A stretch of 64,000 nucleotides of DNA, taken from contig JAVZCZ010000001.1 in NCBI GenBank assembly GCA_038874135.1, forward strand, positions 751,219 through 815,218, in the 5' to 3' direction. Below the pieces are notes generated by a model. The model searched no databases. It worked only from the letters and a program-made list of their open reading frames with translations, and was not told where the DNA came from. Both the position numbers and the translations under genes were made by a program. Of the stretch, positions 1 to 64,000 are shown in pieces (positions within the stretch are counted from its first letter, which is position 1; each line of letters begins with the position of its first letter). The DNA is from Candidatus Woesearchaeota archaeon (GTDB taxonomy: Archaea > Nanobdellota > Nanobdellia > Woesearchaeales > 0-14-0-80-44-23).

Positions 1-3000
1 TGCTCATACTCTTCTAACTACTTGGAAGTGCAGTGCTCAGATGAGCAAGCCTATGGCAATGCCTCTACATATTTTTACATATTTGAACTTCCATCCGTGA
101 ATACTTACGAACCGAACGATTCTGCAATAATAAACTCTTCCTCATTCCAATTTGAATATGAAATTCTGCCAGAATCGTCAGCATACTTAGTTAAAAACTG
201 CGCCCTTATATTAGATGGAACTTCCTGTAACTCTACTGATTTACCTCACAATGGAACAAACAGCATAAGCTGCCCGTTCAGTGAAGGATCTCACACTTGG
301 AAGGTGCTCTGCACACTCATAGGCTCAGGCCAGGAAACTATTGAAAGTCAAGAAAGAGGATTCTTTGCAGATTATAGTCCTCCAAATATAAACCTAATTA
401 ATCCAAACCAGCCCGCTTACAATTCAGATGTTCCCATTGAATTTAACATTACAGACTCTGCCTCTTCATCATTCAATTGCACAATATCCGGCATTCCAGC
501 ACCATTCAATCTCAGCTCACTTGTTTCCTACTCTTCTAAGCTTAACCTTCCAGTAGGAAAATATAATCTAACGATTTCCTGCTCAGATGCTGCTGGAAAT
601 TCTGCATATACTTGGCAAGAATTTGAACGAATAAATCTTTCAGTTTCAACTGACAAAAAATATTATATTCCTATGGAAAATGTGTTTATAACGCTGAACG
701 CTCCTCCTTCCCAAACAAATATCTCAGTTTCAAAAGGCAATTTCACACTGTCCAAAACAACAACTCCACCATATCCAATAGTCTACATCTTCACATCCTC
801 AAACGAGCCTGGAGATTACCTGGTGCAGGCATTTACAACATATAACAACATAACATTCACTGCCAACACCTCATTCTCAGTCAATATAACTAGAAACCTT
901 ACACTTTCAATATCAGCTAACACCACAACAGCTGAGCCCGGAGTAAGAATCCTATTCTATTCTAATGTTTCAGGAAACCTCACTCCTGTTACATACTTGT
1001 GGGACTTTAATAATGATAACCTTCCCGAAAGCAGCCTTCCAAATACCGAATACTCTTTCTCACAGCCTGGAAGATACCTCGTAACTTTAAAAGTGAACGA
1101 CTCATATTCCTCCGCCTCAGCTTCAATAAATATAACAGTGCTCTCCAGAGCAAATTTGAGCATTACAGTTCTTAACAGGCTTGGAGAACCTCTCGCTGGA
1201 GCAAACATCACGCTAGGCAACACATCTGCCATAACCAACTCCTCTGGAGCAGCAGTCATGCAGAATCTGCTTCAAGGCACATACCCTATAAATGTAACAG
1301 CCACAAATTACAATTCGTATTTCAACACAGTGGACATTTCCTCTAACAAAAACATAACAATATATCTACAAGAGCTCACAGAAGAGCCGGAAATCCTAAT
1401 AACAGAACCAACAGATGGTGCTACAATAACATCCCTTCCAATTACAATAAGGTTCAAAGCAAATTTATCATATCCTACAAACTGCACACTATACAAAAAT
1501 GAACAACAATCCTGGTGGGAACAGCTTTCTCAGATGGCTGTTACAAACAACACTGAAAATACCTTGTCAGTAGCCAATCTCACGGACGGGCAAGTTCTTC
1601 TAAGAATCGTATGCACAGATGTATTCGGAAACAGTGGCACCCAACAGATTTCCCTTAACATCAGCACACTACCAAAAGAGCCGCAATATCCAGAACTAGA
1701 CCAGGCAGAAGAAGAGCTCTACACAAAACAGGAATACTACAACAGCATAGGACCAGCACAGCTTGAAGCAGCTCAACTATTAGGTATACCTGATATGCTC
1801 TCAGATGCTCAGAACCGATTAACACTCGCCAGGAGGGATCTCTCAGACCTCTCATATTCAAAAAAGAGCCCGGAGGAAAAAGAAGCAAGAAAGAGTGAAA
1901 TAATATCTGACGCCGTTTCACGAATCAATGCAATTCCAGATTCAATACAGGTGCTATCTTCTTATGAACAGATACACTATCCAACTCAGCAAGAGCTGGA
2001 AAAGGTGGCAGCTCCCTTCATCTCAGCTAATTCTCTGAAGATAGACCAGCGGACATTCCTAAGAGCAAACTCTCCACTTATTGAGCTAATAACAATAAAT
2101 ACAAAAGCGTTTTCAATAGTGCTAAATTATAACGGGGAGAGCCGAGAAGTGTCTGTAATAAAGCACTCTGTACAGCTCAGCCAACAGCTTAACGAATCAG
2201 CAATCTCAAACCTGATGTTAATACTCAATATTCCAAAACAGATAGCTGACTCAGCAGCAGGAATCACATTTATGGACAGGTATGGACAAAAAGTAGTCAA
2301 AGATGATCCAATCTTTTCACTTCCTGTTACAAGCGAAATAGTTTACCAAATAAACAAGAGCATTGATGCAAATTCTGCTTCTGAGATATCACTCCTCTTA
2401 GTAAGCAAGAGTGCTTCAGTTTCAATACCAGGCATATCGGGACTGGCAGTTTCACAGACAAGGTATTCCATCTGGCCTTTCAATCTCATTGGAGGAAAAA
2501 TTGGCTCCAGTTTAGCTATTCAAATAGTAATACTTGTAGTGCTTCTTACCATATACTTAGTATACACCCTTCAGCCGGAAATAATAAGCAGATCAGCAGA
2601 TGCACTAGGAAATCATATCAAAAATCTCAGACCTCGCTCGGAAAATAGGATGAAGCAAATAGTCCATGCTGAGAAGTCAATTCCCACAACACTACAGAAC
2701 AATTTAGCTAGCATGCCGCAGCAACAAACATACTCACCCATTCAACAACAAGTAGTTCCCATAGGGCCTGGAATGCAGCATTCTTACATTGCTTACAGAA
2801 TGCAACGGGCTCTTCAGTTGGCAGAGCAGAACAACTATGAGGAAGCTTCAGCCGCATATTATGAATTAAAATTCCTTTATAACACGCTCAGCTCTCACGA
2901 AAAATCCCTACTTTATCCGCAATTATTAAACCTGGGACACAAGCTTAACATTTCCTATATCAGACAGTTAGTTTCAGAAGCAAAGTTAAAGGTTAATTCA

Positions 3001-3222
3001 GACTACCAAGAAGCCCTTGAACTTTATGATAAGATCTCCAAGGCATACTCACTGCTCCCTACAGAGTTCAAGTATGCAGTGTTCTCTGAATGTCTTGAGC
3101 TTCTAAACATTCTTGAAAGGGCAAGAAAAAACCAGAACAACTCTGAAAATCAAGCAGTAACCTTCAAAAAGAAAAAAAAGAGGTGCAGGTCAAAATCACA
3201 CGCCAAGGCGAGAAGGGCATAA
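1..3222 (+). CDS. Large glycoprotein-like surface protein with its N-terminus off-window. It has PKD-like and carboxypeptidase-regulatory-like Ig-fold modules, a C-terminal TM anchor and a helical cytoplasmic tail.
   Basis: ORF track gives 22..3222. The same frame is stop-free back to nt 1, so the true start lies upstream. 'YLWDFNNDN...GRYLVTLKVND' is PKD-like. 'ITVLNRLGEPLAGANITLGNTSAITNSSG' is CarboxypepD_reg-like. Module ends such as 'YNLTISCSDAAGNSAYT' recur. A hydrophobic stretch LAIQIVILVVLLTIYLVYTL lies near the C-terminus. N-x-S/T sequons are very dense. Confidence 0.75.
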   Translation, partial: CSYSSNYLEVQCSDEQAYGNASTYFYIFELPSVNTYEPNDSAIINSSSFQFEYEILPESSAYLVKNCALILDGTSCNSTDLPHNGTNSISCPFSEGSHTWKVLCTLIGSGQETIESQERGFFADYSPPNINLINPNQPAYNSDVPIEFNITDSASSSFNCTISGIPAPFNLSSLVSYSSKLNLPVGKYNLTISCSDAAGNSAYTWQEFERINLSVSTDKKYYIPMENVFITLNAPPSQTNISVSKGNFTLSKTTTPPYPIVYIFTSSNEPGDYLVQAFTTYNNITFTANTSFSVNITRNLTLSISANTTTAEPGVRILFYSNVSGNLTPVTYLWDFNNDNLPESSLPNTEYSFSQPGRYLVTLKVNDSYSSASASINITVLSRANLSITVLNRLGEPLAGANITLGNTSAITNSSGAAVMQNLLQGTYPINVTATNYNSYFNTVDISSNKNITIYLQELTEEPEILITEPTDGATITSLPITIRFKANLSYPTNCTLYKNEQQSWWEQLSQMAVTNNTENTLSVANLTDGQVLLRIVCTDVFGNSGTQQISLNISTLPKEPQYPELDQAEEELYTKQEYYNSIGPAQLEAAQLLGIPDMLSDAQNRLTLARRDLSDLSYSKKSPEEKEARKSEIISDAVSRINAIPDSIQVLSSYEQIHYPTQQELEKVAAPFISANSLKIDQRTFLRANSPLIELITINTKAFSIVLNYNGESREVSVIKHSVQLSQQLNESAISNLMLILNIPKQIADSAAGITFMDRYGQKVVKDDPIFSLPVTSEIVYQINKSIDANSASEISLLLVSKSASVSIPGISGLAVSQTRYSIWPFNLIGGKIGSSLAIQIVILVVLLTIYLVYTLQPEIISRSADALGNHIKNLRPRSENRMKQIVHAEKSIPTTLQNNLASMPQQQTYSPIQQQVVPIGPGMQHSYIAYRMQRALQLAEQNNYEEASAAYYELKFLYNTLSSHEKSLLYPQLLNLGHKLNISYIRQLVSEAKLKVNSDYQEALELYDKISKAYSLLPTEFKYAVFSECLELLNILERARKNQNNSENQAVTFKKKKKRCRSKSHAKARRA

Positions 3223-5564
3223 TTTGTGCTCTGCTTTTAGGAATTGTAACTATAATCTTAGGTAGTTATGCCTGCGCTTTGGAATTTTCACCATCTTCAA
3301 TTAACGAAGTGCTTTCTATTAACAAGTTTGTTCAGAAAAACATAACTTTGAAGAATGAACTCTCCTATCCGGTAAGGATTGCTCTGGTGCCCTCTTCTAA
3401 CATTAGCGATTTATTAGACATCACTCCAAATTCTATTGAAATCGGGGCAAGAGAGTCAAAGAATGTTCTGGTTACAATATACGGAAATGTTGATCCTATA
3501 AAATTTATTAATCGCTCGTATTACATCTTTAATGGCTTCATAAAGCTTGAAGGAGCTAACGCTCAAATACCTACGGACTTGATGGTCACTAATGGAACAA
3601 TAAACCTGCCCAGCAGCATGGTGCTTTCAGCATCGGCAGGTAAGGATTATTTCACTAAATCAGAAAATCTCTCTTTTATAATTGTTGTAACGAATCTTAT
3701 GACAGGCTCAAAACCAAATGTTACTCTTTTCTATTATTTCCTAATTGATAAAAACTCAGAAATTCCCGTTGGGAACGATTCCTTCATAATTACTACTTCA
3801 AAATCAGTTGTAAAGGAATTCATACCAATGTCTTCAATACCTGATGGCACCTATACTTTCAGGGTTGTAATGTCTTATGCAGATAAGAAGAGTGTTGCTG
3901 ATGTGCCCTTCAGGATATCAACCCCATTTATATTCAGAACATTCTTAGGTATAGCTGTATGGCAGTATATACTCGGAGTGATTGCCTTAATAATAATTGG
4001 CTTGTTAGTATACTGGCGAAGGAAGCGTGTTTTGGCTTCTCGTCGTTATGGTGTGAGTGTGGATTTGCGTAGTTTTCCTTCTTCTGGTAGGCTTGTGCGT
4101 TTGGGTAAGTTGGCGGAGTATGGGCGTGATTTTTGGTTTGATTTGGATGGTTTGACTACGCATTGTATTGTGGCTGGTGCTACTGGTGGTGGTAAGACTG
4201 TTGCTGCTCAGGTTTTGGTGGAGGAGGCTTTGAAGGCTGGTGTGGCTGTGGTTGTTTTTGATCCTACGGCTCAGTGGAGTGGTTTTTTGAGGCCTTGTTC
4301 TGATAAGGGTATGTTGTCTTTGTATTCGGGTTTTGGGTTGCGTCGTTCTGATGCTCGGGGTTTTCCGGGTAATGTGAGGCAGGTGTTGGATGCTCGTGAG
4401 GTTTTTGATGTTAGGCGTTTTATGCGTCCTGGTGAGATTGAGATTTTGAGTTTGAATAGGTTGAGGCCTGAGGAGATTGATGTTTTTGTGGCTAATACTG
4501 TTAGGAGCGTGTTTGATGCGGGTTTGGATGAGTGTCGTGAGTTGAGGTTGTTGTTGGTTTATGATGAGGTGCATAGGTTGTTGCCGCGTTTTGGCGGTTC
4601 TGGTGAGGGTTTTGTGCAGATTGAGAGGGCTTGTCGTGAGTTTAGGAAGTGGGGTGTTGGTGTTGTTTTGATTAGTCAGGTTTTGTCTGATTTTGTTGGT
4701 GAGATTAAGGCTAATATTAATACTGAGGTTCAGATGAGGACTCGTGATGAGGGCGATTTGGAGCGTATTCGTGTTAAGTATGGTGATGCTTATCTTAGGG
4801 GTCTTGTGAGGGCTAGTGTGGGTACTGGTATGTTTGAGAATCCCGGTTATAATGGTGGTCGTCCTTTTTTTGTTAGTTTTAGGCCTTTGTTGCATAGTGT
4901 GGTTCGTTTGTCTGATGCCGAGTTGGGTGAGTATAATAGGTTGAATGGGGTGTTGGATGATTTGGAGTTTTGGATTGGCGAGTTGGAGCGTTTGGGTGTG
5001 GACGTGTTTGATTTGAGGTTGGAGTTGAAGTTGGCTTGGGATAAGTTGAGGGTTGGGGGGTTTGGGATGGTGGATGTTTATGTTGAGGGTTTGAGGCCTC
5101 GCGTGTTGGGCGAGTTTGAGCGTTTGGGGAGGCCTGTTCCTAAGCGTGAGGTTAAACGCCTTTCAGATGAGGAGCTTGCAAAGCAGAGGAAGCTGGCTGA
5201 GCAGAGCCGTGCAGAGTTTATAAAAAAGATGGGCATTAAAGAGCAGCAGTCCAAGCAGGAGGAAAAGAAGGAAGAACACATCGTGCAGCCTTACACTTTT
5301 GATAATGGTGCAATGGTTTCGGAGCTTAAGGAGTTGAAAGACGCTATAGAACCTATGAGTGCTGACATCCTCAGAAGCGCGTTGAGTGGAAACAATAAGC
5401 TTTCTGATTGGATAAAGAATGAGCTTAAGAATGAGCAGCTTGCCTCTGAAATTGAGAAGGCGAAGACGAAAAAGGAGATTCTTGATGCAATAACTGCTGA
5501 ACTTGATAAAGCAGAAAAGAGCAGTGAGAAATCTGGAACTGATAAAGGCCAAAAGTCTAAGTAG
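3183..5564 (+). CDS. Membrane-anchored HerA/FtsK-superfamily (DUF87-like) P-loop ATPase, paralog 1. Order: signal-anchor, ~250-aa extracellular domain, TM, cytoplasmic ATPase, Lys/Glu-rich tail with a conserved C-terminal module.
   Basis: Walker A AGATGGGKT is at nt 4173-4199 and Walker B LLLVYDEVH at 4548-4574. 'REFRKWGVGVVLISQ' is a HerA/DUF87-type motif. The TM GVIALIIIGLLVYW is followed by RRKR (positive-inside). The track start is GTG 3183, which overlaps the upstream ORF by 40 nt, so the exact start is uncertain. Confidence 0.8.
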   Translation: MQVKITRQGEKGIICALLLGIVTIILGSYACALEFSPSSINEVLSINKFVQKNITLKNELSYPVRIALVPSSNISDLLDITPNSIEIGARESKNVLVTIYGNVDPIKFINRSYYIFNGFIKLEGANAQIPTDLMVTNGTINLPSSMVLSASAGKDYFTKSENLSFIIVVTNLMTGSKPNVTLFYYFLIDKNSEIPVGNDSFIITTSKSVVKEFIPMSSIPDGTYTFRVVMSYADKKSVADVPFRISTPFIFRTFLGIAVWQYILGVIALIIIGLLVYWRRKRVLASRRYGVSVDLRSFPSSGRLVRLGKLAEYGRDFWFDLDGLTTHCIVAGATGGGKTVAAQVLVEEALKAGVAVVVFDPTAQWSGFLRPCSDKGMLSLYSGFGLRRSDARGFPGNVRQVLDAREVFDVRRFMRPGEIEILSLNRLRPEEIDVFVANTVRSVFDAGLDECRELRLLLVYDEVHRLLPRFGGSGEGFVQIERACREFRKWGVGVVLISQVLSDFVGEIKANINTEVQMRTRDEGDLERIRVKYGDAYLRGLVRASVGTGMFENPGYNGGRPFFVSFRPLLHSVVRLSDAELGEYNRLNGVLDDLEFWIGELERLGVDVFDLRLELKLAWDKLRVGGFGMVDVYVEGLRPRVLGEFERLGRPVPKREVKRLSDEELAKQRKLAEQSRAEFIKKMGIKEQQSKQEEKKEEHIVQPYTFDNGAMVSELKELKDAIEPMSADILRSALSGNNKLSDWIKNELKNEQLASEIEKAKTKKEILDAITAELDKAEKSSEKSGTDKGQKSK
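4021..5176 (+). repeat. ATPase cassette copy 1. This 1156-bp block is identical to 8201-9356, and its coding strand is G+T-rich.
   Basis: Base-by-base reading matches 8201-9356 at an offset of 4180. The sense translation and the long antisense ORF translations (4005..4895 vs 8191..9075) are identical in the ORF track. Line 4081-4140 contains 6 A and 6 C out of 60 nt. Flanking line 3901-3960 contains 17 A and 13 C. Confidence 0.95.
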
Positions 5565-5674
5565 ATTTCTTATACCTTAACCAACAATGTGGTATTTATA
5601 AACTTAGATTACTTAGTATGCATTTATACACATACACTATTTGTGTCACATTTAAAAATTAGTATATAAAATGA

Positions 5675-5688
5675 AAATATTTATATAT
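5675..5688 (+). promoter_or_regulatory. Putative BRE/TATA promoter element AAATATTTATATAT upstream of the RHH-led surface operon.
   Basis: It lies in an AT-rich 175-bp intergenic region with a TTTATATA core ~65 nt upstream of ATG 5753. The identical 14-mer recurs at 27328-27341 upstream of another secreted-protein gene. Confidence 0.4.
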
Positions 5689-5752
5689 CAATATACATAT
5701 TTAGTATGAGTTTGTATTCAAAGACCTTGAAAAGGCTTTTTTGGGACCCGAA

Positions 5753-5941
5753 ATGCGCAGTACGCCTGAGAAGCATGGCTCAAAGAGAATAACCATAACC
5801 ATAAGCAAGGACCTTTTAGACTTCTTAGATTTAGCTGTGGAGAACAGGCTGTTCGCAAGCAGAAGTCATGCACTTGAAGTCTTAGTAAGGCGCAGGATGG
5901 AGTTTGAGAATGAAGCAAAGAATTACAATTACATTGGATAG
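5753..5941 (+). CDS. Ribbon-helix-helix (CopG/Arc-MetJ-like) DNA-binding protein 1.
   Basis: 'KRITITISKDLLDFLDLAVENRLFASRSHALEVLV' has the beta-strand plus two-helix RHH pattern. The ORF track begins at TTG 5741, and the first ATG is 5753. Confidence 0.7.
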   Translation: MRSTPEKHGSKRITITISKDLLDFLDLAVENRLFASRSHALEVLVRRRMEFENEAKNYNYIG

Positions 5942-6101
5942 TGAATGCCTGGCATGGGTTGATGAAAAGGTAAAGAATAGAAGCTTTGCTAATCGGAGCC
6001 ACGGCTTTGAATTTTTAATAGCGCGATTCAAGGAGCGCCAAGAACTTCAGAATCTTCTCAACTCGCGAAATTCAAAGGAGGAAGACTTAAAACATGAATA
6101 A
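5910..6101 (+). CDS. Ribbon-helix-helix (CopG-like) DNA-binding protein 2, a tandem paralog.
   Basis: 'QRITITLDSECLAWVDEKVKNRSFANRSHGFEFLI' is paralogous to the upstream RHH. The track start is TTG 5904 and the first ATG is 5910. It overlaps RHH1 by ~32 nt and overlaps the start of the 1180-aa gene by 8 nt. Confidence 0.7.
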   Translation: MKQRITITLDSECLAWVDEKVKNRSFANRSHGFEFLIARFKERQELQNLLNSRNSKEEDLKHE

Positions 6102-9100
6102 AAATCCTACCTTCAGGATACTGGAACGGGACAGGCAGCTGGAAAGGAGAAGACAGCAGCTGTACATCCTATTAGGCATCTTAGGAGTTTTACTAGCAGT
6201 TGGTGTTATACTTCTGATAAGAATGTTCATAGGATACGCAGTTCTGGAAAGCAGGGCTGGCACAATAACACAACTTAATATACAGCTCAGATACTCAACA
6301 CACATATGGGCTGGATTTTACGGATTGGCATTCCGCGTTCCCGGATACACTGAGCAGCAGTCTGCAGTTGCAGTCGGCGGCACAGTCTTCTTGCAGCACT
6401 TAGTATTTGACTGCTTAAAAACTACAGACGGCAACATTCCTGAGGTATATGCCAGTACTTCAAGAAACATTGACTGGAATTCACTCCAGCCAGCAACTCC
6501 AGACTTGATTGACAGCTACCTACAAGTAGATCCTTCAGATATAACCTCTGCTTCAAACACATTTACAGAAACAATGTCAATACTCTTAGGAGACAGAGAA
6601 ATCACAAATATTGCTGCAACGCACACCAAAAAGTTCGGAGTTCCGGACAGCACGGACTTTGATATAGGCTTCTTAAAAGATTCGTTGGGAAATCTCGTAT
6701 TTGTAACCCATGTAACTCCAACTTATACCAAAGGATTTAACAACCAAACTATAAACTACCAAATGCTCCTTCCAGTACAAGCAGGAACAGCTCCAGTATA
6801 CTACTTCTTCTCAGACCCATATGACGAGTGCCAAGCAGGGCTTGAAGCTCTCAAAAATGCTACCATATTCGGAAGAGCCATAGACAATGCAACAGGCCTT
6901 CCACTTGAAAATGTTACAGTTAATCTTCATACTGCTACAGTTCTTACCAACTCTACAGGAGACTATTACATAGCAATATTTAACGGCACCTACACCCTAG
7001 TAGCTTTCAAGCCGGGATATTACACCTTTGTTGCAACAAACATCACTCTCCCAGCTGACAATCTGTCTACACCTCAATCTGAAAATATTGTCGAATTTAA
7101 TATATCCCTCATTCCCAACCCTGGAAACCCAACTGGACTCGGAAACCTAACTGGCACTGTAACTGATAAAGACTTCGGAATACCCCTCTATAATGTAACA
7201 GTGTATGTAAACGGCAGAATCGCTAAGACAAACATTACAGGCCAATACCTACTTGAACTGCCAGCAGGAAATCATTCTCTTATAGCAATGAAGGAAAACT
7301 ACAGAACATACTACACTCCAAATGTAACTATACTGCCTGGAAACACCACTGAATTTAATTTCAGTATGGAATATGCAGAGCCAGAAATAAAAGAAACTCC
7401 TGGATATCCGCTAAATACCTTCGTTTCCAACCTACTCAAACAGGCAGTGCAGAGGCCTCAAATAATACTCACTCATAAGATTGATACAAAAGAGATATTT
7501 GAAACATTAAAAGTTGGCTCATATGTCCAGCGCTCATTCAATATAACGAGTTACAGGCCTGCCGAGTCCAAAGTTGAGTTTGAAGTCATAGGAAGTGCTG
7601 CACAGCTGGTAAAGGTTGACAAGAGCAGCTCAATAATACCTCCAAGGGGTGCAGAAAACTTCACCCTTACAATTCTAGCCAATGTGCCTCCAGGCATATA
7701 TACCGGAACATTCCTAATCAAAGGAGACCTTGAAGACAGAATCCCGATAAAGATAGTTGTTTATGAGAAGGATAGACTTCCAATAGAGGCTCTTCTCCTA
7801 GAAGTAGTGCCAATAAAAAAGATAATCAGCCCAGGAGAACTATTTGAATATAAGGTCAGCATGACAAACCTGCTGAGGGACACCCCATACAACATCACCC
7901 TTTCATACAATATCACCTCGCGCTCTTCAAATCTTACTATTCCCGTTGAAGAAGAGACGAGACTCTTGGAAACTCAGCTTTCCTACCTTAAGTATTACAA
8001 GCTTCCCAAAGACCTGCCAGAAGGAGAATACTTCCTTGAAACTAGAGCGGAATTCTTAGAACTATCAACAAACACAAAATCGCTATTCATAGTTAAGAAG
8101 CCAATTTACATGTATGCATTATTCGGAATACTTCCCCTCTGGCAGCTTTTCATAATAATAGTTTTCACCTCCCTCATGACCTTCGCAGGATTAATGTATC
8201 GGAAGCGTGTTTTGGCTTCTCGTCGTTATGGTGTGAGTGTGGATTTGCGTAGTTTTCCTTCTTCTGGTAGGCTTGTGCGTTTGGGTAAGTTGGCGGAGTA
8301 TGGGCGTGATTTTTGGTTTGATTTGGATGGTTTGACTACGCATTGTATTGTGGCTGGTGCTACTGGTGGTGGTAAGACTGTTGCTGCTCAGGTTTTGGTG
8401 GAGGAGGCTTTGAAGGCTGGTGTGGCTGTGGTTGTTTTTGATCCTACGGCTCAGTGGAGTGGTTTTTTGAGGCCTTGTTCTGATAAGGGTATGTTGTCTT
8501 TGTATTCGGGTTTTGGGTTGCGTCGTTCTGATGCTCGGGGTTTTCCGGGTAATGTGAGGCAGGTGTTGGATGCTCGTGAGGTTTTTGATGTTAGGCGTTT
8601 TATGCGTCCTGGTGAGATTGAGATTTTGAGTTTGAATAGGTTGAGGCCTGAGGAGATTGATGTTTTTGTGGCTAATACTGTTAGGAGCGTGTTTGATGCG
8701 GGTTTGGATGAGTGTCGTGAGTTGAGGTTGTTGTTGGTTTATGATGAGGTGCATAGGTTGTTGCCGCGTTTTGGCGGTTCTGGTGAGGGTTTTGTGCAGA
8801 TTGAGAGGGCTTGTCGTGAGTTTAGGAAGTGGGGTGTTGGTGTTGTTTTGATTAGTCAGGTTTTGTCTGATTTTGTTGGTGAGATTAAGGCTAATATTAA
8901 TACTGAGGTTCAGATGAGGACTCGTGATGAGGGCGATTTGGAGCGTATTCGTGTTAAGTATGGTGATGCTTATCTTAGGGGTCTTGTGAGGGCTAGTGTG
9001 GGTACTGGTATGTTTGAGAATCCCGGTTATAATGGTGGTCGTCCTTTTTTTGTTAGTTTTAGGCCTTTGTTGCATAGTGTGGTTCGTTTGTCTGATGCCG

Positions 9101-9636
9101 AGTTGGGTGAGTATAATAGGTTGAATGGGGTGTTGGATGATTTGGAGTTTTGGATTGGCGAGTTGGAGCGTTTGGGTGTGGACGTGTTTGATTTGAGGTT
9201 GGAGTTGAAGTTGGCTTGGGATAAGTTGAGGGTTGGGGGGTTTGGGATGGTGGATGTTTATGTTGAGGGTTTGAGGCCTCGCGTGTTGGGCGAGTTTGAG
9301 CGTTTGGGGAGGCCTGTTCCTAAGCGTGAGGTTAAACGCCTTTCAGATGAGGAGCTGCAGAAGGAAAAGGAGATTGCTATGCAGGAACATGAGAAAGCAA
9401 AACAGCAGGAAGCAGGACAAACTTCACAAAATTCAGATTCCAAGACAGAAACTTCCCAAATTCAAAACACAAAAGTTGAAGAGCAGCCCAGCCAAAATGA
9501 AAAGGCCGAGAACCAAGAGAATGCAAAATCCTCAAATGAAAATAAAATTAAAAGAGTAAGGGAGGGTAAAAAGCAGAGGATGAGGAAATCAGCAAGTTCG
9601 GAAAAAAATAATAAAAAAAGAGGTGCTAAAAAATGA
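6094..9636 (+). CDS. Membrane-anchored HerA/FtsK-superfamily ATPase, paralog 2. Order: N-terminal TM, ~650-aa extracellular region with CarboxypepD_reg-like and Ig-like modules, TM, the identical ATPase domain, acidic/basic low-complexity tail.
   Basis: N-terminal TM is LYILLGILGVLLAVGVILLI. 'GRAIDNATGLPLENVTVNL...GYYTF' and 'GTVTDKDFGIPLYNVTVYVNG...ENYRTY' are carboxypeptidase-regulatory-like. The second TM is LWQLFIIIVFTSLMTFAGLMY followed by RKR. The ATPase domain is identical to the one in 3183..5564. Confidence 0.8.
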   Translation: MNKNPTFRILERDRQLERRRQQLYILLGILGVLLAVGVILLIRMFIGYAVLESRAGTITQLNIQLRYSTHIWAGFYGLAFRVPGYTEQQSAVAVGGTVFLQHLVFDCLKTTDGNIPEVYASTSRNIDWNSLQPATPDLIDSYLQVDPSDITSASNTFTETMSILLGDREITNIAATHTKKFGVPDSTDFDIGFLKDSLGNLVFVTHVTPTYTKGFNNQTINYQMLLPVQAGTAPVYYFFSDPYDECQAGLEALKNATIFGRAIDNATGLPLENVTVNLHTATVLTNSTGDYYIAIFNGTYTLVAFKPGYYTFVATNITLPADNLSTPQSENIVEFNISLIPNPGNPTGLGNLTGTVTDKDFGIPLYNVTVYVNGRIAKTNITGQYLLELPAGNHSLIAMKENYRTYYTPNVTILPGNTTEFNFSMEYAEPEIKETPGYPLNTFVSNLLKQAVQRPQIILTHKIDTKEIFETLKVGSYVQRSFNITSYRPAESKVEFEVIGSAAQLVKVDKSSSIIPPRGAENFTLTILANVPPGIYTGTFLIKGDLEDRIPIKIVVYEKDRLPIEALLLEVVPIKKIISPGELFEYKVSMTNLLRDTPYNITLSYNITSRSSNLTIPVEEETRLLETQLSYLKYYKLPKDLPEGEYFLETRAEFLELSTNTKSLFIVKKPIYMYALFGILPLWQLFIIIVFTSLMTFAGLMYRKRVLASRRYGVSVDLRSFPSSGRLVRLGKLAEYGRDFWFDLDGLTTHCIVAGATGGGKTVAAQVLVEEALKAGVAVVVFDPTAQWSGFLRPCSDKGMLSLYSGFGLRRSDARGFPGNVRQVLDAREVFDVRRFMRPGEIEILSLNRLRPEEIDVFVANTVRSVFDAGLDECRELRLLLVYDEVHRLLPRFGGSGEGFVQIERACREFRKWGVGVVLISQVLSDFVGEIKANINTEVQMRTRDEGDLERIRVKYGDAYLRGLVRASVGTGMFENPGYNGGRPFFVSFRPLLHSVVRLSDAELGEYNRLNGVLDDLEFWIGELERLGVDVFDLRLELKLAWDKLRVGGFGMVDVYVEGLRPRVLGEFERLGRPVPKREVKRLSDEELQKEKEIAMQEHEKAKQQEAGQTSQNSDSKTETSQIQNTKVEEQPSQNEKAENQENAKSSNENKIKRVREGKKQRMRKSASSEKNNKKRGAKK
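8201..9356 (+). repeat. ATPase cassette copy 2, identical to 4021-5176.
   Basis: Evidence is the same as for copy 1. It is in the same codon phase in its host ORF. Identity ends at ...gatgaggagct, followed by g at 9357 versus t at 5177. Confidence 0.95.
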
Positions 9637-10457
9637 AGTCAAAAAAATCAGTTAAGTATAGAGCGAGAGTTCACAATAAGGCTAACTCAAGCAAGAAAGA
9701 TTTGAGAAAAAAGAAGGTTCGCATTGAGAGAAAAAATAGCACTAAAACAATTAGTAAAGAAACATCACCTAAAAAATCCAAAGCTTACTTAAAAAAGCGA
9801 TTTGGCAAGATTGATAACAGAGTTATTAAAAATAAAAATAATAAAGTAAAACCAGGAGCTTTAAAGCACAGAAAAAAAGAGAAGAAGCAGAATGTTCAAA
9901 AAAGAAGAAAAGCAATGCAAAAAAAGCCAGCGCCTGAAAACGCAGCCGCAGCAACCAACCAAGTACAGACAAATACGACTTCAACAGCTCAGCAGGCAAA
10001 TTCTCAAATTGAAACACATTCAGATGTGGAAGCGCTTCAAAAAGAATACTCAGATATCAACAGCTATCTGGTTCAGCGAAGAAAAGCGGGAGTTGACACC
10101 TTCATACAGGAACTGAAACTTTTTTCAATACCGTCAAAAATTCAGCTTTTAAAGGCAGAATACTCAAAAGATTATGCTGACAAGATTAGAGTTCAACTTA
10201 ATGAGATTAGAGAAGAGTTAGAAAAAGCAGAACCTCAACCGACCCCCCTTGACCTTCCTAAAGTTCAGCCGAACCAGCCGAATCCATTCTCAGAGCAACA
10301 GCTCACAAGTCAGAATAATAATCATCCCTTAACGCAGGATGCAGAAAACTATTCAAAAGAACTAGCTGAGAAGCGCCTTTCAAATAAAATAAAAAATTCT
10401 CTGAGAAATGCTTCCAAAAAAGTTATGTCCATATTCAAAAAAGGAGGTGGAAATTAG
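9633..10457 (+). CDS. Highly basic Lys-rich protein of unknown function.
   Basis: Long ORF with an ATGA overlap onto the upstream stop and GAGGTG 7 nt upstream of the ATG. The K/R-rich N-terminal half has no recognisable motif. Confidence 0.55.
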   Translation: MKSKKSVKYRARVHNKANSSKKDLRKKKVRIERKNSTKTISKETSPKKSKAYLKKRFGKIDNRVIKNKNNKVKPGALKHRKKEKKQNVQKRRKAMQKKPAPENAAAATNQVQTNTTSTAQQANSQIETHSDVEALQKEYSDINSYLVQRRKAGVDTFIQELKLFSIPSKIQLLKAEYSKDYADKIRVQLNEIREELEKAEPQPTPLDLPKVQPNQPNPFSEQQLTSQNNNHPLTQDAENYSKELAEKRLSNKIKNSLRNASKKVMSIFKKGGGN

Positions 10458-11615
10458 ATGTTCAACCTTTTCAAACGGAAAAACTCTGAAGAAGTTCCCA
10501 ATCAACAATCAGCTAACGAAGATCTGACAGCTCCAGCACAAACCCAGCAAACTGCTACTACGCAAGGACAGGAAAACCTCGCTGCAGAATTAATGAAGAT
10601 TAAGGCAGAAGTGGAAGCATTTTCAGATGTAAGAAAAGCCACAAATGAGAAACTTACAAGACTAAGCGAGCAGATTGGAGAGCTAAGAGCAATGATTGCA
10701 GACAGAGACAAGGTGATGAATCAGATAGAGGTTAAAGCTACAAAGGCAGCAGATCTCGTAGCCACAGTTAAGCCTGAAGAGCAGATGGTAGAAATAAAGC
10801 GTCAGGATGCAAAACTTGAAGCGTTTAAAGCATCTCTGGAGAGCAATGAACTTTTGATGAAGAGAGTTTTAGACGAACTTAAAGAGATGAGAACAAAGAT
10901 AGCTTCCTTCCGCGGAATTGAGGAACTAATCAACCTTAACAATGAAGTAAAATCTGAAATAATTGAAATAAAAAAGGTTGAAGCAAACATACAAAAGCAT
11001 GCAGACAAGGTAGAAACGATATTTGCAGAGGTTCAGAAAAGATTCGTTGACTTTACAAAAATTGATGATAGGATAGCATCCAACACGAAGCAAATAGCAG
11101 AGCTATCAAAGAACTTGGACGGAGTGAAGGCAACTGCCTCGGCAGCAGCCACAAAAAAGAGTGTAGATGAACTAACTTCCAAATTCTTAGAAATGAAAGA
11201 CCAACTCTCAGAACTGGTTTCAACAATAAACAAGCGCCTCTCCTTAGTGGAGAAGAACAATTCTGCAGCATTTGAAGCTTTTGAAAAAGCGATAATGCAC
11301 AAGTTTAAACTTTCAAAAGAGGAAGTAGCTGTATTTAAAGAGCAAGTACAGCAGAATCAGCAAGCCCAGCCAACTCAGCAAATATCCCAGCCGCAGGATG
11401 TCTCTCAAAAGAGCAATACTCAAGAGCAAAATCTTCAGACCAGTGAAGCACCCGAAGCTCTACCACAGCCGCAAGCCTCTCAGCAGGTTCAGCAGCCGCA
11501 GAGTGAGCCAAATGAGCAAGACTCAAAAAAGCCTGACAGCAGCATTCAGAAAGAGATAAGAGAAGCAGCCAAGTTTGCTAAAAGGATAAAAAGCAAAAAA
11601 AGAAAGAAGAAATGA
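10458..11615 (+). CDS. Coiled-coil protein with Gln/Pro-rich termini, unknown function.
   Basis: The ATG follows the upstream TAG directly, and GGAGGTGG lies upstream. Heptad-like E/K/L-rich sequence covers most of its length. The C-terminal tail is basic (KRIKSKKRKKK). Confidence 0.55.
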   Translation: MFNLFKRKNSEEVPNQQSANEDLTAPAQTQQTATTQGQENLAAELMKIKAEVEAFSDVRKATNEKLTRLSEQIGELRAMIADRDKVMNQIEVKATKAADLVATVKPEEQMVEIKRQDAKLEAFKASLESNELLMKRVLDELKEMRTKIASFRGIEELINLNNEVKSEIIEIKKVEANIQKHADKVETIFAEVQKRFVDFTKIDDRIASNTKQIAELSKNLDGVKATASAAATKKSVDELTSKFLEMKDQLSELVSTINKRLSLVEKNNSAAFEAFEKAIMHKFKLSKEEVAVFKEQVQQNQQAQPTQQISQPQDVSQKSNTQEQNLQTSEAPEALPQPQASQQVQQPQSEPNEQDSKKPDSSIQKEIREAAKFAKRIKSKKRKKK

Positions 11616-14600
11616 ATAGCTCCAAATTTTTCAAACTAATAATTTTAGGGTTTATAATAGTGGTAGGTCTCCTAAGCCAGTCAAAAGCAGACAGCATCCA
11701 AGCAGTATATGGCAATACTCAACTCATACTCACAGACAAGCCGCAGTACACTTTGGGAGAAAGTGTAAAGATAAACATACTAATCCCAACACAACTGCTT
11801 TCAGGAATGAATGTTGAAATAGATACCCCTGCTAGCAGATACCAACTTCTTGATTCAAATCTTTCAGAAGTATACTTCACTCCACAGCAAGAGGGAAACT
11901 ATACTATTAAAATATCTTCAGCAGCTGGGAATTTAATATCATCAACTTCTTTTTTAGTACTAAGAAAATCTGAAGTTGAAATTCCCTCATCAGATAGCAC
12001 CAGCCCCAAATTGTCTGCAAAAAACTGGAAGGGAAATTATCAAAAAATACTAAGACAGGAATACCTACCTGCCAACAAGAAGCTTTCAATAGAATTCTCA
12101 GAACTTTCAATACAGAAGATTGATTTTTACAATGTTTCAAATCCGAATGGAGAACTGAAAATAGAAGATGTGCCTCTATCTTATGTTGAAAACTTTTCAG
12201 GAAGAGCAGCGCGCTCATTTGCAATAGACCCAACTTTATTAGAATTTACTTATGCTGAAATTTACTTTACTGCAACTGCCAACGAGCTGTGGAAGTGCCG
12301 CGAATACGACTTCTCAACTAGAAGCTGCGCGGGAAGATATGTAAAAATAATGGACACCATTCCGGGCAGGCAGTATATCTTACACCTCACCAAAGAGGAT
12401 CCTCTCTACACAGAAGTATGGAACAATATAACCTGCACCTGCCAGAATACAGGCCCAAATAACGGCTGGGCATACTGCGAGGTATTCTGTCCGGTCAACA
12501 TTCCAATACCAACAGACGCTTTAGATGGATTCATTCAGATACTAGGCTATAATGTCACCATCACTACATCCTACCCGGCAGGCGGGTACATCACGCCTAA
12601 TTCTGGAATGCACTACGGCTTCTTTGATAGGGACCAGCTGAAAAGCAACGGAAACGAATCCCTAATAGGCTATGTGGCTTATGATGGCCCCGGAACAACC
12701 ACTCAGCTCATATACAACACCAGCATGGCACCGTCTGGAGCATATGCATTTAACAGGGCAAACTGCCCGACTTGGACCTCAGGATACTGCACCTGGTATG
12801 TATTTCTCAACTCAACTGCAAAGAGCAGCAAGGTTAAAAGGCCTGTGACTGTTAATATAACTCTTAATAGCATAAACTGGACTTGGAATTATACAACCCC
12901 TGCGCCTTCAAACATTACAATAAACCTTACAAGTCCAGCAGACAATACTGCCCTCGGATTTAGAAATGTGAATTTTTCCTATATTCCCATTTCAAGTTCT
13001 CCAGTTTCAAACTGCAGCCTTTTTATAAACATTACAGGTAGTTGGAATGCAGTTGCCACAAGCTACTCAATACAAAATAATTCTGTCAACAGTATAAATT
13101 ATACTCTTTCTAACGATGGCGAATACCTCTGGAATATCAGGTGTTATGCTGGAGACATCAGCAGTTTTGCACTATACAACAGAACTCTAATAGTTGATAC
13201 CGCACCCCCTTCAGTCACACTTCTTTCTCCTAACAATAACTCATTTTCTAACACATCTATAATCTCTTTCATTTACAATGTGAGTGACAACTTTAACATT
13301 GCTAACTGCTCATTAATACTGGACAATGTTCTAGTTGCAACTTCATACGCAGTTACTAAATATGTCCCGCAGAATATTACCTACGCGTTATCTAATGGCG
13401 TCCACAACTGGAGCATAACTTGTTTTGACTTTGCAGGCAATTTTAACATTTCCGAAAGTAGGATCATAAATATATCCGCAGTACCTACCATCTGGGACAG
13501 AAGGTGGTATGAAACTTCAACATCAGATTATACCTCTACAGCAAACATTTCTCTCGCAAATTTAAGGGACTCAACAGAAAATTCCATATCCGTTTCAGTT
13601 CCAGTTTCAACATCTTACACCCTTGTAGATGCGATTTCTCCATACATTGGAAGCAACGGGGCATTCGTTCCCAAAGGCACAAATGTATCTTTCAGCGGAG
13701 AATTCTCTACCAGCCCAAATGCAAAGGGAGTTATAAGCTGGTTCTTATACCAGACTGAGGGTTCAACAAAAAACCTTCTCTGTAATTACGGAAATGGCGG
13801 CTCGCTAGGCGCACCCATCTCATCAACAACAACTGCAAGCTGCACTATACAAAATGACACTCTAATGCTCCCAACAAATAGATTACAACTTATTATAATC
13901 TACTATAACAATTTCAAAAATTTAGTGTCTGTAACCCACTATTGGGATGGCACTAGGCTCTCGTTCGTTGAATTTTCAAACTTTACTACCTTAGGAACAT
14001 TAAGCGTTGACCTCTCCTATCCAGACACGGATATAACAGTGGGCCAGAACGAACTGTTCAATATGAGCTGCACAGTTAACTGCTCAGGAGGAAGCTGTCT
14101 TAACACACTCGTCTATGCACAGTATAACACGAGCTCAACGGCATTCACCAACATAGGAAGCTCCGGAAATCTCATTCTTAACACTGGAGAGACAAATCCC
14201 CATTCTCTCGGGAATATCAACCAGAGCTACACTACAACATTCTTAATAAAAGGAAACCTTGCATCAACAAACAACATAAGATGCGTAGCAGTTTCAAACT
14301 ATTCAAACGCTACAGGCCAGATTATAAGAAGGGTAGTTGTGGGGGACACTACGCCTCCAACAGTAAGTCTTGGAAATCCAGCAAACTTTTCTTGGCTGAA
14401 GAGTAAAACAGTAACAATCTATTACACGCCCTCAGACAACAGCGGAATTACTAACTGTTCAATATACTTGAATGATATTTTGAATTATACTCTTAATTCA
14501 GTTCCGAACGGGATTGAGCAGAACTTCACATTCCATAATCTTTCAGACGGACTTTACAATTGGACTGTAGCATGTACTGACAATTCGGCACTAACTACCA

Positions 14601-17600
14601 GGGCAGCTGAAAAATGGTTCTATATAGACACACAGAATCCCTCAGTAGAATTGCACCAGCCGGAAAACTTCATAGTTCTAGGAAGCAGCCTTGTGTTGTT
14701 CAACTTCACTGCATATGACGAAATGGCTTTCAACCTATCATGTAACCTGACAGCTGATAATATAATCAGAATTTCCGGCATAAACTCTCTAAACAGTACA
14801 CCTACAATAGTTAATTACACCCTTTCTATGGGGCAGCACTACTGGAATGTCACCTGTAGAGACCTTGCAGGAAACATTAACACGAGCGAGACTAGAACAT
14901 TTAATATAACAAACACTCCTCCTGAAGTTACCCTCATCTCCCCTCCTAACAACTACTGGGATAGAATAGGCAACATAACATTCATATTTAATGCCACAGA
15001 CACAGGCCTAATTTCAAACTGCTCACTAATAATAAATGGCCAGCTGAACCAGACTAAAAATTCAACTTTCTTAACTAACGGCATAAACAACTTTACTATT
15101 CTAAATATGGAATCGGGAGTTTATCTTTGGGAAGTAAACTGTACTGATGAGGGAAACCTGAGCACAATAGCAGGACCTTTCACGCTAAATGTTGATAAGA
15201 GCGTACCTTCTGTTCAGCTCGTATTCCCATCAAACTACTACAACTCCTCAGCTTCCTCTATTGTTCTGCAATTCATAACTACAGATGCTCATTCAGCAAA
15301 CCTCTCCTGCAACTTAACAATTGATGGCATTCTAAATTCAACAGACATAATAGCCCAAAATAATAGTTTAGTCTCACAGCCCATAACCTTCTATGATGGA
15401 ATTCACAATTGGAGTGTCTCCTGCTCTGATCTTGCTGGAAACCTGAATTCTACAAACACCTGGTATTTCAACATTTCAGAAAAACCTTCAGTATCGCTAA
15501 GCAGTCCTGCACCTAACGCCTGGACTAATGGTAATGTCACTTTCACATTTACAGCGTCTGACAATGACGGGCTTTACAACTGCTCTTTATTAATAAATGG
15601 AGCAGTCTATCAAACAAAGAATTCATCGCAACTTACAAATGGCGGACAGAACAACTTCACTGTAACAAATTTGCTTGAAGGAATAAACCAGCAGTGGACA
15701 GTAATCTGCTTTGATTTGGGAATATACAAGAACTTCTACTCACCATCTACAAGAATATTCCATGTGGATAAAACGCCTCCAGCAATAACTCTTAACTACC
15801 CTGCTGATTCAGCTCAGATAAAACAGAAGAATGTCAGCTTTAATTTCAGCGCCTCAGATAACTTCGCTTCTAACCTCTATTGCAACCTGTCCATAAACGG
15901 CCAGATTAACACTTCTGAAATAGCTGTTCAGTCAGGAAGTTCAGTTATCGTGAATGTTTCAGGATTTCCTAACGGTTTATACTACTGGAATGTCTCCTGT
16001 AGGGATTATGCTTACAATGTGAACTGGAGCGAGACAAATTCTTTTAATGTTTCAGTTCCTCCAGAGGTGTTTTTAGAATACCCCCTTGAAGGGCAGTGGG
16101 ACAATTCTGAGAATGTAACATTTTATTACTTAGTAACATCAAATGCAGAGTTACAGTCATGTTCTCTCATAATTAACGGGCAGTTAAATCAGACTGACAA
16201 TTCTCCAGTTAGTTCAGCATACAACAATTTTACCATTTTCCTAATGCCTGAAGGCTATTACACTTGGATGGTAAACTGCACTGATTCATATTGGCTAACC
16301 GGTTCTTCAAATTTGAGGAACCTCACCATTGACAGACAAGCTCCTTGGATAGTGCTAAATTCTCCTTCTAATTCTTCAATTGTTGACTCTAACTATGTAA
16401 CATTTAACTGGACTGCTTTTGACATGATGGCAGATAATATAAGCTGTGACCTATACGTAGATGATTATTTAAGAGAATCAGAAATATATTCTAAAAATGG
16501 AACACCTACCACTAGAACATACATATACTCTGACGGCACCTACTATTGGAATGTTTCATGTCGCGACCCTGCCTATAACATTAATTGGAGCCAAACTTAT
16601 AATTTCACTGTTGAGGCACCTCCAAATGTCACTCTCATAAGTCCTTCTAACTATAACTGGAGCACCGCTTATAGTATAACTTTTGCTTACTTACCTCAAG
16701 ACCCAATAGGGATAAGACAATGCACACTCTACTTTGATGGAAGCCCTAATCAGACTGATTACGACATAGAAGCTAACCAGCTGAATTATTTCACTATAAA
16801 TCCTATAAGTGAGGGAGTTCATACTTGGAGTGTTAACTGCACTGATTCAGATTGGAATACTTACATGCCGCCAGCCTTTACTCTTTATATTGACCGCACC
16901 CCGCCAACAATTGTTATAGAATCTCCTGTCAACCTGTCTGTTTTTTCAATTCCAGATGTAACCTTCAACTTTACTGCGATTGACATGTTATCAGATAATA
17001 TTTCGTGCAAAATAACTATAAATGGTAATTTGAACAGAACTATAACAGTACAGAATGATACTCCTTACAATTTCACGATTGTAAAAATGTCAGATAATAT
17101 CTATTATTGGAATGTGTCCTGCTCAGATTTAGCCGGAAATGCAAATGCTAGCAACACCATGCAGTTTACTGTAAGCGCTATTCCTTCAATAATTCCCATA
17201 TCGCCTGCCAACTTAAGTTGGAGTGAAGTATCACAGATAACATTTTACTTTAATGCAACCGACAACGATGGGCTTTCTAATTGCACTTTACTAATTAATG
17301 GTGTAGCAAATCAGACAAAATCTTCAGGTTTAATAAATGGTGGCATAAACAATATCACTTCTACTCTTACTGAAGGAGAATATGATTGGAGTATCGCTTG
17401 TACAGATTCGGGCATATTCTATAATCTCAACTTGTCCGCTCCTCAAAAGATTTTTGTTGATCTAAATTCCCCGCTGATTGTTCTTTACGCCCCTCTCAGC
17501 GGTAGCATTACTGAAAATAATTCTCCAGTTCTAAATTTTACTGCTTCAGACACGATGTACCCAATTATGTATTGCAACATTACTCTTGACGGAAAATTGA

Positions 17601-18652
17601 AACAATCTTATATTGAATTATATAACAACACACCTTATGCAGAAGCTACCTATAATTTATCTGCAGGAACTCATTACTGGAATGTTAGCTGCTGGGACTA
17701 TGTAAACCATACGGGCTTTAGCGAAACCTGGAACTTTACAGTTCCACTGCCAGACATCACAGTTTCAGCAATTGAATTCATTTATAATACCACAAACCCA
17801 GAAGAAGGCAAACAGCTGATGATAAATGCAACTGTAGAAAATTTAGGGAAGTCCAATGCAAACAATTTCTTAGTGCAATTCTTTGACGGAAATCCCGAAG
17901 ATGGGGGAATTCAGATTGGAAACAATATAACAATGAGTTTACAGCCGCTATCTGCTTCATACGCAATTATGAATTGGACTGCCTCCTTGGGAACTCACAA
18001 TATATTCGTGCTAGTAGATCCTCCAATAGCAACCAATGGAACGGTACAAGAAGAAAATGAGAGTAACAACATAGCTAATAAAACAATACTCATACAAAGT
18101 TGGCATTTCATCTACGGTAACCTTAGCGGAGAATTAGGACTTAGCAGCCAGCTCTATTCGCTGTTATTCCTCTGGAATGTTAGCGACGCCAACAATAGTA
18201 ATATATTTGCAGTTGACTCTGACAGCAATATTGATTGGGGAAGTCTAAAACCATTAGGATTGGATGTGAATAATCAAGCATCTCCCTACGACTTTTCAGT
18301 TCTAGACCAAAAACTAGGTATGTCAAATTATGAAGATTCAATAAACTCAACTTACACCGAGGGAGAATCTCCCAAAATGACAGAAACATTTACAATATAC
18401 GGAAAGCAGATAGAAAATGTTCCGGTAGCATATTCAATTAACAGCTCCAATTTTAAAACAGGAATACTGTGGGACACTTCCGATGGGAACACATACTTTA
18501 ACGGAACTCAGGATGTAGTTTTTGTAACTAAAACCAATATGAACGCACAGGGCAGTTTTGATCAGACAGACTACGAAATGCGCATCCCATCTAACTTGAA
18601 AAATTATATTGGCTCAAATCCAACAGTAGCATTATACTTAGAGATAAGATGA
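11612..18652 (+). CDS. Giant (2346 aa) secreted/surface protein with 14 Ig-like modules, a CARDB-like domain and a conserved C-terminal domain.
   Basis: The start makes an ATGA overlap with the upstream gene. The N-terminal hydrophobic signal is FFKLIILGFIIVVGLL. There are 14 modules of ~95 aa, each ending in a W-x-[VI]-x-C-x-D-x-AGN-like motif (e.g. YWNVTCRDLAGNINTSE). 'PDITVSAIEF...NLGKSNANNFLVQFFDG...ENESNN' is CARDB-like. N-x-S/T sequons are extremely dense. Confidence 0.85.
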   Translation: MNSSKFFKLIILGFIIVVGLLSQSKADSIQAVYGNTQLILTDKPQYTLGESVKINILIPTQLLSGMNVEIDTPASRYQLLDSNLSEVYFTPQQEGNYTIKISSAAGNLISSTSFLVLRKSEVEIPSSDSTSPKLSAKNWKGNYQKILRQEYLPANKKLSIEFSELSIQKIDFYNVSNPNGELKIEDVPLSYVENFSGRAARSFAIDPTLLEFTYAEIYFTATANELWKCREYDFSTRSCAGRYVKIMDTIPGRQYILHLTKEDPLYTEVWNNITCTCQNTGPNNGWAYCEVFCPVNIPIPTDALDGFIQILGYNVTITTSYPAGGYITPNSGMHYGFFDRDQLKSNGNESLIGYVAYDGPGTTTQLIYNTSMAPSGAYAFNRANCPTWTSGYCTWYVFLNSTAKSSKVKRPVTVNITLNSINWTWNYTTPAPSNITINLTSPADNTALGFRNVNFSYIPISSSPVSNCSLFINITGSWNAVATSYSIQNNSVNSINYTLSNDGEYLWNIRCYAGDISSFALYNRTLIVDTAPPSVTLLSPNNNSFSNTSIISFIYNVSDNFNIANCSLILDNVLVATSYAVTKYVPQNITYALSNGVHNWSITCFDFAGNFNISESRIINISAVPTIWDRRWYETSTSDYTSTANISLANLRDSTENSISVSVPVSTSYTLVDAISPYIGSNGAFVPKGTNVSFSGEFSTSPNAKGVISWFLYQTEGSTKNLLCNYGNGGSLGAPISSTTTASCTIQNDTLMLPTNRLQLIIIYYNNFKNLVSVTHYWDGTRLSFVEFSNFTTLGTLSVDLSYPDTDITVGQNELFNMSCTVNCSGGSCLNTLVYAQYNTSSTAFTNIGSSGNLILNTGETNPHSLGNINQSYTTTFLIKGNLASTNNIRCVAVSNYSNATGQIIRRVVVGDTTPPTVSLGNPANFSWLKSKTVTIYYTPSDNSGITNCSIYLNDILNYTLNSVPNGIEQNFTFHNLSDGLYNWTVACTDNSALTTRAAEKWFYIDTQNPSVELHQPENFIVLGSSLVLFNFTAYDEMAFNLSCNLTADNIIRISGINSLNSTPTIVNYTLSMGQHYWNVTCRDLAGNINTSETRTFNITNTPPEVTLISPPNNYWDRIGNITFIFNATDTGLISNCSLIINGQLNQTKNSTFLTNGINNFTILNMESGVYLWEVNCTDEGNLSTIAGPFTLNVDKSVPSVQLVFPSNYYNSSASSIVLQFITTDAHSANLSCNLTIDGILNSTDIIAQNNSLVSQPITFYDGIHNWSVSCSDLAGNLNSTNTWYFNISEKPSVSLSSPAPNAWTNGNVTFTFTASDNDGLYNCSLLINGAVYQTKNSSQLTNGGQNNFTVTNLLEGINQQWTVICFDLGIYKNFYSPSTRIFHVDKTPPAITLNYPADSAQIKQKNVSFNFSASDNFASNLYCNLSINGQINTSEIAVQSGSSVIVNVSGFPNGLYYWNVSCRDYAYNVNWSETNSFNVSVPPEVFLEYPLEGQWDNSENVTFYYLVTSNAELQSCSLIINGQLNQTDNSPVSSAYNNFTIFLMPEGYYTWMVNCTDSYWLTGSSNLRNLTIDRQAPWIVLNSPSNSSIVDSNYVTFNWTAFDMMADNISCDLYVDDYLRESEIYSKNGTPTTRTYIYSDGTYYWNVSCRDPAYNINWSQTYNFTVEAPPNVTLISPSNYNWSTAYSITFAYLPQDPIGIRQCTLYFDGSPNQTDYDIEANQLNYFTINPISEGVHTWSVNCTDSDWNTYMPPAFTLYIDRTPPTIVIESPVNLSVFSIPDVTFNFTAIDMLSDNISCKITINGNLNRTITVQNDTPYNFTIVKMSDNIYYWNVSCSDLAGNANASNTMQFTVSAIPSIIPISPANLSWSEVSQITFYFNATDNDGLSNCTLLINGVANQTKSSGLINGGINNITSTLTEGEYDWSIACTDSGIFYNLNLSAPQKIFVDLNSPLIVLYAPLSGSITENNSPVLNFTASDTMYPIMYCNITLDGKLKQSYIELYNNTPYAEATYNLSAGTHYWNVSCWDYVNHTGFSETWNFTVPLPDITVSAIEFIYNTTNPEEGKQLMINATVENLGKSNANNFLVQFFDGNPEDGGIQIGNNITMSLQPLSASYAIMNWTASLGTHNIFVLVDPPIATNGTVQEENESNNIANKTILIQSWHFIYGNLSGELGLSSQLYSLLFLWNVSDANNSNIFAVDSDSNIDWGSLKPLGLDVNNQASPYDFSVLDQKLGMSNYEDSINSTYTEGESPKMTETFTIYGKQIENVPVAYSINSSNFKTGILWDTSDGNTYFNGTQDVVFVTKTNMNAQGSFDQTDYEMRIPSNLKNYIGSNPTVALYLEIR

Positions 18653-21600
18653 AACGCAGCATAACTTTTGGAATAATTTTTCTACTTTTAATAGCATTAT
18701 CTCTAAAAATTTCCAGTGCGAGCTGTCCGGAAATAATACTTTCATCCAACACCACTATAAAAGATGTAGATATAAAAATAAAAGTTTCAGGGCAGACACA
18801 AGAGTCAGAATTAGTGATAAGAACGCCTTCAGGTCCGTATCGTCTTTTAGGAGATATTCCTTCCCTTACAAGCTTTACTCCAAAAGATGTAGGTAACTAC
18901 TCTGTTGAAGTTTGGCAGGACAAAGTGCTGTGTGACATAAAAAATTTTACCGCACTACCTCACAATAACTCGACACTATTCCTTCCGCCAATACTTTCCA
19001 CAGATAAAAAAGAATACCACTTAGGTGAAGCTGTTAGAATTTCACTCTCACCAGAATATTACGGTTACTCAATTGAAGGTTTAAATTTAAAACTGTTGAC
19101 AGGACAGCAATCCTACTCTCTCTTAGGGGAAATATCTGAGGATATAGAATTCCGACCTGTTTTTGAGGGTAACTATACAATTCTCTTATTAGACTCCATT
19201 GGAAATACTCTTGCTTCTGAAAGCTTTTCCGTCTACGCTTTGAATAGTTACTTTGTTAATAACTTATCTATTAAAAAACGATTTTCGGACAAATTTGAAT
19301 ACAACATCAGCACTAATTCAGAAGACATGATTGTTGAATTCTCAAACTCCTTCATTAAAAGACTAAACCTAAAGAAACTATCTTCAAGTAATCTGGCGAT
19401 AGTTAGGATTTCAGAGTTACTGCCGGAAGAGAGGAGCCGTCTGAATATTCCTACAATTGGAGGTGAAATTAAAGAATCTTTTGAATTAGATCCTTCCGCC
19501 CTAAACTTTTCAGAAGGTGAACTAACAATTGTCCCTTCAGGAAATGAGCTGTGGAAGTGCACTGATTGGAATTATGATGCTCAGTATTGTGTCGGAAGTT
19601 GGATCAAGCAGCAGAATCTTGTTCCCGGTGTTGAAAATGTAATTAAGTTTAACCTTTCCGATCCAGGATATGCTATTGTTGCAACTGCTAACATAACTTC
19701 AATAGCAGCAGCAACCCTCTCTGAAAACTCTTTTGTAGTAGCATATTGCGATGATACAAATGATAGAACTGCTTTCAAGGTTTTCTGGGCTAATGGGAGT
19801 GTAAGAACTAATGAGGTGATAGTTGATTCAACTACTGGAAATTGTGGTTACACCTCAGTTTCTGTTTCAGCACTTACCAACAACTCTTTTGTTATCGGAT
19901 GGATTGATACTGCCAGCAGTTATGCCAGCTTCGCTGTTTATGATGCCTCTGGAAATGTTATTACTCCAAGGGTGGATGTGGATACTACTGCTGGTACTTC
20001 CCGTTCTGTGAGTGTGTCTGCTTTTAATAGTTCTGCTTTTGTTTTTGGTTGGTATGATCAGGCTTCTGCTTATGCTTCTTTTAGGACTTTTAGTTCTTCT
20101 GGTGTGGCTATTTCTTCTGTTGTTAATGTGGATACTACTGCTGGTACTTGTAATGCTGTTTCTGTTTCTGCGGTTAATTCTTCTGCTTTTGTTTTTGGCT
20201 GGTATGATCAGGCTTCTTCTGATATGACTTTTCGTACTTATACTTCTTCTGGCGTTGCGATTTCTGCCGTGACTGATGTGAATACTAAGGTGGGTACTGG
20301 TTCTTTTTCTGTTTCTGTTGCTGCTTATAATTCTAGTGCTTTTGTTATTGTTTGGTATGATCAGAGGCTGGGTTATGTTAGTTTTCGTCAGTATTCTGTT
20401 GCTGGTGTTCAGATTGGGAGTCAGGTTAATCCGGATACTGCTGTTGGGACTACTGCTTCTGGTGTTTTTGTTTCTTCTGTTGGTGTGAATTCTAGTGTTT
20501 TTGCTGTGGGTTGGAATGATTTGACTACTGATGTTGTTAGTTCTGTGAGGACTTATAGTGGTGCTGGTGCTGCTGTTTCTTCTGAGGTGGTTGTGCAGGC
20601 TAATGCTTTGAAGTATAATGCTCTTGCCGGCTACTACCCTGCTACAGGCATAGGTTTCTGCAATGGAAACTTTGTAGCAATAATTGTTAATACTTCTTCG
20701 CAGGCATTTTTTAAAGCATACATGCCTAATGGAAGCGAATGGGACGGAAACTGTCCTGATGTTATACCGCCTCAAGTTGTTCTGAATAGTCCTCAGCAAG
20801 CCGCTGTCTTCTATAGTGATACTGTGGATTTTAATTTTACAGTAACCGACAATGTAGATTTAGTAATTCCAAACTGTACCCTTTGGATAAACACTTCATC
20901 AACATTCTCTCCAAACATAACAATTTACAATATAACCTCTAATAAGATGAACAACATAACTCTATCTCAAATTCCAGACAACAAATACATTTGGAATGTC
21001 AGGTGTTATGACAATGCAGGCAACTCAGCATTTGCTTCTTCAAATTTTTCATTATTTATCAACAAGAATCCACCTCAAATCTTGAACCCCCTCCTGAATG
21101 AAAGTACAGTAAATCAGAGCCATTCAGTAAAGTTTAATGTCTCAATAACCGATTCATATGGTATAGACTCTGCATATATAACTATGATGTACCCAAACGG
21201 TTCATCAAATAATTATTATCTTAATAGAAGTGGGAATGAATTTTACTTCATAATTAATAATACAATCCAGATAGGAACATATTCTGTGATATATGTGTGG
21301 GCTAATGATACCCTCGGACAAAACTCTTCTCTAACCCTTTCAGATCTCCAGTTTAATGTCACGCCTTCACCACCTGCTCAATTCAACCTTTTAAGTCCCC
21401 CGAATGCAACAGAGTCAACAAACCTGCGACCAAACTTGACTTGGGAGACATCTTACGATGAGACATTCCTTAATTATACTATTCAGATTTCTCAGGATGA
21501 AAACTTCGCAACAGTACTCTTTACATATTATAATCCGGGTGTTTATAATACTTCAAGAGTGCTGGATTATGCCCTAGAAGCGAATAAGAAATATTACTGG

Positions 21601-24600
21601 CAAGTTATTGCATACGACACCTTTGGCAATTATAAATATTCAACAAATTACTTCTCATACATAACTGACACTTTGGCACCTTCCATCGTGCTAAATATGC
21701 CGGGAAATCTTTCATTCATAAATTCTACACAAGTCAACTTTACATTTACACCTTCAGATGCTAACACGATATCAAGATGTACTCTCTACCTAAATGTCAC
21801 AGGAGCATTCCTCCCTAACACAAGTATAACTCAAGTTGTTAAAGACACTCCAAATTTAATACAAGCTGAAATTAAAGATGAGGGCGCCCACTTGTGGAAT
21901 ATCCTGTGTAATGATAGCGCAGGAAATTCTGCGTTTGCTCCTCAGAACTTCACCTTTATTTCAGATCTTAACCCGCCCTCAATACAACTATTAAGTCCTC
22001 CCAACGGCAGTACATACAACATTTCCAATTTTGTAAATTTCACTATAAATGCATCTGATAGGATATCCGCAGTATACCGCTGCACACTCATAATAAATGG
22101 ACAGCCCGTTCTTACTTCTTATTCTGTGCAGGACGGAGTGCCATACACATTTCAGTATTTCTTGCTGAATGGAAATTACTCCTGGCAGGCAGAATGTTAC
22201 GACTTAAACGGTCATTCAAACCTTTCTTATTCCTACAACATTTCAGTTTTAGTTATTGATTCAGTACCTCCAATCGTAACCTTAACTAGCCCCGCACAGG
22301 ACCAATACCTTTCCAGTAAAACAGTACTATTCAATTATACTCCGCAAGACGCTACTGGAATAAAGAACTGCACCCTATTTATTGATGGCAATGAAAACGA
22401 AACTGACTTTTCTGTTAGGAACTTGGAACCAAACTACTTCTTATTAGAATACTTAGAGGACGGGGTTCATAACTGGACTGTGCTCTGCTTTGACAATAGC
22501 AGCCAGCAGAACAGCTACGCACCCACCCCTGTAAGGTTCTCAATAGATACAACTCCGCCATCAGTAATTCTTATCTCTCCAGAAGATGGAGTTCTTACTA
22601 ATAATTCTCTAGTCACCTTTGTATACGCACCATCAGATGCAAATCTTGAAAATTGCTCCCTCTACACTAATTCTTCTAGCGAGTGGATGATGGAATCAAC
22701 AGACTTCTACCCAATTAATAATCAGCAGAATGTTTTTCAAAAATCAGTTGCGGATGGAGTTCTCGTTTGGAATGTTGTTTGTTATGATAAGGGCGGGCTC
22801 TCCAGCTTTGCTGACTTTAACCGAACATTGAATGTTGATACAACTCCGCCGCGATACGCCAATATAACTCTGATCCCGACAAGCCCAACTGAATATTCAC
22901 CTTATGGGGAGTATTACTTTAATATAACATGGATTGATGATTTTAATTTGTCATCTGTATATTTTGAGAGCAACTTTTCAGGAACCTTTGAGAATGAGAG
23001 TCCCAACCACTTTGAAAACATTTACTATGTTCACAAGACAGGTCTTAACTCAGGAACATACCAGATTAGGTGGTACGCTACTGATTCGGCAAAAAATCAG
23101 AACGAAACCCCGGCAATTCAGTATGATATAACTAAAGCAGAGCCTAACCTTACTTTAAAAATAAACAATTATTCTTATAATTTGACTGTTGAGGAAGATA
23201 GCATAGTTAATATCTCAGCAGAGCTCTTAGAGCCACCCGGAGCATACCTCTCTATTTATATTAACAATAATCTCATTACTAACGGAACTTCTCCTATTTA
23301 TACTACTTACAACTTTACAGAGCCTGGATCTTATAATGTTACTGCGAGCTTTGAAGGAAGCCAAAACTACCTTTCAGCATTCAGAACAATAATTGTAAAT
23401 GTCTCAGACACTACACCCCCAATTATAGTTCCCATCTTCCCGCAGAATAACTCATTCATAGGGGAAAATCACATTGTATTTTCTTACAATGTAACTGACA
23501 GCAGCCAAATTGCCAACTGTTCTTTATTCATAAATAGAACATTAAACCAGAGCAATACCAGCATACAGAATGGAATAAACTACTTTGAAGTTGACTTTCA
23601 AGATGGCAACTACTCCTGGCACCTCTCCTGTTATGACGAGTTTTCAAACTATGCTGAAAGCCCGGAGATATACTTCACTTCAATAAGGTCAGATAAAATA
23701 ATTGCTTCAGCACATCCTCAACAGCCGCAGTACCAAAAGGGTGAAACGGCAATACTTATAGGAAATACTACGAGCATCTTCGGAACACCATTAGATACAA
23801 ATATTTATGCTAATGTAATAAGAGGCAATACTACGATAGAATGGTGGAACACTTCATTCAAATACAGAAGGCCTATATTTATAAATAACTCAATGAACGC
23901 TTCAACATACTTGCAGGCGCTAATCAACATTTCAAACCTTAGCGCTTCAATTTCTAACTGTTCTGAACTCAGAATTGTAATGAACAACTCTTTTGAGCAC
24001 ACCCTAATCCCCTCAGAAGTACTCTTAGAAGAGGGAAATGCTTCGTGCCTGCTAAGATTTAATGCGAATGCTTCTGCACTCGCCACGAATGAGAACAACT
24101 ACTATGTATATTACGGAAACTCAGGAGCAGGAGCCCAGCAGCAGCTTCCAGAACTTGCAGGCATATCAGTACAGCGTAAGTCTGTTGTGGGAACTACAAC
24201 TTCAATCACTGATACGATGAGTGAGGTGAATACTTCAAGAGCGTTCCTGCTTTTCAGCGCCAATGTCGCCAGCTCAACTCCTGCAGTTTGGGAAATAACG
24301 GGAAGAATATTATCCTCAACGCAGGTAGTGTTTGAAAGATACTCGGGAACCACATCTGCAAATATATCCTGGCAGGTTATAGAAGGCTCAGAGATTAATG
24401 TGCAGAGGGGAACCGCATCATTTGGAGCTACACAATCAAATACTACAATACTTATAGATAGTGTTAATCTAAACGAGTCTTTCATAATAATAACCGGAAG
24501 GACCAGCAGCACCACAGCAGGGAATGCAAACATGGGCTTCTTTAGGGCAATGTTCCTTAACTCTACTGCAATTTATATTGAAAGGGCTACAACTGGAAGC

Positions 24601-26487
24601 ACTGCTGTTGCAGAATGGCAGGTAGTTTCGTGGAGTGGTGCGAGAGTGCAGAGTGGAAACATCTCTTTCATAACAGCTTCGCAGAGCGTCCCCATAGAAG
24701 AGGTTAATCTTTCCAGGAGCATGCTGATATTCAGCACTGCTGTAACTGGCAACACCAGGATAGGAGCTAACATGATTTTTGGCAACTTTACCAATTCCAC
24801 AACAGCATACTTCTCAAGAACGAATGCTGCAGGAACAGCATATGTTTCCTGGTTTGCAGTTGAGCTTCCCCAATACTACTCAGTACAAGCCGGAACAGTT
24901 TCAATCACAGCAGATACCAATGTTCAAATATACCCCGTGCGCACTGAGAAGACATTTCATCTGCACTCAGCTTCAGCAGTAGGAGCAACCAGCACTACCT
25001 ACTCTGATGCCCTAATAAGAGCCGAGCTAACAAATAGCTCAAATCTTATGCTGGATAAGGTGTCTGGCACAAATACCAACTATGTTGCCTGGTTTGTAGT
25101 AGAAGAAAAATATCTTTCAGCTAATTCGGGAATGGAAGAAGCTTTAATGGCATACAACTACAACTCCACATTGACAGGGCTTTACACTCTAAGTTGGGTT
25201 TCCGGAAAGAGCCCGGTGGGCAACTACACCTTTGTATACTCTGCAACAAAAACTAATTACTCATCTGCAAGGGCATACTCCACATTTGAGATAATTCCAG
25301 ACACAACTCCGCCCAATGTTACGCTTGTAAGCCCACTTCAACTTGAAAAGAGGGGCGTCGGAAATATAATCTTTTCCTACATACCTTATGACTTGAACCT
25401 TCTAAACTGCACACTCTACCTTGGAAAGGACGGAACTTTTTCTCCGAACATTACGAGCACGAGTCCAATAAATAATGCAGTAAACAATCTTTCAGTATAC
25501 TTAGACATCGGATTATACACTTGGAATGTGCTTTGTAGGGACAGTGAAGGAAACTCTGCATTTGCTCTGCAGAACAGGACACTTAACATAACAGGCCCAG
25601 ACCTATACCCTGTTGCTGTTTGGTTTAGCAACACGCCCAGGATTGAGACCGTTAACACAACCATCTTTGTTAACATTTCTAATAAGGGGCTTTCTGATTG
25701 TACTAAAAACTTCACTGTTGAGTTCAGGAGAAGTGGGCTGCTCATAGGCAATCTGAGTGTGCAGGGGCTGCTGATTGGCGAAGTTAAAAGCTTGAACTCT
25801 TCATTCCTGTTAGGTCCCGGCATTAATAATTTAAGTATTAGCATAGATCCTGATAACAGGATTAACGAGTCGGACGAGTCAAACAACAATGCTTATGAGG
25901 TTATTGCTGTTGAGTTTTATCAGTACTATTACGGAAATCTTAGCTTTTTACAGGTTTTGAGCAAGTCCTCAAACGAGTCTGTATTCACTTGGGAAAATTC
26001 AAATCCTGAAGATGGGGTTATTTTAGTTGCTGATATTGATTCAAAATTTGAGATTGGAAACTTAAGAGCCCTGACTCGGAATGCAAATGGGGATCCAGTT
26101 ATAAATGATCTTTCAGAATTGGATGAGGCTTTTAATTCTTCAAATCTTAACGATTCTATTAAGAATGTGTGGGGAAACGGCACTGACATTCCAATAATGA
26201 CTGCCAACTTTACGATAGGACAGTTTAATATTTCTAACGTTCCGGTAGCATATTCCAGAAATTCCACTTCTTCAATTACGGGAATACTCTGGGACTCTGC
26301 AGATGATTTAAGCCACAACCTTCAGTATGACAGCTCTGATAGGGAAGATATAGTTCTAATCACAAAGATTCACCCGTTAGCAGACTGTTCTTTTGGTAGC
26401 TGCAATTATGAGATAAGAATTCCAGCAGCTCTACGCTCTTACAAGCCTAACACCGACCTCGTAGTTTTTTACACCATGCTAAACTGA
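18649..26487 (+). CDS. Giant (2612 aa) secreted/surface protein, a paralog of the 2346-aa gene. It has a propeller-like repeat region, Ig-like modules, a DUF2341-like region, four ~85-aa repeats and CARDB.
   Basis: ATGA overlap start. The N-terminal ~330 aa and C-terminal ~350 aa are homologous to the 2346-aa protein (e.g. ELWKCTDWNYDAQYC vs ELWKCREYDFSTRSC). Repeats of ~45-51 aa with F-V-x-G-W-x-D run over ~19670-20720. 'WWNTSFKYRRPIFINN...NNYYVYYGN' at ~23840-24125 is DUF2341-like. A CARDB-like stretch lies at ~25600-25900. Confidence 0.85.
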   Translation: MKRSITFGIIFLLLIALSLKISSASCPEIILSSNTTIKDVDIKIKVSGQTQESELVIRTPSGPYRLLGDIPSLTSFTPKDVGNYSVEVWQDKVLCDIKNFTALPHNNSTLFLPPILSTDKKEYHLGEAVRISLSPEYYGYSIEGLNLKLLTGQQSYSLLGEISEDIEFRPVFEGNYTILLLDSIGNTLASESFSVYALNSYFVNNLSIKKRFSDKFEYNISTNSEDMIVEFSNSFIKRLNLKKLSSSNLAIVRISELLPEERSRLNIPTIGGEIKESFELDPSALNFSEGELTIVPSGNELWKCTDWNYDAQYCVGSWIKQQNLVPGVENVIKFNLSDPGYAIVATANITSIAAATLSENSFVVAYCDDTNDRTAFKVFWANGSVRTNEVIVDSTTGNCGYTSVSVSALTNNSFVIGWIDTASSYASFAVYDASGNVITPRVDVDTTAGTSRSVSVSAFNSSAFVFGWYDQASAYASFRTFSSSGVAISSVVNVDTTAGTCNAVSVSAVNSSAFVFGWYDQASSDMTFRTYTSSGVAISAVTDVNTKVGTGSFSVSVAAYNSSAFVIVWYDQRLGYVSFRQYSVAGVQIGSQVNPDTAVGTTASGVFVSSVGVNSSVFAVGWNDLTTDVVSSVRTYSGAGAAVSSEVVVQANALKYNALAGYYPATGIGFCNGNFVAIIVNTSSQAFFKAYMPNGSEWDGNCPDVIPPQVVLNSPQQAAVFYSDTVDFNFTVTDNVDLVIPNCTLWINTSSTFSPNITIYNITSNKMNNITLSQIPDNKYIWNVRCYDNAGNSAFASSNFSLFINKNPPQILNPLLNESTVNQSHSVKFNVSITDSYGIDSAYITMMYPNGSSNNYYLNRSGNEFYFIINNTIQIGTYSVIYVWANDTLGQNSSLTLSDLQFNVTPSPPAQFNLLSPPNATESTNLRPNLTWETSYDETFLNYTIQISQDENFATVLFTYYNPGVYNTSRVLDYALEANKKYYWQVIAYDTFGNYKYSTNYFSYITDTLAPSIVLNMPGNLSFINSTQVNFTFTPSDANTISRCTLYLNVTGAFLPNTSITQVVKDTPNLIQAEIKDEGAHLWNILCNDSAGNSAFAPQNFTFISDLNPPSIQLLSPPNGSTYNISNFVNFTINASDRISAVYRCTLIINGQPVLTSYSVQDGVPYTFQYFLLNGNYSWQAECYDLNGHSNLSYSYNISVLVIDSVPPIVTLTSPAQDQYLSSKTVLFNYTPQDATGIKNCTLFIDGNENETDFSVRNLEPNYFLLEYLEDGVHNWTVLCFDNSSQQNSYAPTPVRFSIDTTPPSVILISPEDGVLTNNSLVTFVYAPSDANLENCSLYTNSSSEWMMESTDFYPINNQQNVFQKSVADGVLVWNVVCYDKGGLSSFADFNRTLNVDTTPPRYANITLIPTSPTEYSPYGEYYFNITWIDDFNLSSVYFESNFSGTFENESPNHFENIYYVHKTGLNSGTYQIRWYATDSAKNQNETPAIQYDITKAEPNLTLKINNYSYNLTVEEDSIVNISAELLEPPGAYLSIYINNNLITNGTSPIYTTYNFTEPGSYNVTASFEGSQNYLSAFRTIIVNVSDTTPPIIVPIFPQNNSFIGENHIVFSYNVTDSSQIANCSLFINRTLNQSNTSIQNGINYFEVDFQDGNYSWHLSCYDEFSNYAESPEIYFTSIRSDKIIASAHPQQPQYQKGETAILIGNTTSIFGTPLDTNIYANVIRGNTTIEWWNTSFKYRRPIFINNSMNASTYLQALINISNLSASISNCSELRIVMNNSFEHTLIPSEVLLEEGNASCLLRFNANASALATNENNYYVYYGNSGAGAQQQLPELAGISVQRKSVVGTTTSITDTMSEVNTSRAFLLFSANVASSTPAVWEITGRILSSTQVVFERYSGTTSANISWQVIEGSEINVQRGTASFGATQSNTTILIDSVNLNESFIIITGRTSSTTAGNANMGFFRAMFLNSTAIYIERATTGSTAVAEWQVVSWSGARVQSGNISFITASQSVPIEEVNLSRSMLIFSTAVTGNTRIGANMIFGNFTNSTTAYFSRTNAAGTAYVSWFAVELPQYYSVQAGTVSITADTNVQIYPVRTEKTFHLHSASAVGATSTTYSDALIRAELTNSSNLMLDKVSGTNTNYVAWFVVEEKYLSANSGMEEALMAYNYNSTLTGLYTLSWVSGKSPVGNYTFVYSATKTNYSSARAYSTFEIIPDTTPPNVTLVSPLQLEKRGVGNIIFSYIPYDLNLLNCTLYLGKDGTFSPNITSTSPINNAVNNLSVYLDIGLYTWNVLCRDSEGNSAFALQNRTLNITGPDLYPVAVWFSNTPRIETVNTTIFVNISNKGLSDCTKNFTVEFRRSGLLIGNLSVQGLLIGEVKSLNSSFLLGPGINNLSISIDPDNRINESDESNNNAYEVIAVEFYQYYYGNLSFLQVLSKSSNESVFTWENSNPEDGVILVADIDSKFEIGNLRALTRNANGDPVINDLSELDEAFNSSNLNDSIKNVWGNGTDIPIMTANFTIGQFNISNVPVAYSRNSTSSITGILWDSADDLSHNLQYDSSDREDIVLITKIHPLADCSFGSCNYEIRIPAALRSYKPNTDLVVFYTMLN
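19969..20624 (+). repeat. Propeller-blade cassette copy 1. This 656-bp block is identical to 30550-31205, and its coding strand is G+T-rich.
   Basis: Base-by-base reading matches at an offset of 10581. Three reading frames translate identically in the ORF track: the sense frame, antisense 19867..20799 vs 30460..31284, and +frame 20012..20227 vs 30593..30808. Line 20041-20100 contains 7 A and 9 C out of 60 nt. Confidence 0.95.
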
Positions 26488-26655
26488 GTTCAAATGTTTC
26501 TTTACATTTAGTTATCTAGTTTATCTATTAATATATTTAATATAATAAATTAATTATTTTAATTTATTAAGTTAAATATTTTTTTAATTAATTTATTATT
26601 TTAATAACTTAATCAGCAAGTTTTAAAACCCCTATTAACTTATTAAAAATCTAAG

Positions 26656-27150
26656 ATGCCAATTTTAAAGAAAGAGCAACCAACTGCATTTCAGGAGCCA
26701 CCTAAAGAAGTGCCGCCCTTGGCGCGGGAGATAATTGAAAGGAGCAAGATAGCTGGGCATACCGAACTTCCTCAGGAACTTCCACGAATTGCCGAATTGG
26801 TTGAAAGCCCAAAACAGGAATATCCAATACCACAAGAGTCAGCTCACGCTTCCGACGACATAAAAGAAGTGAAAGAACGCCTTGAACGAATAGAATCCTT
26901 GCTCAGAACTGCTGTTCCGGGAAAATATCTCATACTGAGAGATGGGAAAGTACTTAAGAACATTGCCGATTTGAGAAGCGCTTTAGCCACGATGAGTTCG
27001 GAAACATTCAATTTGCATGTCAACTTTGAGAGGAATGACTTTGCAAATTGGGTTAGGAATGTCTTCTTGGAAAAAGAGCTTGCTGATAAGTTGGATGGAG
27101 CCACGAGCAGGGCTCAGATGATTAGAATTTTAAACGAATATTTTGACTGA
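26656..27150 (+). CDS. Small cytoplasmic protein carrying a conserved ~70-aa C-terminal module shared with two membrane proteins of the locus.
   Basis: 'LILRDGKVLKNIADLRSAL..SETFNLHVNFERNDFANWVRNVF' aligns with the C-termini of the 844-aa ORF (35335..37869) and the 793-aa ATPase ORF. It has no signal peptide. Confidence 0.6.
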   Translation: MPILKKEQPTAFQEPPKEVPPLAREIIERSKIAGHTELPQELPRIAELVESPKQEYPIPQESAHASDDIKEVKERLERIESLLRTAVPGKYLILRDGKVLKNIADLRSALATMSSETFNLHVNFERNDFANWVRNVFLEKELADKLDGATSRAQMIRILNEYFD

Positions 27151-27327
27151 GAAATTCTTAAGTTTTCTTCTCGTGAAGACAAAGTTTATTTTTAAACGAA
27201 ATCCCATTTGAACATTTTTAAGTTATATAATTCTTTATTTTTAATAAAAAAGAATTTTAATCCGTTATAATTAAAAAATAAGCATTTTAATGGTTTTTTT
27301 TATAGATTTTTTATGATTTTTTTTAGA

Positions 27328-27341
27328 AATATTTATATATT
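27328..27341 (+). promoter_or_regulatory. Putative BRE/TATA element AAATATTTATATAT, the same 14-mer as at 5675-5688.
   Basis: It lies in a 300-bp AT-rich intergenic region upstream of 27454 and has a TTTATATA core. Confidence 0.35.
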
Positions 27342-27378
27342 AGTATACCTTTTTGTAGTTTAAATTAATAAAAAAGTT

Positions 27379-27413
27379 ATTGGTATACTGCAATGATTAA
27401 AAAGTATACCAAT
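27379..27413. promoter_or_regulatory. Perfect 10-bp inverted repeat ATTGGTATAC-N15-GTATACCAAT, a candidate operator.
   Basis: The arms at 27379-27388 and 27404-27413 are exact reverse complements. A third GTATAC core lies at ~27343-27348. The repeat sits between the TATA-like element and the ATG at 27454. Confidence 0.4.
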
Positions 27414-27453
27414 AGCTTATTTACAAGCTTAAAGCAAGCAAGAGGGTGTCAAC

Positions 27454-28224
27454 ATGAAAAGGCGAATCAAAAACTTAGGAGCAATAGCCTCCTTCCTGGC
27501 TTTGTTGCTAGCAGCAGCAGTTCTGGCAGAACCTCAACAGGAGCCAATAGGTCCTGACAGCATAAACCAGTTAGGCTCCAGCAGGCATACCCCCGCAGCT
27601 ATTCCATCACGCCCAGCATATGCAGGAAACGTAACTGAACTTTCAGTCTATACTCAGACCACAACACTCGGCTGGCAAGGTTACTATGGAAATGTAACGG
27701 GTACAATAGTTCTTGATGATGCTAATAATCACACAATGTATGACTGGGCAATTGCACATCCAGAAGGAGAAATCTATGCAGTAATCCAACCAGTAGCTGA
27801 TTGGGACCAGGTTTCATGTGCAACTCCAGCTCAGATAAGTACGATAGAAAACAACACTTACAAGTTTAACACTTATCCGAACGGAACACTAAAGCCCTCA
27901 TTAGATGCAGACAGCATTACAAACACATTTGCAGCAAACTTTGATGGAGACTTTTATGTCGGCTCAACACGAATAAATGCTACATCCGGGTGTAAGGCAG
28001 CATACCTCTATGTCAATGATGCTCCAGACCCGTCAAAGAAGTTTACTGAGACATTGCTATACGACCAGGTGAATGCTAATCTCATCTTCACAGCAATCCT
28101 GGTAGAGAATACGGCAACAGGATTTGACGGGCTGCCTCACGACTTTCAGATGATAGTAGCAGAGAACGGTCACAATGGAGATGAAACCACAACAACATAC
28201 TACTTTTATGTAGAACTGCAATAA
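27454..28224 (+). CDS. Secreted protein, family A paralog 1, unknown function.
   Basis: The signal peptide is NLGAIASFLALLLAAAVLA, and GAGGGTG SD lies upstream. It is paralogous to 28495..29187 (shared 'YxGNVTG..VL.D..N...YDW', 'FDFQMIV', C-terminal 'YY.YVEL'). Confidence 0.7.
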   Translation: MKRRIKNLGAIASFLALLLAAAVLAEPQQEPIGPDSINQLGSSRHTPAAIPSRPAYAGNVTELSVYTQTTTLGWQGYYGNVTGTIVLDDANNHTMYDWAIAHPEGEIYAVIQPVADWDQVSCATPAQISTIENNTYKFNTYPNGTLKPSLDADSITNTFAANFDGDFYVGSTRINATSGCKAAYLYVNDAPDPSKKFTETLLYDQVNANLIFTAILVENTATGFDGLPHDFQMIVAENGHNGDETTTTYYFYVELQ

Positions 28225-28294
28225 GGGAAAGCCATACTTGCTTTCTCTTATTAATTTTCACCTCCAGGCGAGGCGAGCAAGCGAGTGATGAAAA

Positions 28295-28498
28295 ATGGAA
28301 CGCATCCCAGCACTAAATCCCAGATACACAAAAGTGGTCTGGCAGGAAACCCCTCAATCTGTAAGGGTTATACAGGGTATCTATTCTGAAGATGGAGACT
28401 TCATAAGAGTTAAAGGCGACTATAAAGAGGTTCTAATCAGAAAGGATAAGGTGATCTCCATAGAGCACAAGCAGGCTGCGCGGGGTGATATAAAATGA
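28295..28498 (+). CDS. Small (67 aa) cytoplasmic protein, unknown function.
   Basis: The ORF lies between two secreted paralogs, and its stop overlaps the next start (ATGA). No recognisable motif. Confidence 0.45.
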   Translation: MERIPALNPRYTKVVWQETPQSVRVIQGIYSEDGDFIRVKGDYKEVLIRKDKVISIEHKQAARGDIK

Positions 28499-29187
28499 AA
28501 AAAGTATTCATACTAATCTTGCTGGCAGCATTTCTCGCATTCTCAGTCCGCGCAGTTCCGACTGGCCCTGTTATAATGAGCAACAGTACAGACTACGGTC
28601 CATCTAATGCTGGCACACTGGTCAGCACTGCTGGAGGAACGATTACAACATATCTATTAAATGCTACTCAGCAGAACCTTAGATGGAAGGCATATGTCGG
28701 AAATGTGACTGGAAGGTATGTGCTTCAGGACTCTGCCAACTACTCCATCTACGACTGGAGCTTCACAATAAACTCGGGAGAGGTATATGCCACGAGAGCG
28801 TCCTCAGTCAACTGGGCAAATGTGAACTGCGCAAGCCCCGCACAGATAAGTTCAGAAGAATCAGCACTGAATCAGAACTCAGCCAATCCCGATACCATCT
28901 CAAAGACATTCAACACAAAATTTCACAACGCCTTTTCAGTAGGAACTGTCCCAATAAGTGCCAACTCTTGCAACTCCACAGCAACTAATGTTAACGGAGC
29001 CCCTCAAAGCACCTACTTTCAAGAAGTGCTCTTACATGATCAAGCGAGCGCTTTCATATACGCAACTCTTTTGAGCATTGGACAGACTGGTTATAATAAT
29101 CAGCATTTTGATTTTCAAATGATAGTGCCTGAAGACGAGATTACTCCGGGAAACACTCAGTACTACCTGTATGTAGAGCTCATATGA
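28495..29187 (+). CDS. Secreted protein, family A paralog 2.
   Basis: The signal peptide is VFILILLAAFLAFSVRA. It is homologous to 27454..28224 over its full length. Confidence 0.7.
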   Translation: MKKVFILILLAAFLAFSVRAVPTGPVIMSNSTDYGPSNAGTLVSTAGGTITTYLLNATQQNLRWKAYVGNVTGRYVLQDSANYSIYDWSFTINSGEVYATRASSVNWANVNCASPAQISSEESALNQNSANPDTISKTFNTKFHNAFSVGTVPISANSCNSTATNVNGAPQSTYFQEVLLHDQASAFIYATLLSIGQTGYNNQHFDFQMIVPEDEITPGNTQYYLYVELI

Positions 29188-29194
29188 GCCAGAG

Positions 29195-30112
29195 GTGATT
29201 AAATTGAAAATCAAGCAAGCCATTCAAGCATTGGCAGTGGGACTTCCTCTGGCATTCCTGCTCTACTTTTGGACTGCCTCACTAATATTATTTGCAGGCA
29301 AGGCTGAAGCAGTTTCATCCTGGAATGTTAATGCTACAGTCAATGTAACAAACGCTCCGCCAACAGTTGTGAGCGTGCTTTTAGACGACAATGTAACATC
29401 GCCTGCTGACACAATTGACCTAGTAGCAGGGGGCACTCAGCTAGTTTACTGCAACGCTACCGTGAATGATACTAACGGGTACTTAGACATAACTAGCGCT
29501 AGGGCTGTGCTCTACCACTCTTCCTCAACCCCCAATGCAGCTGATAACAACGAGACGCACTACACTAACAACTCATGCACACTACTCGCCGGCTCAGGCA
29601 TATCCAGACCTGTTTCCTGCGCATTCAATATGCTTTACTACGCAACTAACGGCACTTGGACTTGTAATGTAACTGCTTTTGACTCAGATAATGCCAACGG
29701 CACCGGCATAGATACTGCAAATGTGAGCATACTTGTAGCACTTAACATCTCTACACAGGTTCTAAACTATGGAAACCTTGCTCCACTGCAGGAATCCAGC
29801 CCGGTTACAGAAACAATAACAAACCACGGCAATGTGCAGATTGACCTCGTGCTGAATGGAACAGACATGCCCTGCACTTCAGTAGGAATAATAACTCCAA
29901 ACGCACAGCATTATAATGTTACAGGAACAGGAACGACTTATGCCACAATGACTCCCCTGCAGTACAATCCCGTGACCGAAACCTCATTTAACCTTGCGAA
30001 GAGGACTGACGCTGCTGAGAGCACAAGGGCAACCTACTGGAAAATCATACCTCCAGTAGGAACCAAGGGGATATGCACAGGAAATGTAACAATAGCAGCA
30101 GTAGTGGGATAA
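29195..30112 (+). CDS. Secreted/membrane-anchored protein, family B, paralogous to the C-terminal half of the 752-aa ORF.
   Basis: The track start is GTG 29195. An in-frame TTG at 29204, preceded by GAGGTGAT, is the more likely start. 'APPTVVSVLLDDNVTSPADTIDL..G......C.A.V.D.NG' and 'NGTWTCNVTAFD' match 30160..32418 ('RPPLITSILLDDDILAPSFQIDL', 'NGTWTCNVTIND'). Confidence 0.7.
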   Translation: MIKLKIKQAIQALAVGLPLAFLLYFWTASLILFAGKAEAVSSWNVNATVNVTNAPPTVVSVLLDDNVTSPADTIDLVAGGTQLVYCNATVNDTNGYLDITSARAVLYHSSSTPNAADNNETHYTNNSCTLLAGSGISRPVSCAFNMLYYATNGTWTCNVTAFDSDNANGTGIDTANVSILVALNISTQVLNYGNLAPLQESSPVTETITNHGNVQIDLVLNGTDMPCTSVGIITPNAQHYNVTGTGTTYATMTPLQYNPVTETSFNLAKRTDAAESTRATYWKIIPPVGTKGICTGNVTIAAVVG

Positions 30113-30159
30113 ACTTTTTTTATAAAACTTTTTAAATATATTCTCATTTTAAATGGCTA

Positions 30160-32418
30160 ATGTTGAAATATAATCAGAGGTTTATTTTATATGCATCATT
30201 TCTAATTTTAATAGCAGCACTTTCCAGTATGGCAGCTGCTGCTCCAATAACATTTTCTACACACTTCTTAGCTCCTATAGCAGTCGCTTCTCTGTCTAGA
30301 GACTCATTCGTAATCGCGTATTGTGACAATACCTCCGCCAAGGTCGCCTTTCAAATTTATAGAACTAATGGCACCCAGCTCCTTGCAGAGCGGGATGTGG
30401 ACACAACACTTGGAACAAACCCTTGCGGTTACACTTCAGTTGCAGTTTCAGCTTTTAATTCAACACACTTTGTTATCGGCTGGATAGACAGCGGAAGCTC
30501 TTATGCAAGCTTTCAAGTGTTTGATATAAATGGGAATCCATATTCCAGCAGGGTGGATGTGGATACTACTGCTGGTACTTCCCGTTCTGTGAGTGTGTCT
30601 GCTTTTAATAGTTCTGCTTTTGTTTTTGGTTGGTATGATCAGGCTTCTGCTTATGCTTCTTTTAGGACTTTTAGTTCTTCTGGTGTGGCTATTTCTTCTG
30701 TTGTTAATGTGGATACTACTGCTGGTACTTGTAATGCTGTTTCTGTTTCTGCGGTTAATTCTTCTGCTTTTGTTTTTGGCTGGTATGATCAGGCTTCTTC
30801 TGATATGACTTTTCGTACTTATACTTCTTCTGGCGTTGCGATTTCTGCCGTGACTGATGTGAATACTAAGGTGGGTACTGGTTCTTTTTCTGTTTCTGTT
30901 GCTGCTTATAATTCTAGTGCTTTTGTTATTGTTTGGTATGATCAGAGGCTGGGTTATGTTAGTTTTCGTCAGTATTCTGTTGCTGGTGTTCAGATTGGGA
31001 GTCAGGTTAATCCGGATACTGCTGTTGGGACTACTGCTTCTGGTGTTTTTGTTTCTTCTGTTGGTGTGAATTCTAGTGTTTTTGCTGTGGGTTGGAATGA
31101 TTTGACTACTGATGTTGTTAGTTCTGTGAGGACTTATAGTGGTGCTGGTGCTGCTGTTTCTTCTGAGGTGGTTGTGCAGGCTAATGCTTTGAAGTATAAT
31201 GCTCTGGCTGGCTACTACCCTGCCACGGGCATACGCATGTGTGACAACGCATTCGTAATAGCAATTTCTAATACAAGCACGCAAGCATTCTTCACAGGAT
31301 ATTATGCCAATGGAACCAACTGGAATGGAATATGCACGCCTCCGAATATGAACTCATCTAAAATAACCTCTTCAGAAGATAACTTTTACTACAATGCAAC
31401 CCTGATTGGATGGTGCAATGCAACCCATCCTGACAGCCAAAACATCTCATACTACTACAACTGGTACCTAAACGGGCTATTAAACAAAAGTGGACAAACA
31501 CAGTATAGCACTCCAGGAGTCGCAGTGAATGTGGATAACATAACCTCATCATACCTCTCAATAGGCCAAAACTGGACTTTGGAATGCATTGCCTATGACG
31601 GATTATCCAACTCAACACCTCTCAACTCGACAGCAGTGACAATAGTGGATATAAATAGGCCTCCCCTGATAACCTCAATTCTTTTGGACGATGACATCCT
31701 TGCTCCTTCTTTTCAGATAGATTTATCTGCGGGCTCAACTAAAAGGGTTAATTGTAATGGCACAATTCAGGATCCAGATGGAATCTCAGACATTGTGAGC
31801 ATATCAGCAGTACTTTACGCTTCTGGCAACGGCACTCTTCCTACATTTCCCGAAGACAATAACACATTATACCGAAACTACAGCTGCTCACTATCCCAAA
31901 TAAACCTGACCTCTGGCTCTTTTAACTGCTCATTCGCATTGTGGTATTATGCCCAAAACGGCACCTGGACATGCAATGTTACTATTAATGACACAAAGTC
32001 CCACTACGCTTCAGCAATAATAAATTCAACTGTTAACGAGCTGGTGGCATTTGAAGTTTTCCCACTAACAGTTGACTATGGCAATATGGCTCCTGGAAGC
32101 ACCAGCGCGTCTTCAACAAATCTGCTAATAACCAATATGGGCAATACAAAAATTGACTTAATACTTAATGGCACCAACATGAGCTGCACCTTAGGATTTG
32201 TAGGAGCTTCAAACCAGCATTATAATTTGACAGGGTTTGACCAGGAATATTCTAATATGAGAGCACTTACCGAGCTTCCGTTTACCGCTTCAGATTTTGA
32301 CCTTCAAAAGCGTGTAACCTCGGAAGCTAACAGGACTGCCTATTGGCGCGTTCAAATCCCTACAGGCGTTAAGGGAAGATGTCTAGGTATAATTCAGCTG
32401 ACAGCTCAGAAGGGTTAA
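30160..32418 (+). CDS. Secreted mosaic protein. The N-terminal propeller-like repeats are shared with the 2612-aa giant, and the C-terminal half is a family B domain.
   Basis: The signal is FILYASFLILIAALSSMAAA. Residues flanking the identical cassette are homologous to the giant but diverged. The C-terminal half is homologous to 29195..30112. Confidence 0.8.
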   Translation: MLKYNQRFILYASFLILIAALSSMAAAAPITFSTHFLAPIAVASLSRDSFVIAYCDNTSAKVAFQIYRTNGTQLLAERDVDTTLGTNPCGYTSVAVSAFNSTHFVIGWIDSGSSYASFQVFDINGNPYSSRVDVDTTAGTSRSVSVSAFNSSAFVFGWYDQASAYASFRTFSSSGVAISSVVNVDTTAGTCNAVSVSAVNSSAFVFGWYDQASSDMTFRTYTSSGVAISAVTDVNTKVGTGSFSVSVAAYNSSAFVIVWYDQRLGYVSFRQYSVAGVQIGSQVNPDTAVGTTASGVFVSSVGVNSSVFAVGWNDLTTDVVSSVRTYSGAGAAVSSEVVVQANALKYNALAGYYPATGIRMCDNAFVIAISNTSTQAFFTGYYANGTNWNGICTPPNMNSSKITSSEDNFYYNATLIGWCNATHPDSQNISYYYNWYLNGLLNKSGQTQYSTPGVAVNVDNITSSYLSIGQNWTLECIAYDGLSNSTPLNSTAVTIVDINRPPLITSILLDDDILAPSFQIDLSAGSTKRVNCNGTIQDPDGISDIVSISAVLYASGNGTLPTFPEDNNTLYRNYSCSLSQINLTSGSFNCSFALWYYAQNGTWTCNVTINDTKSHYASAIINSTVNELVAFEVFPLTVDYGNMAPGSTSASSTNLLITNMGNTKIDLILNGTNMSCTLGFVGASNQHYNLTGFDQEYSNMRALTELPFTASDFDLQKRVTSEANRTAYWRVQIPTGVKGRCLGIIQLTAQKG
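30550..31205 (+). repeat. Propeller-blade cassette copy 2, identical to 19969-20624.
   Basis: Evidence is the same as for copy 1, and the codon phase is the same. After 31205 the two loci stay ~85% identical for about 27 nt, then diverge. Confidence 0.95.
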
Positions 32419-32445
32419 GATTTAAATAATCGTGGTGATGAAGAT

Positions 32446-33636
32446 ATGAGTATGAAGATATTAACAAGAGTTTTTGTAATCTCCCTGTTCCTTATTTCAG
32501 CTTCCATTCCCTGCCTTGCAAGTTTAGGAGTAAGCCCAGGAGCTCTGATTTTTCCAAACATGCTGAGAGGCGGTTTTGCACAGCGTCAGATACTCATAAG
32601 CACCCTCTCAGAGCCAATAAATGTTCAGCTAAATGCAGGAGGCGAAATTGACTCTTGGATTGAATTCTCCCGTCAAAACCTCACAGTACTTCCAAACATT
32701 TCAACCGCAGTATCAATAGTTGTAAGGCCACCTGCAGACATTCCTAACGGCAACTATTCCGGGTTTGTCACGGTGTTTAGAACTCCTATGGATAACTCTC
32801 AGAACATAACTGGGATAGGAAATGTTGTAGTTATGAGCGTGAGAGTTCCGATAACTGTTGAGGTTACTGACAGAGAATCTAAGAAGTGTAGGGCGTACTC
32901 ATTTTCAATAGATAGTGTGGAGCAGGGCAGCCAGGCAAAGCTCAGAATGGTTGTGATAAATGATGGCAATGTTAAAATGTCTTCTCCGGTAAGAGTGGAC
33001 ATCTGGGATCAGCAGAGGACATCTATAGTTAAGTTTCAACAGTTTTCAACACCTAATGTTCTGCCAACTTTGGAACAGGCTATAGATTTTTCTCTCTCTG
33101 TTGAGCAGCTTCCAACAGGTCAATACTGGGCAGAGATATCTGTGCCGGAGTGCGACGCTTATTCCATAGTGACTTTTGACATCCTTGAAAAGGGGGCGCT
33201 CTTATCCAAAGGTTCGCTGCTGCAGATAATTAATGAGCCCTGGATCTCAGTAGGACAGACTGCAAAGATAGAAGCCATTTTCAAAAATGAAGGAGCCAGA
33301 AGCGTTCTGGCAAGGTTTAAGGGCACAGTGTCTTATCAAGGGCAGCTCGTGTCAGTTCTAGAATCTGACGAAGTTGAAGTTCCTGCTGGGGCAACAGAAT
33401 CCTTAATTACCTATTTTAAACCTGCACTTCCCGGCTCTTACACTATTGAAGGAAGAGTATATTATGGAAAAAAGGTTACCTTTCCAGCATCTTCAATAAT
33501 AAATGTGAAGGAGAGCCAGAGAATTCACTTAGATCTTATTACTCTGATTTATATAATGATACTGATTGCCAGCCTTGTTCTGCTGTTCCTCATATTTAGA
33601 AGGCATAGGAAGAGGATGCGAAAGAGACTTTTCTGA
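32446..33636 (+). CDS. Secreted Ig/CARDB-like protein with a C-terminal TM anchor and basic tail.
   Basis: The signal is VFVISLFLISASIPCLA. The C-terminal TM is LITLIYIMILIASLVLLFLIF followed by RRHRKRMRKR. 'NVQLNAGGEIDSWIEF..QNLTVLPN....VSIVVRPPADIPNGNYSGFVTV' resembles segments in the extracellular parts of both ATPase proteins. Confidence 0.7.
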   Translation: MSMKILTRVFVISLFLISASIPCLASLGVSPGALIFPNMLRGGFAQRQILISTLSEPINVQLNAGGEIDSWIEFSRQNLTVLPNISTAVSIVVRPPADIPNGNYSGFVTVFRTPMDNSQNITGIGNVVVMSVRVPITVEVTDRESKKCRAYSFSIDSVEQGSQAKLRMVVINDGNVKMSSPVRVDIWDQQRTSIVKFQQFSTPNVLPTLEQAIDFSLSVEQLPTGQYWAEISVPECDAYSIVTFDILEKGALLSKGSLLQIINEPWISVGQTAKIEAIFKNEGARSVLARFKGTVSYQGQLVSVLESDEVEVPAGATESLITYFKPALPGSYTIEGRVYYGKKVTFPASSIINVKESQRIHLDLITLIYIMILIASLVLLFLIFRRHRKRMRKRLF

Positions 33637-33648
33637 TATCTCTAAAAA

Positions 33649-33655
33649 TTTTTTT
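33649..33655 (+). terminator. Oligo-T tract (T7) 13 nt after the stop of 32446..33636, between convergent genes.
   Basis: 'tctaaaaatttttttatatg'. Archaeal termination commonly uses oligo-T. There is no further support. Confidence 0.3.
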
Positions 33656-33679
33656 ATATGGGATAACTTTTAACAATTT

Positions 33680-35338
33680 TTAATATCTCCTTACAAAGTC
33701 TACAAATGTTTCTAAAATCTTTAGCTGGTAAGATGCAAATCCCTGCTTGAACAGCAGTCTGTTCTTTCTGCGCAGGTTGTAAATTATGGCAATTTCCTTC
33801 CTGGGGCTTAGCTCCTTAACTTTGAGTACAATCTCCTCATTTTCAATTGAATTCTCAACCTCAGCAGCAGGCTCCTTTTCAATTTTTATTTCTCCTTCTA
33901 TGCTCCCTCCCAGAGCTCCTGGCTCATGCACCTCAATGTTGTAAACTGGAGCGCTTCCCACATTTCTGATAATTAATTCTACCTTATAAAGTCCGATTTT
34001 TTCTAAAGAAACATTTCTCTTTATCAACAGAGGCTCCTTCCTCCTGGATATGTACTTCATTGTTTCCTTGCCTAAAAGGAAGAGAATTGATATGCTTAGT
34101 AGTATAAGGAATAAAATTTTTAGAGTGGTGCTCTGTAATAACTTGATAATTCTTGATGGTGCCTGCTTCTTAGGCTTCTTAACCGCATCTAAAGTGATGC
34201 TGTAATTTCCATCAGTTCTGTTATTATATTTTATAAGAATATCAGGTGCACCGTTAGAGTTGATGTCTGCGGGAGCAGTGGAATATTTGTTGAATAAGAA
34301 TCCAGGACCGCCGAAGAATCCTATATAAATCATGTCCCCTTTTATTGGAGTTAAGGTTAGGAAGTAGTTTGTGCCTTCATAAGTAAAGAACCAAATTGGT
34401 CCTTTATACATTGTCACATTAAACTCGTCCTGTTCAGCAAAGTTTCCTATATAGATTATTTCTGCTTTTGTGAACAGCCTTCTCTCTTCAGGCGTCAGCT
34501 CTCTTACAGGCGTCTGATTTGTAATGTTTTTCTTCTCTTCCGGCGGCGGTGGTGGCATTCCTCCTCCCCCACCGCTTTTTTCCTCTCCAGGCTTTTCAGG
34601 ACCCTCATTCGTTATATTCGGCATAGTAAAATTTCTTGGTATCACATTTAGCACGAAAATATCGTGAGTTGCGTTGCAGCCGTCAAACGCCACTATGGTT
34701 ATTAAGAAGGTGCCCACGCTTTTAAGCCGAGTAGATATCTCTCCCGTGGTTGAATTTATTTCAAACAGCTCGGTGTTGTCTGAAAATGTTATATTATCTC
34801 CGTCGGGATCTGTTGCCTTTACTATTGTTCTGAAAAAGTCATACTGAAACATTGTGATTGAGCCCAAAGGTTCCAGTACTGGCGGTTGGTTTCCTACACA
34901 ATACCTAAACCTGAACCACTGGCTCCAATCACCATAGCTCTCATTATCAAATCCCCGTACTCTCCAAAAGTAGTCGCCTTTTGAGTAGGTAATGCTCAGG
35001 TTTGAATAGTTCGTCTGCTTATCGCCCTCTGGTATGTCTTCTGTTTCAAATGCTAAGAAAGAGAAGTTGTTATCAAGTCCAACATGTAACTGGTATGTTA
35101 TTTTGTCCAAGTTGTAGTCTATGGAATTGTTCCAAAGGTAGTAAGAGATTTCTGAATCTTCAAATATCAGAGAGTTATTCTCAGGATATACTAAGCGCGG
35201 GGGTGTCGGAGGTGCATTTTCTACATTTACTTCTGAAACAGCCATGCCTGTTTTTTCCAACCTGCTTCTTAGAAAAAGCACTAACCCAACTATTAATATT
35301 GCAATTCCCACAGCGCTTTTTATCCTGTTCAAGTTCAT
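33680..35338 (-). CDS. Membrane protein with FN3-like and cadherin/dystroglycan-like extracellular modules.
   Basis: N-terminal TM is AVGIAILIVGLVLFL. 'NQPPVLEPLGSITMFQYDFFRTIVKATDPDGDNITFSDNTELFEINSTTGEIS' is cadherin-like. There is a Gly/Pro-rich linker and a second TM, LKILFLILLSISILFLLG. The start overlaps the upstream gene's stop by 4 nt. Confidence 0.7.
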   Translation of the reverse strand: MNLNRIKSAVGIAILIVGLVLFLRSRLEKTGMAVSEVNVENAPPTPPRLVYPENNSLIFEDSEISYYLWNNSIDYNLDKITYQLHVGLDNNFSFLAFETEDIPEGDKQTNYSNLSITYSKGDYFWRVRGFDNESYGDWSQWFRFRYCVGNQPPVLEPLGSITMFQYDFFRTIVKATDPDGDNITFSDNTELFEINSTTGEISTRLKSVGTFLITIVAFDGCNATHDIFVLNVIPRNFTMPNITNEGPEKPGEEKSGGGGGMPPPPPEEKKNITNQTPVRELTPEERRLFTKAEIIYIGNFAEQDEFNVTMYKGPIWFFTYEGTNYFLTLTPIKGDMIYIGFFGGPGFLFNKYSTAPADINSNGAPDILIKYNNRTDGNYSITLDAVKKPKKQAPSRIIKLLQSTTLKILFLILLSISILFLLGKETMKYISRRKEPLLIKRNVSLEKIGLYKVELIIRNVGSAPVYNIEVHEPGALGGSIEGEIKIEKEPAAEVENSIENEEIVLKVKELSPRKEIAIIYNLRRKNRLLFKQGFASYQLKILETFVDFVRRY

Positions 35339-37869
35339 TTTATTCCGTTCAATATTTTCAGCATTTCTTCCTTATTTCTTGCTTTTCTTAATCTTGCCGC
35401 TAAATTCCTATCCCTAATCTCGTCCCTTATCCAATCTGCAAGATCGTTCCTTTCAAAATTGACATGGTAGTTGAAAGTGTCAGAGTCGGCATATTTAATC
35501 TCCCTTTTGAGTTCTTCTATACTTCTAACAACTCTCCCATTGTAAAGATGCAGGGGATTTATTTTAAGTCCGCATTCACTTTTGGGCTGATTTGAGCTTT
35601 TCAATTCTTTTTCTTCTCCACTCTTAACTTGGCTTCTTATTTCTTCTAACCTTTTTATTCTACTTCTCAACTCTTCAGCTTCCTCTGGAGAAAGATCTCT
35701 TGGATCTATGCTTTTTAACTCTTCAAGCACAGAATCAACATTCTGTACATCTTCTTTTTCTTCCAGCAAGCCTTCTTCTCCGCTGAATTCATCTTCATAA
35801 AAAGTTTCCTTTCCCATTCTGAAATAATAAAATGCAAGAGCCGTCACAATAAAAACACCCATCACTATTCCAACATATTTTGAACTGCTTCTTAAAGTTT
35901 CAAAAACAGAATATCCGCTTATATTGTTTTTTTCATAAGTCGGCTTTTTAAGTAGGACTGATTTTATACTTCCCAAATCGCTTTCTGATACTTTAGAGTT
36001 TACTACGAACTTGATAACATTTTCTTTTCCATTTGTGGGGAAGCCTATTATAGGGTCACTTTGGATTATTGTGTAGCCCTTGCTTATGAAGCGAAGTTTA
36101 GATACATCTTCTGCAATGTTTTTCGGAATCAGCATTACAATTGAGGAGTTGTTTTCTTCCTTATCTAAAATGAGTTTATCTTCAATAAATGTGATATGCT
36201 CAGTGGAGCCCTCATATATTATGCTTACAAGCCTTCCGGAAATCAACTGCTTAACTCCTTCCTGTTCAGAGCTGACCTTCTTTATATAGTCTAAGTCTCC
36301 AGAATTTTGCGGGTAAGTCTTTGAAATGGCAGACACCACATCTTCGTTGTTTGCCCTTACTTCAACTTCTGAGTAGTTCGTTAATTCTAAACTTAGAGGA
36401 ACAGCACTTAGCAGCGATCTTAATGCTATCTTCTGCCTTGAAACCTCAGAAAGTATGTCTTCATCTTTTGAAGTGCTCGTTCTTAACCCTTTCAATTCTG
36501 AGATTACTCCTTCAAGTCTCATCAATGAGTTTTGCGCCTCTTCTAATAAGCCGGTTGCATCCAGAATTTCTGAAGGGATTTCTTGCATTTTTTGGATTCT
36601 CTTCTGAATTTCCACCTTAGCAGCTTCTGCAGAGCTTATCGCTTCGCCTATACTCCTTATTGTTTGCGGGGAAAGTTCAGAATCAACATCACTTTTAACA
36701 GCTATCGCACTTACCTCATTAGAAAGCCCGCCTTCATTTCCAGCCAGGTCAACTGCTGATACTGCGTAGTAATATGTTTTTCCTTCCGCTACATTTCTAT
36801 CAACATAATATGTTTCACTAGTCTTATCGTAGTAATCCAGATAGCTTACTCCAGTTGAAGAGCTTCTATATATTCTAAATTCTGATATGTTATCCCCTTC
36901 AAATCTTATACTTAAATTTATCTTACCATCTTTTTGAGATGAAGCGCTTAGGATTGGCGCTTCAGGTGCTACTGTATCTATTATGAAAAGTTTTCCAGAA
37001 GTTATTAGGTCCCCACTTGTGCCATAGTAATCAGTACCCCTGAATGAAAAAGAGCCTATCTTGTTTCCCATACCCTTATCAATTATGAGATACCCGCGCC
37101 AAACCCTTCCAGAACCGACTAGGTCTATACTTTTTATGTTATCATCCACCTTATATGTTAATATTGGCGTTGGTACTAATTCAGTTGAAGCTGTTAGAGT
37201 AACCTCATACAGCCCATCCTTCAATGGTGGATTTTTTGAGAGCGAAATCTGAGCATAGACTGGACTTCTCACATAAAAGTTTATAACTTGTTCAACCTTG
37301 TTTCCAACAGAATCAAAACATCTTATCAGGTATGACTTTGGGCCTTGAGATAGTCCTGAGAGGATAGTTTGATGGCTGAAACCATCTGCACTTTCCAGTT
37401 GCCTTTTTACTCCTGAAGATTCGTAGGAACAGTTAGCCCTTTCATTAGTCGCAACGAACATCATAACATAATCTGTGCTTATTGAGCCAGAAGGCCCGCT
37501 TCCCACTATTAAGGGGGGTGTAGTGTCTACTGTAAAATTAATTAGAATCGGAGTGCTGCTCTCATTGTTTAAGTTGGTGCAGACGGCATAGAATTCATAG
37601 TAATCGTCTTCCAAGCTTAGGTTCAGCCAGTGTTCTGTGTCGTTACCCTGCATAAGATTTTCCATCTGTGAATATGTAACATTGTTTTCTGATATTCTGC
37701 AGAGAGCACTCTCGTTTGTTATTGTGAGAAGATTAACATTTTTATTATTGGTGTCTGCTGTTGGTGCATATGCAACTATCTTTGGAGCGGCAAGAGTGGA
37801 TGTTGCACACGCTATTGTGATAATCAGGATTATTATGTTCTCCTTCCACGAGATGTGATAATTTTTCAT
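35335..37869 (-). CDS. Large surface protein (844 aa) with Ig-like and FN3 modules, a TM, and a cytoplasmic tail carrying the shared C-terminal module.
   Basis: The signal is IIILIITIACATSTLAA. 'FRIYRSSSTGVSYLDYYDKTSETYYVDRNVAEGKTYYYAVSAVDLAGNEG' is FN3. The TM is YVGIVMGVFIVTALAFYYF. The C-terminus 'DTFNYHVNFERNDLADWIRD' matches the 164-aa ORF. Confidence 0.75.
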   Translation of the reverse strand: MKNYHISWKENIIILIITIACATSTLAAPKIVAYAPTADTNNKNVNLLTITNESALCRISENNVTYSQMENLMQGNDTEHWLNLSLEDDYYEFYAVCTNLNNESSTPILINFTVDTTPPLIVGSGPSGSISTDYVMMFVATNERANCSYESSGVKRQLESADGFSHQTILSGLSQGPKSYLIRCFDSVGNKVEQVINFYVRSPVYAQISLSKNPPLKDGLYEVTLTASTELVPTPILTYKVDDNIKSIDLVGSGRVWRGYLIIDKGMGNKIGSFSFRGTDYYGTSGDLITSGKLFIIDTVAPEAPILSASSQKDGKINLSIRFEGDNISEFRIYRSSSTGVSYLDYYDKTSETYYVDRNVAEGKTYYYAVSAVDLAGNEGGLSNEVSAIAVKSDVDSELSPQTIRSIGEAISSAEAAKVEIQKRIQKMQEIPSEILDATGLLEEAQNSLMRLEGVISELKGLRTSTSKDEDILSEVSRQKIALRSLLSAVPLSLELTNYSEVEVRANNEDVVSAISKTYPQNSGDLDYIKKVSSEQEGVKQLISGRLVSIIYEGSTEHITFIEDKLILDKEENNSSIVMLIPKNIAEDVSKLRFISKGYTIIQSDPIIGFPTNGKENVIKFVVNSKVSESDLGSIKSVLLKKPTYEKNNISGYSVFETLRSSSKYVGIVMGVFIVTALAFYYFRMGKETFYEDEFSGEEGLLEEKEDVQNVDSVLEELKSIDPRDLSPEEAEELRSRIKRLEEIRSQVKSGEEKELKSSNQPKSECGLKINPLHLYNGRVVRSIEELKREIKYADSDTFNYHVNFERNDLADWIRDEIRDRNLAARLRKARNKEEMLKILNGIK

Positions 37870-37870
37870 G

Positions 37871-38026
37871 TTAAAGCTTTATCTTTGAGACAAGGTTGTT
37901 GTCTCTTTTTACTGCCTCTTCAATTGCCTTTTGCAGGTATTCTTTTAGGGTTGTGTTCTTGAGAAAGGCGATGACCTTAGCTTTTGTGTGCAGGTCCTCG
38001 CTTAGGTCTAGATTTATCTTTTTCAT
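37871..38026 (-). CDS. Small (51 aa) ribbon-helix-helix-like protein heading the minus-strand surface-protein operon. It is below the ORF-track size cutoff.
   Basis: My manual translation is MKKINLDLSEDLHTKAKVIAFLKNTTLKEYLQKAIEEAVKRDNNLVSKIKL. The pattern is a short beta-strand (INLDL) followed by two helices. The stop lies 1 nt before the 844-aa gene's start codon. Confidence 0.55.
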   Translation of the reverse strand: MKKINLDLSEDLHTKAKVIAFLKNTTLKEYLQKAIEEAVKRDNNLVSKIKL

Positions 38027-38191
38027 TTTCAGCCGCTCCTCGGAAATTCCCGAATTACTTTAATTACTTCAATTGTTAAAAGAATTTAAATAGTTTTCTA
38101 TATTAAAATTATAAAAGTTATAAAAATTATTTAACTAATCTTAACAACTTAAACTATAAAAATAATATATATAAGAATTGAAAATGGTTTT

Positions 38192-39928
38192 TTAGTAAGC
38201 GTATTCTTCTTTCTTCTTCCTTCTCTTAAAGAAGGCTATCACTATCAACACTATCAGTACCGCTATTGCAATGGGAAGCCCATAGGTTGTAGCATAATAC
38301 ACATAATCAAATCCTGCTTCTTTCATTGGGAACTTGGCTGTCTTAAACTTCACTAGAGCATCTTGCCGCTCTCCGTAGTAAGCATTAACTGTTATCTGAG
38401 AATTTTCATTTATGTCACCTTCAGTAAGCTTCTCAGGTGCGTAAACCTCTATCTTTCTCTTTTCTCCAGGCAGCAGTGCAAAGGCGCCTTTTGAGGAGAT
38501 CGTAGTGGGTATTCCATTAATTATTACATCCGGAAGCTCTACACTCACATAAGCCTTAACCCTTCCAATGTTCTCTATCTCAACCAGGAATGCACCCGTT
38601 CGCGCATTATACTCTAAGTTGGTTATGTTGATATCTGAGTTGTCCATAACTTCAATTACTGATATTACAACTGTTGCCTGAAGCACTTTTTCCAATGACT
38701 TTTTAGACTCGCCATACAGCGTGTAAAGGCTAGCACTTATATTTCCCTGCAATCTTTCAGAAACTGGATATGTCACTGTCTTCTTTGAATTCCCATCTAT
38801 AAAGACAGCTTCAGAATCTCCAACACTAACCCTATTGCCATTTTCGTCACTTAGGATGATAGTTCCCTTAAAGTAAGCTGCTTGGGGTTTTGGATTTGAG
38901 TATGTGACCTCTAACCTCTGAGTTGCTCTATTGTAAGTTATCTGAAATAGTTCAAGCTGCAGCTCATATTTGGGAAGATAAAAGAGATCCAGCCCTTCTA
39001 CCTGTGCTATTGCGCCCTGAGGATTTCTAGCTCCTTGAGCAAACTTTACAAACACGCTCAGCCCAAGGTTTCTTCTAAGCGTAGTTGCAGTTCCAACCAG
39101 CTCATTTCCTATGAGGACTGCAAACTTTATACCGCTCTTCTTTACAAACTCGCTTACAACATCTGGAACATTGTTTGAACCTATGAATATTACCGGCTCA
39201 ACCCCGCTCATTATCTCTTTTTCTATGAACTCTCCATTTGTGAATATGACCTGCTTTTTGTCAGATATTGCAAGATATCTCTTTTGTATTTCTATGTTGT
39301 TCTCAAAGCGGTCGCCTTCCTTGTTTATCACTTCAGGATTGTATTTCTGGAAGGTGGAAAGCACGCTCCTATCCACATTTCCATAAATTATTATCTTATC
39401 AACTCTTCGCGAGGATAGAAGAGCATCTACTCTGCCCACATTTCTGCTGTTCACAAATAAGACATACCAGCCGTCCAAAACAGCATATGGTGCCACAGAT
39501 ATGGCATTATAGCCATACGAATCATCTATTATTATAAACTTGGTAATCTGCGGGAGGTTGTTTTTTAGCAAATCTAAGTTTACATCCGAATATGAAAGCT
39601 CTTCTGCATTGAAACCACGCGCCTCAACAATAGCCCTATACCCAACAACATATGGAACTTTTGAGGAGCTGATTATCTGAATGTTCTTCTTATTTGGATC
39701 TATCGTATTCAAAAGAAGAGGGCCCGCCTTGCTGCTTACTAAAAAGCCGTTATCAGCTTTTATCAGGTTGGCGTATAAAAGCGTTGAATAAACATCTCGC
39801 CAGTCCTGCGAATTGGCTATTACATAATCCGGAGTAAGCGCTTGAACCCCCCTTGCTATGAGTATTCCAGCAATAATGAGAATTATTCCAAAAGCCAACC
39901 TGCTCCTCTTCATAAGTTTCCACCCCAA
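38192..39928 (-). CDS. Secreted protein with a C-terminal TM anchor, unknown function.
   Basis: The N-terminal signal-anchor is LAFGIILIIAGILIARGVQA. The C-terminal TM is GLPIAIAVLIVLIVIAFF followed by KRRKKK. I do not recognise a family with confidence. Confidence 0.6.
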   Translation of the reverse strand: MGWKLMKRSRLAFGIILIIAGILIARGVQALTPDYVIANSQDWRDVYSTLLYANLIKADNGFLVSSKAGPLLLNTIDPNKKNIQIISSSKVPYVVGYRAIVEARGFNAEELSYSDVNLDLLKNNLPQITKFIIIDDSYGYNAISVAPYAVLDGWYVLFVNSRNVGRVDALLSSRRVDKIIIYGNVDRSVLSTFQKYNPEVINKEGDRFENNIEIQKRYLAISDKKQVIFTNGEFIEKEIMSGVEPVIFIGSNNVPDVVSEFVKKSGIKFAVLIGNELVGTATTLRRNLGLSVFVKFAQGARNPQGAIAQVEGLDLFYLPKYELQLELFQITYNRATQRLEVTYSNPKPQAAYFKGTIILSDENGNRVSVGDSEAVFIDGNSKKTVTYPVSERLQGNISASLYTLYGESKKSLEKVLQATVVISVIEVMDNSDINITNLEYNARTGAFLVEIENIGRVKAYVSVELPDVIINGIPTTISSKGAFALLPGEKRKIEVYAPEKLTEGDINENSQITVNAYYGERQDALVKFKTAKFPMKEAGFDYVYYATTYGLPIAIAVLIVLIVIAFFKRRKKKEEYAY

Positions 39929-39963
39929 AATGAATACTTTTAAGTATTAATGCGGAGCTTTTT

Positions 39964-41112
39964 TTAAATCTTTTGCCCTATTACCCTCTTGTTTTCAGGC
40001 AAGTCCTCTGAGCAGTAGTAGTCAGCCAGCTGGAATAATGCCTTAAAAATAAATAGGACAGCTAATATGTTGAAAAGCACAATTAATGCTAATGGAATCT
40101 GCATGCTGGCAAGGTCAGCGTTTGAGATGTAGATTGAAATTGCTAGTGCTGCAATGCCTAAATTCTTTACTAAAACACCATCTGAAAGCAGCAATAGTGC
40201 TGATAATAACAGGGGAAACAGCACTCCACCAAGGCGAACTAGCAGGTAAGCAGAGCTGCTGTTGCATGTAACTTTTGTAAAGAAGTGCTCATTTGCGTCT
40301 GAACTAAATATTACTGACTCACAAGAGCAGTTAAGAGCTAAGCCGACCAATCCGTGTCCCAGCTCATGAACTGCTATCGTGCTTGCAAAAAGAAATGTTA
40401 ACATTGAAATCATAAAAAAGAGGTAGTGTACGAATCTAAGAGAATTTTTACTAAGTCCCTCTTCAAATTTTTTTCCTTCACTTCTTTCAGCATCCTTAAA
40501 CTCAACTAATCCTCCAGAATTTCTAATTAGAACCATGAGTGCAGCGCATAGAAAAATCAAGGGAGCAAACCAGAATTTTCCTACTAAAATTCTTAGTGAA
40601 GAAAACAAAGATATTACGCTGCCCAGCAGCCCGTACAAAGCAATTAAAAGCCAAGCCTCTGAAATCGCCTTATGCGAGCTAGTGTATTTTGGATTATGAG
40701 CAATTCTGAGCATCACTCCCAAGAGCATGAGCAGGAGAAAAGATAGCAGGTTTAGTATGAATAAGAATGATCCGGGAATTATAGCCATTCCAACAGCGGC
40801 CATGCTGAAAATCGTCATAAACAAAATTATCCGCTTGTCTCCAGCAAGCAGGTAAGCTATATAGGATAAGAGTGCTGCTAGGGGAGTGATAAAAGCAGAG
40901 CCTGCTAGGATGAGTTCCAGCTCAGAAGGTTTGACATGGCTGAAAGCCCAGAAAATGTTTAGAACGCCGGAAGCAAGGTAGAATCCTGAGAGAAAGATAA
41001 AACTCCAAACGAGCCTTCTCCCCTCTTCTTTGTTTATCCTTGCAGTGAGAATCCAGCAGAGCAGGGTAGCTAAAAAAAAGAACACCGCATTTACAATAAG
41101 TATTTCTTCCAT
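39964..41112 (-). CDS. Polytopic membrane protein with an HExxH motif, a putative intramembrane zinc metalloprotease.
   Basis: There are multiple hydrophobic helices, and 'AVHELGHGLVG' is HExxH. The ORF track extends to 41187, but the ATG at 41112 (MEEILIV) lies ~28 nt downstream of a TTTTATAAA element on this strand, which fits a leaderless start. Confidence 0.6.
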   Translation of the reverse strand: MEEILIVNAVFFFLATLLCWILTARINKEEGRRLVWSFIFLSGFYLASGVLNIFWAFSHVKPSELELILAGSAFITPLAALLSYIAYLLAGDKRIILFMTIFSMAAVGMAIIPGSFLFILNLLSFLLLMLLGVMLRIAHNPKYTSSHKAISEAWLLIALYGLLGSVISLFSSLRILVGKFWFAPLIFLCAALMVLIRNSGGLVEFKDAERSEGKKFEEGLSKNSLRFVHYLFFMISMLTFLFASTIAVHELGHGLVGLALNCSCESVIFSSDANEHFFTKVTCNSSSAYLLVRLGGVLFPLLLSALLLLSDGVLVKNLGIAALAISIYISNADLASMQIPLALIVLFNILAVLFIFKALFQLADYYCSEDLPENKRVIGQKI

Positions 41113-41204
41113 AAAATGTATTTGGCACTTGCACTTTATAAAATTGCGCCTCTCAATTTGTTTTAACCTAAAAATATAAAAGAGCACAACTATTTACTTA
41201 GTTT
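41113..41204. promoter_or_regulatory. Compact divergent promoter region with two TATA-like boxes.
   Basis: AAAATATAAAAG at 41171-41182 lies ~28 nt before ATG 41205 on the + strand. TTTTATAAA (minus strand, ~41135-41145) lies ~28 nt before ATG 41112. Both spacings fit leaderless archaeal mRNAs. Confidence 0.45.
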
Positions 41205-42263
41205 ATGAAGAGCAGAGAAGGAGCCTGCTTTATGCGAGCCGAAGTTAGTATAGAAGATCCGGAATTCTACATAAAGCAGGCGTTTTTAAACGCTCGCAAA
41301 GCCCTCTCTCAGAAGGAAAAGAAAAGGAAAAAGTCTAAATCAGGATTCTTCTCAGCTAAGCGGAGATATGCAGATAGGATAACTTTGTTTCAGCAGTTTT
41401 TCAAAGAGCGCTTCTCAGAGATTATAGGAGCATTTCCGGAGTTGTGGCGGCTTTCTCCATTTTATAGAGAGCTTACTAATATAACATTTGGGGTTGACGA
41501 GTTCAAAAACGCGCTCGGCTCGCTCTCCTGGACAATCTCTAAGATTAACGGGCTTTCAAGTCAGTATAGGATTAAGATTTTATCTGCGGACAACTTAGAA
41601 GAAGCTCGCAATTTGATGAGGGAGTATGAAGGGAGAATCTCCTCGCTGCTGAGGGAGTTAAGCCCAGCTCTGAACTTCTTGAGAACTGCTAAGGAAGAAA
41701 TAAGGAATTATCCAATAGTTAGGCAGGACACCTTCACTGTTGCAATAGCTGGCTTTCCAAATGTTGGCAAGTCCACACTTCTCTCAAAACTAACAAAATC
41801 GCGCCCGGACATAGCGCCATACCCATTCACTACTAAATCTCTTCTATTAGGGTATGCCAGCGCCTTTGACTTTGCAAGCTCAGACATTCAGATAATAGAC
41901 ACGCCGGGAACTTTGGACAGGCCTGAGAAGATGAACAGCATAGAAAAGCAGGCATATTCTGCAATGAGAAACCTTGCTAATCTGATAGTTTATGTTTTTG
42001 ACCCAACGCTCCAATACCCTTTACAACTTCAAGAACAGCTCCTTTCAGAGATAACCACCTTCGGAAAGCCGGTGATAATTTACATAAGTAAGACTGACAT
42101 TCAAAGTGAGGAAGTAGTGAGAACTGTTGAAGAAATAAAAAACAAGCACAATTCTTTTACAAATTCAGAAGAGCTGGCTTCAGAACTTAGAAGGATTGCT
42201 AGAGAGTATTACGCTAAGCTTAAGGCTCAAAAGTTTGGAAACAAAAATAAAGGCTCAAACTAA
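41205..42263 (+). CDS. NOG1-family GTP-binding protein.
   Basis: G1 is 'GFPNVGKSTLLSKLT' and G3 is 'DTPG'. The N-terminal helical region is typical of the NOG1 N-domain, and the length (~350 aa) matches archaeal NOG1 homologs. Confidence 0.8.
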   Translation: MKSREGACFMRAEVSIEDPEFYIKQAFLNARKALSQKEKKRKKSKSGFFSAKRRYADRITLFQQFFKERFSEIIGAFPELWRLSPFYRELTNITFGVDEFKNALGSLSWTISKINGLSSQYRIKILSADNLEEARNLMREYEGRISSLLRELSPALNFLRTAKEEIRNYPIVRQDTFTVAIAGFPNVGKSTLLSKLTKSRPDIAPYPFTTKSLLLGYASAFDFASSDIQIIDTPGTLDRPEKMNSIEKQAYSAMRNLANLIVYVFDPTLQYPLQLQEQLLSEITTFGKPVIIYISKTDIQSEEVVRTVEEIKNKHNSFTNSEELASELRRIAREYYAKLKAQKFGNKNKGSN

Positions 42264-42279
42264 TATCTTTTTATAAGGT

Positions 42280-42585
42280 TTACTCATATGCGGTTAACTT
42301 CTTGTTCTTCGCCCTTCTAAGCTTTTCTCTTATTAGGTCAATCTTCTGGCTGCAAGTTGGGCATAGCATTATTATGTTTGAGAACTCATCTTTTCCCCCG
42401 CTGGCAATAGGAATTAGATGAAAGAAGTGGCACTCCTTCAGCCTTACGGGAGTTTTGCAGTTCGCGCATCTTAAGGTTATTTTCTGCTCGTGTCCACACT
42501 CAGAACATCTTATAATACTATTCTCCAGAAACTCTAAGATTACTGAGCGCTTCACCTGCTTGCTCATACTTAGATATACTTGCAC
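42280..42585 (-). CDS. HNH endonuclease-like zinc-finger protein.
   Basis: 'CSECGHE...CANC' together with 'HLIPIASGGKDEFSNIIMLCPTCSQK' gives the H-N-H pattern with flanking Cys pairs. Confidence 0.65.
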   Translation of the reverse strand: MQVYLSMSKQVKRSVILEFLENSIIRCSECGHEQKITLRCANCKTPVRLKECHFFHLIPIASGGKDEFSNIIMLCPTCSQKIDLIREKLRRAKNKKLTAYE

Positions 42586-42591
42586 GCCTGT

Positions 42592-44766
42592 TTAAATCTT
42601 TTTCTCCCCAATAAGCTTTGAACTCTCTTTAGTCCCATTATCTTTTTCATAATATTCCTGCTTAGAAGGGCATTCGGGATTCAGGCAGAACTTCCAAGGC
42701 CTCTTCCCCTTGTTAATTATTAGAACAATTGGCCAGGAGCACTTTTCACACTTCTCTTCGGATGGCTTAACCATTCCCTTCTGCGGAATGCTGAAAGTTG
42801 TCTTGCACTCAGGATAGCGGTCGCAGGCGATAAACCTCTTCCCCGACTTCTTTGAGAATAGTATTTTGAGGTTTCCCTCATTACAGGATGGACACTTTCC
42901 AACAGTGTTCTGACTGTGAATAGTTTTTTCATTCGCATCTTTAAGCTCAGCTCCCATCTCCTTCTCCTGTTTCTTGAACTTCAAAAGCACCTTAGTCAGG
43001 AGCTCTCGCGCTTCTTGAAGGACTTCTTCCCTCTTCTTTTTTCCTTCCATGACAAGGTCTGCTTCGTCTTCAAAATGCCTCGTAAGCTCTACATCCACTA
43101 TCTCCGGACAGTATCTTTCAAGAGTTTTTTCAGTGGTTATGCCAAGCTGAGTTGCCCTTATTGCCTGCCCTTCAATGTAGCCCCTCTTATAAAGCGTTTC
43201 AACAACAGTTGCCCTAGTTGCTTTAGTCCCCAGGTTCTTTGCAGAGAGCTCGCTAACCAGGGAAGCTGGGGAATACCTCTTAGGCGGCTGGGTCTCCTTC
43301 TCCTCAATCCTAATTGAAAGAACCTTAACCTGCTGACCCATCTCCATTTTTGGAAGCTGCGCCTCCTTGATATTAGCGTAAGGAGCATACAATTCCATCC
43401 AGCCCCTCTCACGAATTGAGAGGCCCTCGCATACAAAAGTTTCAGGACCAGATACAATTTCAGCTTTTACCCTCTCTAAAACTGCAGGATTTCCAAATGT
43501 TGCCAGAAATCTCTTAACAATCAGGTCATAAATCTTTTCAGATTCGGAGTCCAGCTTCTTAGGTGCATTTCCCGTGGGATAAATTGCAGGGTGCGCTGGA
43601 TCGGTCTTCTTTCCATTGTTGGGAGTCAGCTTTGCACTTCTTAAATCTTGGAATCCGCGCATTCCAGTAAGCTTCTCAATCAGCACAGCATAATCTCTCT
43701 GCTTTTGCAGGGATGACATTATTTCGTTGAATCCAATACTGAGAGGAAGCTGCTGAGAAGAAGTTCTTGGGTAAGATATAAGCCCCTCAGTGTATAGCGC
43801 CTGTGCAATGTCCAGACACCTTTTAGGATTAATGCCGAAGCACCTATAAGCTTCTACCTGCAGTGTAGTCAGGTCAAATGGGAAAGGTGGGCTCTTAAAA
43901 ACTTCGGAACTTTCAACCCTTGCTACAGAGCACTTGCTCCCAGAAGCGTTCTTTAGAGCAAGCTCAGCCTCTTCCTTATTCCAGAACCTATCATGCTTGT
44001 GCACAGCTTCAAAATTTTCACTTCCGACCCTGCCGTTGAGTATAACCTGCCAATATTTTTTTGGAACGAAACTACTTATCTGCTCCTCCCTGTCTACAAC
44101 TATCTTAAGCGCTGGGCCCTGCACCCTTCCTGAGCTCATCACTTTAAATGTGCCAACACTCTTTATTGCAGATGTGAGAGCTCTTGAAATGTTTATGCCG
44201 TAATAGTAATCCAACTCGTGTCTCAACAGTCCCGCTTCTGCCTGGCCCCAGTCAATTGTTGGGCTCTTGTTCTCATAGGCACGCACCAGATCCTTCTGAG
44301 TAAGTGCAGAGAACTTCATCCTGCAGCCGTCCTTCTGCTTGCAGATGAACCTTAGAACATTTAATCCAATTACTTCACCCTCTATATCGTAATCAGTGGC
44401 AACAGTGAAAAAGCTTGACTTCGCGCTTGCAGCTTCCAAAGCTTTTATGTATTTCTTAGTGTGAGCGCTTTCCTTCTTAATCTTATAAGCAGGAGCCCAC
44501 TCCACTTCAAAAACAGGATACTTCCACTTGTTACCTCCTTTTTCCATAAGCCCAAAGAGGTGGCCCACAGCGCATCCGACTAATATTTTCCTGCCGCCCC
44601 TCTCAATCTCATAATATGGAACGCCTCCCTCAGAAATCCTCTTTACAGTGCCTTCTGCCAGCGCATTAGCTATCCTGGCAGCAACTTTCGGCTTCTCAGT
44701 TATTATCAACTCGTAACCTTCGCCTAAAGCTTTTTCTCCTTCCGATTTTGAAGCCCTTCTAGCCAT
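42592..44766 (-). CDS. topA: DNA topoisomerase I (type IA).
   Basis: The TOPRIM start is 'ELIITEKPKVAARIA' and the acidic motif is 'DYDIEGE'. The active-site region is 'ISYPRTSS'. C-terminal zinc ribbons are 'CPSCNEGNLK...CDRYPECK' and 'CEKCSWP...CLNPEC'. Confidence 0.9.
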   Translation of the reverse strand: MARRASKSEGEKALGEGYELIITEKPKVAARIANALAEGTVKRISEGGVPYYEIERGGRKILVGCAVGHLFGLMEKGGNKWKYPVFEVEWAPAYKIKKESAHTKKYIKALEAASAKSSFFTVATDYDIEGEVIGLNVLRFICKQKDGCRMKFSALTQKDLVRAYENKSPTIDWGQAEAGLLRHELDYYYGINISRALTSAIKSVGTFKVMSSGRVQGPALKIVVDREEQISSFVPKKYWQVILNGRVGSENFEAVHKHDRFWNKEEAELALKNASGSKCSVARVESSEVFKSPPFPFDLTTLQVEAYRCFGINPKRCLDIAQALYTEGLISYPRTSSQQLPLSIGFNEIMSSLQKQRDYAVLIEKLTGMRGFQDLRSAKLTPNNGKKTDPAHPAIYPTGNAPKKLDSESEKIYDLIVKRFLATFGNPAVLERVKAEIVSGPETFVCEGLSIRERGWMELYAPYANIKEAQLPKMEMGQQVKVLSIRIEEKETQPPKRYSPASLVSELSAKNLGTKATRATVVETLYKRGYIEGQAIRATQLGITTEKTLERYCPEIVDVELTRHFEDEADLVMEGKKKREEVLQEARELLTKVLLKFKKQEKEMGAELKDANEKTIHSQNTVGKCPSCNEGNLKILFSKKSGKRFIACDRYPECKTTFSIPQKGMVKPSEEKCEKCSWPIVLIINKGKRPWKFCLNPECPSKQEYYEKDNGTKESSKLIGEKKI

Positions 44767-44875
44767 ACTAAAACAAACCCTTACAAATTTAAACCACAGC
44801 AGGAAGCATATAAAAAGCTTGCGAAAGAAAATTTACGCCGAATCATAATAACATGACAACATCCTTTGCGAAAGC

Positions 44876-44883
44876 TTTAAAAA
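44876..44883 (+). promoter_or_regulatory. TATA-like box TTTAAAAA upstream of L10e.
   Basis: Its centre is ~26 nt upstream of ATG 44906, which fits a leaderless transcript. Confidence 0.4.
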
Positions 44884-44905
44884 TGAATGGGGGCTTCCCA
44901 CCTGT

Positions 44906-45430
44906 ATGGCGAAGCTAAGAAAGGGAAGGGCTTACAGGAAGCTGAAGAGGCCTTACACCAGAATTTCCAAGTTCAGGAACAAGTCGTTCGTAAGAATGGA
45001 CCCTCACATCAAAGTGATAAGGTTTGTTATGGGGGATCCTAACAAGAAGTTTGAATACACCTTAAACTTGATTGCTAAGTCCTCTCTTCAGATAAGACAG
45101 GAGGCAATTGAAGCTGCAAGGCAGATTGCTAACAGGATTCTTGAAGGAAAACTTGGCAAGACCGGCTTCTTTTTCAGGATAAGAGCTTATCCTCATCAGG
45201 TGTTAAGGGAGAAGCCGATGGCAACCGGGGCAGGTGCAGATAGAACCAGTACGGGAATGGCAGCCCCATTTGGAAAGCCTATAGGTGTTGCAGCGCGCGT
45301 CTTAAAGGGCTCTACGGTCTTTGAAGTCCAAGTGAATGAATCTGATTTGGACATAGCCAAGCACGCTCTCAAAGAGGCTTCTTACAAGTTGCCATTGTCA
45401 TATCAGATAACTGTTCAGAAAAATAATTAA
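44906..45430 (+). CDS. rpl10e: 50S ribosomal protein L10e (uL16).
   Basis: 'AKLRKGRAYRKLKRPYTRISKFRNKSFV' and 'FRIRAYPHQVLREKPMATGAGADR' are characteristic of L10e. Length is 174 aa. Confidence 0.9.
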   Translation: MAKLRKGRAYRKLKRPYTRISKFRNKSFVRMDPHIKVIRFVMGDPNKKFEYTLNLIAKSSLQIRQEAIEAARQIANRILEGKLGKTGFFFRIRAYPHQVLREKPMATGAGADRTSTGMAAPFGKPIGVAARVLKGSTVFEVQVNESDLDIAKHALKEASYKLPLSYQITVQKNN

Positions 45431-45474
45431 AGTTATTCTTTTTTTACACTTCAACATTTTTTAGATGAGGCTTT

Positions 45475-47328
45475 ATGAAGAGAACAAGGATTTTTTCAAT
45501 ATTCTCACTGGCAATTTTTGTATTTGCTATGCTCTCAGTTACAACTTACGCTTCAAAAACAAATCTTCTGGCAGTTTCTGAAACTGAGCACGGCCATGTT
45601 GGAAGCGTTGTGCCTCTTAACCTGGAAGTGCTTCCGGGAAGTGGGCGAATACTGATAAATACAGCCCCTCTCACAAGGCCGGATACTCAGATTTCTTTTA
45701 GAATAGCCACGCAGATAGCCTGCGAGGAGGCAAATGTGGATTGTTCAACTCTAGACTTCATATACACTCTTGATTCCTCCTCGCCACTTGTTAGCGGGCC
45801 CAGTGCAGGTGCTGCAATTTCAGCCCTGGCATATTCTGAACTTAAGGGCTATCATATTAATGAGAATTATGCAATGACTGGCACCATAAATGCTGGCGGC
45901 ATAATTGGGCCTGTGGATGGAATTCGTGAGAAGGTGAGTGCGGCTTCCAGGGCAAATATAAGCCTTGTTCTAGTTCCTCAGATAGAGTTCAGTTCTAGCT
46001 TAAACTTGAATAAGAGTCTAACTGAGAATTTAAGCAGTGAAAATTCGGATAATGAAAATATTGAAGAGTTTGGCGCTTCTATAGGTGTTAGGGTTGTTAG
46101 GGTTTCTACACTATATGAGGCGCTTAGCTATCTAACCTCAGAATTTAAGTATGAGACGCCAGAAATCCTGAGGAATGCTGCATATTCTGCAATAATGAAG
46201 AATATTTCTGAAGAGCTATGCGCTGAAACTTTGCAGCTTCTGAACACTTCAAGAGTTTATAATCTGTCTCAAGATTACCTCTTAGCTCTTAACCTTTCTC
46301 AGAAGGCAATGCTTGACTATTCAAAAGGCAGTTATTATTCTAGTGCGAGCAGGTGCTTCGGGGCTAATTTGAAGCTGAGAGGGCTTATCGCTTCTTCAGA
46401 GGCACCATATAGTGCTGAAGAAGTCTTGATAAGGTTTGATTCTGTTCTGTCAGCAATTCGGTCTGAGAGGCAGTCTCTTCCTAAGAGTTATGAAAGTTTG
46501 GAAGAACTTCAAGCATTTATGGTTACCTCTTCCCGACTGGAAGAAGCCTCTAAGTATTTAGACGATGCGAGGATTAACATAGTGGAGAAAAATTATACTG
46601 GTGCAATGCTTTCAATAACCTCTGCAGAGGAACGCCTTAAAAGCGCCATCTTATGGAAGAAGCTTTTTAACCTGCCCGGAAAAAAATTGAGCTTGTCAGA
46701 GCAGAAGCTTAAAAATGCGTGTATTGCCAAGATTGTGGAGGCTCAAGAGAGCTACCAATACGCCAACTTCATCCTTCCTGACTATCTGAATTCTACTCGT
46801 GAAAAGATAATTTCTGCTCTTTCAAGCTTGAACAGCTCATACTATGCTGATTGCTTCTATCAGGCAGCTCTCGGTAAGTCTGAAGCCGATTCGGTTATTT
46901 TGCTTTCCAGTATGGAAGGTGAGAACCTGACCCCCTTCCTGGCTGCTCGGCTCAATGCATCAGAAAGGGAGATTTCTATTCAACAGAAGGAGGGAATATT
47001 TCCGCTCATCAGTTTTAGTTATTATGATTATTCTTTATCTCTGAAGGAAGACTCCCCATCTGCGTCTATGTTATATGCAGGATATGCCTTGGAGCTCTCC
47101 AAGCTTTCTCAATATTTCTTGTCTGATAAGAAAGTTCCTAGACAAATAATCCATTCTCTCTTATTAGTTATTTTGATATTTATCGCAGGCGTTTCCTCGG
47201 GACTTCTGCTCTTTCTGGCATTTTCATCATTTAGAAGACGCAGGTTTAGAAAAGCACTGCAATTTAGCAAGGGTGAAGCTTTTAAAAAAACACCTAAGCA
47301 TAAGGGTAAATTTCTTAGAATTAGGTGA
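45475..47328 (+). CDS. Membrane-associated Lon-like (S16) serine protease domain protein without an AAA+ module.
   Basis: 'SGPSAGAAISALAYSELKG' carries the catalytic Ser motif and 'TGTINAGGIIGPVDGIREKVSAA' the Lys region. It has an N-terminal signal-anchor, a C-terminal TM (LLLVILIFIAGVSSGLLLFLAF) and a basic tail. Confidence 0.7.
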   Translation: MKRTRIFSIFSLAIFVFAMLSVTTYASKTNLLAVSETEHGHVGSVVPLNLEVLPGSGRILINTAPLTRPDTQISFRIATQIACEEANVDCSTLDFIYTLDSSSPLVSGPSAGAAISALAYSELKGYHINENYAMTGTINAGGIIGPVDGIREKVSAASRANISLVLVPQIEFSSSLNLNKSLTENLSSENSDNENIEEFGASIGVRVVRVSTLYEALSYLTSEFKYETPEILRNAAYSAIMKNISEELCAETLQLLNTSRVYNLSQDYLLALNLSQKAMLDYSKGSYYSSASRCFGANLKLRGLIASSEAPYSAEEVLIRFDSVLSAIRSERQSLPKSYESLEELQAFMVTSSRLEEASKYLDDARINIVEKNYTGAMLSITSAEERLKSAILWKKLFNLPGKKLSLSEQKLKNACIAKIVEAQESYQYANFILPDYLNSTREKIISALSSLNSSYYADCFYQAALGKSEADSVILLSSMEGENLTPFLAARLNASEREISIQQKEGIFPLISFSYYDYSLSLKEDSPSASMLYAGYALELSKLSQYFLSDKKVPRQIIHSLLLVILIFIAGVSSGLLLFLAFSSFRRRRFRKALQFSKGEAFKKTPKHKGKFLRIR

Positions 47329-47365
47329 TTTTGATAAGAAAATATTTTTTCTTATATGTTGAAAA

Positions 47366-47399
47366 CCCATGCAAGCAACCCGAAGGTTGCTTGCCTGGG
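47366..47399 (+). other. Strong hairpin: a 15-bp stem with one mismatch and a CGAA loop.
   Basis: cccaTgcaagcaacc-cgaa-ggttgcttgcCtggg. The perfect 10-bp core is 47371-47380 / 47385-47394. It lies 38 nt after the stop at 47328 within a 225-bp intergenic region. Confidence 0.6.
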
Positions 47400-47553
47400 A
47401 AAAAGAGGTGATAGATCGTGATTTTTTCTACTATGTAGTGAAACTATCTAATATTTAAAACTTTCTGTTTTTTTCTATATTTTAGTAGTAACAAAATGGG
47501 GACGAATCTTTAAATAATTGTTAATTAAAGGTTTTTGAAGGAACAATAAAAAA

Positions 47554-48210
47554 ATGAGAATCGCTATTTGTGAAAGCTGCAGAGAGCATCCTGCACAAGT
47601 CTCATTTAAATATTCACGAAGCTTGTGCTATAGCTGCTTCTCAGCACTGTTGGAAAGGAGATGCAGAATTGACTTAAGAAGGCACGAGTGTCTTGAACCC
47701 CTATTGAGGGCTGAGAGAGTTTTACTAATTGAGCAAACTGCTCTGGAAGGAATGGCAGCAGAGCAGTTTCTCCACAAGCTTAACCCCAAATTAACAGTGT
47801 TTAGAACGCCCACTAAAAATTTTTCTCCTAATCAAATACTAAGCATTGCTAATGAAAAAAAAGCAAAGTTAATCGCGCTAGCGTGGAGCATTGAACGCGA
47901 ATGTTCTCTTTTTTTAAAAGAATATTTAACAACACGAACTCAAAAGACAATATCTCAGCCATGCTTAAAATCTTCAGGAAGGCTGATTTTTAAGGTTTTT
48001 AGAAATGCAAGGATTGAAGAACTTAAGGCATACTTAAAATGTGAAAAAGTAAAAATCCCAGAATTTGAAGTGCCATCTTCTGATAAGCCAATCTACAGAA
48101 TGCTTTCACGAATGGAAAGGCAATATCCAGAAATAAAGTTTTCCCTACTCTCCTCAGCTGATAAACTTGTTAAGATCCGGAAAACTTTCGGAAAAGGAAA
48201 GAACATCTAA
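47554..48210 (+). CDS. Hypothetical protein with an N-terminal Cys4 zinc-ribbon. It may be a degenerate N-type ATP-pyrophosphatase-like fold that lacks the PP-loop.
   Basis: 'CESC...CYSCF' resembles TtuA/NcsA-type N-termini, but no SGGxDS motif follows. Function unknown. Confidence 0.45.
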   Translation: MRIAICESCREHPAQVSFKYSRSLCYSCFSALLERRCRIDLRRHECLEPLLRAERVLLIEQTALEGMAAEQFLHKLNPKLTVFRTPTKNFSPNQILSIANEKKAKLIALAWSIERECSLFLKEYLTTRTQKTISQPCLKSSGRLIFKVFRNARIEELKAYLKCEKVKIPEFEVPSSDKPIYRMLSRMERQYPEIKFSLLSSADKLVKIRKTFGKGKNI

Positions 48211-48239
48211 ATTAATCCAATTTTTTCTATGAACAAGGT

Positions 48240-49223
48240 ATGCGCAGGATTCCGACAATTATCCTCTTATGCATCACTATACTAACTGTAAATTTTTTTA
48301 AAAAATTCTCATATGCAAACTTTTTTGAAATAGTTGGCAGTGCAGTCCGGGATGAGGGAAGCATTAGTGTTTATTTCTGCCCAAGACAAGACTGTCTGGA
48401 GATATTTTTAAATATACTCTCAAGTGCTCAATCGGTAGAGTGTGCCCTCTACACCGTGTCACCTGAAGTTATAACAGCTATCCAACAAGTTCCACAACAC
48501 ACAATCTTGATTGACTACAAAACCTATCAGAGGCTTTCAGAAAAAGTGACAGACATAATTCCAGTTTATTCCGAAGGAATAATGCACAACAAGTTCTGCA
48601 TTATTAATAAAAGTATTTTAATTACAGGATCCTGGAATCCGACTCTAGCGGACTCTTTCAAAAACAATAATAACATGCTAATCATTCATTCACAAAAAAT
48701 CTCTAACAATTATGAAGAGAAGTTTAAGCAGCTTCTATTGAGGAACACACAGAGATATTCCCCTAAGATTAAACATAAAATTATTCTCAGCAACGCCCTT
48801 GTTGAGAATTACTTCTGCCCAGAAGACAATTGTAGCAGAATTCTTATTGAAAAAATAAACTCTGCAACATCAACAATCTACTTTATGACATTCAGCTTCA
48901 CTGAGGATTCTGTAGGAGACGCTTTGTTAAAAAAGAATTCGGCAGGAATTATAATCTCAGGAATATTTGATAGGCAGCAACTTTCCAATTTTTCAGAATA
49001 TGAAAGACTACTAAATGCGGGAATAGATGTTTCAGCAGACTCTAACAAATACCTTATGCATCACAAGGTTTTCATAATAGATAACTCAACAGTGATTACC
49101 GGAAGCTTTAATCCTACACAGAATGGAAATACAAAAAATGATGAGAACATCTTAATAATTCACAGTCGAGAGATAGCATCTCGCTATGTTGAAGAATTTT
49201 TAAATTTGAAAGCTGATAATTAA
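48240..49223 (+). CDS. Phospholipase D-family protein with two HKD motifs and an N-terminal signal-anchor.
   Basis: The two HxK(x)4D-type motifs are 'HNKFCIINKSILITGSWNPT' and 'HHKVFIIDNSTVITGSFNPT'. The N-terminal hydrophobic segment is IPTIILLCITILTV. Confidence 0.8.
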   Translation: MRRIPTIILLCITILTVNFFKKFSYANFFEIVGSAVRDEGSISVYFCPRQDCLEIFLNILSSAQSVECALYTVSPEVITAIQQVPQHTILIDYKTYQRLSEKVTDIIPVYSEGIMHNKFCIINKSILITGSWNPTLADSFKNNNNMLIIHSQKISNNYEEKFKQLLLRNTQRYSPKIKHKIILSNALVENYFCPEDNCSRILIEKINSATSTIYFMTFSFTEDSVGDALLKKNSAGIIISGIFDRQQLSNFSEYERLLNAGIDVSADSNKYLMHHKVFIIDNSTVITGSFNPTQNGNTKNDENILIIHSREIASRYVEEFLNLKADN

Positions 49224-49233
49224 AAATATTAAA

Positions 49234-50730
49234 CTATTTTATCACAACCATGTCGCTTCCAATGTTCTTAAGAAACTCAACTGCAGACTCCAACCTTTCC
49301 CTGTTTGAAGAATATAGTGTCAGGATTGGTTCTCCGACATTTACTTGACTGTCCACATGCTTATAGAGGTATATCCCTGCCAGCTTATCTTTGGGAGTTC
49401 CAGCTGCTCGGCACACCTGTGCAATGAGCTGGCTGTCAATGTGTGCTATCCTCCCGCTGTTATAGGCAGTCATCGTGTAGGAGAACCTTCCAGGGGAGAG
49501 CTCCTTCTCGTCAGGAACTCTTCCCCCCTGAGCTTCAATTATCTCCGTGAATTTTCTGAGAGCCCTTCCAGATTCAAGTATCTCCTTGGCAAGCTTATAC
49601 CCCTGCCCTTTCTTTGCCTTTCCACCCATTTCTAACAGCTTGGCTGCCATCTTAAGAGATTTCTCTTTAAGGTCCAAAGGCATTCCCGGCTTGTTCTGAA
49701 GTATTCTTAATATATCTCTCATCTCCAACAGGGCACCTATGCCATTGCCTATTGGTTGAGAACCGTCACTCAGCATAACCTCAAATTTTATATCCAGCGC
49801 CTTTCCAATCTCTACAAACATCCTTGCAAGCTTTTTCGCTTCAAATACACTTTCAACCTTAGCACCCTTCCCTACAGGTATGTCTATCAGCACATGAGTT
49901 GCAGAGACGGACTTCTTCTTAGCTATTATACTTGCCAACATCTGCGATGGAGAATCTATCCCCAGAGGATATTCCAGCCTAATTATCGTGTCATCTGCAG
50001 GTGCCAGAGAAACTGCACCTCCCCAGACGATACATCCTCCAGTTTTCTGAACTATGCTCTTTATCTCATCTACTCCAAAGGAAACATTTGCTATGACTTC
50101 AATAGTGTCAGCAGTGCCGGCTGGACTGGTAATTGCTCTAGAGCTTGTTTTCGGGATTAAAAGCCCCGCCTCAGCCACTATTGGAACAACAATGGGCGTT
50201 GTCCTATTGCCAGCAACACCGCCTATGCAGTGCAAGTCAAATACGGGAGGCTCAAATTTTATCGTTTCCCCACTTTCAACCATCGCTTTAGTAAGTGCAA
50301 TGGTCTCCCTAAGCGTAGTTGGCCTCATGTAGCATGCAGCTATAAAATATGATATCTCGCTTTCTGAAAGGCGATTTTCAACGATATCTCTGACTATCTG
50401 GCTCATCTCTTGAGGTGTGAGCTCCTTGCCTTCCATCTTCTTTCTTATCAACGACACTGACAGCGGCTTTCCTTCAGGCTGAACCTCAACAATTTCGCCG
50501 CCCTTACATTTAAGTTTGGAAGCAACCTCTTCAAAAACAGCTATCCTGCCCTTAGGCACAAGCTTTTTGTTCTTAGCTATATCAATTATTGCTACAACAT
50601 CAATCCCCTGCTTCTTTATCAGAACTCTGTCGCCGTAGTGAAGGTCCAGTTTAACCGCATCACTCTCATTCAGCACTACTATCGGTGCATCTCCAGTTCC
50701 TATGCCTAAAAGCATTGTTCTCAATTTCAT
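49234..50730 (-). CDS. deoA: AMP phosphorylase (archaeal thymidine-phosphorylase family).
   Basis: It is ~500 aa and has the N-terminal extension typical of archaeal AMPpase (MKLR...VVLNESDAVKLDLHYGDRV). 'HCIGGVAGNRTT' and 'SRAITSPAGTADT' are core motifs of the family. Confidence 0.8.
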   Translation of the reverse strand: MKLRTMLLGIGTGDAPIVVLNESDAVKLDLHYGDRVLIKKQGIDVVAIIDIAKNKKLVPKGRIAVFEEVASKLKCKGGEIVEVQPEGKPLSVSLIRKKMEGKELTPQEMSQIVRDIVENRLSESEISYFIAACYMRPTTLRETIALTKAMVESGETIKFEPPVFDLHCIGGVAGNRTTPIVVPIVAEAGLLIPKTSSRAITSPAGTADTIEVIANVSFGVDEIKSIVQKTGGCIVWGGAVSLAPADDTIIRLEYPLGIDSPSQMLASIIAKKKSVSATHVLIDIPVGKGAKVESVFEAKKLARMFVEIGKALDIKFEVMLSDGSQPIGNGIGALLEMRDILRILQNKPGMPLDLKEKSLKMAAKLLEMGGKAKKGQGYKLAKEILESGRALRKFTEIIEAQGGRVPDEKELSPGRFSYTMTAYNSGRIAHIDSQLIAQVCRAAGTPKDKLAGIYLYKHVDSQVNVGEPILTLYSSNRERLESAVEFLKNIGSDMVVIK

Positions 50731-50736
50731 CTTAAT

Positions 50737-51819
50737 TCACTCCGCTTCTCCTCGCCAGTATTCATCCTTGTATATCTTTAAAAATGTTGAGAAAAGGGCA
50801 AGTACTACAGGCCCTATAAACACGCCCACAACCCCAAAAAACATTATGCCCCCAACTGTTCCAAACATAACTATCAGTGGATGAGTTTTTATCTTGCTGC
50901 CAACTATCTTAGGCCTGAGAAGATTGTCAATCGTACTAACTATTATGGCTCCATAAGCAAATATGAATATCCCATTTTTGAGCATCGCAATATTGTCCAT
51001 GCTTATTCCCTTTATGACATGGTAAGCAGATATTGGAAGCCAAATTGCTACTGCTCCCATGAATGGAATCAGAGCTGCTATTACTGTAAAGAATCCCCAG
51101 ATGAGGGCTGCCTTGACACCAAACAGGTAGAATCCGAAAGCAGCTAACGCTCCTTGTACAACTGCTATAACTATGTTTCCATATATTACTCCATTCAGAG
51201 TCGTAATCACCCTCTTAGCAGCTTCTTTTTTATGACTCTCTTTTATCATCAAAGTGTCCCAAATGGATTTGTATATCTCTTCCGCATCTCTTAAAAAGAA
51301 GAACATGGTAAAGAATATTATGAAAAGGTGAAATGCAACTCCAGGTATTATTTTTATGAGAGAAGCAATGTTCTGAGTAATGAACGAAGTGAAGTTGGAG
51401 ATCATCTCAAGTGAGATCTTATTGAATGGCTGCGTATACATAACCTTGCTGATAAGAGAGTAGATGGTGCAGGCTATCTTTCCATCATCTTTACACCCAA
51501 CACCGGTATAGCTCTGCTCTATGAACTGTTGGACCACAGCATAAGAACCTGAAAGTTCACTGAGCAGACGATTTATAAGCAGAACTGATGGGACTGCAAT
51601 CAAAAGAAATGCAAGCACACTCACAACTCCAGCAGATAAGTTCTTATTGTTAATCCTTCTAAGGATAAACCTGTAAAGTGGGCTGAAGGTGTAAGAGAAT
51701 AAGAAAGCCATAAAAATGTCTACAAAAAAAGGTCTTACTATCAAAAAAGAGAGCACTGCCAGACTGCACAGAATGAATATTAAAAAATACTTAGAAGTGG
51801 CTCCATCCCTCTTTTTCAT
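50737..51819 (-). CDS. AI-2E family (PerM/UPF0118) transporter.
   Basis: It has about 8 hydrophobic helices. The C-terminal 'LLRPKIVGSKIKTHPLIVMFGTVGGIMFFGVVGVFIGPV' is typical of the family. Confidence 0.75.
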   Translation of the reverse strand: MKKRDGATSKYFLIFILCSLAVLSFLIVRPFFVDIFMAFLFSYTFSPLYRFILRRINNKNLSAGVVSVLAFLLIAVPSVLLINRLLSELSGSYAVVQQFIEQSYTGVGCKDDGKIACTIYSLISKVMYTQPFNKISLEMISNFTSFITQNIASLIKIIPGVAFHLFIIFFTMFFFLRDAEEIYKSIWDTLMIKESHKKEAAKRVITTLNGVIYGNIVIAVVQGALAAFGFYLFGVKAALIWGFFTVIAALIPFMGAVAIWLPISAYHVIKGISMDNIAMLKNGIFIFAYGAIIVSTIDNLLRPKIVGSKIKTHPLIVMFGTVGGIMFFGVVGVFIGPVVLALFSTFLKIYKDEYWRGEAE

Positions 51820-51847
51820 CCTCGCATTCCCTTTCCTAGTTGAAAAA

Positions 51848-51920
51848 TGGGCCCGCCCGGATTCGAACCGGGGACCTTCTGCACGTCAAGCAGACGTCAT
51901 AGCCTCTAGACTACGAGCCC
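51848..51920 (-). tRNA. tRNA-Val (GAC).
   Basis: The reverse complement is GGGCUCGUAGUCUAGAGGCUAUGACGUCUGCUUGACGUGCAGAAGGUCCCCGGUUCGAAUCCGGGCGGGCCCA. The acceptor is GGGCUCG/CGGGCCC (with a U-G pair), the anticodon loop is UUGACGU and the T-loop is GUUCGAAUC. CCA is not encoded. Confidence 0.85.
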
Positions 51921-52007
51921 TCTTTCTAAAACAAACATTCCATCCTTATTTAAATATTTCGCCAAATATCAAAATGTTTAAAAATAACTGAATATGCTCT
52001 CCATCCT

Positions 52008-52093
52008 GCGGGGGTATCAAAGGCTGGTCAAATGAGCGGGACTTAAGATCCCGTCCCCTAGCGGGTTCGGGGGTTCAAATCCCTCCCCCCGCA
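52008..52093 (+). tRNA. tRNA-Leu (UAA) with a long variable arm.
   Basis: The acceptor is GCGGGGG/CCCCCGC and the discriminator is A. The anticodon stem-loop is CGGGA-CUUAAGA-UCCCG. It has an extended variable arm and the T-loop GUUCAAAUC. A TATA-like GTTTAAAAATA lies ~25 nt upstream. Confidence 0.85.
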
Positions 52094-52138
52094 TTTAACC
52101 GATTGTTTTAAAAACAAAGCCAGATTCCAGGAGTTTGC

Positions 52139-52245
52139 GCCTCTGTAGCTCAGTGGTAGAGCGCCACCTTGGTATATTCCGCAGTCAACCCAGGCTTGGA
52201 ATTGCAGAAAGGTGGAGGTCGCGAGTTCAATCCTCGCCAGAGGCT
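52139..52245 (+). tRNA. tRNA-Thr (GGU) with a 35-nt intron (52175-52209) at the canonical 37/38 position.
   Basis: The acceptor is GCCUCUG/CAGAGGC, the discriminator is U and the D-arm is GCUCAGUGGUAGAGC. The anticodon stem CCACC...GGUGG is separated by 42 nt, that is a 7-nt loop UUGGUAA plus 35 nt. The T-arm is GCGAGUUCAAUCCUCGC. I did not fully verify a bulge-helix-bulge (BHB) splicing motif by eye. Confidence 0.7.
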
Positions 52246-52760
52246 TACTTTACAAATCGGTACATGTTCAGAAAGCTCTTGATTGTTGCTTCTATGTCTG
52301 CAGTGTCGGAGCTTACTATGTTCTCAAAGTGTTGAGTGTAGTTTTTATAGAAAAACTTGTCGTAAACCGTTCTCATAAAGAAATAGAAAGGCGTCTGCTC
52401 CCACCTGCCTTCATAATCAGTTTCAAGATAGGAATCAACTTTTACTTCCATTTCACCCTGATTGAGTAAAGCCTTATGCCCGTCTATCTCAACTTCTACA
52501 TCCTTAAGGTCTCGTATAATGATTTGAAGCCTTATTACAGATTTGGCATAATCACTCATCTTCTTGAAAGGCATCATGTCTATATCTATAAACTTGCCAG
52601 ACTGTTTAACATGCTCTTCATTCTTTATCTCCCGCCTGTCATACCCTTTCTCTTTTAGCCATTCGTTTATTATCCTGTAAAGCTCGTTAAAGCTGAAGAG
52701 TCCAGAATACTTTATCACACGCCCCTGCACTACAGGCATCTGCTCTGACATTCTTATCAC
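52245..52760 (-). CDS. Hypothetical protein (171 aa), tandem paralog 2.
   Basis: The ORF directly abuts 52761..53276 and has the same length. The shared pattern is 'Y.G.F..N.LY......WL...G'...'V.DVEV..DG.K'...'TDY'. No known family recognised. Confidence 0.6.
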   Translation of the reverse strand: MIRMSEQMPVVQGRVIKYSGLFSFNELYRIINEWLKEKGYDRREIKNEEHVKQSGKFIDIDMMPFKKMSDYAKSVIRLQIIIRDLKDVEVEIDGHKALLNQGEMEVKVDSYLETDYEGRWEQTPFYFFMRTVYDKFFYKNYTQHFENIVSSDTADIEATIKSFLNMYRFVK

Positions 52761-53276
52761 CTACACCATGCTTCCAGTTCCTTCCATTCCGAGGTATGCC
52801 TTAACATCTTCATAAAATCTTAACACATAATAATAAAGAGGGTCTACATGCTTAAAATCCAAATCCTGTCTCAAAACATACTTGTCAAAGAACTCCTGCA
52901 TTTTAATTAAGAATTTGCTTTCATCCCACAAAGTTTTTCCATACTCATCAGGATAATCAGTCTGAACCTTTCCTGAAAAAGTTATTATCACGCGGGCATC
53001 CTGCATCTTCTTCTTTTCCCCATCTTTTATAACCTCAACATCCCTTACGCCGTAAAAGTGAAATTCCACGCTTATAACATACTTGACATATCCTGTGATT
53101 TTTTTTTCAGCCTCCCAGCTCAGCTCAATCTCAGGAGGCTTGTGCTTATACTTCCTTTCATAAAAATCAAAACCCTCATTTATAAGCCAGTTAGACATGA
53201 ACTTGTAAAGCCCATTTATGTCAAAGATGCCCTTATATTTCAGAACAGTGTTGGGAAGCTTTATCTCTCTCATCAA
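52761..53276 (-). CDS. Hypothetical protein (171 aa), tandem paralog 1.
   Basis: See the paralog at 52245..52760. The two are contiguous with no intergenic gap. Confidence 0.6.
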   Translation of the reverse strand: MMREIKLPNTVLKYKGIFDINGLYKFMSNWLINEGFDFYERKYKHKPPEIELSWEAEKKITGYVKYVISVEFHFYGVRDVEVIKDGEKKKMQDARVIITFSGKVQTDYPDEYGKTLWDESKFLIKMQEFFDKYVLRQDLDFKHVDPLYYYVLRFYEDVKAYLGMEGTGSMV

Positions 53277-53341
53277 AACCCTTTAAAGAAAAGTTTGTTT
53301 ATAAAAGTTTCCCTATTATTCCAGCAGTGCGCTTCGCATTT

Positions 53342-53884
53342 TTAGAGTTTACTTCTGCACTCAACGCAAACCAGCATGTCTTTTACTCTGTATAACTTCT
53401 TGGCAGGATTTCCGCAGAGCTCGCAAACTGAATTGCTAATTGTCCTTACAGGCTTATGTTCCTCTTCCCTTATCTCAAACTTTTCTACTATTAGATCAAA
53501 AAGCTCCGGCTGTATCTTTAAGATGTCCTTAATTGTCAGCAGCCCGATTATGTTCTGTCCGTCCACTATTGGAAGGTGCCTTATGTTGTTGTCCCTCATC
53601 TTTATCAGAGCATTGTATATGTCGGCTTCAGGCCCTATTGTTATTAGCTTCTTGACCATCAGCTTCTTCACAGGAACTTTTGAGCAGTCAATGTTTTGAG
53701 CAACTGCCTTTCTGACAATGTCCTGCTCGGTTATTATGCCTCTAAGCTTCTTGCCCTCAGTTATTAGTAATCCCCCAACATGCTTCTGCTTCATTATCCT
53801 AGCACAATCGCAGATGCTGGTTTCAGGACTAACCGTTATGGGCTCCCTAGTCATTGCGTCGCATACCTTATACCCAGTTTTCAT
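53342..53884 (-). CDS. CBS-domain pair protein with a C-terminal zinc ribbon.
   Basis: There are two CBS-like units ('VCDAMTREPITVSPETSI..A..IM..KHVGGLLI', 'VKKLMVKKLITIGPEADIYNALIKMRDNNIRHLPIV'). The C-terminus is 'CELCGN...CVEC'. Confidence 0.8.
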   Translation of the reverse strand: MKTGYKVCDAMTREPITVSPETSICDCARIMKQKHVGGLLITEGKKLRGIITEQDIVRKAVAQNIDCSKVPVKKLMVKKLITIGPEADIYNALIKMRDNNIRHLPIVDGQNIIGLLTIKDILKIQPELFDLIVEKFEIREEEHKPVRTISNSVCELCGNPAKKLYRVKDMLVCVECRSKL

Positions 53885-53951
53885 TCTGAGATGAAGTAAC
53901 CCTCAGATGCTTATAAAGATTATTATAAAATAAAACAACAATAAAAAAGGT

Positions 53952-55820
53952 CTATGCGTTTATTAGAATTTCCATTTTTGGACCGAATATTTTTTTTAGA
54001 GACTCAAAGCTTTTCTCCTTTATGAACACCACAGGCGCTTTTTCCAGCTTTGCAAGTTCAGAGTCCATCTCTTCAAAGCTGCTTTCTCTCAACTCAGATA
54101 TCTCGCCATCCTCATTCACATTTGCCATTTGAACCTTCTTCCCCTCCTGCTCTGTCTTTATTATGAAGGCGGCCTTTTCCAGCATTATTACTTCTGCATA
54201 TTTATTTTCATCATACTTTATCTTGATCTTTACTCGTTCAATCTGCTGTACATGGTACCTCTGCAGATATTCTATAACATACTTTATAAATTCGGAGAAG
54301 GAATTCTTGAGCCTTTGAAGCTCCGCCTTGTCCAGTTTTCGTTCTTCGTAATCTTTTTTTCCCTTGATTATCTCTCTAAGTAGCCTGCTGAACTTTTCAG
54401 GCATCTTTCCAGTGTTAACAAGATGCTTTTCAAACAGTTCGGCAATTTCTTCTTCTGAAGCTTGAGTTATGCCTTCTGTTTTTAGAATGTCTCTTACAGC
54501 GGTTATAGTGCTTTCATATATGCTCCTCATGCTTTCCTCTTCTTTCATCTTGTTTATCTGGCTAAATAGGCGTTGTATCCTCTTTAGATATGCCTTTGCG
54601 TCTGTGAGAAGCTGGTCTATCTCTTTTCCAGTCAGCTCCTTCTTTTCCCCATGCTCAATGTCTTTTCTTACTTTTATATTTCTCTCTAATATGTCAACAT
54701 ATTTTTCTTCTAGAAGTCCTTCTTTCTTTACAAAGATTTCTCGCATCATCTCAGCAGTTTCTCTAGGAGCTGGCGGTGGCACGCCGTACAGCATTAGAGC
54801 TGCCTGTGATGGGGTAAGAATTGCATAGTATATGTCTTCCATTCCTATATCTTTCAGTTTCGTCTCAACATGGTTGAGCATCTGTTCTCCCGTGCTCATA
54901 AACATGTCTATTGCTTCCTGAGAGGGCTTTATCCTACCCATCTTTAAAAGCTGCTTCCAAGGCATAAATATTCCTCTATCGTATAATGGCACTCCGTCCC
55001 TCAACAGGGTGAATATTATTGGATTCGCTTCTCTGAGAGAGTCCCAGAAGTCAGTAAGTATGTACACTTGTATGTTTAGCTTATTTTTTATTCCTGTAAT
55101 CTCTCCGGCTTCTATTCCCATGCTTATTATTATTGCCCTCAGCTTGTCTTTGAGCTCAGCTCTAGTCATTCTCTTAACATCAGTGTCGTCAATAACAACC
55201 CACACGTCAATATCTGAATTCTTAGTTGCCTTCCCCTTAACAAGAGATCCTGCTAATACGTAACTCACTATGTACTTCTCAAATTTCTTAATTACCATTG
55301 ACTTGTGAATTTCTCCAATCTTTATTGCAGAGAGCATTCCATTGTCATAAACTGGCGCCGCCATTGCTATTGTTTGTAAAAGCTCATATTTACCGTCGTA
55401 GCAGGACTGCCACAGCTCTGAAAGTAGCACAGTTTTGGGCACCAGCTTTTCATCTACTTCTCTTGCCATCTGCTCAACTATTGATGCCAGCTTTAGAGAA
55501 AGCTCGTCTTTGCTCATCTTCTTTGAATCAGAATCATCAACTAGGATTAGTAAAGGAAGCTGCTGTTTTCCATCTTTTTTCTCATCTTCCTTATTTTCAG
55601 GCGGGAGCAGTGCTATCCCAACCACATAGTTTGAGAACTTTTCTAAAAGTCTCTTCTTAAACTCGTCAATCTTTCCCTTTAATTCCAGAATGTTCTTCTT
55701 AGTCTCTTCCGGAAGCTGCGTAATGAGTTTGTCAGTATCATTACTTTCAGCCTGCTGATTAATTCCCATTTTTTGAGAATTATCATTTTTTTCTTCTGCC
55801 TTTTTCCTTGCCATAAACAT
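53952..55820 (-). CDS. Large nucleotidyltransferase-domain protein with a probable HEPN-like region (fused NTase-HEPN architecture).
   Basis: 'GSLVKGKATKNSDIDVWVVIDD' is the pol-beta-type NTase G[SG]...DxD motif. Downstream, 'VRKDIEHGE' fits the HEPN Rx4-6H motif. An upstream segment 'VVGIALLPP...LLILVDDSD' looks like a degenerate second NTase unit. Confidence 0.6.
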   Translation of the reverse strand: MFMARKKAEEKNDNSQKMGINQQAESNDTDKLITQLPEETKKNILELKGKIDEFKKRLLEKFSNYVVGIALLPPENKEDEKKDGKQQLPLLILVDDSDSKKMSKDELSLKLASIVEQMAREVDEKLVPKTVLLSELWQSCYDGKYELLQTIAMAAPVYDNGMLSAIKIGEIHKSMVIKKFEKYIVSYVLAGSLVKGKATKNSDIDVWVVIDDTDVKRMTRAELKDKLRAIIISMGIEAGEITGIKNKLNIQVYILTDFWDSLREANPIIFTLLRDGVPLYDRGIFMPWKQLLKMGRIKPSQEAIDMFMSTGEQMLNHVETKLKDIGMEDIYYAILTPSQAALMLYGVPPPAPRETAEMMREIFVKKEGLLEEKYVDILERNIKVRKDIEHGEKKELTGKEIDQLLTDAKAYLKRIQRLFSQINKMKEEESMRSIYESTITAVRDILKTEGITQASEEEIAELFEKHLVNTGKMPEKFSRLLREIIKGKKDYEERKLDKAELQRLKNSFSEFIKYVIEYLQRYHVQQIERVKIKIKYDENKYAEVIMLEKAAFIIKTEQEGKKVQMANVNEDGEISELRESSFEEMDSELAKLEKAPVVFIKEKSFESLKKIFGPKMEILINA

Positions 55821-55927
55821 CTCCTCTATTTTTTCTTACTTTACCACTTACTTTACCGGCATATATAAAGGTTTCCAAACAAAGTTTTAAATAATCATCT
55901 GTCTTCTAACCCTACAGGTGGTTTAAT

Positions 55928-56542
55928 ATGGGAGTTGACTATGCTAAGATTGAGCAGAGGATACTTGACGAGGCACTTCCGGGAGCCGAAACCTTGGAGT
56001 CCTTGATATATGGAGCTTACTATAAAATTCTGGATTCTGATGAGCTGCACTATAAAGAGCACGCATTTGAAGATGTTCATAAGGATAAACTTGTAAATGA
56101 GATTATCAGTAGATTGAAGCAGTTCTTTTTGGCGAAAAACGAGGACTACAAGCAAATGGACAAGGAGCTGTTTGATAAGAATTTTAACGATTATATAATG
56201 AAAAGCGTTTTCGGTATAACTCCTTCTGAGCTAAGAGAACAGTTCATGGATTTAAAAAGGATAACTCATCAACACATAAGCCAAATCGCATCCTCAATCT
56301 CTAGAAACTATTATTCTTATACAGTGCATTCTGCCTTTTCCGACATTAAAAGTTTAAGTGACATCAAGGGCGCTTTTGACTACCTCAAAAACAGCTACAA
56401 GTCTTTAGGTATTAATCCTCCAGATTTTGAAAAGAAGATTGCCGAGTCACCTAATAAACTGCCCATGGATATTGTAAAGCAGCACTACTTAGAGGTTGCA
56501 AGCCAGAAGTATGAAAATAAGCTGAAACAGAAGTATTCTTAA
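55928..56542 (+). CDS. Hypothetical cytoplasmic protein.
   Basis: 204-aa ORF with no recognisable motifs. Confidence 0.45.
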   Translation: MGVDYAKIEQRILDEALPGAETLESLIYGAYYKILDSDELHYKEHAFEDVHKDKLVNEIISRLKQFFLAKNEDYKQMDKELFDKNFNDYIMKSVFGITPSELREQFMDLKRITHQHISQIASSISRNYYSYTVHSAFSDIKSLSDIKGAFDYLKNSYKSLGINPPDFEKKIAESPNKLPMDIVKQHYLEVASQKYENKLKQKYS

Positions 56543-56569
56543 CTTTTAACTTTTGCAGCTAAAATTTTT

Positions 56570-57238
56570 TTATCTTAACTTTTTTGAAAGCCCGCTGGCT
56601 ATAAAGCCGAATGGAGCCATGAGCCAGCTTCCTCCTGCAAGTGTTTTCTTTAAACGGATTGCTTTTTCCAATGAAAGGGATTCTGAAAATGTAGTGTAGC
56701 CCGATCCAACTTCAAAAGGGAAGTGCGCATCAGAGCCACCTGTTCTTGCAATTTTGTACTTCTGAGCTGCAACTTCTGCATTCCTGTTTGCTCCAGGCAC
56801 TATGTTTCTCGCGTTAAATGTTTCAATTGCATCCACAACTTTAGCTGCCCTTTTGAGATCTCCGCTGAAATTCTTCCTGAACCGCGTAAAGGGGTGCGCT
56901 ATTGAGCAGAGAGCCCCCTGCCGTCTTATCTCATCTATAACATCTTCAAACCTGCCCGGGCGTATCCTCTCATTAAGATAATACGCAAGTATCTCCCCCT
57001 TATCAGTAAGGATTTCCTCTCCAATCACAACTTCAAAAGTTTTGTTAGAAAATAGCTTCTTTGCAAGCTTCTTGGCTTCTAAAGCACCTCTAATCTCGTT
57101 GTGGTCTGTTATTGCAATACCATCTAGCCCTCTAATCTTCGCGAACCTCAAAGTGTCTTTAATGCTCTGAAAACTGCATTTGGAGTAAATCGTGTGGCAG
57201 TGAAGATCATACCTAAGCTTTTTCTCATCCGAGTCCAT
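56570..57238 (-). CDS. PHP-domain metal-dependent phosphoesterase.
   Basis: 'YDLHCHTIYS', 'IAITDHNEIRG' and 'GGSDAHFP' are PHP histidine/aspartate motifs. Confidence 0.8.
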   Translation of the reverse strand: MDSDEKKLRYDLHCHTIYSKCSFQSIKDTLRFAKIRGLDGIAITDHNEIRGALEAKKLAKKLFSNKTFEVVIGEEILTDKGEILAYYLNERIRPGRFEDVIDEIRRQGALCSIAHPFTRFRKNFSGDLKRAAKVVDAIETFNARNIVPGANRNAEVAAQKYKIARTGGSDAHFPFEVGSGYTTFSESLSLEKAIRLKKTLAGGSWLMAPFGFIASGLSKKLR

Positions 57239-57322
57239 GCTCGCAGTTTTTCTCAGGTTAAATATAAAACTTGTGCTTCCGCAAAATTTTTATAACCTTA
57301 TCAGATAATCAAAAACCTGTGT

Positions 57323-57394
57323 GCGGCCGTGGTCTAGCGGCTATGATTCGAGCTTCCCAAGCTTGCGACCCGGGTTCGAATCCCGGCGGCCGCA
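57323..57394 (+). tRNA. tRNA-Gly (CCC).
   Basis: The acceptor is GCGGCCG/CGGCCGC and the discriminator is A. The anticodon stem-loop is CGAGC-UUCCCAA-GCUUG and the T-arm is CCGGGUUCGAAUCCCGG. A TATA-like AATTTTTATAA lies ~30 nt upstream. Confidence 0.85.
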
Positions 57395-57465
57395 TTTTTC
57401 ACTTCTTAATAGAGAAAAAATTTAAATATTGCACTGTCTAAAGAGTTTTTGTAGGGGGTGTTTTT

Positions 57466-58713
57466 ATGAAAGCTTGGAAGAAGTTTTTAGTCGGCGCTGT
57501 TGTTGGTGGGGCTCTGCTCGTATCAGCTTTAGTGCCAAGCTGTCAGAAGCAGCATTCAAACTTTTACATCCTTGATGAGTGGGCGGTTATGGAAGGATGC
57601 ACTTCAAGTTCAAATTTTTCAGCAAAGGGCGTTCCTAAGCTGGAGATGATTGTTAAGCAGCCGGTTGTCTACATAAGGTCTGAATCTGAGATGGATGATT
57701 TGGATTTAAGGTTTGAGCTTCCCACTATTTCAAGTAGGAATTCCGTATTAGTATACCCTCAAGCTTCAGTTTCTGAAAGCGCTGTTGAGTGGAACAATGT
57801 TAAAGTGTTCAGCTCTATTAACAAGGTTGTAAATCCTGCGAAATCAGGAAACTCAGACCTGGACGCTCTGCTAGATGTACTTGGAGAGACCGATTCAAAC
57901 ATATTAAGTGTCGGTTCAACAAGGTCAAAATTCTTATTTTATGAGGCGGAGCTTAAATTTTCAAATCCGGTCAGAATCTCTTATGATAATGAAGAGGTGC
58001 GAATAAGAAACATTGCAGATTACACATTAGAAAATTTGGTTTTTTCTGCAGAGTTTCCGACAGGGGAAAGTCCAATCTTCGGCAGGAACTACTTTGCAAC
58101 TGCAGCCAAGCTTAATCCTGGAGAGGAGCTTGTGCTTAAACTTTCAGAGAATGCTCCTGAATATTCAATATTTAAGGATGACCTAATTAGATTGGGCTTT
58201 TCTGAGCGGGAGGCTGATGCATTCGTAAATACTTGGGCTTCAAAGCTTTTAAACCCAGGAATTCAAGGGCGATCTGCACAGCTGACCTTTAGGATTCCTG
58301 AAAAAGAATATGACAAAATAATCCCGTTAAAGGCAAATCCCGTTCCGAAAGATACAAACAGAGCAATGTATGTTCTGTTAGATGCTGGCTCATGCCTTAA
58401 ACCAAGTTCAGAATTATATGAGAAATATGCACAAATACTTCCGGCAGAAGCTCTGGCGCTTCTTAGAAATCCAGATTCCAAGTGGCAGCTGACTGCAGAT
58501 CCTGATTATAAGAAGTCAGAGGTAACATGCGAGGCGTGCGGCTGGATATGCTACTCAACACCAGTCCCATTTGAGTATGTTATCTCAGGAGATAGAGGAG
58601 ATCAGCTTGAGATTAGAATTAGAAATGTGCAGTGCTTCGGCAGGGTGCCAATCTTCTATTATAATAGCAAGGAATTTAGGCCTTCCCTCTCTCTTGAAGA
58701 TGTGGACAAGTAA
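57466..58713 (+). CDS. Secreted hypothetical protein.
   Basis: The N-terminal signal is FLVGAVVGGALLVSALVPSC. No recognisable domain. Confidence 0.5.
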   Translation: MKAWKKFLVGAVVGGALLVSALVPSCQKQHSNFYILDEWAVMEGCTSSSNFSAKGVPKLEMIVKQPVVYIRSESEMDDLDLRFELPTISSRNSVLVYPQASVSESAVEWNNVKVFSSINKVVNPAKSGNSDLDALLDVLGETDSNILSVGSTRSKFLFYEAELKFSNPVRISYDNEEVRIRNIADYTLENLVFSAEFPTGESPIFGRNYFATAAKLNPGEELVLKLSENAPEYSIFKDDLIRLGFSEREADAFVNTWASKLLNPGIQGRSAQLTFRIPEKEYDKIIPLKANPVPKDTNRAMYVLLDAGSCLKPSSELYEKYAQILPAEALALLRNPDSKWQLTADPDYKKSEVTCEACGWICYSTPVPFEYVISGDRGDQLEIRIRNVQCFGRVPIFYYNSKEFRPSLSLEDVDK

Positions 58714-59499
58714 TCATATTGAGAATGAGTATGTGAAGCTTTTTCCAAGGTTTCCTTTTTCCTCTTTCAAATTTTTGTATGCTTCGTATATTTCTCTTCT
58801 CCTTTCCAGCACGAGTTTCATGACTCCCTCTTTGTGTCCAGCGCCTAGAACTGCGATGACTTTTTTTCCAGGATTTGACCTCATTATTTCAACTATCCTG
58901 CTAGCCATTATCCGATTCCTGTCCTCAACGAGCACTTCATACAAGCTAGGGTACCTCTTCTTAATCTCTTCAACAGCCCTTTTTACAACTTCATCTTCAG
59001 GCACTTTTTCAAGGTCAAGCTGAACATCCTGAGCAATCATTCCGCGCTTAAACAAAATTCCACTAATTAAGTCCCAAGCCATTCTGGAAGCCTCTCTAAG
59101 CGTGAATCTTCTGGAAAACTCTTTGAGTGTAATTTCAAGGTTTCTATCTATTAAGAAGATTGGAATTTCACGCCTTTTTGCTTCCATTATTGCAGCCTTC
59201 ATATCCACGCCAGGAGTAGAGCCTATGCTTTCGCCCAAACGCTTTTGAATTATTCCTCCAATCTTAGCAAAGAGGTATCCCTTGAAGCCCAACTTTTTTG
59301 TATCTGAAAGAGATGGCCCTCTCTTTTCTTCCAGTACGCTCATTAACGCCTGCATCCTGTTTGAGTCCAGTTCTAATGCGCAGATTTCCGGAGAAAATTC
59401 TGAAAACTTGTCCCTTATTAGTTTAGAGGTTGAGGTTGCAATGTGAGAGGTTCCAACTATGAGCAACCTTTTTTTAACATATTCTTCTGCCTCGTCCAT
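58714..59499 (-). CDS. TraB/PrgY-family protein.
   Basis: 'LLIVGTSHIATSTS' and 'VIAVLGAGHKEGV' are the family signature motifs. Confidence 0.75.
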   Translation of the reverse strand: MDEAEEYVKKRLLIVGTSHIATSTSKLIRDKFSEFSPEICALELDSNRMQALMSVLEEKRGPSLSDTKKLGFKGYLFAKIGGIIQKRLGESIGSTPGVDMKAAIMEAKRREIPIFLIDRNLEITLKEFSRRFTLREASRMAWDLISGILFKRGMIAQDVQLDLEKVPEDEVVKRAVEEIKKRYPSLYEVLVEDRNRIMASRIVEIMRSNPGKKVIAVLGAGHKEGVMKLVLERRREIYEAYKNLKEEKGNLGKSFTYSFSI

Positions 59500-59600
59500 T
59501 AAAATGGCTTTTTATAGTGCTCATTATAAAGTTTATGCGCAAGATTTAAATAGTAGCAATTAAATAGTCAGCCCATCCAAAAATATGGAGGGATAAGGCT

Positions 59601-59894
59601 ATGCTCAAGATGAAGAGGATAAGTGAGATGTATGGTATGAAGGTTTTTACTGATGCTGGCGACTATTTTGGAGATGTAGAAGAGGCTGTGCTTACCTCTT
59701 CCAAGATTTATGGGTGGAGAATAAGGGCAGGCAGGGAGTCATTCCTGGGAAAGATTTTGGGAGGAGGAGCTAAGGGTGTAATTGTGCCTCACCACTTTGT
59801 TGAGAGTATAGGGGATGTTATGATTATAAGGAAGCTCGCAATACCCAGCTCTGCAACAGAAACAGCAGAGGAATCCCCGCGTGAAGAGGAGTAA
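59601..59894 (+). CDS. PRC-barrel domain protein.
   Basis: 'ISEMYGMKVFTDAGDYFGDVEEAVL....IYGWRI' is PRC-barrel-like. Length is ~97 aa. Confidence 0.65.
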   Translation: MLKMKRISEMYGMKVFTDAGDYFGDVEEAVLTSSKIYGWRIRAGRESFLGKILGGGAKGVIVPHHFVESIGDVMIIRKLAIPSSATETAEESPREEE

Positions 59895-59930
59895 TTTCTT
59901 CTTTTTACCCTGTTCTTCTGTTATCCGCTT

Positions 59931-60410
59931 ATGTCTAAGACGCTCAAATTTTTGAACACTAGAGATGCAAAGGAAGTATTAAATATTGTGAAGGAGCAGT
60001 GGGGTGCTGATTTAATATCTGAAGGATTTCTTGATAAGTTTGCTCTCATGCAGGACTCAAATAACAACATATTCATAATTTCTAAAGGAGTCTCAGCGCT
60101 CAACAGTGTCAAGCATTTGAGAATTGACTCGGCAGGATTATACTTTGGAGAATTGAAAAATGGTAATCTCAGATTGAGTATTGAAGGTTCTCAAATTGTT
60201 GGCAGGCATGCTTCAAAGAACATAGTTAAACTTTCAAGAGAGGAATGTTCTGAATGGATGAAGGGCAACTCAATTAGAAAAGACATCCCATCACACCAAG
60301 GGTACCTCATTGTTAAATACGAAAACTATTTTCTAGGCTGCGGCAGAATTAAGGACGGAATGCTCCTAAACTTTATCCCGAAGGTCAGGCGGGTTTCTGA
60401 GCCCTGGTAA
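59931..60410 (+). CDS. Small PUA-like RNA-binding protein, resembling NIP7 or a methyltransferase N-terminal domain.
   Basis: It is 159 aa. 'GLYFGELKNGNLRLSIEGSQIVG' and 'GYLIVKYENYFLGCGRIKDGMLLNFIPKVRR' resemble the pre-PUA/PUA pattern. The assignment is tentative. Confidence 0.45.
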   Translation: MSKTLKFLNTRDAKEVLNIVKEQWGADLISEGFLDKFALMQDSNNNIFIISKGVSALNSVKHLRIDSAGLYFGELKNGNLRLSIEGSQIVGRHASKNIVKLSREECSEWMKGNSIRKDIPSHQGYLIVKYENYFLGCGRIKDGMLLNFIPKVRRVSEPW

Positions 60411-61233
60411 GCTTATCTGCTTCTTCTAAAATTCTTAAAAGGTTCTCATACTTCAGGTTTTGTATCTTCTTATTGAGTATTCCCCTTCCAAGAGGGATTC
60501 TGCTAACTAGTATTCCAGCTTCCCTCTTTGTTATTTTAAGCATTTTTATGAAGATTTCACGAAGAGCATTCTTAACTAGCTTATCCCGCTGCAGGTAAAG
60601 CTCTCTAAGAAGGTATCTCTGAAACATAAGCTCAGAGGAGAGTGCTTCTTCAATACTTATTGGCTCGCGCTTCCTCACACTTACAAGTACGGTTCTGGCC
60701 TTTGGTGCCGGGCTGAATGATTCTGGAAGTATCTCCCTCACGAAGTTCATTCTTAAAAATGCGTCTGCAAAAAGCCCAAGCTTCGTATTCTTGGCAGCTA
60801 TCCTATCTGAGAACCTCTTGGGAAGGAGCAATATGGCTTTTTCATATTCTCTTAGGAAGAGTTGGTGCATAAGCGGCTCACAAATTAGGAATGGCGTGCT
60901 GGATATTATTTTGTTGAAATTAATTTTGGATATCACCTTAATTGCATCGCCTAATATCGGCTCTACATAGTCTAAGTGTTGAACTTCCTTTTTCAGGATT
61001 TCAAATGTTTTAGGTTCAATTTCAACTGCATAGACCTTTTTGCATTTTGGGATGTTCTTAGTAATTGTGCCTATGCCAGCTCCGACTTCAAAGATAATGT
61101 CTTCAGGCATGACTTCCAAGAGCGTTATTATTTCCATTATGTTGTCCCTATTGTTAAGAAAATGCTGATCCATTGACGGATCTGGACTGAAATGATACCT
61201 CTTAAAAATTATGTCCAGCTCATCTTCTTCCAT
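60385..61233 (-). CDS. ksgA: 16S rRNA (adenine-N6,N6)-dimethyltransferase (KsgA/RsmA/Dim1).
   Basis: 'QHFLNN', the SAM motif 'VFEVGAGIGTITKNI' and 'NKIISSTPFLICEPLM' support the call. Its 3' end overlaps the convergent 59931..60410 gene by 26 nt. Confidence 0.85.
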   Translation of the reverse strand: MEEDELDIIFKRYHFSPDPSMDQHFLNNRDNIMEIITLLEVMPEDIIFEVGAGIGTITKNIPKCKKVYAVEIEPKTFEILKKEVQHLDYVEPILGDAIKVISKINFNKIISSTPFLICEPLMHQLFLREYEKAILLLPKRFSDRIAAKNTKLGLFADAFLRMNFVREILPESFSPAPKARTVLVSVRKREPISIEEALSSELMFQRYLLRELYLQRDKLVKNALREIFIKMLKITKREAGILVSRIPLGRGILNKKIQNLKYENLLRILEEADKLTRAQKPA

Positions 61234-61281
61234 GCACTCTCACTTTTGTTAGAGAATTTATAACTTTTTCTTTTTAGTAAT

Positions 61282-61686
61282 TCACGCTTCTCTTATTGTG
61301 ACTAAAATCCTGGATTTCGGGCTTTTAAGATACTTCACAAGATCTCTTGACATTTGAGAAGCCGCCTTATCAGCCAATACGCCCAGCGTCCTTTCTGATT
61401 CATAGTCACTTTTTCTTATTACAATCTCCCGGTCAGAGCTAAAACTTTTATTCAGCACTGCTCTAATAGTTTCTCTGATGCCGTTTCCGCATATTTCAAT
61501 TTCAATCATATGCGATTTTACCATTTTAATGAACTCTTGGATGGCTTCTGGAGAAAAATCAGCGCTGACACCAAGAATGCAGTCTCCATTCTTAGTTAAT
61601 TCAGAGTCCTTAGTAAATTCTATTGTTTTTTTATGAGTGGCAAGTATGTTTTTATGTCCAAAGGCGTTAAAACTGACCTGCGCCAT
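61282..61686 (-). CDS. DUF371-family protein.
   Basis: 'FNAFGHKNILATHKKTIEFTKDSELTKNGDCILGVSADF' matches the DUF371 pattern. The track start at 61770 would overlap the upstream ORF, so I prefer the ATG at 61686 (MAQVSF). Confidence 0.65.
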   Translation of the reverse strand: MAQVSFNAFGHKNILATHKKTIEFTKDSELTKNGDCILGVSADFSPEAIQEFIKMVKSHMIEIEICGNGIRETIRAVLNKSFSSDREIVIRKSDYESERTLGVLADKAASQMSRDLVKYLKSPKSRILVTIREA

Positions 61687-61696
61687 TTCAAAATTC

Positions 61697-61930
61697 CTAC
61701 TGCAAAACTTCGTCAATGGGCTTCTTCTTCTCTTCTTTCTTCTGTTCAGACTGCTTCTGCCCAAGCTCAACTCCCAAATCTTTCAAAGACTTAAGATGCA
61801 TCTGCATAAGCTGTTCAACTATTGAGAGGGTCTTCAAAAATTCTTCCCTTTCCTTGGCAAGAGTAGCCAAAGCCCCCTTATGGAATCCAATTTGTTCTTC
61901 TCTGCTCATTTCGCCCTTCTTCTCAGCCAT
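61697..61930 (-). CDS. Small coiled-coil protein, unknown function.
   Basis: The ORF lies between infB and the DUF371 gene. The internal ATG (MAEKKGE) is 6 nt after the infB stop. The sequence is helical and E/K-rich. Confidence 0.4.
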   Translation of the reverse strand: MAEKKGEMSREEQIGFHKGALATLAKEREEFLKTLSIVEQLMQMHLKSLKDLGVELGQKQSEQKKEEKKKPIDEVLQ

Positions 61931-61935
61931 TTTTC

Positions 61936-63732
61936 TCACACTCCCCATAATTTATTCTCTTTTCTCATCTCCAGAGCAATTTCTCTCAGAGCCTCAACCT
62001 CATCTTCCCTTAAGTATTCCTTATAATTTTTTATCTTTACAAAATCGCTTTCAGGCATAAATGAATATAAAACATCTCCAGGATTGAGCTGTCTTCCTAT
62101 AGTAACACCTTCCAGGCTAACTGCTACTTGTTTGCCCTTAACCGCAGCAGGTATGCTCTGATTTTCCTCCTGTATTGTTTTTACTACTGTAACCTTTTTG
62201 CCATCCTTCATCAGAGGGGTTTCGGGCTTCAGAGTGCCTAACAGCACTTCAACTCCAACAATTGCCGGATTGCTCTTCCTAAATATGAAGTTTGGAAGTA
62301 TCTGAATCTTGCACGGAGAGGTTATTGAACTCAGAGCAGCTCTTTCCAACTCTTCCTTTCTGGCATCTCTCCACCTTTCAAACTCGTCAAGTAGATTATA
62401 TATTATGTTAGAAGTGATTATCTTAACCTTTGAAGAGTTCAAATACTCTTTAGCCTCCTTGTTAGGTGAGGATTCAAATGCAACTATCACTGCATTAAGC
62501 GGTTCCCTCTCCAAAGATGCCTCTGCATCTATAACATCGCTTTTAGTAATTGCTCCGAGCCCAACCTTTCTTATCTTTATCCCGCTGTTCTTAAAGAGGG
62601 TTACAACAGCTTCTAATGCTCCCAAATTTGCAGCCTTAACTATTATCCCTTCCTCCTCTGTTTCTATGAATATCTTTTTTATATCCCCCTGAACTTCATC
62701 TGATACTATACTTATCTCATTTTCCTTCCTGCATCCTAAAAAGGGCATTCCTGCAAGCATGCCTTCTGTTTCAGAACATTTGAGGCAAACTGAGGTAGCA
62801 GCAACAGCTTCCTCAACCTGCACAAGTTCATACCTTTTATCCTTTCTCGTAGGAGCCTTCTTTTCAAATATAGCTCTCACCTTAGCAGAAATGGGTCTCT
62901 CAACTCCCCCTACAACTATGAAATCTCCTTTTCTTAGAGTTCCATCATAAATTACTGCTTCAACAGTGCTTCCAAGGCCGGGTTCTTCCTTAACTTCTAA
63001 GATTGAGCCTTTAGCGTTTCCCTCAGCAGTGCAGTGAAGTCCTGAGCTTAGATATCTCTGCACAAGCCCCACTATCAAGCTTAGCAGTTCGGGAATTCCC
63101 TCGCCCGTTTTAGCAGAAACTGGAACTATTGCAATCTGTCTTGTAAAGTCCTCAACCCTGTCAAAACGTTCAGAAGCAAAGCCCATTGCGTACAATCTTT
63201 CCACTATGGTGTATATTCTCTGGTCTAGCAGCGCCTGCGTTTCACTACCCTGTTTTGAAATATTTTGTATGAGAAGCTCTTTAGGCATCGGTTCCCATCC
63301 AGGCACCATGTCAATCTTGTTTGCGGCAACTATGAACGGCGTCTTATTTGCTTTGAGAATGCCTATTACTTCCTCTGTTTGCGGCATGAACCCTTCATTT
63401 ACATCCACAACTACAACTGCAAAGTCAGCTATTGAGCCGCCCCTCTTTCTCAGGCTAACAAAGGCAGAGTGTCCCGGAGTGTCTATAAATAGTATCCCGG
63501 GAAGGTTGAAATTAATCTTTGACTTGCAAAGTATTGGCTCGCAGATGCTCTTTATGTTCTCTATAGGGATTAAATACGCATTTATGCTCTGTGTAATCTG
63601 GCCTGCTTCGGTCTTAGTTATTGAGCTGCCCATAATTCTGTCTAGCAGGGAAGACTTTCCATGGTCTACATGCCCTTCAAATACGCATATTGGGCTTCTG
63701 AGCCTCTTGTTGCTTGGGCACTGCTCTTCCAT
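61936..63732 (-). CDS. infB: Translation initiation factor aIF5B (IF-2 homolog).
   Basis: G1 is 'GHVDHGKSSLLD', G3 is 'DTPGH' and G4 is 'NKID'. The ~600-aa archaeal length and domain order fit. Confidence 0.9.
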   Translation of the reverse strand: MEEQCPSNKRLRSPICVFEGHVDHGKSSLLDRIMGSSITKTEAGQITQSINAYLIPIENIKSICEPILCKSKINFNLPGILFIDTPGHSAFVSLRKRGGSIADFAVVVVDVNEGFMPQTEEVIGILKANKTPFIVAANKIDMVPGWEPMPKELLIQNISKQGSETQALLDQRIYTIVERLYAMGFASERFDRVEDFTRQIAIVPVSAKTGEGIPELLSLIVGLVQRYLSSGLHCTAEGNAKGSILEVKEEPGLGSTVEAVIYDGTLRKGDFIVVGGVERPISAKVRAIFEKKAPTRKDKRYELVQVEEAVAATSVCLKCSETEGMLAGMPFLGCRKENEISIVSDEVQGDIKKIFIETEEEGIIVKAANLGALEAVVTLFKNSGIKIRKVGLGAITKSDVIDAEASLEREPLNAVIVAFESSPNKEAKEYLNSSKVKIITSNIIYNLLDEFERWRDARKEELERAALSSITSPCKIQILPNFIFRKSNPAIVGVEVLLGTLKPETPLMKDGKKVTVVKTIQEENQSIPAAVKGKQVAVSLEGVTIGRQLNPGDVLYSFMPESDFVKIKNYKEYLREDEVEALREIALEMRKENKLWGV

Positions 63733-63765
63733 GCATAAGAGAAATTTTGAGGTGCTTTTAAATCT

Positions 63766-64000
63766 TTACAAAATTTCAGAGCAGAGCCATCTGTAATATT
63801 CTTTATTTGCCTCAGCTTCCATTTTGAGAATGCAGGGAACATCGTATGGGTGAACCTTTTCAATTTCTCTTTTGACACTATTAAAATTGCTGGCTCTTGT
63901 TTTTAATATCAGTGCATATTCCCTTGCGCGCTCAACTCTTCCATTCCACTTATAGATACTGTCTATTCTGAACATATTTGCGCAGGCGACCAGCTTCTTA
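63766..64000 (-). CDS. cutA: CutA1 divalent-cation tolerance protein, 5'-truncated by the window edge.
   Basis: 'SIYKWNGRVERAREYALILKT' and 'HPYDVPCI' are CutA motifs. The frame stays open to nt 64000 (..KKLVACANMF..). Confidence 0.75.
   Translation of the reverse strand, partial: KKLVACANMFRIDSIYKWNGRVERAREYALILKTRASNFNSVKREIEKVHPYDVPCILKMEAEANKEYYRWLCSEIL

Follow-up and report, generated by a model that had tools for sequence, protein, structure and literature searches.

Homogenised, strand-skewed coding repeats of the GRINS kind in a Woesearchaeota genome

How can two pairs of long coding repeats stay identical in a genome in which the gene parts next to them differ? This question is raised by the window analyzed here, a stretch of 64,000 nucleotides from a Candidatus Woesearchaeota archaeon, in which the original prediction had placed two pairs of direct repeats. 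Both pairs proved exact at the positions and distances in Table 1: the R1 copies are 1156 bp long and separated by 3024 bp, and the R2 copies are 656 bp long and separated by 9925 bp (100% identity and 0 mismatches in each pair), a length and exactness for which a chance origin in 64 kb is impossible. In the R1 flanks, ungapped identity drops immediately to ~25%, i.e., to random level, and both R1 and R2 lie in frame and in identical codon phase in the two host genes of each pair. The gene content given beforehand for the R1 spacer, i.e., the gene 1 tail (5177-5564), two small, overlapping open reading frames (ORFs) weakly matching RHH-type models and the gene 2 head (6094-8200), was likewise borne out.

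Table 1. Repeats, host genes and intervening segments (positions in the window)
Feature	Positions	Strand	Description and evidence
R1a	4021-5176	+	HerA/FtsK-type ATPase domain of gene 1; exact match to 8201-9356; Pfam DUF87/HerA_C
R1b	8201-9356	+	Second cassette copy, in gene 2
R2a	19969-20624	+	About four blades of the beta-propeller-like domain of the 2612-aa surface protein; exact match to 30550-31205
R2b	30550-31205	+	Second R2 copy, in the 752-aa propeller protein
Gene 1, 793 aa	3183-5564	+	ORF/translation, Pfam
Gene 2, 1180 aa	6094-9636	+	Large extracellular head with CarboxypepD_reg domains, TM, R1 ATPase cassette, tail unlike that of gene 1
RHH-like ORF 1	5741-5941	+	Pfam RHH_1 E = 0.024, below threshold; NCBIfam NikR N-terminal part E = 2e-6
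RHH-like ORF 2	5904-6101	+	Overlaps both ORF 1 and the gene 2 start; Pfam RHH_1 E = 0.067, below threshold
Segment B	5177-8200	.	Between the R1 copies; missing in the single-gene layout of relative L004 (blastn, L004 vs L005)
Segment B'	20625-30549	.	Between the R2 copies; also recovered as separate contigs
2612-aa surface protein	18649-26487	+	Hosts R2a; Pfam Big_7, CARDB, Big_13; paralogous to the 752-aa protein
752-aa secreted protein	30160-32418	+	Hosts R2b; N-terminal seven-bladed propeller-like fold (AlphaFold, Foldseek)

The ATPase label given earlier to R1 holds, as its product scores above threshold for Pfam DUF87 (37.8 bits; cut-off 23.2) and HerA_C (37.4 bits; cut-off 22) and matches the HerA structure 4d2i in the PDB (E = 1.6e-7); it is a P-loop ATPase with the DUF87/HerA central-domain signature of the HerA/FtsK superfamily. 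The NCBIfam equivalog models for HerA, CedD and TraD all scored far under their cut-offs, and the ATPase is thus not assignable to a specific subfamily. Wherever an 18-sequence alignment that includes the R1 cassette has an invariant column, the cassette carries that residue. Gene 1, whose protein has an identical match in two public MAGs, encodes in order a signal/TM segment, a ~270-aa extracellular head, a TM segment, the ATPase cassette, a Lys/Glu-rich linker and a small C-terminal domain. For R2, the propeller label is backed by a moderate-confidence AlphaFold model of the 752-aa protein (pTM 0.73, ~28 strands), whose best Foldseek matches are seven-bladed propellers (prolyl-oligopeptidase propellers, WD40). 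R2 represents a 218-aa core of 100% identity in a longer paralogous region (63% identity over a 529-column alignment) that is clearly diverged on either side of the core.

The main feature of the repeats, overlooked by the original prediction, is the composition of their sense strand, which consists almost only of G and T. Intense G>C and T>A skew marks all four copies, and no other segment of 300 bp or more in the window is extremely G+T-rich on the + strand; G+C content of the window overall is ~40%. R1 contains A, C, G and T at frequencies of.148,.099,.371 and.381, and mean GC and TA skews (150-nt windows, 30-nt step) were 0.60 and 0.44 for R1 and 0.28 and 0.54 for R2, as compared to background mean absolute skews of 0.17 and 0.14. 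Positions at which both skews exceeded 0.25 were confined to the four copies and their edges, where the two skews were positively correlated (r = +0.48; r = -0.22 elsewhere in the window), and the switch in skew coincides with the repeat borders. At third codon positions, A+C amounts to 0.04 in R1 (A.01, C.03) and 0.02 in R2 (A 0, C.02, with T at.79) versus 50-62% in the remainder of the same genes, and nearly all codons end in T or G (e.g., TTG for 43 of 47 Leu, GAG for 31 of 31 Glu and ATT for 10 of 10 Ile). The encoded proteins are shifted towards Arg, Val, Gly and Leu and away from Lys, Ile, Gln, Thr and Asn; Gly (11.2 vs 7.1%), Val (11.7 vs 6.8%), Trp (1.3 vs 0.8%) and Cys (1.0 vs 0.6%) are enriched, Thr (2.3 vs 4.6%), His (0.8 vs 1.7%) and Gln (1.6 vs 4.1%) are depleted, and Pro is flat (3.4 vs 3.2%). 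Despite the skew, the host ORFs are intact.

As the effect peaks at third codon positions, one possible explanation would be codon-level selection for T- and G-ending codons (e.g., for translation speed or mRNA properties), unrelated to recombination. This appears highly improbable, as the skew ends at conversion borders that lie within single ORFs and domains (R2 inside the propeller), amino acid content is reshaped too, and the skew strictly co-occurs with homogenisation; among 80 homologous loci it was found only in the two closest relatives and is missing in the other 78.

Composition of this type characterizes GRINS, reported so far from bacteria and two eukaryotic groups and from no archaea; the string "archae" is absent from the text of the paper describing them (PMC8256042). 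GRINS are duplicated stretches of >500 bp with >80% DNA identity to another region of their cluster or genome and mean absolute GC and TA skews both >0.15; the two skews are correlated inside the element and not outside, third codon positions are affected most strongly, and positively skewed elements are enriched in Gly, Val, Cys and Trp and depleted in Pro, Thr, His and Gln (PMC8256042). R1 and R2 qualify on every formal count with the lengths, identity and skews given above, and copies in four related lineages are 97-100% identical. The descriptive traits are present as well, i.e., correlated skews, third-position bias, intact coding and the amino acid shift (except for the unchanged Pro), and so is the sign of gene conversion that paralogues are closer than orthologues, a comparison that short-read assemblies underlie. 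The likeness thus covers >500-bp coding repeats that are near-identical in a genome, have abrupt skew borders and leave proteins intact, the link to conversion, with copies closer within than between related clusters, and the existence of single-copy skewed regions. There are also differences. The host is a DPANN archaeon (Woesearchaeota) with ~40% G+C rather than Streptomyces, other bacteria or eukaryotes, and the repeats lie in genes for a membrane-anchored HerA-type ATPase and surface propellers rather than in PKS/NRPS genes or transposases. Copies are 100% identical (as compared to 75-98%), and skew is near-absolute at silent sites. So far it has always favored G+T on the sense strand, whereas PKS genes show either polarity. 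Finally, one cassette group here is, across species, much younger than its flanks, whereas PKS GRINS are reported to be more divergent between clusters. The repeats are real, and they add a tiny hot-spring archaeon to the hosts of this known, mechanistically unexplained kind of element.

Comparison of strains, related Woesearchaeota genomes and metagenome contigs showed that copies in one genome are 97-100% identical, as compared to 79-91% for copies of different lineages; in the identity matrix, cassette copies group by genome, and the segment between them is orthologous across lineages. The tandem layout is common to lineages whose cassettes are only 79-85% identical (~66-84% for the spacer, in the few alignable stretches), including a different species (L005) with its own exact 1240-bp pair. 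With ~97% identity, the copies can be told apart in two metagenome lineages (L091/92 and L093/96), so that the tandem layout is real there. As spacer and heads are orthologous where cassettes are only ~80% identical, the duplication is older than the lineage split, and since the layout predates cassette divergence, yet copies are 97-100% alike in every skewed lineage, copying appears to be ongoing. Single-nucleotide polymorphisms (SNPs) among strains, a comparison that the original prediction had proposed, co-vary, with 5 of 6 present in both copies: strain GCA_038731275.1 carries T>G in both R1a and R1b at 4538/8718 and 4697/8877, and of the R2 SNPs three are common to R2a and R2b and one (20561) is copy-specific. 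Moreover, skew and homogenisation go together across lineages: copies are 97-100% identical in the five skewed lineages (for one of which, L095, the only evidence is an overlap of 100 nt between the ends of a loop contig), as compared to 68-85% in five unskewed lineages with two nearby paralogues (P = 0.008; Fisher's exact test).

The original prediction had offered very recent copying or ongoing non-reciprocal conversion as alternatives, and these sequence comparisons favor the latter. One recent duplication per lineage with no continuing conversion would fit exact identity taken alone, as a very young duplication would look the same, but is hardly credible, as strain SNPs are common to both copies, R2 is a 100% tract in an old, diverged paralogy, and the layout shared by diverged lineages already contradicts it. 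The copies thus evolve in concert in each genome, and flanking heads, tails and spacer diverge normally. Ordinary concerted evolution of tandem paralogues likewise yields identical copies in a genome with diverged orthologues, sharp tract borders that vary among lineages and occasional deletions by unequal crossover. Its conversion tracts, however, retain the base composition of the genome, whereas the tract here is radically different and strand-asymmetric in composition.

Overall, the repeats are probably paralogous coding stretches that recurrent non-reciprocal homologous recombination holds near-identical and that have been recoded so that, as far as the protein permits, nearly all of the sense strand is G and T; the skew matches the converted tract in extent. 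Single-stranded or heteroduplex intermediates of recombination may be subject to a strand-asymmetric bias that depletes the sense strand of A and C, and GT-rich, low-complexity DNA may pair more readily, in which case conversion and skew would reinforce each other. Skew is kept across at least 20% sequence divergence. The cassettes of the window and of L005 differ at 103 third codon positions, and 89 of these differences are G<->T. Among 169 polarised changes, T>G (52) and G>T (37) prevail; C>T and A>G are few and per-site fluxes are nearly balanced (AC>GT 0.023; GT>AC 0.016), so that simple ongoing deamination is not demonstrated. By this reading, two membrane proteins with different extracellular heads would keep one HerA-type ATPase module, and two surface proteins would have identical propeller blades in common.

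The original prediction further held that recombination between the R1 copies would delete the intervening segment and leave one chimeric gene, and exactly this layout is found in relative L004, where head 1, cassette and tail 2 form one gene and the spacer is missing; a search of the L004 MAG found no homologue of head 2. This layout fits a crossover or deletion product, but L004 might also be an assembly path that skips the loop. Related public MAGs, including those from Tengchong, appear to be Illumina assemblies made with SPAdes -meta and k up to 127 (the link to the study rests on sample naming), and the breaks and overlaps of contigs lie 122-130 bp within the repeats. With such short-read data, a collapsed graph node would show the same interior repeat identity, and identity and co-varying SNPs in the interior could partly represent one collapsed node traversed twice. 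With identical copies, a graph A-R-B-R-C is indistinguishable from A-R-C plus a circle (B-R), and related contigs do occur: some MAGs have contigs with only segment B, ended by cassette ends, a separate Logan contig of 9985 bp (L089) holds segment B' and is 100% identical to the window, L088 is a 10,708-bp loop contig over B' (period 10,581 + 127 bp), L095 is a further loop, and L001 carries an artefactual duplication of 127 nt. Nevertheless, we consider it unlikely that the true genome has one copy plus a circle of spacer and cassette, or two non-identical copies. Where copies differ by ~3% (L091/92 and L093/96), cassette, spacer, cassette and tail were assembled unambiguously, and the same layout was found in assemblies from other projects (L005 with its B-segment contigs L097 and L098). 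Copy-specific SNPs, which occur only within ~150 bp of repeat borders, indicate two physical copies, and assembly cannot produce a skew that is inherited across species.

At four-fold degenerate sites, cassettes of L004, L005 and L092 differ by 0-2%, as compared to 49-62% for the adjacent heads, and the cassette of the window differs from that of L090 by 26%, as compared to 53-68% for the heads. Cassettes of L004, L005, L092 and L094 are 98-100% alike, even though they come from separate datasets (from Tengchong according to sample names, from Kamchatka according to a record title, and from two JGI metagenomes). Synonymous divergence so far below that of the flanks points to exchange between lineages in addition to conversion within genomes. 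These data would also fit a horizontally moving cassette that originated in a single lineage or elsewhere and spreads among related species by homologous replacement of both paralogues, with conversion within genomes being secondary. We regard this as rather unlikely, as cassette sequences are specific to each lineage group, and part of the reduction in synonymous divergence would follow from a tolerance for G<->T changes alone. No viral contig with the cassette was found, and neither transposase, integrase nor reverse transcriptase was found nearby. Uniform GT richness of one strand excludes inverted termini, as transposable elements or MITEs would have, and searches for inverted repeats of at least 100 bp and for target duplications in the flanks were also negative. 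As horizontal spread would still need copying into both paralogues, it complements conversion rather than replacing it.

A wider reading, which is tentative and which we hold to be possible rather than likely, is that GRINS reflect a general property of RecA/RadA-type recombination that extends to minimal-genome archaea, with the skewed cassette acting as a semi-autonomous, conversion-driven allele that overwrites paralogues and sweeps between species, its G/T-only strand giving an advantage in pairing or repair. The idea of a sweep derives from the contrast, across the Tengchong, Kamchatka and JGI data, between near-identical cassettes and neighboring sequence that is saturated at silent sites. 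If this reading were true, GRINS would be no curiosity of Streptomyces or PKS genes, and a DPANN archaeon, with its few genes for repair and recombination, would greatly restrict where their mechanism has to be sought.

As direct repeats flank a head-encoding segment and the single-gene layout of L004 exists, we also considered a programmed switch for surface or phase variation by exchange of heads, as the original prediction had suggested. This suggestion found no support and such a switch is very unlikely; nothing points to programmed surface variation. The homogenised part of R1 is a conserved, cytoplasmic HerA-like ATPase, the heads are stable orthologues across lineages, there are just two genes, each full-length and expressed, no silent cassettes, site-specific recombinase (invertase) or reverse transcriptase were found, and deletion would be irreversible. 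The vls cassettes of Lyme-disease Borrelia are likewise gene-conversion substrates with strong coding-strand GC skew (~0.5, far over genome background), which is thought to be important for conversion (PMC11499132). However, vls combines one expression site with a promoterless silent array that diversifies a surface antigen, and shows G runs in clusters, an elevated G+C content and hardly any AT skew (PMC11499132), whereas conversion here homogenises complete genes, TA skew is 0.44-0.54, G runs are rarer than in shuffled sequence and the repeats contain no G-quadruplex motifs. Also unlike vls- or pilS-type antigenic variation, both copies are identical, and each sits in a complete ORF that has a start of its own.

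Diversity-generating retroelements are common in DPANN archaea and also place a repeat pair in or near surface-protein genes; their repeats are ~0.1 kb and associated with a C-terminal lectin fold. The repeats here, in contrast, measure 0.7-1.2 kb, are identical (0 mismatches, and thus no adenine-specific differences) and do not lie at a C-terminal lectin fold, and no reverse-transcriptase domain was found among the large ORFs scanned.

With regard to the two small ORFs in the R1 spacer, RHH-like ORF 2 also has NCBIfam matches to MazE-type and NikR models (E = 2e-5 to 6e-5). A pair resembling the two RHH-like ORFs is also located upstream of a paralogous module further 5'.

As the original prediction had claimed, two pairs of exact direct repeats are present in the window (see Table), i.e., R1, carried by two ATPase genes (gene 1 and gene 2), and R2, carried by the genes for an Ig-repeat surface protein (2612 aa) and a secreted protein (752 aa). 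Directly beyond the R1 borders, ungapped identity falls immediately to ~25%. A chance or low-complexity origin of the repeats was ruled out, as identity is complete across 656-1156 bp and the encoded domains are well conserved.

Table. Exact repeats and the genes that host R1, in window coordinates
Feature	Position	Strand	Description
R1	4021-5176 = 8201-9356	+	exact direct repeat, 1156 bp
R2	19969-20624 = 30550-31205	+	exact direct repeat, 656 bp
gene 1	3183-5564	+	793 aa, hosts first copy of R1
gene 2	6094-9636	+	1180 aa, hosts second copy of R1

R1 has the same reading frame and codon phase in both genes, and its product runs from the first residue past the transmembrane segment through the end of a HerA/FtsK-type P-loop ATPase. 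The R1 protein matched Pfam DUF87 and HerA_C above threshold and showed weak similarity to solved HerA structures; its scores against the NCBIfam subfamily models for HerA, CedD and TraD were all far below cut-off. This ATPase family is widespread in DPANN archaea, and the best database homologues are only ~60% identical. The 3024-bp spacer between the R1 copies (5177-8200) holds the tail of gene 1 (the part 3' of the cassette), two small overlapping ORFs with sub-threshold ribbon-helix-helix (RHH) similarity, and the extracellular head of gene 2 (the part 5' of the cassette), which is large and has CarboxypepD_reg domains. R2 codes for ~4 of the 7 blades, each of roughly 50 residues, of a predicted propeller; an AlphaFold model built from the single sequence (pTM 0.73) was all-beta, with seven-bladed propellers as its best Foldseek matches. 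The 100% identical tract of R2 sits in a longer paralogous region of the two host proteins and has clearly diverged flanks on both sides; identity is 63% over the full 529-column alignment, the identical 218-residue core included.

Both repeats are strongly enriched for G and T on the sense strand. Base composition is A.148, C.099, G.371, T.381 for R1 and A.14, C.145, G.265, T.45 for R2, as compared to A.295, C.213, G.19, T.302 for the whole window. When the whole window was analyzed in 150-nt windows, only the four repeat copies showed G+T > 0.66 across at least 300 bp, and the skew switches at the repeat borders, inside single ORFs. A and C occupy 4% (R1) and 2% (R2) of third codon positions, as compared to 50-62% in the head and tail parts of these genes; the silent-site skew is near its theoretical maximum. 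Almost all codons in the repeats end in T or G (e.g., TTG for 43 of 47 Leu, GAG for 31/31 Glu, TTT for 23/23 Phe and ATT for 10/10 Ile). In the encoded protein, R, V, G and L are overrepresented and K, I, Q, T, N and M underrepresented when 17 normally coded homologues serve as the reference, and among 31 lineage-specific replacements at otherwise conserved columns, 14 can be reached by A>G/C>T changes alone and one by the reverse changes. The skew is not a replication-strand effect, because GC skew on the + strand is slightly below zero in the background (median -0.10), i.e., opposite in sign to that of the elements. Nor is it a compositional habit of the whole ATPase family, as 78 of 80 homologous loci are normal (G+T 0.37-0.58). 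A vls-like model based on G-quadruplexes or G runs was also ruled out, since no G4 motifs were found in the elements and G runs were rarer than in shuffled sequence.

Upstream of the window, a third strongly G+T-rich segment (G+T 0.70-0.75) was observed on contigs L002 (206-1123) and L001 (1-1108; position 6819 of L001 corresponds to window position 1); it represents the N-terminal half, with Cys-rich repeats, of a secreted protein of 590 aa, the gene for which is otherwise normal in composition. Window positions 9353-10378, which adjoin the G+T-rich cassette and comprise the Lys/Gln/Asn-rich tail of gene 2 and the next ORF (274 aa), are strongly A+C-rich (G+T ~0.33-0.35); this region is low-complexity coding sequence, not a repeat.

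GRINS, a class of skewed repeats described once, in 2021, and of unexplained origin, are defined as duplicated segments >500 bp that are >80% identical to another region and have mean absolute GC and TA skews >0.15 in 150-nt windows; their skews are described as correlated, abrupt and strongest at third codon positions, with increased Gly, Val, Cys and Trp and a tie to gene conversion (PMC8256042). With the same windowing, GC and TA skews were 0.60 and 0.44 for R1 and 0.28 and 0.54 for R2, and the correlation between the two skews was r = +0.48 inside the elements as compared to -0.22 outside. Every property listed for GRINS was found in these elements. The reported range of GRINS covers many bacterial phyla as well as amoebal and choanoflagellate PKS genes (PMC8256042). 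The string "archae" is absent from that paper; in the library searched, the later papers using the term all concern PKS or NRPS, and a 2026 paper on archaeal nucleotide skews leaves GRINS unmentioned. Overall, this is a genuine feature that is best classed with GRINS as an archaeal member, notable for its extreme skew, perfect identity and evidence of between-lineage spread. The range of GRINS is thereby widened from bacteria and two eukaryotic groups to archaea, here in a small genome from geothermal springs and in genes for membrane and surface proteins, which would count against explanations bound to Streptomyces biology (e.g., linear chromosomes, AdnAB or RuvA variants).

The window is a strain-level variant of four Candidatus Woesearchaeota MAGs (GCA_038731275.1, GCA_038872315.1, GCA_038871545.1 and GCA_038873055.1), whose names fit the Tengchong geothermal-spring series; for that series, Illumina reads were assembled by SPAdes -meta with k up to 127 (PMC11094006). 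The gene 2 protein is also on record from a 910-kb contig. The rest of the window is ordinary chromosome, encoding a topoisomerase, an L16p/L10e-family ribosomal protein, an IF-2-type translation GTPase, a NOG1-type GTPase and an rRNA adenine dimethylase. The large ORFs of the window revealed no reverse transcriptase, deaminase, transposase or integrase, and DGR activity or retro-copying was rejected given the lack of both a reverse transcriptase among these ORFs and A-specific differences. A virus or plasmid origin was rejected as well; an IMG/VR peptide-pattern scan, which detects close relatives only, gave no match, and PADLOC returned just generic HerA and mad8 similarity.

Among the 80 homologous loci from species-representative genomes, skew was found only in the two closest, L004 (from Tengchong) and L005 (from Kamchatka), both with 74% amino-acid identity and a cassette G+T of 0.78 as compared to 0.44-0.49 in the flanks; this 74% was the best match in a genome-collection scan in which the window's own species was not among the matches. 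When metagenomes were scanned with a pattern that recognizes a conserved motif only in its T/G-ending coding, seven further stretches were found on six contigs (33-46% G+C), with cassettes that are 80-91% identical to those of the window and all skewed. In an L005-like lineage (metagenome contig L092, 13545-14285), the homologous propeller repeats of a second giant protein are G+T-rich (0.74) and ~73% identical to R2; conservation across lineages thus extends to the R2 skew.

L005 has the layout of the window (i.e., head 1-cassette-tail 1, small ORFs, head 2-cassette-tail 2) with an exact repeat pair of its own, which is 1240 bp long and has borders 30-40 bp beyond those in the window. As L005 and the window share an orthologous spacer (66-84% identity in alignable pieces) while the cassettes are ~80% identical, the duplication is older than the split between these lineages, though the copies are identical within each genome; of the two origins of identity considered earlier, very recent copying and ongoing conversion, this supports the second. 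An identity matrix also showed that cassette copies cluster by genome or lineage. Two metagenome lineages (L091/92 and L093/96) have copies that are only ~97% identical, and their tandems were thus assembled unambiguously. Between strains of the window's species, R1 has two differing sites, with both changes in both copies, and R2 differs from GCA_038731275.1 at four sites (three in both copies, one copy-specific) and from GCA_038872315.1 at one site (in both copies), although interior identity and part of this SNP co-variation are not independent evidence because identical repeats are merged into one in short-read graphs. Two sites close to the 3' border distinguish the R1 copies of GCA_038873055.1. 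Where copies are identical, a linear tandem and a single copy plus a circle look alike in an assembly, and the tandem order is then set only through analogy to the lineages with differing copies. Five unskewed lineages with two nearby paralogous ATPase genes showed pair identities of only 68-85% (nucleotide); skew and homogenisation thus occurred together in 5 of 5 skewed as compared to 0 of 5 unskewed lineages (P = 0.008; Fisher's test).

Compared to GCA_038731275.1, SNP clusters were also observed at window positions 2984-2995 (4 SNPs in 12 bp) and 19233-19328 (8 in 96 bp), against a background of ~0.25%; these clusters may represent short conversion tracts among the Ig-like repeats of giant surface proteins.

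Recombination between the R1 copies had been predicted to leave one chimeric gene, and a layout that matches this product was found in L004. Alignment against L005 showed that L004 has head 1 and the cassette and then runs straight into tail 2 and the downstream genes, without tail 1, the small ORFs, head 2 and one cassette copy. As the tandem layout is present in both L005 and the more distant window lineage, parsimony identifies L004 as the derived state and, judging from these alignments, as a putative deletion product of a crossover between the repeats. An assembler path that skipped the loop retains a small residual probability as an explanation of this layout; the L004 contig is gap-free, and a protein search found no head-2 homologue from the L004 MAG (a homologue on an unbinned contig would escape such a search).

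Between the window and L005 cassettes, G<->T exchanges represent 121 of 247 differences overall and 89 of 103 at third positions. Outgroup polarisation of 169 changes gave 52 T>G, 37 G>T, 4 C>T and 7 A>G, with nearly balanced per-site fluxes. From this T<->G-dominated, nearly balanced spectrum it follows that the elements are at a maintained equilibrium, with silent sites toggling between the two keto bases. A one-off deamination burst does not explain such an equilibrium. Pure ongoing deamination (C>T, A>G) fits both the composition and the amino-acid replacements (14 vs. 1), but was rejected as it accounts for only 11 of the 169 polarised changes, and deamination is kept only as a possible historical input. 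Maintenance of the equilibrium requires a continuing filter against sense-strand A and C, whether by selection or by a bias in repair or conversion.

The L004, L005 and L092 cassettes are 0-2% apart at four-fold sites, as compared to 49-62% for the adjoining heads, a low divergence that is partly expected if only G<->T changes survive; between the window and lineage L090, the cassette differs at 26% and the heads at 53-68% of these sites. The cassettes of L004, L005 (5954-7193), L091/L092 and L094, from four datasets, are 98-100% identical, and amino-acid differences (9-14 per cassette pair) are far above silent ones. The near-zero divergence among L004, L005 and L092, which come from different datasets and two of which come from different geographic regions, suggests that cassettes were recently exchanged between lineages. 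Tail 2 of L005 showed a four-fold divergence of 15-18% from the L004 and L092 tails, as compared to 49-62% for the heads; the exchanged tract may reach downstream of the cassette, numbers being small (n = 33 sites).

Overall, gene conversion recurs between the paralogues, and its tracts end where homology ends; the skew is confined to the converted tract and persists, and copies are occasionally lost by crossover, of which L004 is a putative case. We infer that the skew may be produced by recombination intermediates and may in turn favor them. RecA-family proteins reportedly prefer GT-rich single strands (as described by Tracy and Kowalczykowski), a preference that would fit such a feedback. 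The "life cycle" proposed for GRINS also fits this reading (PMC8256042). In functional terms, two membrane proteins with different extracellular heads would retain one and the same hexameric-ATPase module, and propeller blades would be common to two surface proteins; the shared motor sequence hints that the ATPase rings of the two membrane proteins may have to be compatible. Nothing pointed to a programmed variation system, and the suggested surface-variation mechanism was not supported; the original prediction thus stands in full as an observation and only in part as an interpretation.

With several lineages carrying 97-100% identical copies, unskewed controls of the same layout and a putative deletion product, the archaeal system provides natural replicates in which the mechanism of GRINS becomes more tractable. 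The elements also distort divergence and dN/dS estimates, and they represent a warning for metagenomics, as they break short-read assemblies and can yield chimeric paths. An exact 127-nt duplication on L001 (657-783 = 884-1010), present in one MAG and absent from another, and a scaffold join with a 127-nt overlap at ~21778-21879 of L084 both look like k=127 scaffolding artefacts of the public assemblies rather than biology. Contigs L088 (10,708 bp = 10,581 + 127) and L095 (6,212 bp = 6,112 + 100) each consist of one repeat period plus the k-mer overlap; as loop contigs, they could pass for small circular elements.

The surroundings of gene 1 (window 22-3222 and L001 6147-10040) form a modular locus, in which a pair of RHH-like small ORFs and an ATPase-less 1172-aa head protein precede gene 1; a second RHH-like pair precedes gene 2. 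Weak sub-threshold DUF5752 matches were observed for an 844-aa protein (35335-37869, - strand) and for the gene 1 tail (5178-5564), which also showed a weak DUF7118 match; the DUF5752-like match may represent a small C-terminal domain common to these DPANN proteins.

Follow-up and report, generated by a model that had tools for sequence, protein, structure and literature searches.

The window analyzed here is a 64,000-nt stretch of contig JAVZCZ010000001.1 (assembly GCA_038874135.1) from a Candidatus Woesearchaeota archaeon. It carries two overlapping genes for small ribbon-helix-helix (RHH) proteins, RHH-a and RHH-b (the twins), within a plus-strand cluster of HerA-type ATPases and giant surface proteins, and a third small gene, RHH-c, ahead of surface-protein genes on the minus strand (Table 1). 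DPANN archaea have tiny genomes and few recognizable transcription factors, and their giant surface proteins are thought to mediate contact with host cells. To our knowledge, no member of this lineage has been grown or genetically manipulated.

Table 1. Positions in the window of the small RHH genes, their neighbors and the predicted promoter and operator elements
Feature	Positions	Strand	Description
ATPase-1	3183-5564	+	793-aa transmembrane HerA-type ATPase, last gene of the upstream module
Distal predicted operator sites	5613-5666	+	TTAGTATG (5613-5620) and TTAGTATA (5659-5666)
Predicted BRE/TATA of the twin operon	5673-5687	+	GAAAATATTTATATA; TATA box at 5680-5687
Proximal predicted operator	5701-5718	+	TTAGTATG (5701-5708), then degenerate TTTGTATT (5711-5718)
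RHH-a	5753-5941	+	ATG to stop, 62 aa; upstream twin, ribbon-helix-helix domain only
RHH-b	5910-6101	+	ATG to stop, 63 aa; downstream twin
ATPase-2	6094-9636	+	1180 aa; CarboxypepD_reg domains, one transmembrane segment, HerA/FtsK-superfamily ATPase
Rest of operon	9633-26487	+	274-aa and 385-aa (coiled coil) proteins, 2346-aa and 2612-aa Ig-domain giant surface proteins
844-aa and 552-aa proteins	33680-37869	-	Single-pass membrane or surface proteins, downstream of RHH-c
RHH-c	37871-38026	-	51 aa; predicted RHH protein, other family than the twins
Imperfect palindrome	38038-38054	-	TTCGGGAATTTCCGAGG, between TATA box and RHH-c start codon
Predicted BRE/TATA of the RHH-c operon	38084-38101	-	ATAGAAAACTATTTAAAT; invariant but for one position in 5 aligned loci

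The initial annotation had described two paralogous RHH proteins of ~60 aa in different frames, overlapping each other by ~32 nt and the ATPase-2 start by 8 nt, and the exact coordinates agree. RHH-b is read in frame +1 relative to RHH-a, the two genes share 32 nt (5910-5941), and RHH-b runs 8 nt into the ATPase-2 gene (ATG 6094). The mechanically called RHH-a ORF begins at a TTG (5741), with the ATG at 5753. GGAG-type motifs lie ahead of RHH-b and ATPase-2, and no obvious Shine-Dalgarno sequence was seen upstream of RHH-a. The C-terminal tail of RHH-a, ENEAKNYNYIG, is read from the same bases as the start of RHH-b. On the minus strand, the positions given earlier for the 51-aa RHH-c ORF are likewise correct, with a 1-nt gap to the 844-aa gene (start 37869), the end of which (35335) overlaps the start of the 552-aa gene (35338) by 4 nt. 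RHH-c had also been called unannotated, which is true of the earlier ORF track only: all three small genes are called in the near-identical genome of NCBI assembly GCA_038731275.1, where RHH-b is named 'ribbon-helix-helix domain-containing protein' and RHH-c 'hypothetical protein'. The RHH-b protein is identical to the copy annotated as an RHH protein in NCBI.

The plus-strand cluster is built of two modules. The first, a PKD surface protein with HerA ATPase-1, is headed by a different overlapping RHH pair located ~300-670 nt before window position 1 (L001 3420-3596 and 3577-3798). A promoter-bearing spacer of 188 nt separates ATPase-1 from RHH-a. The claim that the twins head the plus-strand operon thus applies to the second module, the first having its own RHH pair outside the window; the broader claim that both surface-protein operons start with a small RHH gene is correct for each 5' end, with the twins heading the second plus-strand module only. 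ATPase-2 combines extracellular CarboxypepD_reg domains with a cytoplasmic ATPase (Pfam CarboxypepD_reg, 4e-22; DUF87, 5e-9; HerA_C); its matches to HerA, CedD and TraD models are weak and at the P-loop level only, and TrwB and VirB4 models are also matched weakly. Downstream of it, the ORF coordinates give 4-nt overlaps or abutting genes at the junctions, and the proteins carry Big_7, Big_13 and CARDB domains. The operon gene order is common to loci L001 and L003, and the order ATPase-1, spacer, twin RHH, ATPase-2 is kept in L005, L006, L012, L021 and L049; L072 has the same order with a single RHH copy.

Fold assignment of the three small proteins

Since Pfam scores are below threshold for all three small proteins, RHH membership was settled via NCBIfam, PDB profile searches, AF2 models and Foldseek. 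An alignment of 46 residues between RHH-a and RHH-b has 46% identity (E = 3e-12) and marks the two as paralogues. Pfam RHH_1 (PF01402) scores 15.2 bits with RHH-a and 13.7 bits with the other twin, both below the gathering cutoff of 20.5, and despite this the match spans profile positions 1-36 of 39. NCBIfam models of NikR match the twins in their N-terminal region at E = 1.6e-6 (RHH-a) and 5.6e-5, over model positions 1-48 only and with 28 and 23 bits against equivalog cutoffs of 83-175. Residues 11-50 of RHH-a align with E. coli NikR (1q5v), which the family profile (A2) matches at E = 2.1e-6, pairing RITITLD with RVTITLD and FANRSH with YNNRSE. The AF2 model was made of RHH-b (pLDDT 89) and shows an extended segment (1-10) followed by two helices (11-22 and 29-61), the beta-alpha-alpha arrangement; RHH-a was placed through the 46%-identity alignment across the domain. 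The best Foldseek matches of RHH-b are all RHH proteins, namely NikR (prob 0.98), ParD, CopG, MazE-mt1 and Arc. R-I-T-I-T and F-A-N/S-R-S-H vary little or not at all among 42 family members, R, T, F-A-x-R-S-H and E being fully conserved, and orthologues of RHH-a (P0003, P0006, P0007 and P0009) share 69-89% identity. Judged from profile matches and the predicted fold, RHH-a and RHH-b belong to the ribbon-helix-helix (MetJ/Arc/CopG) superfamily as a NikR-type domain alone, which agrees with their earlier assignment to the RHH family. Identity as NikR itself was rejected: the proteins stop at 62-63 residues and lack the C-terminal nickel-binding, ACT-like tetramer domain, and a metal response is therefore not expected.

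The description of RHH-c as RHH-like is upheld by the predicted fold, its sequence matches being below threshold. Pfam ParD is matched at E = 0.008 (17 bits against a cutoff of 27.3), DUF6290 weakly, and profile A3 finds ParG (E = 0.058) and SvtR (0.52) with strand and helix in register. In the AF2 model (pLDDT 84) an extended segment (1-9) precedes helices at 10-22 and 27-49, again beta-alpha-alpha, and Foldseek returns the RHH protein CopA_SO (prob 1.00, TM 0.76-0.80), ORF56, Arc, PutA and FitA. The ten homologues of RHH-c, three of them with a precomputed HicB (PF05534) match, have so far been found only on Woesearchaeota-type contigs. Kinship of RHH-c with the twins was rejected, as BLASTP against RHH-a and RHH-b found nothing and hhalign gave a probability of 2%. 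RHH-c thus is, on the strength mainly of its predicted fold, an RHH protein of an unrelated family. In L008, RHH-c is followed by a 1002-aa gene and then a 554-aa gene, a full match to the order in the window; the contig of L010 ends within the large gene after RHH-c, L009 lacks a called large gene beside RHH-c, and L011, a more distant locus, has three genes of 214-246 aa after RHH-c.

Conservation of the twin arrangement

The twin family counts 85 homologues, mostly in DPANN archaea, and occurs in 79 species-level loci, directly ahead of large genes that it usually overlaps. At E <= 1e-10, 84 clusters were found among 1.84 billion representative proteins. Two adjacent copies occur in 28 gene clusters (three copies in one case). 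A HerA-fusion gene lies downstream of 17 of the 28 twins, as against 2 of 53 single copies (Fisher P = 2e-8). In other DPANN genomes, single copies with the same upstream boxes (described below) precede ABC-transporter ATPases, beta-CASP RNases and giant adhesins, and one twin pair precedes topoisomerase I. For 41 of 51 twin members the best match is the protein in the same position at another locus (P = 1.5e-5), and identity within loci (0.64) is close to that between loci (0.61-0.62); recent duplication of the twins, or their homogenization by gene conversion, was rejected on these grounds. The family is unlikely to derive from a virus or mobile element, as the 2.9 million viral contigs of IMG/VR gave a single match and the window holds housekeeping genes. 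Our literature search found no description of this RHH family in DPANN or of the HerA/giant-protein cluster; Makarova et al. describe an arCOG01314 'secretion' cluster, which is MoxR-based and a separate system.

Overlap lengths were taken from 27 clean pairs out of the 28 twin clusters. The commonest values are 4, 29 and 32 nt, and across loci the overlap is 4, 11, 17, 23, 29 or 32 nt, or absent. In many lineages the tail of the upstream twin (ENEAKNYNY, NEGKNNNN) is an alternative-frame reading of MK(Q/E)RITIT. A programmed frameshift fusing RHH-a to RHH-b was set aside, since the length of the overlap varies and the frame relation is +1 or -1 depending on the locus. Taken together, these comparisons indicate that the twin arrangement is old and specific. 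They also show that a long gene overlap (29-32 nt) can persist over deep divergence, with the tail of one twin an alternative-frame reading of the other twin's DNA-reading strand.

Predicted promoters and candidate operators

A sigma-70 promoter scan is not applicable to an archaeon. In the twin spacer, the block TTTATATATCAATATACATATTTAGTATG, identical in the window and in a different species (L012), and the element gAAAC(a/c)TTTATATA, found ahead of the boxes in most loci, accompany the predicted BRE/TATA. The initial annotation had proposed a search for operator repeats in 5565-5752, and GTATG boxes were found there, both proximal and distal, where an archaeal repressor would act. TTAGTAT occurs three times in the 188-nt spacer against 0.06 copies expected from the window-wide count (P = 3e-5). 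The proximal pair, with GTAT cores 10 bp apart, lies 16 nt 3' of the TATA box and covers the predicted transcription start: in archaea the TATA box is ~28 nt upstream of the start site (PMC8553660), and the boxes would therefore lie over that site. The upstream distal copy of TTAGTATG (5613-5620) is inside an inverted pair, GTATG-N10-CATAC (5616-5635).

The same motif marks the family as a whole. The 8-mer AGTATGTA is present in 48 of 80 twin-family upstream regions, where 1.6 would be expected. The upstream sequence (15.4 kb) has 74 copies and the remaining 1.1 Mb has 42, a 126-fold enrichment in density. Nineteen of these 42 are inside ORFs (no excess), and almost all of the others are found 200-450 nt ahead of an RHH gene, where other loci have distal palindromes of the form TACATACT(T/A)AGTATGTA. 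Only ~4 of 116 copies are intergenic with no RHH gene within 450 nt, and this near confinement to the upstream regions of the twin RHH family led us to reject a general promoter element. The family consensus is (T/A)AGTATGTAR (8-10 bp). Boxes occupy the interval between TATA box and start codon and most often start 7 nt past the TATA box, and successive pairs are spaced exactly 10 nt apart in 19 of 30 cases. The proximal site of the window is weaker than this consensus, with one good and one degenerate box at 16 rather than 7 nt after the TATA box. In 54 of 99 boxes ATG is followed by TAA or TAG, and any of these that are transcribed would form start-stop mini-ORFs. The start codon of the gene itself comes from the last box in 6 loci. 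A TGA after the ATG was counted just once, which makes the pattern TAR. The half-site of E. coli NikR is GTATGA (PMC7055735). Its core is the predicted box core GTATG, and the strand residues R-x-T-x-T are common to NikR and the twins. The position and distribution of the boxes suggest that they are candidate cognate sites in the twins' own promoter, overlapping the predicted start.

Repeats were also sought upstream of RHH-c. The promoter was aligned between the window and L008-L011, and the palindrome TTCGGGAATTTCCGAGG is kept in L008-L010, with a perfect 8+8 form in L010. The RNA fold of the leader has an energy of -7.1 kcal/mol in the window (z = -0.85), -14.4 in L008 (z = -2.2) and -18.1 in L010 (z = -3.5). 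The conserved palindrome could thus be an operator or a 5'-UTR hairpin; a further palindrome upstream of RHH-c in L008-L010, ATTACTTTAGTAAT, is not kept in the window. Rfam returned no known RNA family at either RHH locus and only four tRNAs elsewhere.

Proposed autoregulation and its alternatives

We propose that the twins are probably self-regulating operon-leader RHH repressors acting at the GTATG boxes of their own promoter. The beta-strand with which they would read DNA, K/Q-R-I-T-I-T, differs little from that of NikR. The twins would dimerize through this strand, as homodimers or possibly as an a/b heterodimer, and we infer that the dimers bind the two boxes phased by 10 bp just 3' of the TATA box, over the predicted start, with further predicted boxes 40-90 nt upstream. 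Occupancy of the DNA between TATA box and start site would block recruitment of RNA polymerase, and the operon (5753-26487) would in this way repress itself: RHH-a, RHH-b, the HerA-fusion ATPase, two mid-sized proteins and two giant Ig-domain proteins. Through the overlapping junctions translation would be coupled, such that regulator dose tracks operon expression. RHH-c may have the same role for the minus-strand operon of the 844-aa and 552-aa genes, via a different site. Comparative genomics supports autoregulation of the twin operon, as the initial annotation had suggested; its further notion of control dedicated to surface proteins does not hold for the family, members of which also stand ahead of genes for ABC ATPases, beta-CASP RNases and a topoisomerase. 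As a type of regulator, the twins would be a conventional self-regulating switch, well supported but fairly ordinary.

The twins resemble several known systems. NikR (E. coli, PDB 1Q5V/2HZV) is their best match in both sequence and fold through its N-terminal RHH domain: the strand reads QRVTITL in NikR and K/Q-RITITL in the twins, and both have an N-R-S motif at the start of helix 2. NikR models, however, have 129-139 positions, of which the twins match the first 48, and NikR uses two half-sites separated by 16 bp, whereas the twin sites are direct repeats 10 bp apart with distal inverted copies. In length (~45-70 aa) and in consisting of the RHH domain alone, the twins are like CopG (pMV158), Arc and Mnt (phage P22), omega (pSM19035) and MetJ; CopG and Arc are among the fold matches of these RHH proteins. 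The gene of such a repressor stands first in the operon under its control, and several dimers occupy short, repeated subsites along one DNA face. They are encoded by one gene and form homodimers, whereas two overlapping paralogues are conserved together here, and, unlike in CopG-type systems, the promoter is of the archaeal TATA/BRE kind and the operon a 20-kb unit of surface proteins and an ATPase. Archaeal precedent for an RHH gene at an operon head is provided by CdrS, co-transcribed with ftsZ2 in Halobacteria and other archaea, and by CdrL, a second RHH protein encoded just upstream that binds the operon promoter (PMC7439475). DPANN is the one major archaeal group in which CdrS was not detected (PMC7439475). 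CdrS belongs to a different RHH clade than the twins, CdrL has an extra zinc-ribbon domain, and the two are not described as overlapping paralogues and target cell division, not surface proteins. RHH-c is closest in fold and length to ParD, CopA_SO, MazE-mt, ParG, SvtR and ORF56 (Foldseek prob 0.9-1.0, TM 0.7-0.8); unlike these antitoxins and partition proteins, it has no toxin or partition ATPase as partner and is chromosomal and coupled to large surface-protein genes.

TraY of F-like plasmids is a tandem-RHH protein with two RHH repeats in one chain, TrwA and TraM are RHH relaxosome proteins, and all three are DNA-binding partners of coupling ATPases in conjugation. The twins share with TraY the presence of two RHH units beside a membrane FtsK/HerA-superfamily ATPase, which offers an analogy for a possible a/b heterodimer. 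The twins might be mainly accessory DNA-handling factors for HerA/FtsK/TraD-like membrane ATPases, with transcription control at most a side role. The tie between the twin arrangement and HerA-fusion genes, the weak matches of the ATPase to TraD, TrwB, CedD, VirB4 and HerA models, and the pairing of two RHH genes with one such ATPase in both cluster modules all favor this reading, which we nonetheless consider unlikely. The ATPase matches reach the P-loop level only, the boxes lie in promoter geometry, and the same family and boxes also precede ABC ATPases, beta-CASP RNases, giant adhesins and (as a twin pair) topoisomerase I, none of them a translocase. TraY has its two units fused, and TraY, TrwA and TraM serve conjugative DNA processing at oriT, whereas the cluster showed neither an oriT-like element nor a gene for a relaxase or nickase. 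It is also rather improbable that the GTATG repeats are a lineage-specific promoter or leader element, or start-stop mini-ORFs with a role in translation, the RHH proteins acting elsewhere. Such a role would explain the frequent ATG-TAA and ATG-TAG readings and the boxes that double as start codons, but a translational role is impossible for the inverted and palindromic copies 200-450 nt upstream; the rarity of TGA speaks for TAR and not for any stop codon, the motif is nearly confined to RHH-family upstream regions, and both the 10-bp phasing and the resemblance to the NikR half-site are as expected for protein binding.

Two further readings concern the small ORFs themselves. They could be type II antitoxins or degenerate remnants of toxin-antitoxin modules: RHH-b matches an NCBIfam MazE-type RHH antitoxin model (E = 1.5e-5), and RHH-c has the weak ParD, HicB and DUF6290 matches and, as best fold match, the CopA_SO antitoxin. 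These matches, however, cover only the common RHH fold, and gene context largely rules this reading out, leaving it very improbable: no toxin-like gene is adjacent and no toxin family was matched, the downstream genes encoding instead a membrane ATPase of 1180 aa and a surface protein of 844 aa, large genes stay in synteny across species, and the twin family appears only once among the viral contigs. That the ORFs arose by chance or are unexpressed annotation artifacts is scarcely credible. They are short, RHH-a is without an obvious Shine-Dalgarno sequence, and a 32-nt overlap is unusual for prokaryotic genes; yet conservation of the protein sequences in 79 species-level loci, with invariant residues, rules this out, and the fold predictions for RHH-b and RHH-c are confident, the overlap is itself conserved and GGAG-type motifs stand ahead of RHH-b and ATPase-2.

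A bolder version of the proposed autoregulation, which we regard as possible but doubtful, is that RHH-a and RHH-b form an obligate heterodimer, a split counterpart of the fused TraY, and that regulator and GTATG operator make up a portable cassette that has spread to several operon heads in one DPANN genome. With DNA-reading strand and box the same in all copies, a single pool of repressor would serve these operons. If so, the shared pool would constitute a minimal global circuit in organisms with very few transcription factors, tying the HerA-translocase/giant-adhesin apparatus, a candidate host-contact machinery, to transporters, an RNase and topoisomerase. The family of 45-65-aa proteins and the (T/A)AGTATGTAR box together provide a testable hypothesis for the control of giant surface proteins in DPANN, in which the promoter ahead of the conserved two-module cluster (HerA ATPases, giant adhesins) has a defined layout.

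As a separate, stranger observation, gene-conversion tracts involving positions 4021-5183 and 8201-9363 were seen with third codon positions almost only G or T.

Twin RHH genes, their family and their gene cluster

RHH-a and RHH-b, the overlapping ribbon-helix-helix (RHH) genes of the plus strand, encode proteins that share 46% identity (E = 3e-12) and are therefore paralogues. According to the ORF list and the sequence, their frames overlap by 32 nt; the 1180-aa HerA-fusion gene (ATPase-2) starts at 6094, within the 3' end of RHH-b (8-nt overlap), and GGAG-type motifs lie 5' of both RHH-b and the 1180-aa gene. All coordinates of the initial annotation were correct against the ORF lists and the sequence, and profile search bore out its RHH assignment of the twins: NCBIfam NikR models matched the N-terminal 45 residues of RHH-a and RHH-b (E = 1.6e-6 and 5.6e-5), and Pfam RHH_1 covered the whole domain of each with a score under the cutoff. 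A family profile built from 42 members matched E. coli NikR (1q5v; E = 2.1e-6), aligning RITITLD with RVTITLD and FANRSH with YNNRSE. AlphaFold2 modeling on the family alignment (pLDDT 89) gave an extended N-terminus and two helices, for which Foldseek returned NikR (prob 0.98), ParD, CopG, MazE-mt1 and Arc. On the strength of these NCBIfam, profile, AlphaFold2 and Foldseek matches, we conclude that RHH-a and RHH-b are predicted NikR-type RHH domains without the nickel-binding domain, whose absence rules out that they are NikR itself.

A scan of one genome per species yielded 79 loci, mostly from Woesearchaeota and Nanoarchaeota but including distant relatives from Thaumarchaeota; in all of these loci ORFs were called and HMM-searched. 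The family comprises 84 clusters (E <= 1e-10) among 1.84 billion representatives and is essentially absent from viral contigs. Across the 79 loci the RHH gene nearly always abuts or overlaps the next gene, and two adjacent copies are present in 28 clusters (three in one). A HerA-fusion gene of 1000-1600 aa lies downstream in 17 of these 28, several of the others ending at contig ends, versus only 2 of 53 single copies (Fisher P = 2e-8). Single copies are followed by giant Ig or CarboxypepD_reg proteins (1800-3300 aa), ABC-transporter ATPases (~230 aa) or beta-CASP RNases (~418 aa), and in one locus a twin pair precedes topoisomerase I (L057 9983-12502). The earlier proposal of control dedicated to surface proteins does not hold, since family copies also precede ABC ATPase, beta-CASP RNase and topoisomerase I genes.

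For 41 of 51 twin members the best match occupies the same position of another locus. By this sequence measure the twins are positional orthologues, which implies that the duplication is old and that both copies have been maintained. Twin overlaps concentrate at 4, 29 and 32 nt, and the conserved tails of the upstream twin (ENEAKNYNY, NEGKNNNN) come from the bases of the downstream twin's MK(Q/E)RITIT read in the other frame. A putative RHH-a/RHH-b heterodimer is plausible, given the old positional orthology and coupled synthesis. The relatives in Thaumarchaeota / Nitrososphaerota (L082, L084-L086, L088, L089) are single-copy, with 40-48% identity, and carry an upstream palindrome, ATCCTAC-N3/4-GTAGGAT, and no GTATG boxes; the different palindrome suggests that protein and site co-diverged.

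The Woesearchaeota MAG GCA_038731275.1 encodes a protein identical to RHH-b, and that the window is archaeal chromosomal DNA is confirmed by its genes for NOG1, L10e and topoisomerase I. On the NCBI contig, the plus-strand cluster begins upstream of window position 1. Its gene order is an RHH protein of 58 aa that exceeds the Pfam RHH_1 cutoff (24.1 bits), a 73-aa RHH-like protein overlapping it (19.3 bits for the 91-aa orthologue in L006), a PKD surface protein of 1172 aa, the 793-aa transmembrane HerA ATPase-1, a 188-nt spacer, RHH-a and RHH-b, the 1180-aa HerA fusion, and proteins of 274, 385, 2346 and 2612 aa. From this order the cluster consists of two modules with an overlapping RHH pair at the head of each. 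The view that the twins head the plus-strand operon thus stands for the second module and fails for the whole cluster, whose first module has an RHH pair of its own. That upstream pair overlaps by 20 nt and belongs to a different subfamily from RHH-a/RHH-b; 5' of it TTGTCATACA, which contains the NikR-like TCATAC, occurs twice, 60 nt apart. The two-module layout recurs in distant DPANN genomes (L005, L006, L012, L021, L049).

Features of the twin and RHH-c operons (window positions unless a locus is named; RHH-a, RHH-b and RHH-c from the ORF list and sequence)
Feature	Position	Strand	Description
Upstream RHH pair	L001 (contig of GCA_038731275.1) 3420-3798		about 300-670 nt before window position 1; heads first module (1172-aa PKD protein and ATPase-1)
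TTAGTATG	5613 and 5701	+	spacer sequence
Inverted pair GTATG-N10-CATAC	5616-5635		spacer
TTAGTATA	5659	+	spacer sequence
TATA box	5680-5687		spacer; GAAAATA before it
RHH-a	5753 (ATG) to 5941 (stop)	+	62 aa
RHH-b	5910 (ATG) to 6101 (stop)	+	63 aa, +1 frame relative to RHH-a
RHH-c	38026 to 37871	-	51 aa
Palindrome TTCGGGAATTTCCGAGG	38038-38054	-	between promoter and RHH-c start codon
RHH-c promoter ATAGAAAACTATTTAAAT	38084-38101	-	conserved in five loci except at one position
Antisense ORFs	4005-4895, 8191-9075, 19867-20799, 30460-31284	-	274-310 aa, low-complexity, T/N/K/P/Q/H/I/L-rich

Predicted operators of the twin operon

Repeats that the initial annotation had proposed to seek as operators in 5565-5752 were found there, namely the inverted pair and TTAGTAT in three copies, where 0.06 would be expected (P = 3e-5). 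The proximal GTATG-cored box is followed by a degenerate second box, TTTGTATT, with the GTAT cores 10 bp apart. Among 80 upstream regions, AGTATGTA is present in 48, versus 1.6 expected from shuffles, and within 200 nt upstream of RHH genes it is 126 times as dense as in the remaining sequence. The 42 copies in that remainder include 19 lone ones inside ORFs, where there is no excess; nearly all the rest are distal, lying 200-450 nt 5' of an RHH gene, and these distal sites are often palindromic (TACATACT-T/A-AGTATGTA). Successive boxes are spaced by exactly 10 nt in 19/30 pairs, and TTTATATATCAATATACATATTTAGTATG is present both in the window and in L012, which represents another species. The NikR site is GTATGA-N16-TCATAC (PMC7055735); the box core equals its half-site, which fits the R-x-T-x-T reading strand common to NikR and the twin family.

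The commonest box position is 7 nt downstream of the TATA box, and the last box ends a median of 13 nt before the ATG. Archaeal repressors commonly act at the transcription start site. According to PMC8553660 the archaeal TATA box lies ~28 nt upstream of that site, so the boxes would cover the predicted start. We read the GTATG boxes as a conserved, predicted autoregulatory operator. Probably, RHH dimers would occupy the phased boxes over the core promoter and thereby repress their own operon, and the overlapping gene junctions would tie regulator dose to operon expression.

The association of twins with HerA genes would also fit TraY- or TrwA-like accessory factors for the HerA/TraD-like ATPases, a role made unlikely by the range of other genes that follow the family and by the promoter geometry of the boxes. 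As 54 of the 99 boxes in the 80 upstream regions (L001-L090) read ATG followed directly by TAA or TAG, they would form start-stop mini-ORFs where transcribed; in six loci the RHH start codon lies within the last box, and the ATG at 5706 in the window opens a 29-codon out-of-frame upstream ORF overlapping the RHH-a start. That the boxes are in essence such mini-ORFs or leader elements is nevertheless quite improbable, since inverted copies lie at distal positions and the box core matches the NikR half-site. We give very little credence to the small RHH ORFs being antitoxins, and hardly any to their being spurious.

The proposed autorepression by twin RHH proteins is conventional as a type of regulation, its closest relatives and analogues being the NikR RHH domain, the CopG/Arc/omega-type autorepressors and the archaeal CdrS/CdrL-ftsZ2 system, which is reported absent from DPANN (PMC7439475). 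A literature search found no paper on the family, its box or the HerA and giant-protein cluster. What adds interest is that the twin genes and their long overlap are conserved and that the operator is predicted to be lineage-wide.

Two further elements were noted. Between distal and proximal GTATG sites, a conserved element, ATATACTTTTTTCTATACTAAT, occurs in L013, L027, L031, L034, L040, L045, L049, L065 and L073, where the twins precede an actual or likely HerA-type gene (cut by the contig end in L034); the window has a related sequence, ATTAGTATATAAA, at 5658-5670 in the opposite orientation. The topoisomerase I gene of the window, with no RHH gene, has a single TTAGTATG box (44764-44771, minus) that includes its start codon; it may be a regulon member, or the box may be coincidental.

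RHH-c and its operon

On the minus strand, one base separates the stop of the small gene RHH-c from the start of the 844-aa gene (37869), which overlaps the 552-aa gene by 4 nt. No similarity of RHH-c to RHH-a or RHH-b was found. Its weak sequence matches (ParD, ParG, SvtR) are exclusively RHH proteins and align in register, and its model (pLDDT 84) retrieved only RHH structures as top matches, CopA_SO first (prob 1.00). Ten homologues were found, all on Woesearchaeota-type contigs. A close relative, L008, keeps the full order of RHH-c, a ~850-1000-aa gene and a ~552-aa gene; the L010 contig ends within the large gene, in L009 no large gene was called adjacent to RHH-c, and in a more distant relative RHH-c heads three genes of 214-246 aa. 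RNA folding of the TTCGGGAATTTCCGAGG palindrome gives a weak structure for the window (z = -0.85) and stronger ones for relatives (z = -2.2, -3.5); the palindrome may be an operator or an RNA hairpin. RHH-c differs by one residue (I49 vs M49) from its counterpart P0086 in GCA_038731275.1, the genome with the identical RHH-b, so the window derives from an assembly that is close to that one yet distinct from it.

G/T-biased tracts and other observations

The HerA genes share a 1164-nt segment with 99.8% identity (4021-5183 and 8201-9363), and a second pair, 94.5% identical (19842-20652 and 30423-31233), links the 2612-aa and 752-aa genes; both are long direct repeats inside surface-protein and ATPase genes. 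In exactly these four tracts, and nowhere else in the window, G and T make up nearly all third codon positions. Third positions of the ATPase tract are A 0.8%, C 2.6%, G 41% and T 56%, with normal flanks in the same genes; leucine codons are TTG in 43/46, and amino acids are shifted to G/T-rich codons (R 45 vs K 12; V 45 vs I 10). L012, 80.7% identical in the ATPase tract, shows both the repeat identity and the bias, and 51 of its 56 synonymous third-position differences from the window are G/T exchanges. Five other lineages with both ATPases showed no conversion (45-55% amino acid identity) and no G/T bias. This looks as if the sense strand had lost C and A at neutral sites in a process coupled to concerted evolution. 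The long antisense ORFs were rejected as real genes and are read as by-products of the bias, since the missing sense position-3 A removes antisense stop codons.

The cytoplasmic C-terminal ends of ATPase-1 and the 844-aa protein are similar by eye (...S/ADWI+xEL/I+...LA...KEE/ILxxI), and weak Pfam DUF5752 matches were seen in the 844-aa tail and a free-standing 164-aa protein; judged from sequence, the three may have a common docking tail (regions 5330-5560; 35340-35560, minus; 26656-27150). Four tRNA genes lie within 51848-52245 and 57323-57394, and two of them, at 86 and 107 nt, are so long that they may contain introns.

Follow-up and report, generated by a model that had tools for sequence, protein, structure and literature searches.

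A strand-specific T/G-ending codon signature in gene-conversion tracts shared by two gene pairs of a Candidatus Woesearchaeota archaeon

The window analysed here is a stretch of 64,000 nt from the genome of a tiny symbiotic archaeon, a Candidatus Woesearchaeota member of the DPANN archaea (contig JAVZCZ010000001.1). It contains two pairs of genes, and the members of each pair share an internal segment, or cassette, that is identical at the nucleotide level and in which nearly all codons have T or G as their last base. One cassette lies in the core of two HerA-like ATPases and the other in the β-propeller of two proteins with signal-like N-termini. The features are as follows, in window coordinates.

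4021–5176, + strand: ATPase tract, copy in the ATPase core of a 793-aa HerA-like ATPase; 1156 nt, third base 97% G/T
8201–9356, + strand: ATPase tract, copy in a 1180-aa HerA-like ATPase; identical to 4021–5176
18649–26487, + strand: host gene of a giant protein of 2612 aa; signal-like N-terminus, propeller, then Ig-like/CARDB domains
19867–20799, − strand: antisense ORF of 310 aa over the propeller tract; counterparts at 30460–31284, 4005–4895 and 8191–9075
19969–20624, + strand: propeller tract, copy in the 2612-aa giant surface protein; ~4.4 β-propeller blades encoded, third base 98% G/T
30160–32418, + strand: host gene of a 752-aa protein; signal-like N-terminus, N-terminal seven-bladed propeller, no Pfam match
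30550–31205, + strand: propeller tract, copy in the 752-aa secreted paralogue; identical to 19969–20624

The two host genes of the propeller tract lie ~10 kb apart and otherwise have different architectures. An AlphaFold model of residues 1–407 (pLDDT 88.7, pTM 0.87) contains approximately seven four-stranded blades, and the best PDB matches of the modelled propeller found with Foldseek are β-propellers, with E-values down to 6e-9. The model and these matches uphold the propeller label of the original prediction, which had been made from the sequence alone. An Rfam search of the window found no known RNA in the propeller tract; its only hits are four tRNAs, all of them elsewhere.

Comparison of the window with itself shows that positions 19969–20624 and 30550–31205 match over exactly 656 nt at an offset of 10581, and that the identity stops at both ends. 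Each copy is in the codon phase of its host ORF (18649–26487 and 30160–32418). In the flanks identity falls to 50–70% within 100 nt and thereafter to ~25%. An exact 656-bp duplication in a common codon phase had been predicted and is borne out. Also confirmed is the claim that the block forms another cassette, with a like signature and in two genes, whose sequence has no relation to that of the ATPases; its borders proved to be sharp.

The third bases of the 219 codons in the propeller tract are T in 174 cases, G in 41, C in four (TCC, GGC, GGC and GCC) and never A, and in the flank at 19741–19800 the last base is A or C in six codons out of 20. These counts reproduce exactly those on which a loss of A and C from the coding strand had been proposed, and the loss itself is confirmed. 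In the remainder of both host genes the third-position G/T fraction is 0.482 (n = 2926), a background against which the probability of at least 214 of 218 is 9.5e-62. The pattern (KNN)x58 has 353 matches in the window and none in shuffles. The codon table of the tract comes close to one codon per amino acid, NNR being all NNG and NNY all NNT. The third base becomes T, or G where T would alter the amino acid, leucine becomes TTG and arginine CGT or AGG; T is the preferred third base and G is tolerated. Codon position 2, where C makes up 36%, shows no depletion of C. Third-base G+C is 21% in the propeller tract and 44% in the ATPase tract, compared with 30–51% in native parts. T is favoured over G after C or G (GCT far exceeds GCG, and GGT far exceeds GGG), G at the third position is rarest before a codon that starts with T, and runs of five to seven T are present. 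Avoidance of oligo-T terminators was rejected as an influence on the choice between T and G, the trend before T being the opposite of that expected.

Identical runs recur within the propeller tract at a spacing of 150 nt (19978/20128, 20031/20181 and 20050/20200, with equivalent places in the second copy). This recurrence had been noted previously and taken to suggest homogenization within the block, for which there is no need: adjacent blades of a non-recoded orthologue are equally alike (81% over 86 nt), and the long identical runs arise because alike blades are written in a two-letter wobble alphabet. Homogenization of tandem units was also considered as the cause of the G/T-rich patches of another sequence, L004, and was rejected since the relation is not clean. 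The long ORFs antisense to all four tracts are by-products of the codon bias. Since NNA codons are absent, no stop codon interrupts the antisense frame that is in phase with the gene.

The ATPase pair shows cassette-like behaviour in three or four further species. The two copies are identical within the genome over a 1066-nt core in L010 and a core of ~1220 nt in L014, and in L011 they match over 1246 nt with two mismatches. Among 80 metagenomic ATPase homologues the signature occurs in only the three closest (74–94% identity). Homologues that are at most 62% identical have ordinary codons and no identical paralogue where both are visible; the ATPase paralogues of L074, for example, have diverged to 72% nucleotide identity (K 0.47). 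The effect in the ATPase tract extends beyond the third base. The G/T fraction is 0.67–0.71 at position 1 and 0.61–0.64 at position 2, compared with 0.495 ± 0.026 and 0.469 ± 0.017 in 28 signature-less homologues. Relative to the latter, lysine falls from 10.1% to 2.8% and isoleucine from 7.0% to 2.3%, while arginine rises from 5.3% to 11.9% and valine from 7.1% to 12.7%, so that Lys→Arg and Ile→Val replacements have built up. In the cassettes the codons with the fewest A and C are preferred even at first positions: 43 of 47 leucine codons are TTG, and the CGT:AGG ratio is ~1:1 against a native CGN:AGR ratio of ~1:4. Between species, T↔G accounts for 61 of 73 and 51 of 58 synonymous third-base differences in the ATPase tract, whereas the flanks show the usual mixed spectrum.

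At least four public assemblies of Candidatus Woesearchaeota contain the propeller protein and its locus (NCBI MAG contigs of 909956, 495644, 252076 and 53617 nt), and equivalent cassette pairs also occur on ENA and JGI contigs. Strain variants are present in both copies of the propeller tract (20233/30814, C→T; 20289/30870, G→T) and of the ATPase tract (4538/8718 and 4697/8877). An assembly artefact, such as a collapsed or mis-joined repeat, was rejected on these two grounds. The strains differ at just one to four sites of the propeller tract. One derived variant common to both copies, a C→T change, is non-synonymous, and one variant of the propeller tract is private (20561, G→A). Of the sites that vary between strains, four of six in the cassettes are T↔G compared with six of 64 in the flanks (Fisher P ~0.003). 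In another species (JBNAUL010000001.1) the giant protein and its small paralogue share 747 nt with a single mismatch (99.9%), yet this T/G-ending tract is only 75% identical to that of the window. In a scan of ~1.07 Mb for stretches of 80 or more codons that are at least 95% NNK, the two gene pairs were the only ones with such tracts on the coding strand; the matches on the − strand are, at a guess, low-complexity tails of + strand genes.

Paralogues within a genome (100% identity in the window, 99.9% in JBNAUL010000001.1) resemble each other more closely than do orthologues from different species (75% in the propeller tract, 78–84% in the ATPase tract). In a protein alignment the flanks cluster by orthology and the tract by species. 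The G/T-ending signature begins and ends at the edges of identity in each lineage, and these edges vary among lineages. Paralogues closer than orthologues, variants carried by both copies and a discrete tract with shifting limits are the hallmarks of concerted evolution, and they demonstrate that each cassette pair is a gene-conversion tract, long kept identical by repeated copying between two genes. That the tract has diverged by 25% between species indicates that this copying is long-lasting. The original prediction of a recently pasted cassette is therefore replaced by an old, continuously maintained conversion tract that is conserved across species. Confined to these tracts, a strand-specific force has cleared the coding strand of A and C as far as the encoded protein permits, and the signature is the mark of a persistent force rather than a single event.

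The direction of change was read against L003, an orthologue of the propeller tract that uses ordinary codons. On this reading the synonymous changes at third bases that led to the tract comprise 36 C→T, 14 A→T, 10 G→T, six T→G and four A→G. Of the A→G and C→T excess proposed earlier, the loss of A and C stands, but A→G does not, since A more often became T. The retention of C at position 2 and the excess of A→T over A→G indicate a process filtered by coding and not a plain deamination sweep. An amino-acid shift had also been claimed for the propeller tract and is absent, as signature-less orthologues already read FVFGWYDQ in these blades. The G/T fractions at positions 1 and 2 are 0.71 and 0.45, against 0.67–0.69 and 0.40–0.42 in signature-less orthologues. 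The shift in amino acids is nearly nil in the propeller tract, whereas the ATPase tract shows a strong one.

Gene conversion is already known to drive long-lasting concerted evolution among prokaryotic paralogues (tuf, mtrA and amo; PMC6053082). As in those cases, paralogues here are closer than orthologues, conversion recurs over long times and the products are components of assemblies. The cassettes differ in that they are internal segments of genes with otherwise different architectures and carry an extreme G/T signature on one strand; neither ‘biased gene conversion’ nor ‘GC content’ appears in the text of that paper. A literature search found no paper describing a strand-specific T/G-ending signature like that of the twin cassettes. 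GC-biased gene conversion is similarly a recombination-linked, non-adaptive drive, confined to tracts, that can approach fixation at synonymous sites and change amino acids. However, it favours G and C and is strand-symmetric, and should leave a synonymous G+C excess on both strands, whereas the cassettes favour G and T on one strand and the third-base G+C of the propeller tract (0.21) lies below that of its flanks. In vertebrate mitochondrial DNA one strand is likewise G+T-rich through loss of C and A, most strongly at synonymous sites, owing to deamination of whichever strand stays unpaired during replication. That asymmetry is genome-wide, graded, driven by transitions, involves no paralogue and falls far below 98–100%, in contrast to the sharp blocks of 0.6–1.2 kb seen here.

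Segments of surface genes are copied between loci in the vlsE/vls system of Borrelia and the pilE/pilS system of Neisseria, as in the propeller tract, and the coding strand of the vls cassettes is rich in G and strongly skewed. In the gene conversion of bird immunoglobulin genes a base deaminated by AID starts the event. In all of these, silent donors diversify a single expression site, whereas the cassettes lie in two complete, expressed-looking genes, their outcome is uniformity, and an ATPase core is handled in the same way as a surface domain. Antigenic variation would involve promoterless silent donors and variant clones; here both copies lie within complete ORFs and strains differ by only one to four sites. 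Diversity-generating retroelements are common in DPANN archaea and also have two near-identical repeats, at least one in a surface-protein gene; in the cassettes, too, adenine occurs only at the first and second codon positions. The cassettes differ in avoiding C as well as A and in their length (656–1250 nt against ~100–200 nt). This candidate was rejected: such repeats would differ where the template has adenine, but the copies match throughout their 656 nt, and none of the 92 adenines is altered. No reverse transcriptase was found beside the repeats with Pfam (larger ORFs across the window) or with NCBIfam and PHROGs (ORFs around the cassettes). Hypermutation of the deaminase type (APOBEC- or ADAR-like, or RIP), which would yield transitions alone and at any codon position, fits neither the preponderance of A→T (14 against 4 A→G) nor the C content of position 2 (36%), and later change is mostly T↔G.

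The best explanation, on which our judgement is evenly balanced, is that the cassettes are maintained conversion tracts subject to a drive linked to the conversion itself, a strand-asymmetric form of biased gene conversion. As the source of the bias against A and C, such a drive is a best guess. Conversions would start preferentially at an A or C of the coding strand, possibly triggered by deamination to hypoxanthine or uracil, which could stall archaeal replicative polymerases or be nicked. The damaged stretch would be recopied from the partner gene, and an A/C allele would tend to be overwritten by a T/G allele and not the other way round. Any A or C held by protein selection at positions 1 and 2 would keep triggering events, so that the copies would stay identical, and the usual AT/GC pressure in a given genome would determine the T:G ratio. 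Uracil and hypoxanthine in the template are known to stall family-B polymerases of archaea (PMC2794169, PMC3575838, PMC8596578), and the family-D polymerase is inhibited by uracil (PMC3627576). Somewhat short of an even chance, in our estimate, is the bolder proposal that this constitutes an undescribed, strand-specific ‘keto-biased’ gene conversion, which would begin at amino bases (A and C) on one of the strands, for example through deamination sensed by polymerases or repair nucleases, and would push the tracts towards a T/G wobble alphabet and reshape the protein. In a stronger variant, dedicated machinery may perform the homogenization.

Several observations sit awkwardly with such a drive. 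Near the locus, the Pfam, NCBIfam and PHROGs searches described above recognized no gene for a deaminase, a nuclease, a reverse transcriptase or a recombinase that might start the conversions. If started by lesions it should be symmetric unless one strand is more exposed, and the sole hint of asymmetry is that, in all the cases observed, it is the coding strand that is rich in G and T. The preference for T over G after C or G, and before a codon starting with T, is not predicted. The propeller tract lacks a notable amino-acid shift and the ATPase tract has a large one. Polymorphism density in the cassettes is not below that of the flanks, which is unexpected if nothing but the rare T↔G changes can be accepted, and suggests that mutation within the tracts may be unusual.

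An alternative that we consider unlikely is that the recoding is adaptive: selection for identical paralogues, which may share an oligomer or partner, would favour G/T-rich, structure-free strands as the preferred substrate of RadA and thereby promote conversion. RecA, Rad51 and archaeal RadA reportedly prefer GT-rich ssDNA. The predicted ssDNA folding energies, compared with those of native-codon versions encoding the same protein, are in keeping with this (per 450 nt, −9.8 sense and −8.1 antisense against −50.9 ± 4.7 kcal/mol for the propeller tract, and −24.6 sense and −13.1 antisense against −51.7 ± 4.6 kcal/mol for the ATPase tract; values obtained with DNA parameters at 70 °C looked inconsistent and are left out). 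R/Y segregation would abolish self-complementarity equally well, however, so that structure alone leaves the choice of G and T unexplained. HerA-like ATPases form rings. Long-lasting concerted evolution in prokaryotes occurs mostly in subunits of complexes or homo-oligomers (PMC6053082), and signature and homogenization co-occur phylogenetically. Against this, second-order selection would have to bring hundreds of synonymous sites to 98–100%, in addition to the Lys→Arg and Ile→Val replacements, which is hard in small populations, and the tolerance of runs of five to seven T, possible archaeal terminators, is unaccounted for.

The model put forward originally, that an ssDNA or RNA intermediate was hypermutated by A→G and C→T deamination, once or repeatedly, and then pasted into both genes, appears improbable. 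It would account for the loss of exactly A and C from one strand only, for NNR being all NNG and NNY all NNT, for the Lys→Arg and Ile→Val replacements of the ATPase tract, which are A→G changes, and for the one C→T strain variant. Yet four-fold sites end as T and not as the expected G (GCT:GCG is 24:2, although GCA is the commonest native alanine codon), the 14 A→T changes outnumber the four A→G, second-position C still stands at 36%, and neither a reverse transcriptase nor a deaminase was found nearby with Pfam, NCBIfam or PHROGs. The signature moreover persists between sequences that have diverged by 16–25% at the nucleotide level, their synonymous changes being mainly T↔G, and this persistence excludes a single or recent event.

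Selection on translation or on an overlapping gene, whereby T/G-ending codons would tune decoding speed or hold an antisense or alternative frame open, is very improbable. NNT codons would all be read by G34 tRNAs through wobble pairing, and long antisense ORFs do cross all four tracts. However, the force also affects the first two codon positions and the amino-acid composition, its effect is restricted to conversion tracts within genes, and an open antisense frame would require the avoidance of just three codons. Overlapping antisense genes were rejected: third-position T↔G flux between species alters the first base of each in-phase antisense codon and would scramble any such protein, which therefore could not be conserved. 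A foreign or artificial origin (a G/T-ending viral, plasmid or other donor, or a synthetic or assembly artefact) is refuted for practical purposes despite the designed-looking codon table of nearly one codon per amino acid and the sharp borders, because the locus occurs in at least four independent assemblies and the pattern in other species and samples, the blades are orthologous to ordinary-codon blades of relatives, no viral relatives turned up when the cassette peptides were compared with viral contigs, and the tracts evolve in place with lineage-dependent edges.

If the coupling of signature and conversion holds, the strand-asymmetric drive favoured here would be an evolutionary force tied to recombination but distinct from GC-biased conversion, able to fix 98–100% of synonymous sites and to swap Lys for Arg and Ile for Val in a conserved ATPase, and it would link base damage, polymerase stalling and recombination in archaea. 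Long coding-strand runs of NNK codons would serve as a simple marker of gene-conversion tracts in uncultivated archaea. For annotation, codon or composition outliers within a gene are usually taken as foreign DNA, and here they are home-grown. The homogenization further suggests a need for the domains to stay matched, both between the giant surface protein and its small secreted paralogue and between the two membrane ATPases, which offers a clue to how the cell-surface apparatus of these symbionts is constructed.

Positions 19969-20624 and 30550-31205 of the window are identical over exactly 656 nt (100%), and the match stops at either edge. The two copies, referred to here as cassette 2, lie in a giant surface protein and a smaller secreted paralogue. 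A composition profile of the window contains four islands of codons ending in G or T (NNK codons on the coding strand), which correspond to both copies of cassette 2 and both copies of a second repeat, cassette 1.

Paired tracts and the genes that contain them
19969-20624: cassette 2, copy 1, in the 2612-aa ORF 18649-26487, same codon phase as copy 2
30550-31205: cassette 2, copy 2, in the 752-aa ORF 30160-32418, same codon phase as copy 1
4021-5176: cassette 1, exact match of 1156 nt to 8201-9356, ATPase core of a HerA-like membrane ATPase, ORF 3183-5564
8201-9356: cassette 1, exact match to 4021-5176, ATPase core of a second HerA-like membrane ATPase, ORF 6094-9636

The third bases of the 219 codons of cassette 2 are T174, G41, C4 and A0, the C-ending codons being TCC, GGC, GGC and GCC. 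Outside the cassette, third-position G/T in the two host genes is 48.2%; given this background, at least 214 G/T-ending codons in 218 have P = 9.5e-62. The original prediction had reported the identity in phase, these codon counts, 6 of 20 A/C-ending codons at 19741-19800 and three strings recurring at 150-nt spacing, and all are reproduced. At codon position 2, C shows no depletion (36%) and A makes up about one fifth of positions 1 and 2, so the bias is filtered by the coding sequence. Cassette 1 has 97% G/T-ending codons, and its flanks on either side share no homology between the two genes.

Across 1.07 Mb of fetched DNA, NNK runs on the coding strand are confined to these two gene pairs. 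Of 80 metagenomic ATPase-core homologues, only the three closest (94, 86 and 74% identity) carry the signature; one of the 80 is intermediate (third-position G/T 0.77), and those at most 62% identical range from 0.37 to 0.65, two loci at 0.17-0.20 excepted. Forty-five of the loci reach 10 kb or more, and the one further paralogue pair found in them is 72% identical with ordinary composition. The signature and homogenization therefore co-occur, both along genes and across phylogeny. The two exceptions (L057 and L062, 17-20%) have a coding strand rich in A/C over many kilobases, which indicates a general genome property and no cassette.

NCBI assemblies of Candidatus Woesearchaeota contain genes for exactly the same 752-aa protein and 1180-aa ATPase. 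The window matches two of these assemblies at 99.8-99.9% identity and is itself neither of them. The 90% cluster of the 752-aa protein has members in at least seven MAG records, four with the full gene (contigs of 909956, 495644, 252076 and 53617 nt) and several more with a contig break inside it, as expected for a repeat. At the level of assemblies, this recurrence excludes that the locus was planted or is an artefact of one assembly.

Both cassettes use nearly one codon per amino acid: GCT, GGT, CCT, ACT, TCT/AGT, GTT/GTG, TTG, CGT/AGG and ATT, plus forced NNT and NNG. Several of these are the rarest in native genes, which are led by GCA, GGA, ATA, AGA, TCA and CTT. The rule is that A and C are minimized within limits set by the protein. 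Within it T is favoured over G, except after T, and G-ending codons in the tracts make up 3% before a T-starting codon versus 13-16% before A, C or G. The CGT:AGG ratio is about 1:1 in every ATPase tract, as expected if codons of equal A/C content are equivalent. T-runs of 5-7 occur on the coding strand at 4023-5174 and 19969-20622, and likewise in the tracts of six comparison loci (L006, L009, L010, L011, L012 and L014); these intragenic runs are candidate archaeal transcription terminators.

In the ATPase tract the bias reaches the protein. G/T is 0.67-0.71 at position 1 and 0.61-0.64 at position 2, compared with 0.495±0.026 and 0.469±0.017 in 28 homologues that lack the signature. Lys, Ile, Asn, Gln, Thr, His and Met drop to half or less, and Arg, Val and Gly are increased. 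What the force acts on is the nucleotide rather than the codon. The amino-acid shift originally proposed for cassette 2 is negligible against orthologues without the signature, at positions 1 and 2 as in the protein, propeller blades being naturally rich in V/S/A/G/F; its spirit holds for the ATPase tract.

A scan of species-representative genomes located the propeller tract in a second Woesearchaeota species (JBNAUL010000001.1), where a giant of 2891 aa and its 685-aa paralogue, separated by 13.9 kb, have 747 nt in common with one mismatch, between flanks 23-48% identical. Third bases of this tract are T218-222, G19-21, A4-5 and C1-2, against 41-45% A in the rest of both genes. It is only 75% identical to cassette 2. 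A similar tract occurs in a third lineage (L009), and in L005, from the JBNAUL species or one very close, the contig end falls inside it. In a protein alignment the flanks cluster across species as giant-type or small-type, whereas the tract clusters by species. Its limits depend on lineage: the JBNAUL tract begins about 1.6 blades earlier than that of the window, a giant-type blade having been copied into the small gene, and stops one blade earlier. In the window, the giant's last blade is small-type. In each lineage the signature of the cassette 2 tracts ends where identity ends. The short and long ATPase paralogues likewise share identical stretches of 1066 to about 1246 nt, with 100% G/T-ending codons, in L010 (ENA contig), L011 (JBNAUL) and L014 (JGI contig); a further locus, L013, begins inside the second copy. 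At the 5' tract end the signature begins exactly where identity begins. At some 3' ends (5154-5176 in the window, 6865-6888 in L006) the last ~25 nt of the identical tract are not G/T-ending and read AAA CGC CTT TCA ..., which may hint that the process has a polarity.

When species are compared, T↔G makes up 61 of 73 and 51 of 58 synonymous third-base differences in the ATPase tract, and the flanks show the usual mixed spectrum. Between strains of the window's species, two third positions vary in cassette 1, both T↔G and each changed in both copies. In cassette 2, two strains carry G→T at 20289 and 30870, and one strain carries C→T (Arg→Cys) at 20233 and 30814, which is derived, since the Arg is conserved elsewhere; T→G at 30645 has its partner position uncovered. 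Within a genome, the copies of cassette 2 were seen to differ at one site alone, in the disfavoured direction: a private G→A at 20561 (GGT→GAT; column 401 of the L092 480-nt alignment) in the giant's copy of strain JAVYQW, absent from the small gene's copy. T↔G accounts for 4 of 6 variable sites in the cassettes versus 6 of 64 in the flanks (Fisher P ~0.003). The signature is thus a maintained state rather than a single event.

Gene conversion has kept both gene pairs evolving in concert over a long time, and this is coupled to an exclusion of A and C that persists and is specific to the coding strand. In every respect tested the tract behaves as in concerted evolution, and it departs from GC-biased conversion, diversity-generating retroelements, deaminase hypermutation and silent-cassette antigenic variation. 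Gene conversion and concerted evolution are known; a literature search found no account of G/T-ending conversion tracts, and the strand-specific keto bias is classed as unprecedented. The mechanism behind it has a considerable probability of being new as well.

We favour a conversion-linked drive as the cause of the exclusion. Conversion events would start where the exposed strand carries an A or C, for instance once that base has been deaminated; template uracil and hypoxanthine stall archaeal family-B polymerases (PMC2794169, PMC3575838, PMC8596578) and uracil inhibits the family-D polymerase (PMC3627576). The stretch would then be recopied from the partner gene, so that initiating alleles erase themselves. 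Recombination hotspots undergo erosion, which this proposed self-erasure resembles. Such a drive would give coincident edges of signature and identity, a complete signature, a flux of T↔G only and a T:G ratio dependent on genome GC, and protected A/C at positions 1 and 2 would keep firing, so the copies stay identical. Strand asymmetry by itself, context effects on T versus G and the undiminished polymorphism density lie outside what it explains.

In a rival explanation, selection favours a strand free of structure and suited to RadA, by which the paralogues stay matched. Each Watson-Crick pair joins a keto and an amino base, so sorting these onto separate strands abolishes self-complementarity, and the weak predicted folding of the cassettes fits such selection.

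Folding energy predicted for 450-nt ssDNA pieces (kcal/mol), with the native-codon version of each protein for comparison
Cassette 2: sense -9.8; antisense -8.1; native codons -50.9±4.7
Cassette 1: sense -24.6; antisense -13.1; native codons -51.7±4.6

The link of concerted evolution with protein complexes (PMC6053082) likewise fits selection for matched paralogues. Another rival is hypermutation of an RNA or ssDNA intermediate. The A→G plus C→T scheme of the original prediction is only half right: relative to L003, a propeller orthologue with ordinary codons (68% amino-acid identity), synonymous substitutions towards the cassette number C→T 36, A→T 14, G→T 10, T→G 6, A→G 4 and to A 0, so C→T dominates but A→T exceeds A→G. 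Translational or overlapping-gene selection is refuted by the T↔G third-base flux between species and the position 1/2 and amino-acid shift of the ATPase tract, and a foreign origin of the cassettes is also refuted.

A confident AlphaFold model covering residues 1-407 of the small protein (pLDDT 88.7, pTM 0.87) predicts a signal-like helix followed by about seven four-stranded blades, of which cassette 2 spans roughly 3-7. Foldseek matches in the PDB are β-propellers (prolyl-oligopeptidase propeller, sialidases, fucose lectins and WD40). The neighbourhood contains giant Ig-like/CARDB surface proteins, the pair of membrane HerA-like ATPases and several unannotated genes' products, and has the look of a DPANN cell-surface apparatus. 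Tandem Ig-like repeats at 13404-17170, in the 2346-aa ORF 11612-18652 (period 561-576 nt), are 60-72% identical with ordinary codon composition, and are thus divergent repeats without the signature. A Cys-rich protein of three tandem ~220-aa units (L004, 27-2882; GCA_026394965.1, JAPLZQ010000095.1) has patches with 80-93% G/T-ending codons (codons 241-330, 361-435 and 601-645) that correspond only imperfectly to the regions where the units are most alike. A period-3 A/C excess on the + strand, the mirror image of the cassette signal, occurs at 9376-9576, a T/S/Q/K-rich tail after the ATPase core, and at 9806-10063; those of L018 (3082-3393), L019 and L026/L027 are assumed to be similar low-complexity tails. 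About 10 kb from cassette 2, a 101-aa ORF (42280-42585, - strand) adjoins a topoisomerase gene, and its counterpart in L092 and L093 has HNH/HNH_5 Pfam matches. The tRNA matches at 52008-52093 and 52139-52245 (+ strand; 86 and 107 nt against a 71-position model) probably contain introns, which are common in archaeal tRNAs.
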